DNA of 63,326 nucleotides, counting the filler, from Catajapyx aquilonaris (lineage: Eukaryota), in NCBI GenBank assembly GCA_000934665.2. It is 3 parts of 3 records of this genome, joined end to end, with 100 filler letters (N's around TTAATTAATTAA, not from the genome) between each part and the next. Parts side by side here need not be neighbours in the genome. Positions count along the whole stretch, not along the records: positions 42,351 to 63,326 come from JYFJ02006156.1; 2 more parts are not named here. The stretch is one strand, 5' to 3'. This document shows positions 1 to 63,326 of the stretch, piece by piece. Numbering within the stretch: position 1 is the stretch's first letter; each line of letters opens with the position of its first letter. Both the position numbers and the translations under genes were made by a program. Below the pieces are notes generated by a model that saw only the letters and a program-made list of their open reading frames with translations, did no database searches and was not told where the DNA came from.

Positions 1-3000
1 ACCCCCTCAACATTCCCCCTCCTTAATTACACTCTCTTGCGAATTTCCTGTGAGCATGCGGGGCCCTAGCTTTTCGCAGGTACAGGCTGCGGCACAAAAG
101 AAATACATGGGGCTAAGTTGACTCCTCCAGAGCGCTCCATAGGGTGTCAGCACCTTATCGCAGTATAGGCCTGAAAGCGCGCAACAACTGGGCCGACGGT
201 AAAGGTCAGCGATATTTCCGCGCCGATAGTCCTCCACCAATAATGACCCCATAGAACGTCTTATCAACGCCTTTTACACGGCACAATTGAAGGCTTCGGC
301 CAAATCTCTAATCCTCCTTTTTTTTTGTGGATGGGGCGGACCTGCTGGGTGGGAGGGGAATTTTATCACCGGACCGAAATGGCTTCAGGTCAGTTTATGC
401 TGGAGATATCCTCCATGTCATGCAACACCGATTGTTTTCCCCCCTCCCGACCCTTAAAAAAAATTCGGTTGACCTCGCTCAGTTGACTGCTTTTCCATCC
501 GAGGTTACGAATATCCGTCAAGAGCCCAGAGGAACCACTCAAGATTTTCCACCTGGACTTAATCCGCCCTCACGTCCATTTTCACGCCTTTGAAAGCACC
601 GCCTTTTCATTACAGGGTTAGTCGCAGGCTATTCCAGAGCTTCCCTGTAGCCGCTCATAATTACAGGTGCGCCCATGACAAGTATCCACCTCTCAACATT
701 TTTTGGGGGGGAGGACGGTTCCTCTCCAACGCGTTACCCCTCCCCCGATTTTAGTGAATTGTGGCCAATCTCGGCCATCACGCGCCACTGAGAAGTGAAA
801 ATGTCCCGCGTCCCTCTGCTGCTCCCACATATTTATAACCCGGCGGACAGATGGAATTTATCCATTCAGTCACAACTGGAACCCGGGCATACAGTCGGGC
901 CCCAAAGTGTGTCCACCCCCGGTCAAAAAGTGGCGTCACTAACAGCGATTAGCAGAACAAAAGCTGCCAAGATTTGCTGCCCCCGGATATCCCCCTCCAT
1001 CCCGGGGCTATCCATTTTCCCCAACTGGAAGATGAATCTGATGGCCATGCAGGAAAATCATCTGGTGTATGATGAAGCAGCGGAGAACCAGCACTCTTCC
1101 GTACTCCAGTTCAATGTCAGCGGACGTCAAGTGCGGCCAGCAGACACAAGGATGATTTAAGCTAATCGCCGCCCATCCTGCATAATTTTATCCCCTATTT
1201 TGTCTTCCAAATCGTTCTTCCTTGACTGATACATCACTTTCCAAAACGACTGTACGTACACTGGTTGGGGGGGAAAGTGGGTGGTGGTGGTTGGTAGGGT
1301 GGGGTAGGCTTAGGGGGAGGGTATCCGACGCCAAATGAGTTCTGCCAAATTTGCGAGCGGGGGCGATCCATTTACACCCATGCGTGTACTGGGGGGGTGG
1401 GAGAAGGGGGGGGGGGGGAGTGTGTGGTGGGAGCAGCAGCCGCCATATACCCTCCAACTCATCCCCCCCTCTCGGTCCAACCCCTGGTATATCCCTTGCA
1501 GCACAATCAAATCGGCGCTGCCCGACTGAATACGATGAAAGTGCTGCGGTTTCCGAAAGCCATTCGCACAAAATTCCGCCCAGATTTATCGCCATTCACT
1601 CGCGACATTCCTGGCAAATCGGCTGCGAACAGGCCTCGCTGTTCGCGCCTCGTTCACTTACTTCGGGCACGCACCTTTCCATTTCCCTCCCATAGGTGTG
1701 ACACAACCCGCATCGTCACATACCCGCAACAACCGATCGATTATTAACCGGACAATCTGGGGGGCACGGGGCACACAACAAGAACCCTACGAGCAGAAGG
1801 GAGTTGTCTCATTTTGACATTTGCGACGGGCGTCTTGTATGCAATGGGACAGCAGCTCCCCAGGAAAGGCCTATTCCCGCTCCCAAACGGCCGCGCAATC
1901 CGATTTCAGGAGGTACTTTTTTGCCAAAAATGGTGGAAATAACAGACCCATGGCGCAGTCAGGGGTCGCAAAACCGCGGCGGAGGTACATGATAAATTCT
2001 GGGAATGAACATACCACCTCCGGGCTTGTTAGCTCCCCCCTAGTTTTCAATGCCTGAATTATATCTTGGGGAGAAGAAAAGGATAGTTCTGGAGAAGGAA
2101 AGTTCTTTCTATCTCCCCCAGCAGCTCCAGCAAGTATAACCTCTTCAGGCTTTTTGAAAAGAGTTGGGGGTGGCTGTGGCTGGGGTTTGTTGCACAATGG
2201 CCTCCGAAGTCAAGGCTTCTAATCCCCTGGGCTCCGTGGCCTCAAAGGGCCCGCTTATGGCCTCTCTCACACCTGCCTCATGCTCCAAAAAGACCGCCTG
2301 CCGCTCGCCTTTCTCACCGTTGCCAATTCGGATAGGTCGCATTCCTCCGATTAGCACTTCAGGACAGACCTCGTAAGACCTTGACCATTCGGAGACCACC
2401 AGTCTGATCTTGTCAGTCTTATGGGAAAAGGAGGGAGGAGGGGGATCGTCTTGCGGTTTTCTGTCTGGTTTGGCAGCCTAGGGTGTGGCCACCGCCCCTT
2501 ACTCCGGGCTCTAATCCCGTCAATCCGATTAACGTGGGATTACAAGGAGACTCGGTTTCCTCTCAAGTCGTCGAGGGGACCACCATTTCCCAGCTCTTCA
2601 TGCTTTGCGTCAATTAAACTCTGGAGGGCCCCCTGCTACGAGCAGGCTGGCAATGTAGTTATTGCCCGCACCATTGTTGCGTCATCCAAGCTCGGGAGGA
2701 AAAAAGGTGTCCCTCATAACCGATCCGGCCTGAATAGGTGTTGCCAACTATCGACGCTGACCCTCCAATACCACACACGACGATCATCATCATTCCCCAC
2801 CGCACCTCCACCCCCTCCCTAACCCACCGAACCGGCCCTTCCCAACCAACTAATTTGCCCTCCCAGCAACTATTTCCCACGCCTCCAAATTGGAAATTCC
2901 CGCCTCCGGAACAATCCCAACCCTTTCAACAATGTTGCAGCCAGGGGGTGGTGTTGGATGGAAGTTAGGGGTGGAGGGTGGGGGGGGGAGAGGGGGAGGA

Positions 3001-6000
3001 CGGTGGTAGCGGAAATGGCTGTCAATATGGCCGCTTGAAACGACTTCATTCAGGCGGGGTCCCAACCTACCGCCTCCCTTCAATATCGATTCAGGGGGCA
3101 GGAGGTGGGCTGGGAGGGGGTGAAGGAAATAGGGTGGGGGGGGGAGAGGTTTGGACATTTTACGTTCGGCTCGTAGTAATAAAGCAACAATGGGCGTTGC
3201 TTTCGGCATTTTGCTCGTAGTACGCGACGTGCTCGGTGGAGTTGGATACTTTGGGGGTTAAGGTTAGAAAGTTGCATTCAGAGAAAACTTCTCCGTTTGT
3301 TTCCAAACACGGTCGCCATCTTGGGTGCTTCTCAATACCCTCCGCCCTTCTCTCGATCTTGGGGTTACTCTGAATGGTGATATTTACATGGCAACACAGC
3401 GCTCCACCCGCATTGATCTCCCCCCTCCCCATCACCTCTACTCCACAACTTCCCCCTATGCCTCCCACCCTAGGCCACCCAAACGCCTTCCCCCACATTT
3501 TCCCAGCCAGCAGCCAAACAGGGTCATTAAATACCTACTCACCCCGGCACAACACCCCCCAAAAAAAGATTCAAAAGAAAGCCATATTCCACATTAGCAA
3601 TGAAACCACGGTGTCCAACCGAGTTCTCTTGAAGCGTACAGGAGTGAGAAGTCCTAGGGGTAGGGGGGCGGGGGCAGGTGCCATGTATTATTTATACCGC
3701 CAAATTAGCATACGATATTTCCTGTCCGAAGCTTCTGGAATGGGCTCCTAATAATGCATTAGCATCCGGGCTGAACCTCTCCACACGGCGCAGGCAAACG
3801 CCTCTGCTTTGTCTTTTGACTAGATTCTATTATTCAAGAGACACTGCTCCCAGCAGCAAGGAAATCTTTCCTGGCTCCGTCTAATCCGTTCACTAATTCC
3901 TAATGGTGCACGCTCATTAAACTGTATAGATTTACCCCAGATCATATTTACTCGTACGCCTGTGTGAATTTCCAGATAGGAACACTGTACACACCACATT
4001 GTTTGCGCCAAACTCTCATGAAAATTCATAGCATTTATAGGGCCCCCTTTCAATTCCGGGGCCCTCCCCAAATGACACCTGGAAAACTAGCACCTGTACT
4101 CATTTCCTAACACCTTTCGCACCACTCTCTCTCTCTATTCACTTCCCGCCCGTGGAATCCCCGAGGCACAACCCGTTTGGCTCCACTTATGCAAACGAGT
4201 CAGTACTATAGTGGTTATGGGGATGAGGGTAGGGAGGGGGTATGAAGGATCAAAGTGGTTGTGAGGAGGGAAAAGCAGTAGTGCATCTCTCTCCATATCC
4301 CAAATCGAACACTCCCTCCCCTCCATATCGCTCCTCAAATTGTTTTCCAGATAACATTCCGACAGATACATTGCACTGCTCACCGATTCATTAGGCGGAA
4401 TTCTCGGAAACGAGGAGCCGCTGCTTAGATCGATCCTCCAATAAACACGTTCGCTTCAGCCAAACCTGCGGCTCGATATCGGAACATCAACGCTGCGCAA
4501 CTATGCTCCAGCAATATCTCCACTGCCTTGTGGTGTGCGTTTGCAATTGCTCGATCAGTTCAGGAAAAAAACAAAAAAACAGTTGCACTAAATGCGTTAT
4601 TACACGCACCGCAAAGCCAAGTTCTACCCAAACTATAATTCATTTTGTTTCAAATGGCAGCGGTGACATTACTGCAGAAAAAAGAGGTACCCCGCCACTT
4701 TCTGAATTCCAGTCCATTATGAAAGCGTCCCAGGCTTTTATCCCGCAGTGCGTATCACCATGGATCATCATACCAAAGTGAAAAACAAAATGACTACTGT
4801 GGAACGAGGCGAGGCAAAACTGTCATTTACTTCCTAAAACCTCCCCACCCCCATCCCCAAACCGTAAGGGTGTCATCACCCACTCTTCATTTACGCTGTC
4901 GTTGCTCCATTTCCATAAAATTGGTGCGCCCGAATGCACTTGCCTTTCCGTCACGCATAAAACGCCAACTTTGAACCGCCGCTGATGGCCGAATTAAACC
5001 CCAATTATCTTGCCGGCATACTCTATTACTCCAGCGTCCATTGCATGCCACCCCAAATAAAACTTATGACCCGGAGAGGGGAGGAAGGCAAATCTGGACA
5101 CATACCCGGAGTGTTCCCTCATTTCCGGGACATCACTCCTTGATCCGCAATTCCGGAGACTAGCTCCTGACTCAGAAAACTTTCAAGGGGGGAGTAGCTG
5201 AAATATGGAAGCAGTTAGATAAATTATACATGGAGCTTATGCAAAAGGAGGTGGAAGGGGGGTTCAAAAGAACAAAGGCGCCCAGGAGACTTGAGTTGGA
5301 GGCGCCACATGCCTAAGCAAACACTTTAACGTCTTTGTGCATACCTACTTAAAAGGCCTGCCGAAAGAAAACTTGCTCAAAGGACGGCAGGAATAATCGA
5401 TGCAAATCGAGTGATGCACCATTGTAGCAGGTCGTCTTAAAATGTAGGGCACGTCTGATTTCCCCCTACCCCCAGGACTCCGAACGCATATTTTAACCAT
5501 GTCAGAAGGTGTCTATTTTAGTGCATTTTAGTAAATAGCAAAAATTTCGGATGTGTACGAGCTGCAAAATTCAGGCTCTTTGCCGGGAAAAGACAGTCCT
5601 TGTCGTATGAATGGCGTCGAGCAAGGCCCGAAGAAAAGCTTGTCGCCTCTGTTTACATACATGTGTCCCGGTGAATTACCTGTACTTTTTATTTTTATCC
5701 CAAGTATGGCAGAAATGTTGTGTTCAACTATCATCCCCCACGAATAATCCATGTCCCATGCAAACGCTTGACATTTTTTTCCCCCTCCCTCGTTACAAAC
5801 GCAATAGCGCGCATTATTTTTAAGACCATGCATGATTCAACCAGAGTGAAGACCATACCCGGAACAAAGTTTATCACCGAACCTATCCAAGCATTCTTGC
5901 AATTCCCATTCTTAATAATAACGTCGCAGGCTGGGCCACGACAAATCCAATCCATTTCATATTCCCCCCACCCATTTACAAAACTATAGCCTACTCACTA

Positions 6001-9000
6001 GGGCAGCCAATCTAATTAATAATAGAGGTCCTCCTATATAGGCCGGGCTTTACGTTACAGGTGACTGGTCTCCCCTCGTCCTTTTTTCCCCCCGCGGTCT
6101 TCTTCCCAACCCAACGGGGTAAGGTTTCGGAGCCCCCAGCGCCATAAATAATTGACCAAGCTTATGACTGACATCACTGGGGTCGCCTCCATTAGACCCC
6201 TTCCTTCCCCCGCAAGCTCCTCTGAAATATTTATGGCGTGTCATACGGAGAAAATTTTCCGGCCTCGTGGGGGGAGGGAGGGAGAGGGGAGGAAAGGGGA
6301 AGAGAAAAGCCAGGAGACGGAGAAGGCATTTTTTTGTGTGTGTCTGTATACGGCTTTAAAGGTAACCTGGGGAGTAGACAACTACTGGCCTTATTATGGG
6401 ACGGCCACAAAATTTTCTGCCATTTCAATCAGCCATAAAGTGCATCAGGCACATACAGCCACAAATACATAGCGGCGGGCACAAGAAAAGGCCAACTTTT
6501 TTCGACAGCCGGTCCATCAAAGCGGAAAGCGCCGGCAGAGCAAGCGAACCCCCACTGCTGTACGTGCGCAAAAATAACGTACCGCCAGTGCAAAGTTCAA
6601 AGGAACAAGGGTATGCATGCTCATCCAATATTCCCAGTAGGCAGGAAGATTGGGCCAGTGGCTGTGTAATTACAAATACCAGGGCTGGGGTCCCCTGCTC
6701 ATGTTAAATCCCACACATACACACACAGGCCTTCTTGGCCACATTGGTTCGTTCAGCTGGTGTTGACACAGAACAACTACTAGTCCTGGGGCTGCTGGGA
6801 GGGGGGTTGGTAAAAATTTCTGCAGGAGCTGGCAGAAGAGGCCCCTCAGTCGATAATTACCGACACTGCTTTTCCCACTTCAGTCACGCGGAATGCCTGA
6901 TAGGCCCTTCATTAGCGGGGTGGAAAACCCAAAAATGGAGAAAATTTCTCCGCAGATATTGTTACGGAAGCCTCAGCCAATTTAGCCCCTCTGGAGATTT
7001 TGGGGTCGCGACTTCAGACACACCAGCGTCATGTTGACTGCAATAATTTCGGGGTCCAAACCGCCATTAACATTTAATATTTTCTGTATGCAAACAGCAA
7101 CTCCTAGGGCACCCCGGAGAGGGGTCCGCCATGCTATCCCTACTAAAATATATACGTGAGGCGGAAAAAAAATGGGAACAAGAGGACTAGAAAAAAAATT
7201 AGCATCCTTCCCCAGGGTGGGAGGCTGTGTTTGGCAGAGTTGGCCTCAAGAGACACGCGAAAAAAAAGAGGCACCAAGGAGGGGAGGGGGGGATCCCTTG
7301 CATTTTTCTTATTCCCGCGACACCCAACGCTTCTGCTGCTTTTGTACATGAAGTCTGCATTTTTATAACGCATTCCTAGGTGCAGGCGAGCGGAAGAGAG
7401 AAAAGGAAGCTGGGGGCCGGTTGGCAGCTTCAGCCAAGTGTGCGTGATGGCTGGGAATTGCCATTCCTGGGCCCAACTGGTGTTCCCGTCGGGAACTTAT
7501 TTTCGCCCGCCTGCCCGCCCCCAACCTATTTTCTTCTTCCCAACCCCCCTCATTTTTTTCCCCTCCCTTCCCGATAACATCTAAATTGCAATGCTAATAT
7601 CGGCGGCTCGGTTGTTAAGGGGGTTGACCTCCCCACCCTGCTGCTGAAGACACCGCTGATAACCCCCCCGCTAAAAAAAATAATTTAAGACCACGCATAA
7701 AATTTTTCTGGACACTGCCAACCCCAAGGTATAGGTGAAGAAGGCGGCGGGGGTGGGTATGGGATGTAGTGGTGGGTTGGTGGCTCCCGCCCCCAAAACG
7801 AGCCTTTCGCGTGCCCTAGCTCGCAGCGTGTCGCTCCGCCATGGGAACCACGTCCATCGCGCTAAGAGAAACGGCGCTAATCAGGCCGCCTGAAAAGAAT
7901 ACCACGCAGTCCGACCAGCGGAGAAGGATTACTGCACCCTGCCCCAAATTACCTGGCCGATTCCTGCTACCACCGGTCACACACAAACCTATAGCGAATT
8001 GAGCCTGATCGAATAGCGCAACCCTGTAATTAATTATATTCGATATGCTGAAAAACTACATGTTCTTATTCCAGGAAAGCATTAAAAAGTCAGCCTTATC
8101 TGGTACTTTTAGCGCATGCATGTCGGACTGACAAATGCCACTACGGAGTTGGGCTTTGTGACATGTCAAAAAGCAGGACTTTTGGCCCTAGGTTGTATTC
8201 TCTCGGGGTCATATAGCATCCAGCGAAAAAGCGGAGACCGCTAACAACAACTCCAGGACCAAGACTGCATCACGCACTCCCTCCCCGCGAAATGTGCTTG
8301 AAAATAAAGCCGTGTGATGCACAACAAAACGTGTGCATTTCCGCGGAATAATTCATGACGGGGCCTGCAATTATTCATGGCTAGAGAAGATATCACAGGG
8401 GGGTGGGTGGGTGGGTGGGGAGAGGGGGTGGGAAGGTAGAAAGAGCAGACAGGACTTGCGTCTAGAGTGCTTCTGTTGTACCCCATGAGAACAACATACA
8501 CAAAACAAACTGTTTTTTCGTGAAACCTGTTCTGTCAGCGCTGTTGTAATATGACGTCTTTTTTATTTAAGAGGAATAAAATATGAAAAGCACTTCGCCG
8601 AGGCCAGTTCTCACCGTCGCTGTGCATGTTTCCAACATTACCTTGCAAGCATATTTGAATTGAAGACTTGATTTACAACAATGTAATATATCAGCAGGTT
8701 TGAAAACTGCATATGGAAATTTGACCAAATTAAAATTTCGAATTTTTGAAAAAAAATAATTAAGATTCATTGAACCTTGCTGAATTATGGCCCACACTTT
8801 TAAGGAAAGTCATTAGGCAGTGATCTCGCATTTGCCAAGTTTCGCATAAACAACGCACGGGACCAGGTGCAATAATTTTACCCTAGCCAAAATTAACAAA
8901 CTATTGACATTTATGGGACCTTACGGACCCGACTCTTTTCATGGCCCTTTTTTACGCCCTTTTTTCGAAGCAAGTTCTCTGGGTTAGACTTGTGCATGAC

Positions 9001-10461
9001 AGGCAGGTAGAAAGTCGTGGCCCCCGTCGCCTCCAGGTCCCCTCTCCAGACCCCAAAATTCAGACATCAAGCTGGTTATGGATGTCATAATTCGTGTAGT
9101 TTATAGGTGCTGAATGTCACGAGGACCATTAGAAAGCTTATCTAGGAAAAGGGAATTCGGAGGTTACTCCGGGCGGCAGCTTGTGCACCTGATATTTATT
9201 TGCTCGGACTCTGAGAACTACGGCCAAGGTTATGAGTCTGAAAATGGGTGGGGAGCTCAACCATTTATATATTTTTTTTCTAGCCAGTTCCAGACAAATC
9301 CTGTACAGTACAGGGTGCAAATATGGCAGCGAGCGCTCACTACCGCTACCTTTCGCAGCCAGCCTGAACTAATAGTTCTCTCTCTCTCATGCAAGATTCA
9401 TTGGATTCTCCTGGAAGCGTCGGCGTCTTCGAGAGAGAGCGAGAGAAGGACGGGCGCCGGCCTCCTCCGCTTTCTGCTAATCTGAGACGCCGACGATCCT
9501 GGAGTCCCTGGAAATATATGGCCAGCTAGGAGGATATAGAGGAAGGAAAAGCTACCAGCATCCTAGGGCCTGGATTTGCCAATTTCAGTTCCATTTGCAC
9601 TCAAGCCTTGGGCCCATTTTTTTCTGCACGCGCGACGCGGGGGCTTCAAGTATCATAATTACCAACCACGTTTTTTTTTTTTTGTGCAACCCGCTCGTCG
9701 CATCCAGCACCATAAATTATACATAAAAATTAGCACGCAATCAAATCCGATTATGGTATAATTACAATGTATGTACGTTTATGAGTACTAATTACTTTTC
9801 TCGTCATGAACATAAATTACGAGGATTGACATGTTTGGGGTGCTCTTAATCGGAAGCGATTGGATTCAATTAATTGGTGGGGGAGCCATAAAAATTAGCC
9901 CGCGGTTGGTGTGTGCACATTCTAACGGAGGTCTCGGCCATCCCTGCGATATTACAAGCCCATGATGTTCGGTCAAGCTTCGGCCCGAATCGCAATCAAC
10001 ATAGTTGGCCTGTGAAAGCGAACCGGCCTCAAACTCATTCTGCAAGTTTCAGGTCGACTCCCAAAATATTTTGCATTGTTGGATAATCCGCCACTCATCT
10101 GTTTTAATCGAAACAGCAATTAGTAGCAGCTCAGTCAGCGGCAATAATGAACTTAAATCCTCGCTTAGGGGCCCGGGTTGGGGCTGTAACCGCGGATTTA
10201 ACATCAGTTAGCGCCGATCATCATAAAACGCAAAGCCACTTTCTTGCTACCATTTCTATTATCCCCAGCGACACCTTCCCTCTCCTAATATAGGCCTTTC
10301 CCCTGGCCTACCCTTTCATCTGGGGCCAATCCCCCGCAACTGATTAGGGCCCAGACACGTCTCCTGGCCACTGGATATCTTAATCAGGCGAAAATAAAGG
10401 TCCATCCTTGATGATACGCCTTGTCCCCATTCATTATTTCCCGGCATGGCTGCCAACTGAC

Positions 10462-10712
10462 CTGTTCGTATTTCTCCAGCTCCTGGTGGTATATCTGCCG
10501 GATTTGGGCTAACTTGGCGCGGTAGTCCGAGTGCTCGATGGCGTTGTCCGGCTGTCCCGGTCCTGCCGAGGCCGCTGCGGACGCGTTGGCCGCTGCCCCC
10601 GCACCTCCGCCCTTCTCAGGTCCCGCGACTCCTTCGGCGATCAGCATGTTGTCCAGCCGCATCAGCTGTGGGTCCGGAGGCTCTTCCTCTTGTGTGTTTC
10701 GCAAGCTGAGGA
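10462..10712 (-). CDS. exd: Extradenticle/PBX TALE homeobox gene, internal exon (PBC domain; equivalent to vertebrate PBX1 exon 3). Other exons not found in the window.
   Basis: Translates (V)[83 protein letters not shown], the PBC-A/B region of PBX/Exd. Minus-strand acceptor ctctctgtag| (AG at 10713-10714, phase 1) and donor CAG|gtcagt (GT at 10460-10461, phase 0) match the conserved PBX boundaries (EKT-V / EKYEQ-ACNEF). Confidence 0.95.
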
Positions 10713-13700
10713 CTACAGAGAGAACGCACATTAGCACACATGCAGGTAATATCAGGAACCGTAATTGAATGTAGAGCACACTGCCCGGGGATAGGGCGCA
10801 AAATTTCATTTCATTACATTACCGTGATTACAGATTGTGGTCACACGCGGTCCCCACATAAAAAGAGCCTTTCCCTTCCATTCCCCACATAAATCACAAC
10901 ACCAGCTTGCGTTTGGAAAAAAATATGTATTTACATCATTTACAACCGATTTTTACGTCAATATGTTGTTGGCACAAAGGGCAACAACATCCATCACGAA
11001 AGGGCAAGGCTCACGGCCGTCCCATGTTTTTTTTGTTTTTTGTTTTTTGTACGTACACCTCAGTGGAGACATCCACCTGTGCGCGTCCAAACGTCTGGCA
11101 GGGACAATCACGCACGAGCGACGTGACACTTACTTGGAAGGAACAGAGCACGCAAAAAAATGGTATGATAAAATAAAATAAAATAGGGGGGAGAACTAGC
11201 GAGAAATAAGTGGGCGCCCCCCCCCCCAAAAAAAAATCCATTGTGCCCGAACACCGTAAGAAAAAGAGGCGGACACGAATCGGACGGGCGTGCAAGATGC
11301 TTGACAAATTCCGATACCAAGGCAATACATCACGTGCAAAGCAAAAATCACACCCACTGACAACGGTGTACACTCTTCCATTCTTTGCCCTATGATCTTG
11401 GACCACTCCTAGCTATTTTCATCCAGAAAATCGACAGTATGGGACAAGGAAACAATTAGAAAAAGAAAAAAAAAACCAGTGACGTATGGACTATTGGAAT
11501 TGGTCTGGTGCTATTAGAGCCCCCCCTGTGAGAGGAATGTGGGAATTAGGCATGCCGCAGCGACGCCTGGCATGGAAGCATGGAAGAACTAGCCAGGCAA
11601 GCTAGCAAAGGCAAGCAGAGGCCTCCCCGATGCCGACTCCCATTTCCTTGATGGAGAAAGTTTGGGGCTCAGAGGAGCGTTGTCGCTTGATAGCGCGGAA
11701 GGGGAAGAGACGAGAAGGGAAGGAGCACACAAGACCCAGGGATTTCTACAGAAGGGGAGGGGGGGAGGCTTCCAACAGAGCCCCGCCCTAGAGATGCCGA
11801 ATCTCTCCCATGGCCCCTCTCTCTGCCTCTCTTGGTCCAGGAATATGTTAAAAAGGCTACCCCCTTCATCGGGCTCCCCCGAGAGCCATTTCTCTCCCTC
11901 TTTATTCGCTCTAATGTCTTTTGTAATGTCTTGGGAGCCCATTAAAATTTCTTGTCCACTGGCGCCGCGCTCCAAATCCGTTGCCACTAGAAAGATACGG
12001 CGGGGCCCCCCCCCCCCCCCCCCCCAAAAAAAAATGTGTAGGAGTGTAGGAGATGCCAACTTGTCAACCTTCATCTCGGGAACTCCAAAAGTGCTCCCAG
12101 GGAGAGAATTTTCGTCTGTCACTTGCCCCGTTATTACATCGGGATGCGCCACAAGGTTCGCCGCTGAATTATTACGTCATGCGTCAAGGAAGCGCACCTT
12201 TCTTGGGTGTATCCCTCCATCCTCTCGAAAGGCTTCAATTTAAACCCTGGAGGATGATACCCAAGATCTAATTCTAGGGGGGAAACTACTGCGCCATGTC
12301 TGCTTATTGATCGAGTTTCGAATCAGATGCTTATAGCTCTCTTGCCTTACAGCTTAGTAACGGATTAGAGATTCCTTCCGGACCTCTGGAAGGGGAGGGC
12401 ACCAGAGATGTAAATTCTGAATCGCAAATCCCCAGATGTGAAACAAACTTTGCAACAGACACCATATCTAACGCTCCAAAACTCGCACTACTTGCAGACT
12501 TTTTGGCTTTTTTAATATAAAAAAGTAGGCTGCTTCCAATGTGTAAATTCGCCGACTCGACTAAAATTATGCCTGGAAAAGTTTTCTTGAAAAAAGTCAG
12601 TTTCAGCTTAGTGCATCTGAAAAATTCTGGGTATATCTGTCAAATTCCAGAAGGAATCGTAAAACAGGTTTTTCAAAAAGGTCTGTGTGAGACATTACCA
12701 TATTAATTTGCCTTCATACAACAGCTGCTCAATTTTTTAAGGTAGACGAAATGTCAAACCTGCCTATACCTTCCAGTACATGCTCGGCGGTTTAATGAAT
12801 TTTTAAAACCTACTGTACACTCCCCATAGATCTATCCAGCCTATAGATGACCGATATAGCCTACAGTATGGTCCTCTTGATACTATACAGGGAAGAAAGT
12901 CTCTGAATAGCAGGCACGACAGGCTACGAACCCCATTCAAGCCACCCCCATCTGAAATTCCCTTATGCGCAGGCGGGCATCTTTTGCTCCATGACTGACA
13001 AGTACGACATGAAACAATTTGCATTTTAGTGACTCCAGATGATCAATTATCTCCCTTAAGTTCCAGTGACAGCTCCTTAAGTAGGAATCCCTGCCTCAGG
13101 GGCTGGGTTTGTGGCTCTGGCAAACGGAGGAAAGATGGGGGATAGAAGAAGGAGAAGATACTGCTTGTTGCTTAGGCTCGTAAAAGGAGTTGAAGGCCCC
13201 ACACGGAGTTGCACCAGGCGCAGAATGAAATGAGTCTTGAGTGGCAGCAGACTATTTTGCGTCCTTTGTGCCAGTCTTAAGCAGCCAGCAGGAAACGTCA
13301 TAAATGGCCAAGAGGGAAGCGTATATTCTAAGGAGGGCATCATCCCTTTAAAGCCACGTGCGCAATATTATTTACGCCCGTCTTTTAAGTGACGCAAATA
13401 AGCACCTGCTCTGTACCACAGGGTGCAAAATATATAACATGGTGCAGTATACGCGTTTGGTCCCCCTTGGCTTGTAAGGAAGCTCTCATGTGTTCATAAA
13501 AGGCTCATCCTCCAAGGGATTCGAATAGGCCTAGTGAAGTGGCGCAGCGAGTGATGCTCATTTGTCACCACGGCCCCATTTGGCACCAGTGCCACGATGA
13601 TAGCCATATTTCTTCCTCCTCCTCCTTTTACCCAAACTCTTCTCCCCCCATATAGCCTCCTCCTCCCACCCAGTTTTTGCCTCTATCTTAGAGATGGGCT

Positions 13701-16700
13701 TCTTTTCAGAGAGTCGGTATCAACGAGCCAACTTGGCTACTATACTGCGTCCATTCTTGCAATTTCAATCCTACCCACCCAATATCGCTGACCTCGCATC
13801 GCCCTTGTTTATGGTGGCGACTGATCACATACACACACACACAAAAAAAAATAGTGCGGCGTGGAACCTGAAAAACTGCTAGCAATTTGCAGATGGCAAT
13901 TCAAAATTTATTAATCGGAGTGGTTGACCGCATGATATGGATCTGTCTAGCTGTGGTAGGATATGCATGGATTTGCACTGATTTGTTAGAGGGCGTGGCT
14001 AACTATGGGATTACTCATAAAGTGCATGGGATTCGTCACGCACGAATTGAACTGCACAAGGTAGGTCAGACTGCGGTCATCATTTGTTTTTAGGCACACC
14101 ACACGCTTCCATTTGTTCAGAAGCCGCTCTAACTGCTTCAAAATTGAGCCAGAATATTTACAAACAATCTGTTTACTATAATACCGTTCTGGGTACACGA
14201 GGCCAGTCCATCACTGACACACGACTAAAGAACAGTCAAAAACATTGCTTATCTGCCTGGACATCTCGAATCCCTTCGGAGCCACGTTTCAATCAGCAGA
14301 TCGCACAATATCGTTAAAAGCGCAGAAATAAACCAGATTTGAACGCATGGGTCGTACCACATCGTTGAGTGCAAGCAGGGCAGCAAAAGCGTCCCTGGTT
14401 TAAAAAAAGAGGAAAAGGAGAGCACTTCTCCATCCAATCCCCATCGCGATTTGCCCCTTTAAGTGGGCTTTTACGAGAGCGCCTAAGAGCTAGGCGAAGC
14501 TTTTCCTAGGTTCTCTCTCTAGTTTTATATAGAACCCCCCCCCCCCCCACCACCCCACAAAACGCANAAACGCACGGCAAGGTCTCTCTTTCCCACAAGT
14601 TTGTGGGGGCGATGAGCGGGCCAAGCTCGTGAGAAAGATCGCTTTATTTGGACAGCCCAGTCAATGGAGGGGACCATTTTGAGTCGAAATTGACGTTTAC
14701 GGTCCTGAAATGGCCACACCATTCTTATTCATGGAGAGAGGGAGGGTTAAGTCTAGGGAGGGACTTTATAGTGCGAGGGGGGGTCGCTATCCAAAGTGAT
14801 GTTGAGCACACTCGGATGTGCCGTATTGGACCGACCATTCTGGGAAAGATTCTCCTTTCCCTACCATCCGCCCTTCTCTTTTTAGTGCCCTGGAAAGGTC
14901 TTAGAGACGGCTCTTCATGGTTTGTTTGCTTTGTTTCCTCCAGTTGAGAGGGGGGAAGATGGCCTTGTTGTTGCATCAGCACCGGATTCATTTCTACAGG
15001 TGGGCCATCACCTCCAGAAGGGCTGGGACCCCTAAAATTAGTTGAATACCCTACCCTATAAAAAGGTCAGTTTTTTTCCTCCTCCATCGCGGGTCACCGG
15101 CTTTAAAGCTAATCCCTGACAAAATCTGCCTGACACACCCAATCCAGTATCGACAGGCCACCTTGACATAACCCAAACGTATCACGCTCTCCGGGGCCAA
15201 CGGGGGCTTCAATTTTCCCTGGCTTATAGGCATCGCGCCAACATAATTTATGCCCACAATACATTGCCGACTGAACATGGGGACGCGCTTCGCCGATTGG
15301 CTCCCCCGGCTGGAATCAACCAATAAATACGCCGCCGGCTGGCGTTATTACGATCACTTTAATCGGGGACGCCGCACTGCTAATGGTGATTGGGACCACC
15401 AACTTTCGGAAAGACCGTATAGTCCCCAAGAAGTGTAGGATCTATAAAAAAATGTCAAGTGTCACACTGCTTCACTTTTCTTACTGTCATGCCGGGTCCG
15501 GATGTGAAAGGTCTCAAAGGGTCCATCCCTTCAATTATTATGAAAAGAAGCTTCCCATGCATGCCGGTAAAGCGTGATGAAGAGATGATGGTCATGCCGG
15601 CTACGAGAAGAAGGGGGGGCTCTACGTGTGTCGGCAAATAATTTATCACATTCGTTCCGGTGCTTCCGTGATGTCTCAATCGCATCGAGGGTCACTCCAT
15701 TTTTTAAGCCCCGCAGAATGGTGCAGAAAGCGGTAAAAAAAATTAATGTGACGGTACCCAAATTCGATGACGTCAAAAGATTCGATCTGCCCATACATAA
15801 AAGATCGGTAGAAAAAAAAACTCAGGGGCCTCCCTCCCCGCCCCCGTGCGGCCGGTTTCCCAAACAGGTCCAAAAGCGTTGTTCATTACCCTTTATAGCT
15901 TACCTGGTGGATATTATTTGGCCGGCAGTATTAGCGGGGGATTACTGCGTAAACTGTAATAACGGTGATGATCACAAGGAGTTAATGAGATGGGATATTC
16001 CTCAGTATATACAGCGCTCATTCATTGCGTAATTGAAGGGATTAGTATCGCATGATGATCCCGGCGTTTATTAGCTGCGTCCTGAGCCCACCGGCTTCCG
16101 TTCCCACGGCTTGATTATACTGAACACAGCAACTTCTGCGGACTGTACTGAGGTGGGGAGGGTTATAGGACCTGTGCTATAGGTAACAGGGCAGGGTAAG
16201 GCATCGATTCTGCCTTTCAATTGCACCTTCGATCCCATTCGATTCTTCAACCGGATTCAATTACACTTGCGGGGGGCTCGGACCGGATAGCCAACACCCA
16301 CTCAAATTCATCCTGTTCAAGACGTCCTTCCATCACGGTTCACCTCTTTAGTACTAACTGTAAGACTACTAACAACAAACAGTGTAGCCTCTCCCCAGGC
16401 CCACCACGACAACTCCCATCTAGTGGTGCCACCTACCACAAATTATGATTTCTGCTCCGGCCGGCTCCAGCCAAGAAGGACTTTTCCGGGGGACATACCC
16501 GGAATAATAGTGCCGGGACCAAAGGGAGGCGAGATGTTTAGAATCCTTTTAACCAGCCTCGTCCTATTAGACTCCGATTGGGAAATTCATTTACAAGGCC
16601 CTCGGTTGACAATGAAGGCGCGGTGCTTCGTTAGATTGGAGAAAAGGGGGGTCGACGGGGCGGGTATATAAAGTGGGGGAGGGATGGGGGGGATGTTTTT

Positions 16701-17719
16701 CTAATCCAAATTGGAGGTGGTGGGAGTTTTATCTCCATTCACCTCCCCCCCTCCACCCCCGTAACGCCATTCGCACTCCCTTTCTAGTTGCTCCACTGCA
16801 CCCCCTCCCAAGATGGAAGTAATTATTGGGAAGAGGGAGTACTGCCTCGTCTTAAATGATTTTGCCCAATTTTTGGAGCAATGGACCGACGATGATTTGC
16901 CCTCCAGGACTAGGGGATGTTGAGAATGAAGAGGTGCCAATACTCCGTTTTGCATCCGAATTGGAAGGTGAGTTTCATAAAGAGGCCTGCCGGATTCTTA
17001 AATTTCCCTCATTATTGGTCTGGAAGTGAGAGCAAAAGGAGTCGCCCACCTCGCTTTTTTTCCCTTCTTCTTCTTCTTCTTTTTCTACTCCCACCCCCCT
17101 CTCTTCGTCGCCTATTCCTCCCCATATACCGCCTTCATTCCTTCTCCCCAGCCCTTTCCAACCCTCTCCAAACTCAACTGGCGGTGGAGGAAATTGACTG
17201 GAAGCTTATTATCTCCTGGGAAATGCAGCACACTTGGATGGCCCAAAATTTGAATAGGGTCCTCTTGCTTCCCGGCCAGGCTCGATAGGCCACGTAAGGG
17301 AAAAGAGACAAGGGAATTATCATTGTTATTCGGATAGTTCAAATCAAGCCTAATCCTGTACGGAATAATTGGGTTTTCTCTTAACACTAATTCAGTGTAG
17401 TGGAAAAGCTAAGAGAGCCAATACTTCAACCGATTCATCTGCTGGGAGAGCTGCTATGTTAAACCCTAATCACAGGAATTTACAGCTTCCAATGAACATC
17501 CATAAAACAGAAGTAGGCACTTAAAAAAGGTAATGAGCAACACATAAAAAATGACGCCCTGTACAAACAACAGGCTAAAATGCTATAGATGAAATAGCAC
17601 CCAGCACAACTATTTCTTCGAAACACGAGCCGCGCTGATTATAGTAAGTCTCGTGCATGTAAAACACAGCAGGTTTACAAATCGATTCCTATAACACACG
17701 CCCACTTCTCATGCGCACC

Positions 17720-17885
17720 GCGAGTTTATGAATTAATCTACAGATGCATCAATCATTTCAAGATTTACGTTCCAAATTACAATTCACGTTCACCCTCGCT
17801 CGATAATTGGTCACATTTAAATATCGGTTTCCAATCATTGTCACTCTCGCTGCAACCCAAAATATGCATACGATTAATCAACATT
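17720..17885. promoter_or_regulatory. Candidate intronic enhancer with Pbx/Hox-type motifs
   Basis: ATCAATCA (Pbx consensus, 17748-17755), TTTATG, AGATTTAC, CCAATCA, TGTCA and several TAAT/ATTA cores in about 165 bp of exd intron. Motif-only evidence. Confidence 0.35.
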
Positions 17886-20344
17886 TTGCATTTTGTTCAT
17901 CTCTGCCGCAGTGAAGCAAGAAAACCCGTTGTTGCTGACCATACTGGCTGATCGCCTTTTGACCCATATGAAAATTTTTGCCCTCCTATTCTGGAACACA
18001 TTTTATGAGTAGGCAGGGAAGGGGGAGGGGAGGGGAGGGGGGCTCATGTTCTTGCCTATATACAGAAGGTCTCGGAAGAGCATCTGCAGCCGAGTAATTG
18101 GCTCGAACATCCAGGCATCCATTGCACTCGAAGGGCACATTCCGACTCGGCCGTGCTAACCACCCCCTTCCTCCGCTATCTCCCCTACTCTCTCTTTCTG
18201 CGATGGAGAGAGAAGAAGGAGAAAAAAAGGAAGAAGAGATAGAAGAGAGAAAAGGAGAACTGCCTCCAATTTCTACCCATCTTGCCCTCATCGATTTATT
18301 CACCTCCCCAATTTCCTAGGGCCCACTGGAAAAAGTTCAGACCAAGCCACGTGGTCGCCCCCTAATACAAGTACATATACTCCAATATCAATATTCACAA
18401 AAATATGTACAGTACAGTAATACCATTGCTTAGGGGGCTAAATTCCATACAATTTTCCAGTGTTTTAAAAAAAACAGCACGGCGCTAATGGCCGAAGCAA
18501 TTATATTTGTACAAAAGTTACGTCAGCGTCGCAGGCAATACCACACTAAAACTTAATAAAAAATTACTCCGGGGTTAATGAAGTCGAACCCATCCGCTGC
18601 AAACGAGCGCAAGAAAAATCTGGCCACAAATGTTTTGCCGCGGGCTCAGCAAAGCACCCGGCACAAAAAAAATAGTGGGGGGGCCATATCCCCAACTCCT
18701 CTTCACCCTATTGTCAGGACATGTCAAAGGAACTCCCTGTAACAAATGACGGCTCCTATGCGGAATGACAGCACCGCATTGTCTCTGCCAGGGAGCCGTG
18801 GGGGCCAAGGCAAGATCGGACCACTCTCTGGCTACGTCCCTTGGCTTCTCATACGAGGATCTCACCTCAACCATGTTTTAAGCAATAGCTCTCATCTTTC
18901 TCGCCCGAGAGGAAATGACTACAGAAGACTGAAAAAAATAAGGGAGAGAAGAGAAGAAAAAAACCTGGAGACATGAAGATAAGAAACAAAACAAAAGAAG
19001 AGAGAAAAGTTTCCGCTTGGGAAGCAGTGATAAGGGCTCTGACATCCCTCCGGCACTATCTGGTGCCCCTATCTGCACTTTTTTTTCCTTCATTCTGTGC
19101 GACAACACTTTTTTCAAAAAGAAAAAAAAAAGATATCTTCCCCCGTTGAAATTATTGCTTGTGAATACACTTAACGGTTGATGCTGAAATTGTCAGTCGA
19201 TAAATAATGGAGCTGTCCCACATCGTGCATTATCGCCCCCAAAAATGCCATTTCTGAGCAGTCGACTACAAAAACAATGGCAACAACAAGAAGAAAAAAA
19301 AAGGTGGGCACTTGGCAGCCAAGTACAAAATCCCCCCCTCCACTTCCAGAACCCGCGTGACACTTAACCTACTGGAAAAGCCATCTTAAGGGACCGTCTG
19401 CAGCTTCTGGGATGGCCCACTTGATTAGCCATCGAGGTGCAAACGTCCCCATGTTCCTTCCGGGGGTCTACTTGCCCTTCCACTCTTCTTCCCCTCCCCC
19501 CCTTCCCCCACCAACCAAACGCCCAAGTGCTCATAGACACACTTTCCGACTGATACTGATCAGAACCGCCGGCTTCAATCACCAGGTGACACTACTCACC
19601 CACCCGTTGAGCTTGCGAATCAGGCAACACGTACCAGTGTACATACCTGAAAAGATGGAGAAACAATCGTTTAGGTACATAGAATATGTGCAAAAAAATT
19701 AATGTACTACTCTGTGTCATCGCCAACTTTGCGGAACAATGTGCAATTTTTCCACAGCCATAACGGCTCACCAGGGTCATTTTTTCCTGTACAGGGTCAA
19801 TACACACTTCATGACAGGCACACGTTTCTGTCTCTCCCCCTTTTCCAACTCACTAACAGTCCTAATGACAGATATTAAACGAGAGACTAAACAAACGCCG
19901 ATTCGGGACGATTATGTCAACGCAGAAAAACCCCTCGTAACGGATGCAGAGCCACGTGCGAGCGATAAATCACTCCCGCTCTTTTTTGAAACGTCCACAT
20001 ATTTAAATTATCGAGCCGATAAAATTATGTAATTCCTCTCCGGGCTTATCTCCCCATCCACGCTGTGCTCTCCAATTACTTTGTGTGCCACTGCAGACTC
20101 CTCTTGCAAACCAAAATCCCCCATGGATTTTTTCCTCCCCACTTTCCTCCGGGCTTTCTTCGAAGGGTAAAAAAAACCCGGCACATTCGTCTTTTTTTCC
20201 GGGAGATTCCGGAAGAACAAATGGACGTCTCCCTTAACCACTTTCAATGCATCTTGTTGGGTAGAGAGGGGGGTCTCGGCCACAAAAATTCGGCCCTATC
20301 ACAATCCACCCATTGCAATTCACTCTGCTCAGTTTCAAAACTAC

Positions 20345-20941
20345 CTGTCAGCCATGTTTCCCTCCCAGCACAAAGCTGGGCTAGGGTTCGAATCCATCAC
20401 CGATGTGTTGCTCTTCCAAGACAATGCCAGAATCCATCACAGGACCCCGGAAACGATTGGCAATCATCGACCCACCCTACAACTGTCACTGTTCTCCTTC
20501 ACTAGATCAAGGTCAGCGTGGTAAACATCCTGTGTCATTTGTCACCTTGGAGCACACCCCCGCAAACTGGATGCTCTTTTGTTATGATTGCGGAGTGATT
20601 AATGACAGATTTTACTCCCGCCGGTTCCCCGCTGTCACTTGACTACTAGTGACAGGCGCTAGTCATCTGAGCTCCGCAGCATCTCAATCAGATCTGTAGT
20701 GCTGAAGCCCCTCGTCGTATCAGTGTGTCACCACCCCCTCGTGTCTGGTGACGTTTTCTGTCACATAGCTCAATGAGTCGCCGCCACTTGCCAGAGGGGC
20801 GGCCTACCCTATTAAGAACCCCTCTTTTTCATGCCTGTCATTGTTGTCATAAGCAAATGTAAATAATGTACATTTTTTTTTCTTCAAAAAAATCAGATTT
20901 ATAAGGGCACCCCCGTTAGTTCCACCCCGTGCCAATTGACA
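20345..20941. promoter_or_regulatory. Candidate Homothorax/Meis-Exd-Hox enhancer (TGACAG cluster)
   Basis: Seven TGACAG/CTGTCA (20345, 20483, 20603, 20632, 20650, 20758, 20835), five more TGACA/TGTCA, and TGATTAAT (20596-20603) overlapping a TGACAG. Confidence 0.5.
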
Positions 20942-20993
20942 AAGGCTGCCCTCTTAGTGGTCGAATTCACCTTGAAGCAATGCCTGATGCGTA

Positions 20994-21093
20994 NNNNNNN
21001 NNNNNNNNNNNNNNNNNNNNNNNNNNNNNNNNNNNNNTTAATTAATTAANNNNNNNNNNNNNNNNNNNNNNNNNNNNNNNNNNNNNNNNNNNN
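20994..21093. other. Assembly gap / artificial contig spacer
   Basis: 100-nt block of Ns with a central TTAATTAATTAA (stops in all six frames). Confidence 0.97.
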
Positions 21094-21538
21094 ATGTTGC
21101 CTGACTTCAGTGCAGTTCCAGAATGTCGACTTACCGCAATCTCCAAGTCTAGTGCTTGCTTTTGGAATTTTGTCTGATTTATAGAATTAGTGGAATGGTA
21201 GGCTACTTCCAAAAATAGCCACTTGGATTTACTAGTGTTCATTCATTCATCATCACGGTATTTTTTCTCTCTCTCTTGTTACGTGTAGTCAGGAAGAAAA
21301 GATGCAATTTCATCCCTAATTATGAACTAAAAAGGCAGCTCTAATTTCAATAAGAACAGGGCTTTATAATCAAATGGCGACAGATTAGGGAAGCCTGACC
21401 TGTTTTGTTCTGAAGGCGCCTTTTCATCCTAATTGAGCCCCAACTCCATCGACAACCTCCAGGAACCATTTTATGGCTGGAAAATGTTTTAAGGAAGCAT
21501 TGCATCAGGACATTATTGGGCATATTTGAAGGGGTTAA

Positions 21539-21652
21539 CCACTTCGGTACTCCGCGGAGTATCGCAGTAGGCTACTCCGGTGTATACCTGCACTGGTACT
21601 CCATGGTACTCCTTGAATTGGGTACTCCAGTGTACACTTTACAGTAGAGTGG
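21539..21652. mobile_element. Small TTAA-flanked MITE (piggyBac-like)
   Basis: TTAA|CCACT...AGTGG|TTAA with internal GGTACTCC repeats. The TIR is short. Confidence 0.45.
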
Positions 21653-22591
21653 TTAACCTCTTGGCATATTTATTGTAATATTTACGGTAAGTCCCCATGT
21701 ACTGGGTGACTCTAAAGTCAGCTAGGATTCACAGGTAATTGGATTGTATTGATGATTTTCAGTTATACCAACTCAAAGTGCCATGTGTACCAACTCATCC
21801 TTTACTGCAGTGCACAGTAGGCCAGGCGGACGGGTTACTTGGCCATAATGTCAAAAAATGCGACTTTTAAAAATCGGATAGAAATATATGCCTTTCAAAT
21901 CTACAAAACCTGAGGACCTTACCCTTCAGTTCTGTAAGTAGCCTAATATCCATGGGCGCCAGAAAAAATAAAAATTCTGGGAAGATTTTGAGAGTGTCGG
22001 AAATTGCTAATGAAATTCTCCATGTTTGAGATTTTAATGTGGAGAAAATTATTGATCACAGCAACAAATATTGACTGAATACGATGTTTTGGTTCCTTTT
22101 AAGTAATGGTAAATTGAATATGACTTCATTGTTGGAGATTTTGATTAAGAAAAATATCAGGTGATATGGCAGTGCAGATTAATGACCCTCTCTTTCACAT
22201 TGTAGACTTTTAAAAAAACGGTCCCCAAGGTACCCCAGGTATTTTATTGTCACAAGGGTGAGAAACCCTTGGGGAAGTGTGTGCAACAGTTTTCCTTTGC
22301 TCAAAATTGCCCCTTTTTGAGATATCGCACCATCAACACAACCGTGCGAAATGCGTCAGAGGGCTGGGGAGGCACGCCCGGGCTCTTGACTGGTAGTTTT
22401 GTGCGAGTGCAGTGAGAGGTTAGACGTTGGTTGAACTCAGACAACAGCCACAGGTTGTCAGGTGAGTATTCGCAAAATGTGCGTGCATGCAGTTATACAG
22501 GGTGTCCCAATACAAATACGGATCAGAAATGACTTAGGACCCTAAAAATCAGCTCATATCGTTATCTGTGAAAATACCGCTGAGTACTCTG

Positions 22592-22809
22592 CACACAAAA
22601 CAATATATGTGTCGAATGACACAGGCAAGGTGTGTCAATCCTGTGCCTGGGAGGACACACATACAGTGTGTCACATGACTATGACACCCATGCCATGTGT
22701 CATATTGACACAGTGATGTGTGTCACCTGACACATATAGAAATGACACACTCAAAGTGTGTCGTCCCAGGCACAGAATGACACACCTGGGGTTACACATG
22801 TATTGCGTG
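22592..22809. mobile_element. Palindromic MITE with CAC..GTG ends and TGACAC/GTGTCA subterminal repeats (EnSpm/CACTA-like)
   Basis: Ends cacacaaaaca / tgtattgcgtg; inverted tgtgcctgggaggacacac / gtgtgtcgtcccaggcaca; many TGACAC repeats in both orientations. No clear TSD. Confidence 0.45.
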
Positions 22810-22982
22810 CCATTTCACAGAAGAAAATCCTACGGAAACAGCTCCCCCATCAGCAGGGGCAGATATGTATACTGCTGATTGACTGCTGTTGGGAACCAGA
22901 TGCACCAGCCGCTGTAACACGCTCCAAATGAAAAGATACAAGTCATCAATGCATCAAAAAAAAAATATTGAAGTGATACAAT

Positions 22983-23370
22983 CAGTGCCGGAATTACGTA
23001 TGCAAGCTAAGCAAGCTTTAGCCATCCACACACTCTCTTTGGGGGGGCCCAAAAAATATAAAGGGTAGAAAAAAATGACCTAAAAACAAATAAATTAAAA
23101 CCTATACATACAGGATACAGCAATGAGTGTAATGCTTGTATACAAAGTCGTACTTATACTGTACAATGAATCATGATTAATATAATGATCAATATAATTA
23201 GTCCTGTTAAATTTTTAAAAATGTACAGTCATGTATAGTATAGGTATTATTTATGAATGGTACAGGTTATAAAACTTAATATCATATTAATAGTGTTGTC
23301 TAATTATTACTAGTTTGCATCATACATTTACACCTAGCTTAGGCCCTCATCAAACCTAAATCCGGCAATG
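22983..23370. mobile_element. hAT-type MITE
   Basis: TIR CAGTGCCGGAATTA / TAAATCCGGCAATG with an exact 8-bp TSD GATACAAT (22975-22982 and 23371-23378). Confidence 0.8.
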
Positions 23371-23390
23371 GATACAATTAGGCCTTATGC

Positions 23391-24522
23391 CTACTCCAAC
23401 TTTTTCTTTAATATCTCCACATACTTGGGGAGGGGGGGCACATATGGCGGGATTCCCACAGCATACCGCTGTAGGAATGAATAGGTCTTCAGACATTTTG
23501 CCGGATACTTGATGTCCACTACATATGAGGAAGCAATGGCACTTGCCATGGCTTCTATGACGTTGTCCATTGCTGGCACAAGAAGTTCACCATTGAGGAA
23601 CAAGTTAACCAGGCAAACTTGCGTCCATGGATCTGATCCCCGGTCCCACACCAAGACTGCCTCTCCTGGTAGGGCCTGCAAAAAAGGAAGAGTACGGTTA
23701 ATAGCTGCCATATTTAAATGCTGCTCATATTTTTAAATATGCTTACTCCTGGTGACTGGGCATTGTGGATGATGTGGGCTCTCGCAACAGTGCTGCCAGT
23801 CCCAGAAGCCACAGGAGGGCAGCCTTGTAGGGCTCCGGAGTTCTCGAATGTCTGTACCGGTCTAAAAGCTGCTCACCAGCTGCAGAAGTGCTGAGGATCT
23901 TGAAGAGTTTAGCACTGGTGCAATCAAAATATTGCACCAGCTTCTCCCTGACATCCACTACCACCATCCTCTTCATTTCAGCAACAAGCTGAAAGAGGTG
24001 TTATATAAATTATTCATACACTCTCATCTCTGATCGATTGTCAACTTACCCCTTCCTTGCTGAAAAGAGGCGGATACTTCGCTAGTAATTCCTTTGTCAG
24101 CTCTGCAGTTGGCAAGGAAGAACTTTGTACCTGGATCCTCCTGCCCGGATAGGTAAGGTCCATCAACCTGTTGATCTTGTCAGAATCAGAATGAACCTGA
24201 AATTGAATTAGCACACACAGTACTTCATGGACAATGCTGCAAACAAACTGATGGAACAGCTAGAGAACAAATAAGCCTATATTTTCATAAGAAACTGGTA
24301 TGGCATTACTTTGACAACAAGCCTGTTAATGCACCTCCATACAAAACAAACAATATGCAATTTAGTGAACTATATAGAGAATGGATGATGATAATTGTGT
24401 AAGGTGCATATCTCCCATAATATGCTTATGTGGCAAATGAAATATAATTATTGACCTTCTTGATTTCCCGGAGAAGGGCCTCCCTGTGGCAGTTCATTGA
24501 TAATTCATCTTCTCCTTCTGAT
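23391..24522 (-). pseudogene. Spliced SAMD3-like (C-terminal domain) gene remnant, probably transposon-associated
   Basis: Four GT-AG exons: 24456-24522 (SEGEDELSMNCHREALLREIKK), 24050-24196 (VHSDSDKINRLMDLTYPGRRIQ...LLAKYPPLFSKEG), 23747-23988 (LVAEMKRM...LLREP) and 23391-23675 (...SSYVVDIKYPAKCLKTYSFLQRYAVGI...). The pattern LM..T...RR / YP.LF / Y...I.YP......FLQR resembles SAMD3-like proteins (recognised from memory, not searched). A frameshift is needed near 23775 to splice exon 3 to exon 4, and the first exon is cut by the 24523-27388 insertion. Confidence 0.6.
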
Positions 24523-27388
24523 GGGCTAATTCCACGCGTGACTTACACGACATGACACTCAGTTTATGCCTAACATTTAATTTTTTAAAGCGCAAACTTA
24601 GCATTTAAGGAAAGGGTGTTTAAACCTAAATATGCACTTTGTATCTAAGTGTTAATTAATGTTTGGATTTTAACAGTTGCACATTTCATTTGAGTTATAT
24701 AAAGGAATGTGTGACTTACACAAGAAAGCCACTGGTAATGGAGGCTTCAGATATGAATGTAAAATTCTTCACATTTACGGCTTAAATATTAGTGTTATTG
24801 TAGGGAGGATATTTTCAAAGATCCAAATTAAAATATTATTATGTGAACTTTGTGTTATGTTATTAATTTTACAAGAAATAATTTTTTCTTTTGTGAATTA
24901 CACGACACTCGAGACGTGACTTACACGACACTGTTGTCCTCATTGCTTTCTGATGAAGTTTATGACAAGAATTTTAGATTTTTAGGACAGAAACAAAGTA
25001 ATCTCTCTTATTACATGTTATTTTATTAAAACATTTAAATGATAGGCCTATAGATGAGAATGTGCAGGGCAACAATTCTTATAATTAACATTTGAACATG
25101 TATAATGTGTGTACCTGAGTTATAGCAGTGGATTCATTGTATTGCCATGTGAGATGGCCAGGTGTGATACCTGATGGTCATCGCTGGCCACCCTGTCATG
25201 GGATATAATGCCATGCAGGCGGAATGTGTATAGGTTACTACAATGTATGTAGTCTATATGTCTGTATAAAATGGTTTATAAATTCGTATAATTTGCCCAA
25301 CAAAGAATGTAGTGATTACTGTCCATTACATTTTTGCAGTCAATGACAATCCAGTTATCTGCTTTATTATCTGTACAACTAAAAGCAGATTCCATACTAT
25401 TTGTAGATTTTGCAGGCAAATTACACGTCTGGGATGAATTAGCAGGTATGAGTACCAGAAGTCTGTGGTACAATGCCTTTAACCCTTTGATGACGGAGTT
25501 TTTGAAGGCTTGCATTACCCCAGGGCCTGAGTTTTTTTTCCCCCCTTTTCCGGAAATTTTATGACCTCGCCGATTTTCTTCAAATTCGGTGCATTGGTAG
25601 CCCACACCAAGGGATGAAAAACGCACCTATAGTTACCTGATCTAAATGACCTCGTGACCTAATTCTGAGGAGGGCAGAGGTAAAATTCCAACCTCACCGA
25701 TTTTCTTGAAATTCGGGGGTTACACACTTACATTTTTTGCGTACACGTGCTACCCGCCTTAGTGAATCACAAGGGAGACTTTGCAAGTTCCAGTCACAAA
25801 TTTTCCTGAAATTCGGCGCATTGACATATGTCCCCTCCAATATGGGTCACAGGGTCATGTCGAGCAGGGAACTATAGGTGGGTTTGTCATCCCTTGGTGT
25901 GGGCTACTAATGCACCGAATTTGAAGAAAATCGGCGAGGTCGGAATTTTATGATTTGACCTCTGTCCCCCTCAAAATTGGGTCACAGGGTCATTTTGATC
26001 AGGTCACTATAGGTGCGTTTCTCATCCCTTGGGGTGGGCTACCAATGCACCGAATTTCAAGAAAATCGGTGAGGTCGAAATTTGACCTCTTCCCCCCTCC
26101 AATATGGGTCACAGGGTCATTTCGAGCAGGGAACTGTAGGTGCGTTTTTCATCCCTTGGGGTGGGCTACCAATGCACCGAATTTCAAGAAAATCGGTGAG
26201 GTTGAAATTTTTTGCGTTGAAAAATGACCCAAGTTGGCAGGGCAAATCTTCGGACATCATATGATGTCCGTAGGCCCTCCAGCAATGCAAGCTCGGAAAT
26301 CATATGATGGCCGTAGGCAGCAAAGGGTTAAAAAGTCAAGTTAAAAATTAACAATATAAAACGGAAGAATGGAAGCATTGGAAATAAGAGAATGTTCTAG
26401 TTCATAATGTCCAAGTGTACTGAAATAATGAGATTTCCTTAGTCAGGAAAAAAACAACTTCTTTTCTAGTAGGAGTTCACATTTCACCAAGCGTAGCTAT
26501 TCTTCTTTAAAGGTACTTTGATTCAATGAATATAATATTAATATTTGGATAAACTCTATTGGAAACTTCTGCCAATTCTCCAGCTGTGTTTGGATCAAAC
26601 TGTCTGGCATTGATGGCTTCTCAAACTCTACAATTTACCTTCAAAGCTTCTCTCTCACTAAAAGTCACAATTTTTTTTTAAATTACACCTTCCTTTTTGC
26701 CTTTCCAATGCACTTATCTAGGACAGCGCTTACTTCCCTTTTTGCTTTAACTATGACATTTGCTTTTTCTTCCATTCCACTATACTGTAAGTGCCATTTT
26801 AACAGCCGGGAAACAATAGTGACAGTGGCATCCAAGCGGTAGTGTGACTTACACGACAAGAATTAAATGGCCATAATAATGTTCAGACAAAAATTACCTC
26901 AAAATTATTACTATTATTTGAAGGGTCCTACTGTGTAGTGAGAAGGTAATTAATATAAACTTTTAGATTTTGGTACTACAGCTAAAAATTATTTAAAAAA
27001 GGTCCAAAAACTGTGACTTACACGACACACAAAGATGGTATTTAAACTGGCTAATATTTATGCTGAATAAGTCATTGCAATGGAAAGAAATATATAGTAC
27101 ATTCATCCAGTTCTTGTGTGATAGAAATCACAGTTTACTGCATGAAAAACACTAGCTTACTTGTTGAACTATGAAGATTTTTTATGCAGCCTTAGAACAA
27201 AGAAATTTGCACACCCGCCATATTGGAAATAAACAGTGTTGTTAACTTGAATGTATGTGAAAATTCTCTAATATCAGTTCAAAAATAAAAAATACACAAT
27301 CTCAGCTTTCAGAAAATACCATAATATCATAGAAATAATTTAATTTAAAATCTGACCCTGATGTATACTTTTGCATGGAATTAGCCTC
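24523..27388. mobile_element. Non-autonomous DNA transposon with GGGC/GAGG termini and 4-bp TSD (Sola-like)
   Basis: TIR GGGCTAATTCCACGC / GCATGGAATTAGCCTC; flanks TGAT (24519-24522) and TGGT (27389-27392); six same-orientation GTGA(C/A)TTACAC repeats (24538, 24711, 24893, 24916, 26844, 27013) concentrated near the ends. Confidence 0.6.
25483..26327. mobile_element. piggyBac-type MITE with internal ~130-bp tandem repeats, nested in the 24523-27388 element
   Basis: TTAA|CCCTTTG...CAAAGGG|TTAA; about three tandem copies of a unit (gggtcacagggtcat...ctaccaatgcaccgaatttcaagaaaatcggtgagg) at ~25830-26215 and an inverted copy at ~25555-25650. Confidence 0.8.
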
Positions 27389-27521
27389 TGGTCACATGGT
27401 GTGGGAGAGGAGTAGGTGTATAGTATTTACTTATGGTTATGAAAAATGGCGTATTCACACGGTGAATTCGGCGGAAGTGTGATGTTACATACAGCTAAGC
27501 CAGAAACATTGCATAAATTCC

Positions 27522-28597
27522 TGCAGAACTTACAAGCAAAGTAACTTTTCTTACCCTCCTGGATTTTGATAATTTTTATAATTTAAATTCTGCTTGGCCT
27601 ATAGTGTTGAGAAAACATCACCTCCGCTGCTAAATTCCACGTTAGCAGGGTGAAAATACAGCCTAAAGGCGATGTTCCGTAAGCCACAACACCAGCGTTC
27701 GGTCGCGAGGCGCTCGTCCCGGCTACCCCGGTCGCGGTCGCCTTTCACCGCGTCTGTAGCTCTCTCCGTTGCCACGAAGGAGAAGGGTCATCTCGCACGC
27801 TTTGCAGTCGAAGGCTATTATAATAATGGAGAGCCAGGACAGGGAGCATAATACTACATAAGAGGCGCAAACATTCGATTCGCTTGTCTCTGTTTGATGG
27901 GGCCAACCATGGGGCCAACGGTGGCGGCCATTTTGAAGAGATGCCAACGAGGTGTAAATAGGGTACAGGCAGGCCAAAGCTTCGCCATCTTTGATTGTTT
28001 TGGCGGCGGCCATGGCACTTCAAGGCAAGAACACGGGCGAATTTGAATATTTTTGCCGTACTTACGGAATTAATACGTAGAAAAGTACATTAAAGGAGCT
28101 CATACGGCAAAAAGACTCAAATTCAGCCGCCAAAACCATCAAAGATGGCAGACCTTTGGCCTGCCTGTACCCTATTTACACCTCGTTGGCTCTTCAAAAT
28201 GGCCGCCACCGTTGGCCCCATCAAACAGAGACAGGCGAATCGAATGTTTGCGCCTCTTATGTAGTATTATGCCCCCTGTCCTGGCTCTCCATTATTATAA
28301 TAGCCTTCGACTGCAAAGCGTGCGAGATGACCCTTCTCCTTCGTGGCAACGGAGAGAGCTACAGACGCGGTGAAAGGCGACCGCGACCGGGGTAGCCGGG
28401 ACGAGCGCCTCGCGACCGAACGCTGGTGTTGTGGCTTACGGAACATCGCCTTTAGTCTGGATTTTCACCCTGCTAACGTGGAATTTAGCAGCCGAGGTGA
28501 TGTTTTCTCAACACTATAGGCCAAGCAGAATTAAAATTATAAAAATTATCAAAATCCAGGGGGGTAAGAAAGGGTACTTTGCCTGTTAGATATGCGG
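27522..28597. repeat. Large foldback palindrome (~500-bp near-identical inverted arms, ~40-bp spacer)
   Basis: 27537-28008 is the near-exact reverse complement of 28125-28582 (hence mirror ORFs 27723..28013- and 28156..28395+). Pairing continues to 28060/28103. Confidence 0.92.
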
Positions 28598-28653
28598 CAC
28601 AGTGAGGGGGATACCCGCCTAATTATGTTTCAACAACAATACGTACTATAGGC

Positions 28654-29103
28654 TAGCGGTTCCTCAAGTGGGTTCCGTGGAAGGATCATCAGGGTTCCGC
28701 GAGTCAGTTCACTACTGCATAAACTTACATTTTCATATTAGAATAATTCTAATATATGATTCTTATTTGAAACTGCAGTTTGTTTAATTTGAAGTCATCA
28801 TATTGTGATCAACTTAGTAAAAGTTATAACAAGTAAAAACATTATACTATAAATTTGTTTTGTCGAATGAGCCATGCGGCGTTTTTCTGTGACCAACCAT
28901 TTGCCAGTTACTGTTATGTTGCACCGGGGGGTCTTTGTTCAACGGTTTTTTCTTTGCAATTTCTGTGTAAATTGAACAATTTTTGCGGCGGTACAGAGTG
29001 TATATTTTCTGGAAATGGGTCAGTTGTAGAAGGGGCTGGGGGGGTCGCACATTTATGGAAACATGTTTAGGGGGTCGCAGTGGTAAAAGGTTGGAAACTA
29101 CTG
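28654..29103. mobile_element. Degenerate hAT/Charlie-like MITE
   Basis: Ends tagcggttcctcaa...gggttccgcgag and ggggtcgc...aggttggaaactactg resemble CAGTGGTTCCCAAC-type TIRs. TSD degraded. Confidence 0.4.
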
Positions 29104-29376
29104 CTTTACTGACTATCAACAATCTTCTAGTTGCCACAACTGGAAACCCACGATACAATTCAATTACCTATGTATCCTGACTTTAGAGTCACCCTGTAGC
29201 CTACTTGTGTTTGGAGCTGACATTATGCCTACATGATGACATGTAATCTCATGTAAAACAATGAATCCTTTTGTCAAAATAATTACTTTCTTGCTATATA
29301 CCATGACTGTATGCTAATATTACACAGGGTATTAGAAATAGTCTACAACCCATTTGGCAAACACATTGAATATGCA

Positions 29377-29645
29377 CATCATCATCATCATCCGTCATCA
29401 TCATCATCATCATCACCACCACCATCACAACATTTCCCTATGAGAGTATAAGGGGTAGTCAGCGATGAAGGAGACGCAAGCTCACTCAACATATAATTAT
29501 GAACTAAATGAAAACTATAATACTCACGTATGAATTTTGAGACTTTAATCACAATGTGTTAGGCCTATCATGAGGCATCATCATCATCATCATCATCATT
29601 ATTATTATTATTATTATTATCAACATCATTATTATTATTATTATT
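29377..29645. repeat. Compound (ATC)n/(ATT)n microsatellites
   Basis: (CAT)n at ~29377-29415 and (CAT)n(TAT)n at ~29576-29645. Confidence 0.85.
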
Positions 29646-30436
29646 GACACACCATCATATCCTTTTCCCAAAAGCCACCAGCAGGGGATGTGACGCCCTT
29701 TGTGACGGGCGGCACCCCACTCTCTGAAGGCAATCAGGTCTTTGCAATTCCTCTGCAGCTGACCACAGTCAGCAGATCACGTCCATCTTCACCAAATGAT
29801 GCCAACTCCTCAAACTTCCCATTAGACCTTACAGGAAGTACCTCTCGGTCAGGCAGCATTGGAAGTGGACTGACACCACACCAAATCCTGGCCTGCCCTA
29901 CCACAGTGAGCTCCCAGCTAACCTTTCTTTTCCTTCCCCTGATCCTGAAATATGAAATAGTAGCATCTCATCACATTTTTAAGTAGCTGAAGCATTTCAC
30001 ATTAACATGCAAATATGAATTTCATTTGTGAATTTGTAAAATGAGGTAAGTTTGAGATAGTACAGTTTTTAAAATGTTACTGTGTTGTTTCTAAGGCTCT
30101 CAAGAGTACATAGGATTGTTCAAATCTGTTCAGATTGCCAGGAATACAGTAAGTGCACTCTACATGAGGAGGTGATATGCAAAACCAGACATATCCAAAA
30201 AGCAAAATTTTCAGGAACTGCGAAAAACTGTGGCTGAAAAACCACTAATGTGGTATAAGTAAAATTGATGTCATAAAATTGTCCAAAAATTGAGCAAAAT
30301 TTGACGTCAATTCCAAAGAAGAAGTACTTATAGTTATTAAAATATTTCATAATTTAAAAAGGATAAGTTGCAGTTTGCTTGTCAAGAGGGGATATGTTGC
30401 ATTTTGCACGGACACATAATGGTATTAGGATACCCA

Positions 30437-30743
<307 letters not shown>

Positions 30744-32234
30744 GGATACCCCGTGATAGGTCTTCTTAGGACTGATAGATCATCTTTTCAATGACCGGTT
30801 TTATTAATTATTTGCCTGTGCTGTGATTGATTTTTTGCTCGTGAGAGAGAGCCCCGAGAATACCAGGAGAACACGGAGAGAACACATCAAAACTTTATCC
30901 AAACCTATAAAGTCCATAAATCGAGTTTAAAATGCAGATTCGATTGGAATTTCGATTGGATTGAACAGCATTTACTGCTACATCCGGTGCATAGGCCTAT
31001 GTTTTCCTCATTTTAACTATTATTTTTTTGCCTATTCTTCAGTAGACTCCCACAGGTGATCAGATTGTACGTAGGTTCGTATCCACCTTAATCGAGTCGT
31101 AAAAATTGAACAAAGCTGTGTTATCAGCCCACTGGTCACCCTACGATACGCAGAGGAGCTTCATTATGTCCGAGAGAGTGTCTTGACAGACAGCACTGGA
31201 CTCCATGACCGCTTTGCCTCGTGGACGAGGAGCACAAACTGTTATGCGCACTAAGGCTGAGTGGATATATCGCAGTTTGCATGTCAAGGAAAAATGGATA
31301 TGTTGCTGTATGCCTGATCAACGTTTTTCACCCATGCCTTACATCAAGGATAGGTCCCCATTTGCACGGATATGATGTTGCAGGGCATCGGGCTCACCGT
31401 GGAGAAAAATCCAGCGTTGCCAGCTCATTTTGACCAAAAATGGATATATCCGGTTTTGCATTATTAAACTGTGCACAGTTTGATAAGTAAAGTATATCAA
31501 CAAGCCTGTGGGTAGGAAGGAACAGTGATAATATATTAATATAATTATTGTGTATTAGGCACTTGTCTTTCAAAATCAGTAAACAAGCTTTTGCAGTAAC
31601 ATTATAGCATTCTCATAATAATATATAGCTACCATGAAGAGTTGTGGCTTCCTCACTCTCACTGGTATCCCTTACAAGAACAAACTGTAAAGTAAACGTA
31701 ATGTATGTATATACACAATAATTATGTGTGAAGCATTTCAAGTATAAATTTCTTACTACCTGTACATGCTGAGATGAGTTCATGTATACCGAGGGATTGT
31801 ATGAACACAAGTTTTCAGCTTTCCTCGGTTTTCCACTCCTTTGGATACCATATGAATGCTTTGTTATGCACTGGACATGGGTCATGTTTCCTAACTTCCT
31901 TATTCTTGCTCCTCTAACCAGAGACATTCCTTAGAAGAAAACTTTATAATTCACAGTTTATTTTGCACTTGAATGAATTTTTAATGACATCAATAGGAAA
32001 CTTCATTATGAATTAAGAATTTCAGTGAATTTATTTTCCATTCCTCACAGTGTGTAGTCCCACTTAGGATTCATTTGGCTGCAAGAGTTTGGTACAATGC
32101 CTTGTTAAACTTTGGTTTATGCCAACAAGACCATCCAGATTGGGCATTTATGTTCAGTGATTGGATTCTTGCATTTGCAAGGTAATATTATTTTACCATT
32201 TGTATCCATTCTCTGCCCCCTTATCCCCATACAG

Positions 32235-32845
32235 ATCCAGTGGCTCATTGACAACTATGAGACATATGAAGGAGTGAGCCTTCGTCGGTCGGCATTGTTC
32301 TCCCATTACCTCCGGCATTGTAATGAACAACAGCTGGACCCAGTGAATGCAGCCAGTTTTGGAAAACTCATCCGTTGCGTGTTCCTAGGTTTGGGCAACC
32401 GCCGCCTAGGCACTAGAGGGAACTCCCATTACCACTATTATGGAATCAGGGTGAAGCCCACATCTCTGCTCAATGAGGTGATTATGTTGTACTATTAGGG
32501 GCAACACTGTGGTGTAGGGGTTACCATCACAGCATTCCACTTGTGAAGGACCCATGTTCAATCCCTGGGTTGTAGAGAGTGTTTTCTCATGGGGAAAGAG
32601 CTTCAATGGGTTCTCTCTGTGTTTGCATGCATTTTTGGGGGATCCTCCTGCTTTTTTCCCAAGGTTAAAACCCATCAGCAGTGCAGGAATGGAGAATAAA
32701 AATCGAAATGGAAGAGCAATGCCTAAGAAGGCACAAGCCTTGTGTAGAAGGTATGTTTCATGGCTGCTCATGGGTTTTAATTATTGCAATTATTCTGCAT
32801 CCTCAGTGCACTGAAGGAGTCAGTGATAGTGCATCATCATCATCA

Positions 32846-32932
<87 letters not shown>

Positions 32933-35497
32933 GGTAAATAGGTAAATATGTCTGAGGATAAGGTGATGTCTGAGGTGGGCAGGGGTGGGGGGTGGGTCAG
33001 GTTGTTTTTAGGTTTATTCTCATGAGTTTTATTAGTTCATATGTTGGGTTAGCTTGCGTCTCCCTTCATCGCTGACTACCCCTCATAGGGAAATGTCGTG
33101 ATGTTGTTGTTGTTGTTGTTGTTGTATTATTATTTCCAGGTAAATGAAGCTTCGACAGGTGAAGATGGCAATGGAGCCGTTGGTGGCCAATTGAAGGTAC
33201 AGGGTGCCCAAGGACAGGTAACGCCTACACAGCAGCAAGGAGGGAAGACGGCAGCAACAATCAAGCAACAACCACCATACCAGAAGAGATTTAATAAAAC
33301 AGTGGGAGGGAAAAATAAGTATGACGGAAAAGCCACCGGTGGAGCTGGCCCACACAACTCGGGATCTGATTCCACGTCGCCCGCCCAGTACCACCAGTAT
33401 TTAGGAGACCCAACAGGAGCTGTGCCACCCCTGCCCGAAATTGACACTGACCTTTGCTTGCTCCCAGACTCACTTACCCAGCACGATGTGGATACCTTTC
33501 GCAGTATGTACGGAGACCATTGTGAATCGCTCCTAGAAGCAGTGACCGCACTCCAGTTTGCCTCGGTGGAGCAGCTTTGGCGCCAGTTCTGGCGGGGCCC
33601 CAATAACAACGACAACAGTGAGTCCGAGTGTGAAAAGGCACTCCCAAAAGCAAAGCTCTACATGTTGTGCAAGCTGGAGCCAGTGCAGAAATTTGTTCGG
33701 TCCGTTGACTACCAGTTCTACCAGAACTTGGTGGATGTTTTGATAGCAGACGTGTTGAGGCCCATCCCCAGCTCCCTGACGAAGGCCATCAGCAACTTCA
33801 CCAAGGGGCTGAAGAGATGGATGAATTCAGCCATGAAAGGAAGCCCAGAGGATATGTTGCAGGTGAAGGTGTCTGCTGTTAGTGCATTTGCGCAGACGCT
33901 CCGAAGGTACACCTCTCTCAATGACCTGGCCCAGGCGGCCAGGTCCATCCTTCAGGACGCAGCCCAGGTCAACCAGATGCTGGCTGACCTTAACTGTGTT
34001 GATTTCCGTAACGTCCAGGAGCAGGTACGTTATGCTTCTCAGTAATTGTGCATACAGCAGGAAGATGAGAGGAAAACAACAAAATCAAGGCATCAGATTT
34101 TCTCCATTTCTGTCAACCTGCTTGTAATTAACAAGTAATATGAAGCAGGCTGGAATAAGGAGGCTTGCATACTTATGAATACATAGTGGTTGTCTGTTGT
34201 CTCAAGTAGTAAGTTACATAAGGTGACAATTACCTACTAGTGAATTTTAGAGTATTTAGACGGTACCGGTAGTAAAATAGTTATATAAAGCAAATGATAT
34301 AGTGCTACCATAATGGTGTCTAAAGGGCACTCTGGGACGTTTGCAGGTCTCGTGGGTCTCCCAGTGCAAAGACGGCCTGCTGTCCCAACTGGAGGCAGAC
34401 TTCAAGGTGACACTGCAACAGCAGAACTCCCTGGAGCAGTGGGCTGCCTGGCTGGAAGGAGTTGTCAACCAGGTGCTCAATGCGCATGAGGGGAAGCCTG
34501 ACTTTGCCAATGCTGCCCGACAGTTCCTGCTCACATGGTCCTTTTACAGGTACTGGTATTGTTGTGTTTTAGTCAGTCTAGGATATGAATATCTTGAGGA
34601 GGATGGGGAGATTACCTGCAATTTGCTCCTCTCTTTATTCAACAGCTCTATGGTCATAAAGGACTTGACGCTGCGCGGAGCTGCAAGCTTTGGGTCATTT
34701 CACTTGATCCGTCTTCTGTGCTCCGAGTATATGTTTTACCTCATAGAGCACATCAGGGTAGCCTCAGCCAACGGGGAGACACGCATCGCGGTCATGGGCG
34801 AGGTAAACCACATGCAATACATTTGTTTTCATGATTAAGGTGTCAGGCTGGATTGTACGTATTATGCCATCATATAAAGGCCAGGGTATTGAACTGTTAA
34901 TTAATATATAGCTTATGCATAATTTGTACGGGTTAGTTAGCTTGTTATGTGGCAATCAAATAATTAGGTATCTAATTAAACAGTGGGAAGTTTTTTCAAC
35001 TTGACTTTGTAAAAGTAAGTTTGTTTTGGAGAAGTACAAACTGCAGTTTATACATGGCTATTAAAGTGGGAACAACCAGGAATAAGTATATAGCTTTGAT
35101 ATGCGGCCGGATTTTAGTTTATTTCATATTTTATATTTATGTTAGTCCAATTCGTATGTTTTTATCAATTTTAAAACTTTTCCTTTTTGGTCAGAAGCCT
35201 CGTGAGATTCTTATGCCCCTGCCCCCATCCCCTCCGTCCCTGGGCAGCAGCAATCCGTCCAACTCTGAGTCCGTTGATGGCGAAGAGGCAAACAACATGA
35301 GCCTAGGTGGAGGTGATGTCAACAGCAGTGGCAACGTGTACAACAATGGATTGATGGTCTCGCCCACTTCTGTTTCTGCTGCTGGCATCGGCACTAGCAT
35401 CAACGGCAGTGGCGTCATGTCTAACTATCCACCACCAGCATCACCAGCACATCAGCAGCACCATCACCATCACCATCACCTCCCACTCAAGCAATAA
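32235..35497 (+). CDS. Rfx: Regulatory factor X (RFX1/2/3-type) winged-helix transcription factor; divergent copy, 5' exons not identified, possibly a young pseudogene
   Basis: Five GT-AG exons with consistent phases: 32235-32477 (DBD IQWLIDNYETYEGVSL...DPVNAASFGKLIR...RRLGTRGNSHYHYYGIRVK), 33140-34024 (B/C regions, ...FAQTLRRYTSLNDLAQAAR...NQMLADLNCVDFRNVQEQ), 34347-34549 and 34646-34802 (dimerisation domain WSFYSSMVIKDLTLRGAASFGSFHLIRLL...IAVMGE), and 35195-35497 (first TAA). The frame stays open to a second TAA at 35585-35587. AATAAA at 35726. Confidence 0.9.
32832..32929. repeat. (CAT)n(TAT)n microsatellite in Rfx intron
   Basis: Direct read of catcatcat... followed by a long attattatt array. 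Confidence 0.9.
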
Positions 35498-35775
35498 CAG
35501 CAGGACCAGAAGATGGTGATGGTTGCCATACCATTGCCTGACGGTAGTGGTGAGTCACCGACTGCAAAGCGGCTCAAGACCAGCTAACATCCCAAGGAGC
35601 TTTGTTACTCCCGCCTGTCCTCATCCTCGTGTTTTGTGCCCCCACGTACTGGTATACCATTTCCAGTTGAGTTTGTTTGAGTAGCCGTGCGTGTGACGGG
35701 TTTTCCTTGTGAAGACTGGCTTGTAAATAAATTCTTCTTTTTAAAGTCCATTCAACGGTCAATTCGACGGTGCAT

Positions 35776-35859
35776 ACGAGGGGGAGAGAGGGGGGGGGGG
35801 GGAGAGACATCTCAAACCATGGTTTGAGATGTCTCCCCCCCCCCCTCTCTCCCCCTCGT
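35776..35859. repeat. Loop-less ~84-bp palindrome (possible tiny mariner-type MITE)
   Basis: Perfect core GAGACATCTCAAACCA|TGGTTTGAGATGTCTC with G-run/C-run arms ending acgagggggagaga / tctctccccctcgt; left end reads TA|CGAGGG. Confidence 0.75.
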
Positions 35860-37529
35860 CCTACTCTATCACCTCTCTCCACCTATTTCCTAATTATTGT
35901 TCCCACCATTTTTAAAAAATAACATAATATTTTGCGACCAATCGCGTTAGATCGGTTGAAATCAGTATCCAATGATTGTTGGAGTTGTCCGGAACAACCT
36001 GTTCCGTAGCATTATTCACCTATTTATGTGACTAATTTTAAAATGCAAATCGGGGCCATTAATTGTTTGATGGAGTGGAAGGAGTGGCAGTACTCATCAG
36101 GTGTGAGTGACAAATTAAGCATTTGACTTAAACAAACCGTATTTTGTTAAAGATTGGCTTTTTTATCTGTTGTTTTGTGGTATAGGACAGGCAATTATTT
36201 TTTTTGTAACTTGAGGAAGATTTGAGGCGAAAGTGCAAATAAGTTGCAGATTTGGGCACTAAATATGTGGCTCATTTTGGGCACGGTCAAGTATTTAGTT
36301 TAATCCAGTAGATAAGAAAACACAGCATTTACCTGAACTTAGAATAATCATAATTATTGTCATTTTGGGTACATGACTCCAGAGCCGGCCCTGGGGGGGG
36401 GGGGGGGGGGNGGGGGCAATAGCGGTCCCCGCCCTAGGCCTCGCTCTGGGGATGACAACGGCCAACTTACGGTATTGCACAAAACTCAGAAATCCCCCAT
36501 ATTGACATTCTTTCATTGTCCTACTAAAAAATAAAATAATAAAATAAAATAAATCGTTCCTGCATCATATGCCAGATTCTTGAAACGAACACGTCTGGTA
36601 AAAACCTAAACTATGTTATCTGATAACAACCAAAGGTGGGCATAAGCGCCGCTAATCAGCTAACAGCTAATAGCTGGAGTAACTGTTCGTGAGCTGATTA
36701 GCTGTTTTCGCTAATTTTTCAGGCCGCTAGCTGACTAATTAGCTCCCACTAAATTTAGTGCCCCACTGCAGCTAAAAATATTCATTCGTGTTCCTGTCTC
36801 GCTGTCTGTCACTTTTTAAAGTTGCATTGTTTCCACTCCAGGCGGGTATTAAAATAGACCAGTATGTTGATCTTGAAGGCTAACCAACATCTTCATACCA
36901 ACTATAACCAACCGGTTGTCATTGTGAAACTCTGTGACTTCTGTGTGGTATTTGTTTGTTGTCAATACGCTCGCAAACGTACTGCGATTGTGTCTTGTAC
37001 AACTGCTTTTTTTTCTTCTTCTTTTCTTTTTTTTTCCTTTTACGCACATATTCAGCCTACATGGCTATCAGCTATTTTACCTGTTCGTATGCCCACCTAC
37101 TAACTGTAGGCAGCCGTTTGTTCCTGTCACTACGGTGTGCGGAATTTTCTTGCCGCCGCCCACATAGTCATACTCGCACATTTCTGGCTTGCCGTCGATA
37201 CATTCGCGACGTAATTCGGATTAGAAACAGTCGAGATAACATAGGTGTGCAGTTAACTTAATTATGATTACACAAATGGCGGTCTCAATGTTTCAAATAT
37301 ATCATTAGATAGACAAAGATGTGCACTATCCAGGGTTCACATGTGGATTTTTTGGCCTCCTGAAAGCGTCATTAAAAATTCACTTTGCGGTGTAACGTCG
37401 GCAACTAGTCAAAAAATGACACTGTTCCTCCTTCTTTTTACGATAAGAAATTAGAGACTGACGATAGGAAAACAACTCGCATATATGTAACGTGGATTTA
37501 AACAAGCTTTCTAACGCTCTAAGGTCTAT

Positions 37530-37680
37530 GGTAACCCCGTCGGTCCCGTGTGCTTGTGACATTGCGGGAGTGCACGTTAAAGATCCTCAGAGTGGCCAAA
37601 TTTCCAAGAGGAGGACCACCCCCTTCTGGCGTCGGTGTTTAGCCTTAGCAGCAGAAATAGGCCGACGTTAACCCCCACAT
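37530..37680 (+). mobile_element. 5'-truncated SINE core fragment (Nin/Deu-domain-like, similar to tick Ruka-type SINEs)
   Basis: gtcggtcccg...gtgcacgttaaagatcctcagagtggccaaatttcc...gacgttaacccc resembles the GCACGTTAAAGAACCCCAGGTGGTCGAAATTTCC...GACGTTAAACCCC core recalled from these SINEs. No tRNA head present. Confidence 0.45.
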
Positions 37681-38964
37681 GGCAGTAATGGGGCAACTGA
37701 TTAGGGGCACAACAAGCTACAAAAAATAACCAATTCAGGCAATATTAGTGATAAGAAGAGTGACCCATGAACTTGGAACACCCTGTATGCGTGAGAGTTC
37801 ATAGCCCATACCAGCAGGTCACAGTCCGAGGAGGAGGACATGGAAAATTATACATTTCTTCGCCCAACAAATAGGTGAACCTCTCTGGTAGCAGCAATGA
37901 CGGTCACACTCGTCGAATTTAGTTTATCTTTAAACAGGTTGCTGGTGTGAACAATCCATACTTTCTTCCTCTTACCTCCTCGGAAATGCATCAAAATCTG
38001 AAAGTATTGCAGGATATTTAGGGATCGCGATATTTACTGTATTTAATTTAATTTATTTATTGTTGTATTTATTTATTATTTAAACTCATCCAGTCCCTAT
38101 TTGAATTTGTACGTGGTTTTAAATGTACAGTAGAGAGAATCATAAAAGTTTGTAATAAACATCACAGATGCAAAATGAGGTACATCATAATTATAACTCA
38201 TTCAGCATGTAACAAAATTGTTGCAGAAACCATCGTTTTTTTTTTTTTTTGCATCCTTGGTAACAACAAACAGCCATTATTCAACTTATACTGGCTAAGG
38301 TAAAGGAGCGTTTTCTCCGAACTGCTGCCCTGCCATACGAGGTAAGACTTACTAAGAGTAAATTATATCACGGGACTGATTCAATGGCGATATCCGGAAG
38401 TGATATCGTTATTCCATTCCCTGTTTGCGACTGCCCTCCACGCATTCACGCAATTACGTACACAATAGACAGATTATTCCGTTCTGTTCTTGTTCTCGCA
38501 AACTATCGAAGAAATATTTCGCCCAATTGGATACAGATAGGCCTACTAATAATGGCCAGCATACATAATGGGGTTATAATTGATGATTATGTCCATTCCA
38601 TTACATTTTTTTCTCCCTAAACTACTTATTGTTAGGGTAACAACTAACAAAGTATTTTTACAAAATGATTCTATCTCTCTGAAAAAATATGCTCGTAAAT
38701 GACATGATGTGTTAATTTAGCGACTATTGTCATTGTCTACCACTGAGCGGGTGTAGGGTTGAATTTGAAATGGGTGGCGAATTTTACGAGACGATTTTAT
38801 AGGGTCGGTAACGAAAAAGATTGGGAAACCCTGGTTTAATGCAATATGGGAGAGTGTAGTGTGTCAAAATATTGTTCAGCTATTGACCTTACTGCTAGTA
38901 CGTCAAAATCGGTCACCCCCGTATCTTACGCGCCAAAAACATGAAACTTCAATGCAGGAATATT

Positions 38965-39309
38965 TTATTTTATTTTTTATTGATACCCCGTGCTCGAGCC
39001 TTCGGCTCGTTTAGGGGGGTGGCATACCACCATCAGTTTTCTATTTTTACTTCAAACTCCGTGCAAGGGCTGGTTCAGGATATAGGGTAGGGAAAGGGAT
39101 TGTTGGGGAGGGGACACTTGTGCAGGTGCATTGTCTAGGCTTTTGGGCCATGTGCAGTCCCCCAGGAGGTTAGGTTGCCAGACACCTCCTTGGTGCAGGT
39201 CAGAGACCCTCCCGACGCAGGTGAAAGGAAGTTCCCCAGGCGGGGATCGAACCTGGGGCCTTTCACTCAGCAAGCCGAGACGTTACCATCTCGGCCACCA
39301 CACCTCCCC
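38965..39309 (-). mobile_element. Full-length tRNA-derived SINE (family 2)
   Basis: Minus strand: A-box TGGCCGAGATGG, B-box GGTTCGATCCC, A-rich tail; exact 15-bp TSD CAATGCAGGAATATT (38950-38964, 39310-39324). Confidence 0.9.
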
Positions 39310-39476
39310 CAATGCAGGAATATTAGTAGTTTTACTCAACCTAATAGTAGAAGCCAATATTCTTGATGACCAGTGAAAGTAATCATTGGAATGTAACTGC
39401 TTAAAAATAAGCAAATTAGTATGCAAACTAATTCTGTGGAAGAGACACTTTAATAGAATACGTACATTGCATATCA

Positions 39477-39970
39477 AAGGGTCCCACCCTTTTCATTTGA
39501 AAACGAAAACAGTTACAGATATGAACTTTACTGGGCTTTGAAGCTCTATCGATGTCACTTTTTTGGGGTATAGATATGGACCAAAATTACCGACAAGGGG
39601 CGGGGGAAAAATAGAAACGTCACCCCCCTTCCCCGGCGCGGCTTGAATGCAAACAATGTAATATTTTCGTCCCACTGCTAGTTAATGCTAACTTAGCAGT
39701 ACCAGTGCCAAATATGGTACTTCTAAGTTAGCAGTAACTAGAGTGGGATGAAAATTCGACCGAAACATATATTATACATTATTTTGTCCAACCTTTTCTC
39801 AGATTTAGTGCGGGGAAGGGTGGTGCCGTTTCTTCCCCCCCCCCCCCCCCCCCCCCCCCCCCCNCCCCCCGCCCCCTGTCGGTAATTTTGGTCAATCTCT
39901 ATGCCACACAAAGTGACATCGATAAAGTTGAAGGGCTTTTAATTGCGCGCATTCTTTTTCGAAGACCCTA
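39477..39970. mobile_element. Palindromic Tc1/mariner-type MITE
   Basis: Nested inverted pairs tatcgatgtcacttt...gaccaaaattaccgaca / tgtcggtaattttggtc...aaagtgacatcgata and cccactgctagttaatgctaacttag / ctaagttagcagtaactagagtggg; right end ...gaagaccc|tata mirrors the start of the next element. Confidence 0.55.
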
Positions 39971-40145
39971 TATATTATATATGGTCTTCGAAAAAGAATG
40001 CGCGTAATTAAAAATCCTTCAACTTGAAAACCTGTAGACATATCGAAATGATTTAAGTTTTGAAATGCTAAGAACCATCCAAGGTTTTGGCCTTACCATA
40101 GTTTGTTTCGACGTGAGTTCCATTTGTCGCTCGAAAAATATAAAT

Positions 40146-40743
40146 GGGCATTTCCACGCAAACACATATTGTCCGTTCGTTACGCAGGTTTTGCAGACAT
40201 GTACTAGCGTATTCTATTGTAATAATACACACAGACATTGCATGAAATTGACTAATAATCGGGTTAGTGCACCGCCCTAATTGGGCATCTGGCACGGTAC
40301 CTTTATTTGCTTAAGATGTACAAGCTTTTTTACAAGTGGTCCTTTTCCGTAACGCCCGGGTACCGCGAGCGAAGGGGGAATGAATAGGAGGGGATGTGCA
40401 AAGTGCAAGTGCAATGTCGTTGCTTGGTCATTTTGTGAACTCCCCCGGGTGGCTTAGTCTGTCGGAAATTGCCACCCGAAATGAAGCCAGAGATGGCCCA
40501 ACTCTGCACGGATAAAGGTGGGAACCCCGGGTGGGGATTGAACCCGGGACCTTAATATCGGTGGGCGCGCGCGTTACCGCGGCGCCACTTCATCTCCCTA
40601 ATGAAATTGATTAGTATGCATACTTAATCTATTTCATGCAATGTGTGTGTGTACTGTTACAATAAAATGCATGCAAATAAAATGTCTGCAAAACCTGTGT
40701 AACGAACGGACAATATGCCGTCTGTGTTTGCGTGGAAATGCCC
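40146..40743. mobile_element. MITE with GGGC termini and AAAT 4-bp TSD (Sola-like), nested in the 39980-41292 element
   Basis: ~55-bp TIR gggcatttccacgcaaacac...gttttgcagacat / atgtctgcaaaac...gtgtttgcgtggaaatgccc; AAAT at 40142-40145 and 40744-40747. Removing it restores the DYRIYIFRATNGTHVE reading. Confidence 0.8.
40258..40599 (-). mobile_element. tRNA-derived SINE (family 3), nested in the 40146-40743 MITE
   Basis: Minus strand: A-box TGGCGCCGCGG, B-box GGTTCAATCCC; TSD ATGAAATTGA(C/T)TA(A/G)TA at 40242-40257 and 40601-40616. Confidence 0.8.
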
Positions 40744-41340
40744 AAATACGGTAATCGATGTCGTGCCTAACCCGCCCAGACATGTCTGGCGCTACCTTTG
40801 CAATCTTTTCCTGTAAGTGCTGGAGATGCCTAATCTTTTTATCATGCATGTGTCGTCACAAAAAAGTCAATCGAAGTAATATCTGGGCTCCTGTTGGGGC
40901 TAGGCATCGGGAAACTTCTCATTCAAGACTTCGCACACTGGGACGCCGAACAAATGAAACTTTCCTACGGCAGGTTTGTTTAATGGATGAGGCGACTTTT
41001 TATGCGCATCATCAAGAACTATGTGTGTGGTATAGAGATCCATCATATCCACCACCTACGGGATATGATTGCAACGGTAACTCCAGATATGATTAAGTGG
41101 TTTTCGCACGAGACCGAATACCGCCTTTTAAAATCTGCCCAGCGACAAATAAAACTCATATTGAAACAAACTAAAGTGCGACCAAAATCTTAGACCTTTC
41201 TTAGCATTTCAAGACTTAAATGGCTAACATATGTCTACAAGTCTTCGAGTTATAGGGTTTTAAAATAGGCGCATTCTTTTTCGATGACCCTGTATTTTTT
41301 CCAACGCCCCTGTATATCACAGGCTGATAGATACGATATA

Positions 41341-41634
41341 CAGGGTGATCAAACTTTTTTGTCGTTTTAATTATTGACAAATTCGGCCTAAGCTGCTTAT
41401 ATTGTAGTGCGTTACCTGGCAACTACGTCCGATGGGCCAATTCAAACACGAGCATGTGGAGAGTGCTTCCATTGTTGCCACTGTTTGCCAACAGTGGCAA
41501 CAATGGAAGCACTCTCCATATGCAGATGTTTGAATTGGCCCGTCGGACGGAGTTGCCAGGTAACGCACTACAATATAAGCAGCTTAGGCCGAATTTGTCA
41601 ATAATTAAAACGACAAAAAAGTTTGATCACCCTG
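41341..41634. mobile_element. Near-perfect hairpin MITE (Tc1/mariner-type)
   Basis: TA|CAGGGTGATCAAAC...GTTTGATCACCCTG|TA; the whole 294 bp is one inverted repeat with a ~4-nt centre near 41486-41489. Confidence 0.92.
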
Positions 41635-42250
41635 TATAGATATTAAGGTCAGAGACTCTGAATTAGTGCGGATCATGCTTATTCGGTCTTCATTATAGCA
41701 TTAACGGGGAAAATAAAGCAAATATTTACTTTCTCTGCAATCCTCTTGGTCATGTAACCTCAGCCCAGATCCAGCAGAGGTGATGATTATATTTTTAAAG
41801 AAATCTCACAAGAAACATACCTCGGGTGATAATGACTGATCCTGATGAAACTGAACATGCTAACTCAGGACAATATATGATAGACAAAAACGAAATATCT
41901 CGGGCTGAAATCCATATTTGCAAAATTTACGACGTGTTAAAGAGACAAAAATGGTATATTTCCATGCACAATGGGATTACGTTATATAGTGACCACATAT
42001 AATGACATTGAAGTTTGTAATCAGTTTTATTGTACCAAATACACATTATTTAACTTTCATACAATTAATTAACACATGTGCAATTCACTTTTTAATGCAT
42101 GGTTGATACAGAAACAAAATATTGCAATGTGCACAACAAAAGGAGAACCATATCATCATAATGGGGAACTAGCCTTGGTCTGGGATTTGGGATTTTTGTT
42201 CATAACTAGCTAGCCCATGCCCGTAAACATACATTCCATCACTCTGTTGC

Positions 42251-42350
42251 NNNNNNNNNNNNNNNNNNNNNNNNNNNNNNNNNNNNNNNNNNNNTTAATT
42301 AATTAANNNNNNNNNNNNNNNNNNNNNNNNNNNNNNNNNNNNNNNNNNNN
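42251..42350. other. Assembly gap / artificial contig spacer
   Basis: 100-nt N block with a central TTAATTAATTAA. Confidence 0.97.
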
Positions 42351-42698
42351 TTCACGTGGAATTGCCCCTATGTAAACACTAGCAGCGGAGCCCGTTCTTC
42401 GCACGGCCTGTTTACATGGTAATCACACCAACAAAATCCCGTTGCCATGGGCAACCCTGAAAATACCCCCAAATGTTGCCCAGAATGCGAAAAAATAATT
42501 TAAAAAACGGTTTTGACACAAAAGTTCATAATACTTTCAATAAGCCACCGTTCTACTAGTGAAACTATTTCAATGATAAATTAATACATCAAAAGTGTGG
42601 GTATTTCCTAATCATCCTCCAGGCCTGGGTGTTTGATTTGGATTGATTTTGTGTGAATTTAGTGTAAAATTATCATGCTCTTTCAGCAGACCACTTAC

Positions 42699-43094
42699 CC
42701 CACTAGTCCTTCCTGAACCAACTCCCAAAGGGTCATCCTCATCCTCAACCACCTTGGGCATGTCCACCACCATCTCCTCCTCTGCCTCTTCCTTCTTGAC
42801 CTCACAAAGGGTGTCTTCCATGAGCGTAGTAGACTCAATGTCCAACCATGGTGGTGCTTCCTCCTTCACCCGCAGCCTCCAACTCTCCTCGTCCACTGTG
42901 ATGTCCTCCTTATCTTCCTCCTCCTCCTCCTCCTTGATCTCGAGGAGAGTGTCTTCCACGAGCGTAGAATCACTGTCCAACCATGGCGGTGGTGCTTCCT
43001 CCTCCGTCACCCTTAGCCTCCAACTCTCCTCATCCACTGTGATGTCCTCCTCCTTCACTTCCCCTTCCTTCTTTATCCTCAAGATCAACGACAT
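42699..43094 (-). CDS. ZNF-A: acidic N-terminal exon of a C2H2 zinc-finger gene; finger exon not in this contig
   Basis: ttgcag|ggccATG start, 132 codons MSLILRIKKE...VVEDEDDPLGVGSGRTSG, donor GGG|gtaagt (phase 0). Paralogous to the first coding exons of ZNF-B to F. The intron runs into the gap. Confidence 0.75.
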
Positions 43095-43373
43095 GGCCCT
43101 GCAAACACAAGAAGTCTCTCAGAAGTGTGGGCAAAGGGAATCGAATCAGACGAGTCCATCCCCACCAGTCCACTCACCCTCCTCCTCCTTCTTCTTCTTC
43201 CCTCCACACCAGTCCTCCCGACTTCTCAATTGATGTGTGGACGAGAGGGGAAGGGGGAAGCGTCCCTCACCCTCCTTATCCTGGTTCCAATCGAACCCAA
43301 TCCAGGGACTTGTGAGACGGGTTCAAACGGAGTTCCACTCACCCGAATAAGAAGAGAGAGAATCAAGGCAAGT

Positions 43374-43480
43374 CGGCCATCTTTGATTTAGGGTGCATTC
43401 CCATCGCCACCCTAGAGAAAAAAATTAATAAATAAAGGACGTGCTTAAACGCTACTTCCTCCTCACCAGTCGCCGCTACT
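43374..43480 (-). promoter_or_regulatory. ZNF promoter cassette, copy A
   Basis: Plus-strand order CGGCCATCTTTGATTT, AGGGTGCATTCC, CTTAAACGCTA, CAGTCGCCGCTACT; likely non-coding exon donor near 43341. Confidence 0.6.
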
Positions 43481-43865
43481 ATCACTGGGGCTGCTATGCG
43501 CTAACAGACATGTTAATTCCGTCATTCAATACACTTCTAATTTACAACAGGTTCGCCTCCCACTTTTGTCACAGAGAAGTCAGGCGAGTTGGTGCACGAT
43601 ACAATTACGTCCCGGGTATGAAAAGATGAGTCACCCATAGCCACATCCCCAACGGTTATTGCCCTCAAGGTCCATTCATTATCATCATGGCCAAATATAG
43701 TGCGTCGCTAGAACAACTGACCCTATGGCCTGCACTAGTTTCAGCCAATTTCATGGTTTTCCCACAAGGACCCCACCATGTCCTTTCACAACCAGGATGT
43801 ATCTCTCCTGTATAAATTTGCATCTGACTTTTCAAATATTTGGCATGGTTTTTGTGCACCGCAGG

Positions 43866-43997
43866 CCAACGAACGTTACTGTGGCTTTGCCAAGAGTGAA
43901 GTTTACCTTCACACAGTCAGTCTGTTAAACCAATGAACGTTACTGTGGCTTTGCCAAGAGCAACGTTTACCTTCACACAGTCTGGTAAACCAACGAA
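43866..43997. repeat. ~64-bp tandem duplication
   Basis: ccaa(c/t)gaacgttactgtggctttgccaagag...gtttaccttcacacagtc twice plus the start of a third unit. Confidence 0.85.
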
Positions 43998-44377
43998 CAA
44001 CATGACGTCACGACCGGCCGCCGCCCCTCCAGTCATGTCCACTTCCTTGGGAACCGGAAATGAGACGGACAACATTCCATATACGTACTTTATGGTTTTC
44101 CATCTTTCACACCTTACCTTCCCAGTGTCCCTGAAACAAATGATGTGAATATGATAAACAATACAAGTGTAACCAACCTTCAAAATTTATTGAACTTCCT
44201 GAATTACTACTATGCATTAAAGTGAATTAATTTATTGAATATATTGATCCTGTTCTCCCACTTTTTATCTATAAATGCCCTAAAGACCTAAGCCAACATT
44301 AGGTAAATTCACATGAGATCTTCACTTATTACAATTTGTTTTCGGCACAGCTCAAATACAAATATAAATGGTTTCTC

Positions 44378-47094
44378 TCATGTATGAATTCGCTTGTGAG
44401 ATTTCAAATGATATAAATTCCGAAACTTTTCTTGGCACACCTCACAAGTGTATGGCGTTTCTCCTGTATGAATTCGCATATGAGTTTTCAAATCACTTGG
44501 ACGGCTAAAGTTTTTCTGACACACCTCGCAAGTGAATGGTTTTTCACCAGTATGAATTCGCATGTGCTCTTTCAAAGCACTTCGATTTCTAAATTTTATC
44601 TGGCAGACCTCACAGGAAAATGGTTTCTCTCCTGTATGAATTCGCATGTGCGATTTCAACTGACCTGACTCATTACATTTTTTCTGGCACACCTCGCAAG
44701 TAAATGGTTTTTCTCCTGTATGAATTCGCAAGTGAGTTTTCAAATCATGGGAATGACGGAACATTTTCTGGCACACCTCACAAGTGAATGGTTTTTCTCC
44801 TGTATGAATTAGCATATGCGCTTTCAACACATTTGACGCAATAAATTTTTTCTGGCACACCTCACAGGCATGTGGCTTCTCACCGGTATGAATTCGCATG
44901 TGACTTTTCAAACCATATGAATCACGAAACCTTTTCTGGCACACTTCACAATGAAATGGTCTTTCTCCTGTATGAATGTGCATGTGAGTTTTCAACTTAC
45001 TTGAACGACGAAATTTTTTCTGGCACACTTCACAAGTAAATGCTCTCTCTACTGTATGAATGCGATTGTGATACGGTATCTGAGTTGAATCCGAAAGTTT
45101 TGTCTGGCAGAAATTTTCCCCCCCGCGAACCCCCACGAGAGCATCCATATCATGCAGGCTTCCAAATTCTCTCCCGCATAATGTTCCCTCAAATGAACTT
45201 ATTCCATCACATATTCCCCTGGTCCTTTCCTCTTGGTTCCCCTTCTCCTCTGCTCCGCCTTCAGTTCCCACAACCTGCAATGTGAATTCCAGTAAGTAAA
45301 TTTCAAATTTAAAGTGTGCATTGCGTGATGCTTTCCACCTGCTTTGGTCAGTTGGAAGACATCCCTCATTATAAAGCACTGATTCCCAAAATGTGGATTG
45401 CACATATAATATTTGGGTAGCAAGGGAGGATAACAAATTATTTTACCCAAATGATCCTCTCTCTCTGGAAAAGTATCCCAGTAAAACAGTAAATTTATTA
45501 CACTATTTAACATGGTTTTCCCACTATTTCCGTGTAGTGTACCTCCTCACCACAACTCCTGTCACTAAATGAATCAATTGTTACGAAAATGACCTAAGTC
45601 CCCTCTTTGTCATTTTTGCGTCAACGCCACCATGTTGCTTCTTAAATTCAATTGCTTCTTAAATTTCAACACGTGTTGTGAATGAAAAGGTCATCACTCA
45701 GATGCCTCTGCATACATTAAATTTAGTATATGGTGCAAGGAATTAACCTGATTCTATCACAGAGTAGCACATAATTATGCATTGTTCCCTCCAAGGTATT
45801 CATGTCTCACTGGAGAGTGCACAATGTGAGATTGTTTTATGACAACCAATACAAAATTTCCTCATGTGAAAGTGAGTACATCCCCCAAGAACACATGGCA
45901 ACATTAACCCTGGAACCGTTCCGAGCCTGAAAGTCACGGGAACCGTGCCGTGGGGTCTTTTAGGACCACACGCCTTATTTTAATTTTTATTAATTTTTAT
46001 ATAATACTCGTACCTTCAATGTATTGACTACATACAATCATTCTTTGATCTATGCCTAAAATGATCGCTAATTAAAAATAAACATGCACTTCCTGTTATA
46101 AACTTTTTTTAAAATGGCAAACATTGTAATTGTAATTTTAATGCATTTTAATTCCTTTGGGGTCCGAAAAAACCCCACGGCACAGTTCCAGGGTTAATGA
46201 GATGGGCAACAACTACAGCTGAAAGTTACGAAACATAAAATCATGGCATTTTAAATTGCGTAACAATCCTCTTAATTCGCGAACCATTTCTGAAATGTCT
46301 TAACCCTGTAATGCCCCCCGGGTCATATCTGGCACACCATTTAGTGCAATTTGGCACTTACAGGAAATATAAAAATGGCAAAAGTTGCAAAAATTGCACG
46401 AAATGGTGTGCCAGATATGACCCAGTGGGCATTACTTAGATTAGTGGGCATTACAGGGTTAAAGGAACTCAAGAGAAAATTCACATTAAATGCTGTCAAG
46501 AACTGTATAGGGCTCCATCCTGTGTGACTTTCGTCCAATGTTATATTGCATTTTGAGCATATTTATTTATTTATTTATTTATTTTACCCCATTGGGAGAA
46601 TCGGCACTCCATTAGGGGGGTGGAGTACCACCATTGGATGGGGCCAAGGATAGGGAAGGAAGGAAGCGGCTGCGGCCTATTATACGGAAGCGACCCCGGA
46701 ATTATCCTAGAAAGACCGTGGAAAACCACAGAAAACCACGGTCAGGGTTGCCGGCCCCGGGATTCGAACCCAGGACCTCCCGATTAGCAGTCGGGCTCCT
46801 TAACCACCACACCAACCTGCTTCGGTGCATTTTGAGGCATATACGTACCCCACTAATCAATCCTGAACCTCCTGCCAAAGGGTCGTCTTCATCTTCAACC
46901 ACCCTAGGCATGTCCACCACCATCTCCTCCTCCTCCGCTTCCTCCTTCTTGATCTCACGAAGCGTGTCTTCTGGGAGCGTAGAGTCCTCATCAAAGCAGG
47001 ACGGGGTCTCCTCCTTCACGTAAATCGGCCAGGTCTCTTCCGTTGTGTTGTCCTCCTGCGCCTCTTCCTTATTTATCCGCACTACCTGTGACAT
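44378..47094 (-). CDS. ZNF-B: C2H2 zinc-finger protein (~380 aa; 8 intact fingers plus 2 degenerate)
   Basis: Exons 46849-47094 (acidic, MSQVVRINKEE...DDPLAGGSGLISG) and 44378-45274 (ttgcag|GTT, CxxC-x12-HxxxH repeats with TGEKP linkers); phase-0 GT-AG intron. Confidence 0.88.
45908..46193. mobile_element. piggyBac-type MITE in ZNF-B intron
   Basis: TTAA|CCCTGGAAC...GTTCCAGGG|TTAA with subterminal gtgccgtgggg / ccccacggcac. Confidence 0.8.
46304..46458. mobile_element. piggyBac-type MITE (155 bp), copy 1
   Basis: TTAA|CCCTGTAATGCC...GGCATTACAGGG|TTAA; near-identical copy at 60304-60461. Confidence 0.88.
46563..46825 (-). mobile_element. tRNA-derived SINE (family 1), internally deleted copy
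   Basis: Minus strand: A-box TGGTGTGGTGG, B-box GGTTCGAATCC, (AAAT)n tail; TSD TGCATTTTGA(G)GCATAT at 46547-46562 and 46826-46842; homologous to 50595-51008. Confidence 0.88.
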
Positions 47095-47348
47095 GGTCCT
47101 GCAACACAAAAGTGTGTCATGATATCATCGTACAAGTGTGAGCAAAGAGGAACATAAATCAGAAAGTGAGGCTCATCCCCACCATAAAAGAACCTGTTTT
47201 GGTTGACGTTAATGATGCCTCTTGGTGCTGTCCAACCGTGTCTTCAGGTAGTACATGGGCCACGTCCAACTGTCTGGGGTCCCCTGGTGTGAAACGAGTT
47301 CGATCAACTCTTAAAGACGCTTCAAGAGAATCGGAACACTCTTGTTCA

Positions 47349-47477
47349 GGCGGCCATCTTTGATTTCTCTTTTTTCTTTCTTTTTTTTATGCAAATTAGG
47401 GTGCGTTCCTACCCTCGCACCAGGGTGGAAGGACGGGCTTATGCGCTATTGCTCCACTTCAATAAATCGCCGTTACT
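47349..47477 (-). promoter_or_regulatory. ZNF promoter cassette, copy B
   Basis: GGCGGCCATCTTTGATTT, T-tract, ATGCAAAT (47389), TAGGGTGCGTTCC, CTTATGCGCTA (47438), TCGCCGTTACT. Confidence 0.65.
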
Positions 47478-47758
47478 GATGGAGAGCTGCTACTCCTGCT
47501 ATCCCAGGAAATCAGTTATATTTCTCTTGCAAAACTCAGGAAAATATTGATGTTAATGCAGTAGGTTACTGCATGGTACTTGGTAATATTAGAGCAATTA
47601 TTCATTTGCAACCGAAGGATACCGTACGCCTGATCAAGAGCAGGGAAGAAGCTGTAATGCGTACAAGTCAAGATTCCCCAGTGATTTAATATACCCAAAA
47701 GTACAATCGGCATTATGATACATGTTTTTGGCATACCTCAAACAAAACATTGGTTTTG

Positions 47759-49664
47759 TCACTTATGAATTTGCATGTGCTTCTTCAAATCGCTTGAGTA
47801 GCGATATTTTTTCAGGCACAGCTCACAAGTGAAAGGTTTCTCTCCCATATGAATTCGCATGTGAACTTTCAAATTACTTGAGTAACGAAATGTTTTCTGG
47901 CAGACCTCACAAGTAAATGGTATCTCAACTGTATGAATTTGCATGTGAGTTTTCAACTGATATGAATCGCAATACTTTTTCTGGCACACCCCACAAATGA
48001 ATGGCTTGTCTCCTGTGTGAGTTCGCACATGCTTTTTCAGATTGTACGAATCACGAAATTTTTTCTGGCACACCTCACAACTAAACGGTTTGTCTCCTGT
48101 ATGAATTTTTATGTGAGCTTTCAAAGTACTTGATTCACGAAATGTTTTCTGGCACACTGCACAAGTGTATGGCCTCTCTCCTGTATGAATTCGCATATGA
48201 GATTTCAAATTACCTGAATCAGCATATTTTTTCTGACACACATCACAAGTGAATGGTGTCTCCCCTGAATGAGTTCGCATGTGACTTTTCAAATTTCCTG
48301 ACTCACGAAATGTTTTCTGGCACACTTCACACGTGAATGGTTTTTCTCCTGTATGAATTCGCATGTGACTTTTCAAATTACCCGATTCCCGAAATTTTTT
48401 CTGGCACACCTCACAAGTCAGTGGCTTTTCTCCTGTATGAATTAGCATGTGTCTCTTCAATGTACTTGCATCAAAGAATTTTTTCTGACACACTTCACAA
48501 ATAAATGGTGTCTCTCCTGTATGGATGTTCATGTGAGTTTTCAAGGTACCAGATTCGCGAAATTTCTTCTGGCAGACCTCACAAGTAAATGGTTTTTCTC
48601 CCGTGTGAATTCGCATGTGAGTTTTCAAATGACTGGAATCGCCAACTTTTTTTTTGCACACCTCACACGTGAATGGCTTTTCTCCTGTGTGACTTCGTAA
48701 ATGAATTTTCAAGTTACCTGAATCACGATATGTTTTCTGACAGATATGGCACCTATTTTTTTCACTATAAGTTATGAGGTGAATTTTCAAATCATCCAGG
48801 GTACCAAATATTATCTGGCATACTCTGCATTCCAATGGATATTTTCCATCACATGTTCTCCTGTCACTTTCCTCTTGGATCCCATTCTCTTCTACTCTGA
48901 CTTCAGGTCTCTCTTGCATGACCTGAAATGAGAATTACAGAACATCACATATTTAGCAGACTTCGGTGAGTGCTGAGACCAACAATACGATACTGTACTG
49001 TACTGTTTATCTGCAGACCTCGCCACAAGGCACCATGAAAGACAAAAAAGGGCATTTATGGTCACGTGTTTGGACTCAGAAGTGTGGCAGTGACGTGTTT
49101 ATGATCACATTTTGTTGTTAATGTAAAATTTTTCACCATTTTTAAATTAAACATTTTAAAACGTAATTTTCATCCCGACGTAAAATGAAGCAGCGTAAAA
49201 CGATGTAGGTACTGTATTTGATAAAATAGTCAAACTACATGAGGATGTTTGAAGGGGAACCATTTACATTGTCAAGTGATTGATTAAATAGAGCAGGGTT
49301 GTGGCGGAGATTCCCAAAACATCATCCAAGTCTGGGTGTTTTACTTGGATTGATAATTTGGTGTATAATTATACTGCAATTGCAGTAGATGACATACCCC
49401 ACTAGTCCTTCCAGAACCTCCTGCTAAAGGGTCGTCTTCATCTACAACCATGCTGGATGTGGCCACCATCATCTCTTCTTCCTCCTCCTCCACTGGCTCC
49501 TCCTTCTTGACCTCACAAAGTGTGTCTTCTATGAGAGCAGAGTCCCCATCGAAGCAAGTTGGGGTCTCTTCCTTCAAGGGAATCTGCCAGGTCTCCTCCG
49601 TTGTGATGTCCTCATTTTCTTCTTCCTCCACAGCTTCCTTCTTTATCTCCACTTCCAGTGACAT
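47759..49664 (-). CDS. ZNF-C: C2H2 zinc-finger protein (~476 aa; 12 intact fingers plus 1 degenerate)
   Basis: Exons 49398-49664 (MSLEVEIKKE...DDPLAGGSGRTSG) and 47759-48922 (tttcag|GTC ATG CAA); phase-0 intron; open finger array. Confidence 0.9.
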
Positions 49665-49813
49665 AGTCCTGCAACACAAAACTGCAGGTCATGTAATCAC
49701 ATCAAAGAGTATCCCAATCATGGCAGTTGCTGAGAAAGAACATTTCTCTGAGGTGTGGACACAGGGAATTATGAAATAAAGCAAAAATAGTTAATCATAT
49801 CACCCATGTAATA

Positions 49814-50521
49814 CTGTATTACCTCACTTAAAACGGCATGCCGGTATAAAATGAGGTTGACCAGCATGCCGGTATAACCCGGGGGTGGCCGGCATGCCGC
49901 AATACCTGAGGTAGATTTCCTTAACTTTGATCCTTGTCTTAATTTCTTGGAATGTATCTGGTACTGTACTAAAATAATGTTACAGTAAAAAATGTGCGAG
50001 TACAGGCCTACAAGGCTATGAGACTATGGAAGTTCATCTGTTGCACAGGGCATAGAGTGTGACCAATCCCGCATATTCGCAGATATTGTTGACAATCAGA
50101 GGATCTCTTTATGTAGTGGTATCAATTTGTCTGAGAAGCCTCGTTACTCAGATAATAAAATCCAATCCTTATGTATGACATATAATGGTATTATCATTAT
50201 ACTGTACTTCTCTTCTTGTAGCCTTGCACTTTTAATTGAAAATGTTGCCATGAGAGAACTTAACGAACGATCTTCTGCGAATATGTCAGGCAATAGAAGT
50301 GTCCTGGGCTGTATATGCACCGCAGAAAATGGTGAAACGCATTCATTTGGGTAGTAATAATTTTCAGAGAGATCGTGATAATGCTGTGCTTAAGAAAACC
50401 TCGCCTTATACCGGGATACCTCGTATAGACTAGCATTGCGGTATAACCACCAGATCGTGCATTTCTAGAACCTGGTCGACCTCGACTACACCGGCATGCT
50501 GCTGTAAGTGAGGTAATACAG
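49814..50521. mobile_element. TA-flanked MITE (Tc1/mariner-pogo type, 708 bp) in ZNF-C 5' intron
   Basis: TA|CTGTATTACCTCACTTA..GCATGCCGGT...GACCAG and CTGGTC...ACCGGCATGC..TAAGTGAGGTAATACAG|TA (~50-bp TIR); absent from the paralogous ZNF-D intron. Confidence 0.85.
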
Positions 50522-50594
50522 TACTTGTTACACTGTACTCCCGATTATCGGTGCTAACGAATGCACCATCATGCCCGGAATAACTGGAAAATAC

Positions 50595-51008
50595 CGAAGC
50601 AGTAGTGGTGTAGTGGATATGGTGTCCGACGGCTAATCGGGAGGTCCTGGGTTCGAATCCCGGAGGCCGGCGACTCTGATAATGGTTTTCTGGGGTTTCC
50701 CAAGGTCGCCCCAGGAATAATTTCCGGGATCGTAGCGTAAAATAGGCCACAGCAGCTTCCTTCCCTGTCCTGGAGGAGGTGCGGGTCAGTGGGGATTTTT
50801 GACTCGCATCTAGGGGATCATCTTGGCGAACGGGCCCCCTGAGGGCCTGCACATGACACCCAACCTGAGACATTGCACATGCACCAGTGTCCCACCCTGT
50901 CTATCCCTACCCTGTCCCTGCACGATAGTGGTAATCCACTCCCATAAGAGAGCCCATGGCTCTAGCACGGGGTATATCTTAAAAAAATAATAATTTAAAA
51001 AAAAAAAG
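50595..51008 (+). mobile_element. Full-length tRNA-derived SINE (family 1)
   Basis: A-box TGGTGTAGTGG, B-box GGTTCGAATCC, A-rich tail; TSD ATAACTGGA(A/T)AA at 50580 and 51009; empty site in the ZNF-D intron (~54230-54250). Confidence 0.88.
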
Positions 51009-51831
51009 ATAACTGGATAACATGGATCTAAGAATGGTCCTAGACACCATACAAATTAGCTTTAAGAATATTTTTAATGAAATACTGTACATACTGTGTG
51101 CTGCTTTAAATACAGTTTTATCACACTAACAAAACTTGGGCCTATTGTCTTCTGGAAAAAGTAAACTATGTTATATAATATGTTCTGTATTTCTTTGTTT
51201 CTGAGACATACTGACATTTTCCGCACTGTCATTTCTAACTTTTTTTTTTTTGGCAATGCAAGGAAAACTGAATGAAAGCTTAACATAACACGTGTCATGA
51301 CAATAACACTTTCAATCACGTCACACCACTATTGCAGATGCATAAATGTTGAACGCAAACAAAAAATATTATATGCATTGAAATAGCTAAGCAAGAAAAT
51401 AAATGTTCGAGGTGACAACATGAAAGGAACCAATTCATAGTGTGCAAACTTTACTGCACAAATCAAGAATTTTTGAAATGTCTTCTTAGGGGATAAATTT
51501 GAACCCTTCTTGTGGTGGTAATATTTTTATTACAGGTCATACGGTTAATTATAGACATAAATCCTAGCAGAGCTCATCTCCTGCACATGTCCCGCATAGA
51601 ACCAACTTGGTCCTATCAAGGCTGTATCGGTATGCGTACACAGTATGTTTCTTGCACATTGCGGGCCTTACCTACACTCCTGTTCTTGGGACACCAGCGC
51701 GGATTATCCGGTCAGGTTTTCCTGCTCGAGTGTGACCCTGTGGTGTCCGGCAGGGTGGGAACAACCAGCCGTGTGAGCACTGCAAGCCAATCAATAGTTT
51801 CTACCCACTTCTGGACACTTCAAGAGGAAGT

Positions 51832-51966
51832 CGGCCATCTTTGATTTCCATTCCATTTCTTTTTTTCTTTTTTCCTTTTAAAGTGCAAACGAGGGTGCGT
51901 TCGTATACCACAACCAGGGTGAGGAGGACCTTATGCGCTATTCAAGCCTCGCCAGTCGCAGCTACT
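51832..51966 (-). promoter_or_regulatory. ZNF promoter cassette, copy C
   Basis: CGGCCATCTTTGATTT, T-tract, GTGCAAAC, GAGGGTGCGTTC, CTTATGCGCTA (51930), CAGTCGCAGCTACT. Confidence 0.65.
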
Positions 51967-52355
51967 GGTCCCGCACTGCTACTTCTTCCAACAAACGCTA
52001 TTCGCAACTCGAAGTTGATCAGAGGATAATGAGTGATGTTCGGGGTTTGCAATGAAAGATCATCAATAATTGATTAAACAAACCAAATTAATTGGAATTC
52101 AGGCTGTGAAAATATCATACAAGTACCGGTAACACTAATTCAAAGATGGCGATTGAAATAAATACAAGGAAAAACTAGTTTTTCAAGTGCAGTACGTACA
52201 ACACTGTCATTTGTAACAATAACAGAAAAACAAAACAATATGCCACTCTGAGTTCCTCTTGGCATTTCACAACCAGCATGTGTCCATCCTTCATGCCACT
52301 TTTCAAATACCAGTACTGTGCATTACAAATTTTTTTAAATGGCTCAGCACAAAGA

Positions 52356-53727
52356 TTAATGGTTTTTCTCACGCGTATGGATTCGCTTGTGCCTTCTCAA
52401 ATCAGATGAATCGCGAAACTTTTTCTGGCACACCTCACAAGTGAATGGTTTTTCTCCCGTATGAATTCGCGTGTGATTTTTCAACTTGGTTGAATCACGA
52501 AATTGTTTATGACAAACCTCACAAGCGAACGGTTTTCCCCCCGTGTGAATTTTAATGTGACTTTTCAAATGAATTATATTTCTATATTTTTCCTGGCACA
52601 CCTCACAAGTAAATGGTTTTTCTCCTGTATGAATTCGCATGTGAGTTTTCAAATTACCGGAAAAACCGAATTTTTTCTGGCACACCTCGCAAGAATATGG
52701 TTTTTCTCCTGTATGAATTCGCATGTGATGTTTCAACCTACACAATTCACGAAACTTTTTCTGGCACACCTCACAAGTATATGGTTTCTCTCCTGTATGA
52801 ATTCGCATGTGAATTTTCAAATGATTAGATTCACGAAATTTTTTCTGGCACACCTCACATGTAAATCGCTTCTCTCCTGTATGACCTTGCATGTGCTTTT
52901 TCAAATCACTTGGAAAACTAAATTTTTTTTTGCATGCCTCACAAGTGAGTGGTTTTTCTCTTGTGTGACTTCGTATATGAATTTTCAAGTTACCAAAATC
53001 ACGATATGTTTTCTGACAGATATGGCACCTATTTTTTTTACTGTACGTTATGAGGTGAGTGTTCAAATCATCCAGGGTACCAAATATTATCTGGCACACT
53101 CTGCATTCCAATGGATATTTTCCATCACATGTTCTCCTGTCACTTTCCTCTTGGACCCCATTCTCTTCTACTCCATCTTCAGTTTTCATTTGCACGACCT
53201 AGAATGAAAATTACAGAACATCACTTTCTGTTGTGCAGAGTGAGAATGACACCGTGGTGAAGTGGTTAGATCTACAGCCTACCACCTCTGATCCTCAAGT
53301 TCGATCCCTTGTTTTGAGAGAGGATATTTGTGTGGATAGTTTCCACTTTGCCAAGTGATTGATTAAATAGAGCACGGGTATTTTACTTGGATTGATAATT
53401 TCATGTGAATAGTGTAAAATTAAACTCATACTTCTGCAGATTGCTTACCCCACTAATGGTTCCGGAAGTAACTGCCAAAGGGTCATCTTCATCTTCAACC
53501 ACCCCAGACATGCCCACCATCATCTCCTCCTCATCACCCTCCGCTTCCTCCTTCTTGATCTCACGAAGGGTGTCTTCTATAAGAGTAGAGCCATCATCAA
53601 AGACAGAAGGGGTCTCCTCCTTCAAGGGAATCTGCCAGGTCTCTTCTGTTGTGATGTCCTCATCTCCTTCTTCTTCGTCTCCTCCGCTCTCCACAGGTTC
53701 CTTCTTTATATCCACTGCCTGTGACAT
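52356..53727 (-). CDS. ZNF-D: C2H2 zinc-finger protein (~373 aa; 8 intact fingers plus 1 degenerate)
   Basis: Exons 53449-53727 (MSQAVDIKKE...DDPLAVTSGTISG) and 52356-53198 (ttctag|GTC GTG CAA); phase-0 intron. Confidence 0.9.
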
Positions 53728-53841
53728 GGTCCTGCAACACAAAACTGCAGGTCATGTAATCACATCAAGGAGTATCCCAATCATCACAGCTGCAGAGAAG
53801 GAACATTCCCCTGAGGTGTGGGCAGAGGGAAATATAAAGTA

Positions 53842-54130
53842 CAGTAAAACTTCTACATGTCGAATCTCCCGGGAAAACTTCGAGTTATAGAAGATTCGAG
53901 TTACAGAGCAGCATTGCCTCCGAGCTGGCTACCAGGGAGGGCAGGTTTGGGTCCAATGTCTGGATGCCATGCAAGAGCTTCCAGATCCATGGAGAACTTC
54001 GAGTTATAGAAATTCGACATAGGGAAGTTTATTTCCTATTCGTTTACATTGTGACCAACCAAGCTCAACATTTTCTTGGACTATTATAGAGAACTTCGAC
54101 TTGGAAGTTCGACTTATAAAAGTTTTAACG
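53842..54130. mobile_element. pogo/Tigger-like MITE in ZNF-D 5' intron
   Basis: TA|CAGTAAAACTTCTACATGTCGAA ... TTCGACTTATAAAAGTTTTAACG|TA with internal TTCGAGTTATAG repeats; absent from the paralogous ZNF-C intron. Confidence 0.7.
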
Positions 54131-54964
54131 TATTAAACCAAATTAGATAAGCATATCACCAATGTAATACAGTAGTTGTTACACTGTACTCCCGATCATC
54201 ATTCTGTACTAACGAATGTGTCGGGGTGCCCGGAAAAACCCGAATAATACAGATCCAAGAATGGTCCGAGACACCAAGAAAATTAGCCTTCAAAATATTT
54301 TTAATGAACTATCATACATGTACAAAAATCATGTTATTCAAGTATTTCTTTGTTTCTGATGAGACATACTGACATTTTTCAGAATCGCATCTCTAACTTC
54401 TTTTGGCTACGCGAGGAAAACCGCGCCTGGATAATCTAGAATACTCAGGGCACAATAATATTTACAGGTGGAACAGTGGTGTAGCCGTCGGTGCAATAGC
54501 CTATGAGGCCGTGTGTGCTCGCTTCCCAGATTGGACATAAGAGGTGGAAAATTCTTCCATAGGATCTCTGCAAGTTAGTGCCGCTTTCTCAGGGTCATCC
54601 ATCACAGTGCAGTAGGCAATGAGTAATGATGGGTCATTGATCCCCAAGGAGGTCCCAGTGTGCCTGTCACGGGGGATACCCTACCACAGGTACTTCTGTT
54701 TCATGACATTTCACATTAATGCCAGTTTCAAAATGACCTGTGATAAAAATGCAACTGGAAAATTTCGAAGAACTCTCACCCTCCTTCTTCACAGTCCCCA
54801 CTCTTCCCAGCCCCCTCCTTCTTCCAGTGCCGACGATGTATGTAAGCGGGGAAGGGGGAAGAGTCCCTCCTCCTCCGGGTTCCAATCGAACTGATTCCAC
54901 GGAATGAGACGGGCCGAAACGAGTTCCAATTCACCAAAAAAAGAGAATCGAAAGAATAATCTCA

Positions 54965-55070
54965 GGCGGCCATCTTTTTTATGCAAATGAGGGGTGCGTT
55001 CCTGTCGCCACACCAGAGAGTGGAAAGAGGGGCTTATGCGTTATCCCTCTCCACTGCAAAATCACCGCTA
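54965..55070 (-). promoter_or_regulatory. ZNF promoter cassette, copy D
   Basis: GGCGGCCATCTT, ATGCAAAT (54981), GGGTGCGTTCC, CTTATGCGTTA (55033), TCACCGCTA. Confidence 0.65.
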
Positions 55071-55806
55071 TCTCTGCATAACCGCTACTTCCTCCAATTC
55101 AACGCTATTGGCAACTTAATTCTGATTAACTTGTCAGCAGTACCATATGTGAACTTGCCAACTTGAAGCCAATCCTTATTGGGTGAGGAAGTAGTATGTA
55201 GTCAGCGCAAAGGCATACTCGGGGTGCCTTCATCAACGTGGTTGATGTAGTCCAGACGACACCAACCCTTCTCTTGTGCATAACATGACAGCAATCCCAC
55301 GTCCAGAATGATTTGGTTGGGCTTGGATGCATTGCCCATTATATTGTTAGAGTAACTGATCCCACCTGACCTTCCTGGTGTGTTCCATTATTCTTCATAG
55401 TGTTTTCCTCACATCGGGGAAGAGGGTCACTACTCTCGCGTCAAGTGGGATCGTGGAACCACAACGCCGGAGATTGGGACCGCCAGACCGCAAGGGAAAA
55501 CAAACCAAATTAATTGGAATGAGGCTGTGAAAATATCATACAAGTACGGTGCACTAATTATTCAAAGATGGCGATTAAAATAAATACCAGGAAAAATTTG
55601 TTTTTAGTGCATGGAAAGTTATATACAGTAAGTACACTTTGTCATTTGTAACAATAACAAAAAACAACACAATATGCCACACTGAATTCCTCTTGGCATT
55701 TCACAACCAGCAAGTGTCCATCCTGCATGCCACATTTCAAATACCAGTATTTGCATTACAAAGTTTTTAAACGGCACCGGCACAGCACAAAAAATAATGG
55801 TCTCTC

Positions 55807-58482
55807 TCATGTATGAATACGCATGTGCCTTTTCAAATGGCCTGATTCACGAAACTTTTTCTGGCACATTTCACAAGTAAACGGTTTTTCTCCTGTATGA
55901 ATTCGCATGTGACTTTTCAAATGATTTGATTCCTGAAACTTTTTCTGGCACACCTCACAAGTGAATGGTCTTTCTCCTGTATGAATTCGCATATGATTTT
56001 TCAACCTGGTTGAATCACGAAATTTTTTATGACACACCTCACAAGTACATGGTTTCTCCCCTGTGTGAATTTGCATGTGAATTTTCAAATCATTTAGATT
56101 TCTATATTCTTTCTGGCACACCTCACAAATATACGGCTTTTCTCCTGTATGAATTCGCATGTGATTTTTCAACTTACATGATTGAGGAAATTTTTTCTGG
56201 CACACCTCACAAGTGAATGGTTTTTCTCCTGTATGAATTCGCATATGAGTTTTCAAATCACTTGGACGGATAAAGCTTTTCTGACACACCTCGCAAGTGA
56301 ATGGTTTCTCTCTTGTGTGAATTCGCACATGACTCTTCAACAGAGTTGAACTGTGAAATGTTTTCTGGCATAACTCACAAGCAAATAGTCTTTCTCCTGT
56401 ATGAATTCGCGTGTGCTCTTTCAACTTAGTTGAATCACGAAATTTTTTCTGACACACCTCGCAAGTAAATGGTCTTTCTCCAGTATGTATTTTAATGTGC
56501 TTTTTCAAATCAGATGAAGTGTTACACGTTTTCTGGCAAAACTCACAAATAAACGGTTTTTCTCCTGTATGAATTCGCATGTGAGTTTTTAAATGACTGG
56601 AATCACGGAATTTTTTCTGGCACACATCACACGTGAATGGTTTTTCTCCTGTATGAATTTGCATGTGCTTTTTCAGAGCACTTGGGTAACTAAATTTTTT
56701 CTGACACGCATCACAAGCAAATGGTTTGTCTTCTGTGTGAATTTGCAGGCAGAAATTGTTCTCACTATGTGTTATCATGTGAATATTCAAATCATCCTGG
56801 GTACCAAATATCATCTGGCATATTCTGCACTCAAATGGATTTCTTCCATCACATATACCCCTGTTCCTTTCCTCCTGGATCCCCTCCTCTTCTACTCCAT
56901 CTTCAGTTCTCTCTTGCACAACCTGGAATGCGAATAACAGTACATTAATTTCTATTATGCAGTGTACTGCTATGTCATTTGGAAGGCATCTCTTGTTATA
57001 AAGGCTGCAGTGGGTCAAAGAGGGCTGCAGTGGGTATTTCACATGTCCACAGATTGTACTATCACAGATTTTACAGTACATACATGAAATGTTGAAATTA
57101 TAAAAATAATGACCTCTATTGGATCAAGGTCAAAAAGGTCCTCTATTTGTCTCCTCCATACCTGACTACACAATGTTAAAAAGACAGATACACAAGTGCT
57201 TTTTCCCATTCTGGTGCTGTCACATGTGCAGCCGTAAGTGCAAACAAAGCCCACCTGTGATTATAAGGAGATGAGAAAGGCATGGAAGCGTTTCTTTCAA
57301 TATAGTGCACCAGTATGAATAGCTACTTAAATTATTCCACAACAACAGACCTCTGAAACATGGGAATTACCCTATTCAGTGAAACCTTGATTCATTGTTT
57401 ACGTAAGCAGAAGAAAAAAAAAAAAGGCTGCTGGATTTGGGAAATTATACATGTGGGGATATGCTACAGGTGGCCCACCCTTTCTTGATATTGACATCAC
57501 AGTTTTATTTACCGACTCCTAGTCAACAGAAATCTGCTGGACGCACTTTGGAACCTCCCACTTTTCAGGTATCTATGGAGATGCCCTCATGCAACATGAA
57601 GTGTGAACCAAAGAGTTCTGCTAGAAGAGGTACTTTCTATCCTTTTCCATTAGACATTGTGAGGCAGCCGCCATTTTGTTGGAGGTAATATTGTTGTCCC
57701 AGTTGCTAGACAACATACTGTCAGAATGTTTTAGACTTACCGTTAGTACCGTAGTTGATATGTTGGAACCGAACTCCGACTGAGCACTCAAGAGGACCAT
57801 GCCAAACCACTGTTGCGTCCTCGGGTACAGATCCAGGGCGGAAAAGGGCTCATCGGTATCTTTGCACCGGTAATAAATGTTATAAATCTCATAAATAATT
57901 TTTGTGTACTTGTAATAAAAGAGGCTATCTGAAATATATTATTTTTCATTCTAGGCTTACTCCATTTTAAACAAATAACTCTTTGGTGTGAACAGTGTCA
58001 AACACACAGTTTACTGATATTGTTGTGTGAGGGAATCTCCATAGATACTTGAAAAGTGGGAGGTTTCAGTGGTGCGTCCGGCAGATGTCCGTTGACTAGG
58101 AGTCGGTAAACAAAGCAATGATGTGTCAGATCGTTCTTACGTTAACCCGACTTTAGGTTCTTGGATTGATGGTGAGCTGTTGTGTTAAATTATACTGAAA
58201 TTCCAGTAGACGGCATACCCCACTAGTACTTCCAGAACACCCTGCCAATGGGTCGTCTTCATCTTCAACCGCACTGGACACGGCCACTACCATCTCCTCT
58301 TCTGCTGGCTCCTTCTTGATCTCCCTAAGCGTGTCTTCAATGAGCGTAGAGTCCTCATCGAAGCAGGAAGGGGTCTCCTCCTTCAAGGGCAACCTCCAAG
58401 TCTCCTCGTCCACTGTGACTGTTCCGTCTTCCTCCTCCTCCTCCTCCGCCTCTTCCGTCTTAATCCACACTGCCTGCGACAT
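55807..58482 (-). CDS. ZNF-E: C2H2 zinc-finger protein (~459 aa; 12 intact fingers, one further finger internally deleted)
   Basis: Exons 58219-58482 (MSQAVWIKTEE...DDPLAGCSGSTSG) and 55807-56922 (ttccag|GTT GTG CAA); phase-0 intron. Confidence 0.9.
57508..58110. mobile_element. MITE with ~80-bp TIRs in ZNF-E intron
   Basis: tttaccgactcctagtcaac...acctcccacttttcaggtatctatggaga vs tctccatagatacttgaaaagtgggaggt...gttgactaggagtcggtaaa. Exact termini and TSD unclear. Confidence 0.7.
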
Positions 58483-58592
58483 GGTCCTGCCGGGAACAGT
58501 TCAGATCATCCGATGGAATCAGTTCGAGTCGCACTCCGGACGCTTCAAGACCTCAAAAGAGCCGTTCTTCGAAAGAGAACAAGGCAAAGCCA

Positions 58593-58725
58593 GGCGGCCA
58601 TCTTTGATTTCCATTTTTCTTTTTTCTTTTTTTTTAATATTGCAAATTAGGGTGCGTTCCTACCCCCGCACCTGGTTGGGAGGATGGTCTTATGCGCTCT
58701 TTCTACATGACAAGTCGCTGCTACT
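58593..58725 (-). promoter_or_regulatory. ZNF promoter cassette, copy E
   Basis: GGCGGCCATCTTTGATTT, T-tract, TTGCAAAT, TAGGGTGCGTTCC, CTTATGCGCT (58689), AAGTCGCTGCTACT; ~110 bp upstream of the ZNF-E ATG. Confidence 0.65.
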
Positions 58726-58816
58726 GCTGGCGACGCTGCTTTGCGCTAACAGCTCTTTTTTTTTTTTTTTTTTGCCATTCACTATATANTTCACTATATA
58801 CACTTCTCATTAAAAC

Positions 58817-59076
58817 GGGTTCCGATGGATTGCTTCATTCACCGGTGCAAGGAAACAGGGACAATGGGAAAGGATTGGGATTTTTGGGGAGGGAACATGG
58901 GTGCAAGGTGCACGTCTGCAAACGGGTCATGTGCTGTTCCCCAGGAGGTTAGGTTGCCAGACACCTCCTCGGTGCAGGTGAGAGACCCTCCTGACGCAGG
59001 TGAAAGGAAACTTCCCCACCAGGGCCTTTCACTCAGCAAGCCGTGACGTTACCATCACGGCCATCTACACCTCCCC
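58817..59076 (-). mobile_element. tRNA-derived SINE (family 2), B-box-deleted copy
   Basis: ccccaggaggttaggttgccagacacctcct...gacgcaggtgaaaggaa...gggcctttcactcagcaagccg matches 39160-39309, but the segment carrying the B-box is missing. Left boundary approximate. Confidence 0.75.
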
Positions 59077-59507
59077 GATAAAACCCTATTGAAAGCAGCA
59101 TATAATCTGTATGAACAGTAGTTCATTTAAAACCTGGAAATAGCTTATTATTTGAAGACACCTAGAATCACTTCAGGATTATGCCTGTTTTCAGCTTATT
59201 TGCACGACTGCATCAATTAGCACAGATAATAATCAGAAGTGCAGTGTAACAACAACAACCAGGTATTGTCTCATCCATCTCAAAAAATTTCAATATCTAA
59301 TGCAACGTTGAGAATCAAAAACTGATTTGAAACCAATATTTCACTTCAAACCATTTACTTTTTTTTAAATATAGAGTATAGTTCAAACATGGTTTTAATT
59401 ATTTTAATCACATTTTTAATTGTTTTAAATTTAGCTTAAATTAAATTGAATTCATTTGAAATAGAAATATTTCCATCAGATTTTATAAACATGCAAAAGC
59501 CACTGTA

Positions 59508-60274
59508 CAGGGTGCGCCAGAAGTAGTCTAACACGTTCGTGAATTTTTTTCTTGGTGCAGTGATTTATTAATTTGAAACTGAATGAATCACACAATAGCA
59601 CATACTCTGATAATGCATCCAGGTATTTTTTATACATGATGCTGTGATGTCTGACTGTACAGGAGGTCACAGAACTTGTCTGCCATCACCGCCGAGGCAC
59701 TCACGTAGTCGACCCTGGACAGACCTGCACACTTTGGCACAAAAGTCCGGAGAAATTGTTGCAAAGCTCTCTCGGATCTTCTCTCGTAATTGTGGAAGAG
59801 TTTTGGGCTTCTGGGCGTATACTTTCTCTTTCAATACACCCCACAAAAAAAAAAATCTGGAGGTGTCAGATCGCAGGATCGTGGTGGCCAGTCCAACATG
59901 GCCGCCGGCGGCCATGTTGGGCCAGCATGTAGCGCTTCCCTTTTGCACCTTTAAAGTTCAGCCTAGTCCGGTAGGGTCGCCACATAATTGCTCTGGGAAA
60001 TGTCTCATGGCGCTCTCAGGTGAGCACCCGCTGCAAAACTCATCGGCAGGCGATAAGCTCAGAATGTAGTATAAGTGTCCGGGGGCTGCACTGAATGCGG
60101 TCCTCTAGTGACAAGCGCCCGGCCATCTTTCAGGTGGCGATGACATCGTCTCTATTGGAATCCTCAGGCACTATCGACATCGCCCCATACTATTATGTTA
60201 AAATTTTACCTGAATTGTAGTTGTGAGGACGTAAAAAAATTCTCAAACCTGTTAGACTACTTCTGGCGCACCCT
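59508..60274 (-). mobile_element. Internally deleted Tc1/mariner (DD37D/DD41D-like) transposon with transposase remnant
   Basis: TIR TA|CAGGGTGCGCCAGAAGTAGTCTAACA / TGTTAGACTACTTCTGGCGCACCCT|TA; minus strand reads WPPRSCDLTPPDFF(frameshift)LWGVLKEKVYAQKPKTLPQLREKI...RLRECL..DGRQ, the catalytic C-terminal motif of these families. Confidence 0.88.
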
Positions 60275-60303
60275 TACAGTACTGCAGTATTTCATTGCTT
60301 TAA

Positions 60304-60461
60304 CCCTGTAATGCCCCTTGGGTCATATCTGGCACACCATTTAGTGCAATTTGGCACACTTACAGAAAATATAAAAATTGCAAAACTTGCAAAAATTACA
60401 CTAAATGGTGTGCCAGATATGACCCAGTGGACATTACTTATAGATTAGTGGCATTACAGGG
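60304..60461. mobile_element. piggyBac-type MITE, copy 2
   Basis: TTAA|CCCTGTAATGCC...GGCATTACAGGG|TTAA; near-identical to 46304-46458. Confidence 0.88.
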
Positions 60462-61067
60462 TTAAATCAGGTAAATTTTTAATTTCACATTTCACCACAT
60501 TTCGGAATATTTATAGGACAACATAACGATTACAGGTATTTTGAGAAATCGAAAAGGTGGCCTGGGCACAACCTCCTCGCGCAATCAGGTCCCGCCCCTC
60601 CTCGCGTCATGTGATCGGCGGAGAACTAAACGGACTGGTTTGGGAGCATGGATGACAGGCCGGATACAGCCGGATTCAGCGGATCTACGCCTATTTTTCA
60701 ACGGATACACTCCCAGGAAAGGAGGTAGGGGTCTCCAGCTACGAATGCATATAACAAAATAAATGCATACAGTAAGTCAGAAGGGGAGAGGATGAGACTT
60801 TGTGACAAATCAGTGTTTAGAATCTCATGCCACTGTAACTGTGCGCGTTTACATGCGAGCGATTTGATCGCGCAATGTCATCGCCGGGCGATGAATGCAA
60901 TTGTTTTGGGAGACAGTAACAATCATGGTAACAATCGAATGTGTCTACAATAAAGAATTTGCAGGATAATGTTGCAGCAGAGTAGTTTAAAGGAGTCTCT
61001 AGTTTCTCTCCTGTATGAATTTGCAGGTGTGTATTGAAATTACTTTCCTCTGGAACACTTCACATTT

Positions 61068-62779
61068 TCATGCTTTGTCTCCTGTATGAATTCGCATATG
61101 CAATTTCAAATTATATGAATTACTCAGCTTTTTCTGGCACACCTCACAAGTGAATGGTTGGTCACCTGTGTGCATATGCATGTGAATTCTCAACCTGCTT
61201 GATACACGAAATTTTTGGCCACACATCTCGCAAGTAAATGGTTTTTCTCCTGTATGAATTCGCATGTGAGTTTTCAAATGATTTGAATCACGGAACCTTT
61301 TCTGGCACACCTCACAAGGGAATGGTTTGTCTCCTGTATGAATTTGCATGTGAGTTTTCAAATGACTGGAATAACGGCACTTTTTCTGGCACACCTCACA
61401 AGTGTACGGTTTGTCTCCTGTATGGACTTGCATGTGACACTTCAAGTTTGATGAATTACAAAATCCTTTCTGGCACACCTCACAAGTGAATGGTTTTTCT
61501 CCCGTATGAATTGTCATATGCAATTTCAAATTATACGAATTACTCAGCTTTTTCTGACACACCTCACAAGTGAATGGTTTTTCTCCCCTATGGATTTGCC
61601 TATGCTTTTTCAAATCACTGGAATCCCGGAACTTTTTCTGGCATACCTCACAAATGAAAGGTCTTTCTCCTGTATGAATTTGCACGTGCTTTTTCATACT
61701 ATACGTATCACAAAACTTTTTCTCGCACACCTCACAAGAAAATGGTTTTTCTCCCGTATGAATTTGCATATGCTTTTTCAAATTACTGGAATCACAGAAC
61801 TTTTTATGGCACACCTCACAAACGAATGGTTTTTCTCCCGTATGAATTTGCATATGCTTTTTCAGAGCACGTGAATCATGAAATCTTTTTTGGCACACCT
61901 CACAAACGAATGATTTTTCTCCCGTATGAATTTGCATATGCTTTTTCAGAGTACATGAATCACCAAATATTTTCTGGCAAACATTGCAGGATTTCTTTTT
62001 ACTATGAGTTATGAGGTGTACTTTAACAGCACGCAGGCTACCAAATATTTTCTGGCATATTCCGCACTCAAATGGGTGTCTTCCATCACATATTCCCCTG
62101 CTCCTATCATCCTGGATGCCTTTCTCTTCTATGCCGCCTTCAGTTCTCGGTTGCACAACCTGGAATGTTAATTTCCGGTACATTAATTTCTCTGCTTCTG
62201 CTTCACACCGCTTCCAGACACAACTTTGAAGCTGACGTGTTCCTGTATTGGAGCCACCATGAGGTACTACAACAGGCATCTCTTTTTTGTTCAAATTTTC
62301 GTTACAAAAACCGACTAATCCACTCTTTGCAGCAAAAATCGACATATCCACAGCAACTATTCCTGAAACTACGACTTGACGATGTGGATCAGTTTCTTGT
62401 AAAAGCTCATCATATGCAGCATCCACATAAGTAGCAGATGGACTTGGGCCAGTCTTTAATATAAATTAACTTCAGCACCACAGCTTTTTCTCATTATCCG
62501 GGAACCATTTATCTTGGAATTATCGGGTTTCGGAAGAAGCGCCTGCCTCGGTGCTTGATTTGGATTGAGGATTTTGTGTGACTTTTGTGCGAAATTATAC
62601 TGCAATTTCAGCTGGTGGCTTACCCCACTAGTCCTTCCTGAACCAACTGCCCAATGGTCATCTTCAACCACATTGGACGTGTCCACCACCATCTCCTCCT
62701 CCTCCTCTGCCTCCTTCTTGATCTCGAGGACAGTGTCTTCCACGAGAGTAGAGCCACCATCAAAGCAAGAAGGGTGATC
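61068..62779 (-). CDS. ZNF-F: C2H2 zinc-finger protein (12 fingers), 5'-incomplete or interrupted
   Basis: Finger exon 61068-62159 (ttccag|GTT GTG CAA) and the 3' half of the acidic exon 62624-~62779 (PSCFDGGSTLVEDTVLEIKKE...GRTSG|gtaagc). Paralogy stops near 62774, with an in-frame TAG at 62780-62782. Confidence 0.8.
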
Positions 62780-63326
62780 CTAGAAGGGGTATCCTATATC
62801 ATCCTATATCATGAAATACTACGTGTCAAAGCTCTGATCAGTCCGGGTTGTCACAGTTACGACATCAGTTATCGACATTGCAACAGCAGTTGCAATAACC
62901 ATTGTGTTAGATTCAAGATGTCAACAGGTTTCGCAAGACGAGGAATGTACAACAGCATTATTACGCAGGTTAAGGAGATAACGGAACGATATATAAAGAG
63001 ACCATAAAATATCAACAGCAGAACGGCTAGAGGTAGCTCGGGCTGACGAGCTACCGCTATGTAATATCAAAATGTAAGGGGTTACCCCCAGTACTGTAAA
63101 CCATTATCATTACCAATATATATATATATTACTTGTTATTAACTGCATCATTGTTCTATCCCCCGCACCCAACGAACCGACCGAACGAACGGTCACATTG
63201 GCGTCATGAACAGTTTTGGGGTCGCGATTTTTTTTTTGTAAGGGGAAATAGAACCGCGTTAGAGTCAGTGAAGCGCGTTCGCGAAGCAACGGAGAGACAA
63301 CACGTGAAGAGAACATCACAAATGCA

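Follow-up and report, generated by a model that had tools for sequence, protein, structure and literature searches.

A clustered zinc-finger gene family of Catajapyx aquilonaris combines an acidic exon bearing constrained SUMO-type motifs with diversifying finger arrays

The genome of Catajapyx aquilonaris harbors a large family of C2H2 zinc-finger (ZNF) genes, in which an acidic first coding exon with SUMO-type motifs precedes a single finger exon. Our best reading is a lineage-restricted family of sequence-specific DNA binders, several hundred in number, with a KRAB-/FiNZ-like build, in which promoter type and effector exon are shared and the finger exon varies. The acidic head probably is a SUMO-dependent repressor module on diversifying DNA-binding arrays, for which we give a rough probability of 0.6.

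The window, i.e., the whole stretch of 63,326 nucleotides analyzed here (filler included; three joined parts of assembly GCA_000934665.2), contains six tandem paralogues (A to F) on the minus strand, with start-to-start distances of 2.6-4.8 kb. Genes B to F possess a common layout, in which the acidic first coding exon is spliced in phase 0 to a single C2H2 finger exon, the reading frame being open across each join. The acidic exons of all six genes end with AGTGGG/GT, while the finger exons start at CAG/GT or TAG/GT (B, 45274; C, 48922; D, 53198; E, 56922; F, 62159). Net charges of the acidic exons in the window range from -19 to -31 per exon. The following features were assigned:

42699..43094, minus strand: gene A, acidic first coding exon (132 aa, internal duplication, five psi-K-x-E sites)
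43375..43383, minus strand: gene A, putative YY1/Pho-like site in the shared promoter block
44378..45274, minus strand: gene B, finger exon (8 strict C2H2 fingers)
46849..47094, minus strand: gene B, acidic exon (82 aa, two psi-K-x-E sites)
47352..47360, minus strand: gene B, putative YY1/Pho-like promoter site
47759..48922, minus strand: gene C, finger exon (12 strict C2H2 fingers and one degenerate lead finger)
49398..49664, minus strand: gene C, acidic exon (89 aa)
51833..51841, minus strand: gene C, putative YY1/Pho-like promoter site
52356..53198, minus strand: gene D, finger exon (8 strict C2H2 fingers and one degenerate lead finger)
53449..53727, minus strand: gene D, acidic exon (93 aa)
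54968..54976, minus strand: gene D, putative YY1/Pho-like promoter site
55807..56922, minus strand: gene E, finger exon (12 strict C2H2 fingers)
58219..58482, minus strand: gene E, acidic exon (88 aa; reference for searches and fold)
58596..58604, minus strand: gene E, putative YY1/Pho-like promoter site
61068..62159, minus strand: gene F, finger exon (12 strict C2H2 fingers)
62624..62779, minus strand: gene F, acidic exon (truncated at its 5' end, reading DDHW instead of DDPL)
62849..63197, plus strand: LTR of a young retrotransposon, occupying the expected place of the F 5' end and promoter

Coordinates, splice sites and strand all bear out what a sequence-only reading had proposed, namely six same-strand paralogues made of an acidic and a finger exon, the latter being in B to F a single phase 0 exon of 8-12 fingers. 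The eight recognition helices that it had listed for gene B (RRSSK, RDSYG, IASNV, RHSHD, NESGQ, RNRSA, SRPSD and RNLYH) are all correct, and the young MITEs and SINEs mentioned for this genome are real. Its spacing of 3-5 kb was only roughly right, and the DDPL ending ascribed to the acidic exon does not apply to gene F, which is probably a decaying copy. For gene A, no finger exon was detected from its donor up to the N gap (42251-42350) or, past this gap, in the final 3.2 kb of the contig, and blastn searches for the finger exon or 3' end past the gap gave repeat-like matches only. An RFX gene neighbors the cluster; its best named matches are arthropods.

Genome-wide, at least 153 matches to the acidic exon were obtained (150 of 451 candidates scored), affirming that the family is large and clustered; as a rough estimate, it may comprise some 260 copies. 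A phase 0 donor was present at 120 of the 132 loci with a called donor. The start methionine of the acidic exon, which usually lies 4 nt past a CAG acceptor, is 99 percent conserved, and the promoter motif is located as little as 54 nt upstream. An ATG within this motif leads to M-A-A-stop at 30 of 95 loci and to M-A-D-stop at seven, its frame not being conserved. An additional upstream coding exon encoding a known domain was also considered, but is unlikely given the conserved methionine, the closeness of the promoter motif and the motif ATG without a conserved frame. The supposed birth-and-death evolution was substantiated insofar as some turnover is apparent: the finger array is missing at 11 of 150 assessable acidic loci, six arrays are broken, and gene F is truncated. 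The best matches of the finger exons are spread over animals (32-55 percent identity).

Within 128 open head exons, Glu and Asp account for 24 and 9 percent of the residues, respectively. These exons contain 421 psi-K-x-E sites and 130 DPL motifs, compared with 33 and 3 in shuffled sequences, and thus the motifs are not due to chance. Three or more psi-K-x-E sites were found in 108 of the exons. Across 96 exons, the three lysines are conserved at 98, 96 and 93 percent, the glutamates at +2 at 92-98 percent and DPL at 98-100 percent, while the residues adjoining the lysines vary. The median spacing between the three sites is 23 and 22 residues, and DPL follows 24 residues beyond. Trp, Phe and Leu residues are conserved as well.

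One might suppose that the head is mostly a neutral linker, which only looks conserved as a result of recent duplication and gene conversion, the expansion being drift. Most head positions are indeed weakly constrained, the poly-Glu tracts differ in length, and internal duplication of the exon occurs. In 36 independent pairs, however, pN/pS amounted to 0.08 (K), 0.06 (E), 0.06 (W) and 0.02 (DPL) against 0.67 for the remaining positions, which is an 8- to 30-fold difference, and these residues are near-invariant despite a median identity of the head exons of only 60 percent. Moreover, where identity in the exon reaches 88 percent, that of the neighboring intron is 61 percent, and omega exceeds 1 at the contact positions of the fingers (see below). 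We concluded that K and E of the three psi-K-x-E sites, one Trp and DPL are under strong purifying selection; the neutral explanation is largely refuted and retains a very small probability. The psi-K-x-E motif alone is not special, as it is also common in the N-termini of unrelated tandem ZNFs (188 versus 35 shuffled; three or more sites in 37 of 114).

The sequence-only reading had regarded the head as analogous to the KRAB and ZAD domains, a view that did not hold for its fold. AlphaFold gave for the gene E head a pLDDT of 60.6, a pTM of 0.13 and no helix of four or more residues; the head is hence predicted to be a disordered motif array and not a folded domain. PxVxL is absent from all 128 exons and a CtBP-like PxDx[ST] occurs in only two. 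Pfam searches with the five whole acidic exons and the finger exons of B and C did not reveal KRAB, SCAN, BTB or ZAD, just as had been supposed, and 64 head exons disclosed no KRAB or ZAD match at E up to 0.1. The head had no match among the Pfam families, 1.84 billion representative proteins or phage records, which upholds its position outside the described domain families, though HMMER filters can drop low-complexity sequences of this kind and the proteome of this organism seems to be missing from the protein sets searched. Among 7999 candidates of 169-2000 aa no match was obtained at E 0.001, which is weak evidence, and the Atlas gave nothing at 0.9 or more (one row for KRAB at 0.82 is below the trustworthy level). 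The searches demonstrate that the head has no catalogued relative, not that it is absent in related species. The proposed independent origin rests on negative searches with a low-complexity query. A literature search, mostly of open-access papers, retrieved no paper on this acidic-head ZNF family, as judged by title or the beginning of the abstract, and none pairing a 'DPL motif' with a zinc finger.

The composition of the head also raises the question of whether it activates transcription as an acidic domain that SUMO damps, in a family regulating host genes rather than silencing repeats. Damping of this synergy-control type is exemplified by Sp3. Besides the strong negative charge of the window exons and the conserved Trp, Phe and Leu, 25 of 128 exons passed an activation-domain rule based on charge and W+F+Y+L in a 39-aa tile (formula 1 of PMC10550315), where shuffled sequences led us to expect 15. 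The rule was failed, though, by 103 exons including four of the five whole exons of the window, and selection is focused on K, E and DPL instead of a general acidic-hydrophobic composition. Positive selection at contact sites would furthermore be less expected with conserved host targets. We therefore consider this explanation unlikely.

Such selection was observed in the fingers. At the contact positions -1, 2, 3 and 6, omega was 1.74-2.0 when only codons not used in the choice of pairs were considered, and 1.51-1.71 for contact codons alone (29 pairs, p 0.015 to 4e-8), values which gene conversion, non-orthologous finger pairing and allelic contigs can distort and which in most pairs derive from alignments spanning only 4-6 fingers. 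Single-base changes in contact codons of 33 pairs were nonsynonymous in 157 and synonymous in 17 cases, corresponding to a nonsynonymous share of 0.90 instead of the expected 0.75-0.79, while the scaffold classes remained under expectation. By these pair-based estimates, the contact positions are under positive selection (omega 1.5-2.0). All-site omega values of 2.3-3.6 and 2.8-2.9 were set aside as inflated because the pairs had been picked by scaffold identity, and a high helix entropy was discounted as evidence, two non-contact positions being nearly as variable. Positive selection shows a changing specificity, not what the target is.

We regard transposons or other repeats as the most likely target DNA, at about even odds; the abundance of TEs in this genome is circumstantial in this respect. 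SUMO sites and changing fingers would be equally well accounted for by architectural or heterochromatin/insulator factors resembling ZAD-ZNFs; the targets would then be satellites or boundaries rather than transposon promoters, and SUMO would serve localization, condensate entry or turnover. According to Wells et al. (PMC10547256), ZAD-ZNFs function in heterochromatin but do not silence TEs specifically, and the chief role proposed for families of this kind is to stabilize the genome over repeats. On the other hand, no dimerization fold is predicted for the head, and this genome has only a small, separate set of true ZAD genes, whose finger arrays span several exons and which show no match to the acidic exon. 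In total, nine ZAD matches (of 27 candidates) were detected, all on other contigs, and the five ZAD contigs examined contained no match to the acidic exon, nor any sign that the head derives from linkers of ZAD-ZNFs. We attribute only a low probability to this alternative, comparable to that of the activation domain. The insect ZAD-ZNFs (PF07776) do share with the acidic-head family the arthropod host, the clustering and an N-terminal module in front of fingers, whereas their four-cysteine zinc-binding fold does not occur in it.

The KRAB domain is helical and binds TRIM28. The tetrapod KRAB-ZFPs (see PMC10547256 and PMC6444547) resemble the acidic-head family in their effector exon and single finger exon, tandem clusters, TGEKP linkers and diversifying helices, but here KRAB (PF01352) is lacking and the conserved features are linear motifs. 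As to the cyprinid FiNZ-ZNFs, the host is an arthropod and not a cyprinid genome, as judged by the arthropod matches of the RFX neighbor and the ZAD domains. The head profile compared with one cyprinid ZNF (P0221), which we take to be a FiNZ-carrying protein, gave a probability of 0.1 percent and an E of 0.42, a result for a single protein and not for a FiNZ profile. Both families possess a Glu-rich N-terminal piece without similarity to known domains, encoded by its own exon before a single finger exon, as well as copy numbers in the hundreds and positive selection at base-contact residues. Wells et al. 2023 (PMC10547256) describe FiNZ as a 28-aa piece of cyprinids only with KRAB-like secondary structure, whereas our head comprises 80-90 aa, belongs to an arthropod and is predicted to be unfolded. 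The same study reports positive selection and repression of young TEs for FiNZ-ZNFs; TE repression is their feature, the acidic-head family being known here from its sequence. The ZF271-like/APEZ genes of Oncopeltus and pea aphid are likewise non-ZAD arthropod tandem expansions with pseudogenes (>115 genes, clusters of 4-8; Panfilio et al. 2019, PMC6444547). They are reported with fingers as sole domain and a variable exon structure, in contrast to the fixed two-coding-exon layout and conserved head found here.

The best mechanistic model for the head may be a region of Drosophila Panoramix, with no homology claimed. Work on this protein (10.1101/2021.07.27.453956) describes an N-terminal region that is acidic and disordered, contains five consensus SUMO sites as well as a short hydrophobic motif, and silences if tethered; the head combines similar properties. 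Panoramix differs in being a single-copy co-repressor of the piRNA pathway without fingers and with an LxxLL helix. By analogy to the recruitment of Sov by the Panoramix region, we propose that Ubc9 would attach SUMO to the three psi-K-x-E lysines and that the SUMOylated head would recruit SIM-bearing co-repressors, the Trp or DPL motif possibly providing a second contact, while the fingers would carry the head to fast-changing DNA. Two SUMO-like genes, both split by introns, are present in the genome. In a study of human repression domains (10.1101/2022.08.26.505496), SUMO motifs mattered in 149 of the 166 domains containing them, and 12.3 percent of the non-repressing tiles also held such a motif.

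How silencing is achieved without KRAB and TRIM28 is stated to be open for FiNZ-ZNFs (PMC10547256) and insect ZF271-like genes (PMC6444547). The acidic-head family offers a testable answer, as selection marks three lysines, three glutamates, a Trp and DPL in a loose exon of 80-90 aa. A small SUMO-dependent repressor tile and a novel docking motif would be useful as tools, too. Our surprise is moderate, since Wells et al. (PMC10547256) already expect dozens of uncharacterized ZNF families across animals. A more far-reaching and rather doubtful possibility is an anti-transposon system of KRAB scale, in which a portable exon with three SUMO sites and an undescribed DPL docking motif engages the SUMO-SIM heterochromatin machinery; such a system would manage without a folded effector or a dedicated TRIM28-like adaptor and would have its machinery in common with the piRNA pathway. 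As the N-termini of many orphan ZNFs show an enrichment of psi-K-x-E clusters, SUMO arrays may be a common effector of 'domain-less' ZNF expansions in animals.

The sequence-only reading had proposed that six neighbouring zinc finger (ZNF) genes, A to F, combine an acidic exon with a finger exon. This layout is real. All six paralogues lie on the minus strand between 42.7 and 62.8 kb of the window, and each possesses an acidic coding exon (the head) with the terminus AGTGGG/GT. In genes B to F the head is joined in phase 0 to a single exon without internal stop, encoding 8 (B, D) or 12 (C, E, F) C2H2 fingers; head-finger introns of the cluster measure 250-1574 nt. The finger exon of gene A was absent from the assembled sequence on both sides of the gap 42251-42350. 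The gene F head lacks its 5' part and contains DDHW instead of DDPL.

Features of the window (strand where called)
10387-10818, minus: PBC-domain exon of a Pbx/extradenticle-type homeobox gene (Pfam E 2e-24)
23394-23732, minus: 113-aa open frame, no Pfam match
32109-34835, plus: RFX transcription factor gene with few, long exons
41337-41638: near-perfect MITE-like palindrome, 302 nt, 149-nt arms, 96%
43375, 47352, 54968: promoter blocks with a YY1-like motif, also found family-wide
45902-46199, 49812-50523, 57494-58124, 59509-60274: TIR elements in cluster introns or spacers
46300-46463, ~60300-60465: young MITE, two copies of the same family
46600-46827: tRNA-derived SINE (tRNA-Ser by ARAGORN)
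~50597-50950: second tRNA-derived SINE, recognized by eye
62849-63197: LTR at the expected promoter place of gene F

A search of the 285.6-Mb genome with the gene E head (58219-58482) gave at least 153 matches, 150 of 451 candidates having been scored; the family is larger than visible from the window alone. A tight DNA pattern matched 77 times, the control pattern not at all. Scaled from its recovery in 41 of 140 fetched loci, the copy number would be roughly 260, an imprecise figure because these loci were picked by similarity to gene E. Segments selected for containing matches (768,562 bases) harbored 181 acidic loci, of which 139 were followed by a finger array, 31 lay at a segment edge and 11 had no array before the next head. 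Of 165 arrays, 12 had no head upstream within the segment, and six were broken into two ORFs. A simple rule called a donor in 132 of the first 140 loci, and 120 of these donors were in phase 0. In a few family members (C2378 ~1177, C2972 ~15168, C8869, C1026) head and fingers share one open frame, the intron being lost or read through, and some subfamilies have introns of just 55-62 nt.

Genes A to E also have a non-coding promoter block in common. In 95 of the 140 loci the motif AAGATGGCSG precedes the head, with 101 sense versus 3 antisense occurrences. It is one base away from the YY1 consensus CGCCATNTT, as given in PMC1904287, and YY1/Pho would be a candidate to bind it. The ATG within the motif opens a tiny upstream ORF, reading M-A-A-stop in 30 of the 95 loci, and two further conserved upstream boxes have the consensus GCGCnTAAG and GGAACGCACCCT. 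ORF and boxes could be signs that the whole family is regulated in common or regulates itself.

Young repeats are plentiful; they are context and no evidence of binding. The MITE in the gene B intron has 210 candidates genome-wide (40 scored, 92-100%), and the first tRNA-derived SINE 2704 (40 scored at 91-100%). Parts of the LTR near gene F are matched at 98-100% by some copies elsewhere, and one two-LTR copy of the element carries a retrotransposon gag ORF. Pieces related to the palindrome occur within other clusters of the family. As to the remaining genes, the named best matches of the RFX gene, for the part searched, were arthropod RFX proteins (53-63% identity), and it is possibly a diverged paralogue; these matches, together with the ZAD domains of the genome, assign the window to an arthropod. 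The 113-aa frame may be a repeat-derived fragment.

Among 996 finger units, the contact positions of the helix displayed entropies of 3.7 (-1), 3.6 (3), 3.5 (6) and 3.2 bits (2), and 776 distinct four-residue fingerprints occurred. Since two non-contact positions were about equally variable, selection was studied instead on recent paralogous array pairs, which mostly align over 4-6 fingers of uncertain orthology, may have undergone gene conversion and may include two or three pairs of alleles. With 29 pairs from 113 arrays, chosen solely on scaffold identity, a codon model gave a contact omega of 1.74-2.0 for codons outside the pairing only (p 2.5e-5 and 4e-8) and of 1.51-1.71 for contact codons alone (p 0.015 and 0.001), exceeding 1 in all three divergence bins. 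In the all-class fit, omega was 0.1 for zinc ligands and core, 0.35-0.39 for linkers and 0.61 for other scaffold. Single-base differences in 33 pairs from 149 arrays comprised 157 nonsynonymous and 17 synonymous changes at contact codons (0.90 versus an expected 0.75-0.79, p <1e-4; 69 and 5 in the 14 closest pairs), and no other finger class lay above expectation. Both tests bear out positive selection at the contact positions, as one check proposed by the sequence-only reading required.

A second check proposed by that reading, that the head contains no catalogued domain, also held. Pfam assigned no family at its cut-off to 64 diverse head exons, the head profile matched none of 1.84 billion representative proteins or 7999 longer candidates, and an Atlas search gave nothing at 0.9. 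AlphaFold with a 64-row alignment (pLDDT 60.6, pTM 0.13, zero secondary-structure elements) predicts a disordered region rather than a fold. In 96 single-copy exons (median identity 60%) three lysines are kept at 98, 96 and 93%, each preceded by I, V or L, and the glutamates at +2 at 92-98%, which is the SUMO consensus psi-K-x-E. Other best-kept columns include a Trp (92%), an EEEMVV stretch and the DPL motif (98-100%). Median spacing is 23 residues from the first site to the second and 22 from the second to the third; DPL follows after another 24. Three or more sites occur in 108 of 128 open exons, which hold 421 sites versus 33 in shuffles. In 36 independent close pairs, pN/pS was low for lysines (0.08), glutamates (0.06), Trp (0.06) and DPL (0.02) and high for psi (0.66), x (0.44, first and third sites) and the rest of the head (0.67), the pattern predicted by selection for SUMO conjugation. 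The head is constant, with purifying selection acting on its motifs, and the finger arrays joined to it are under diversifying selection.

In layout and evolution the family resembles FiNZ- and KRAB-ZNFs. It stands outside the latter as it has no KRAB domain, and is set apart from FiNZ by its clade and by the lack of a match to one cyprinid ZNF. ZAD domains are present in the genome; its ZAD-ZNFs are few and structurally different, and the acidic-head family does not belong to them. A small tandem family of true ZAD-ZNFs with multi-exon finger arrays (C2790, C5848, C5382) is unrelated to the head. According to Wells et al. (PMC10547256), ZAD-ZNFs appear not to target transposons specifically, and hemipteran ZF271-like expansions are reported to have no additional domain (PMC6444547). 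A search outside most subscription journals disclosed no published account of the acidic head or a ZNF DPL motif.

The head would be multiply SUMOylated and draw in SIM-bearing co-repressors, the Trp or DPL motif possibly serving as second co-repressor contact. Two SUMO-like genes (paralogues) are present in the genome, on C158 and C1726; an additional SUMO-like domain lies on C76. The closest worked-out model is the acidic disordered region of Panoramix, where Sov recruitment and silencing depend on five consensus SUMO sites together with an LxxLL motif (10.1101/2021.07.27.453956). Human tiling screens found SUMO motifs to matter in 149 of the 166 repression domains that contain them, while 12.3% of inactive tiles also had one (10.1101/2022.08.26.505496). 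The head might instead be an activation domain, as 25 of 128 head exons passed the activation rule of PMC10550315, against 15 by shuffle; this reading is weak but alive. SUMO-dependent repression by the head is likely (probability about 0.6), and the chances that the finger arrays target transposons are about even.

Unrelated ZNFs from the finger search likewise show an enrichment of SUMO sites in their N-termini (188 versus 35 shuffled, five-fold; three or more in 37 of 114), which counts against uniqueness of the head. Three sites plus DPL occurred in just 3 of the 114, and the head profile matched none of these N-termini (best E 0.067 in a small set). The enriched tandem ZNFs (P0121-P0240) are from moth, beetle, prawn and fish, hinting that a SUMO-based effector logic may be general among animal tandem ZNFs.
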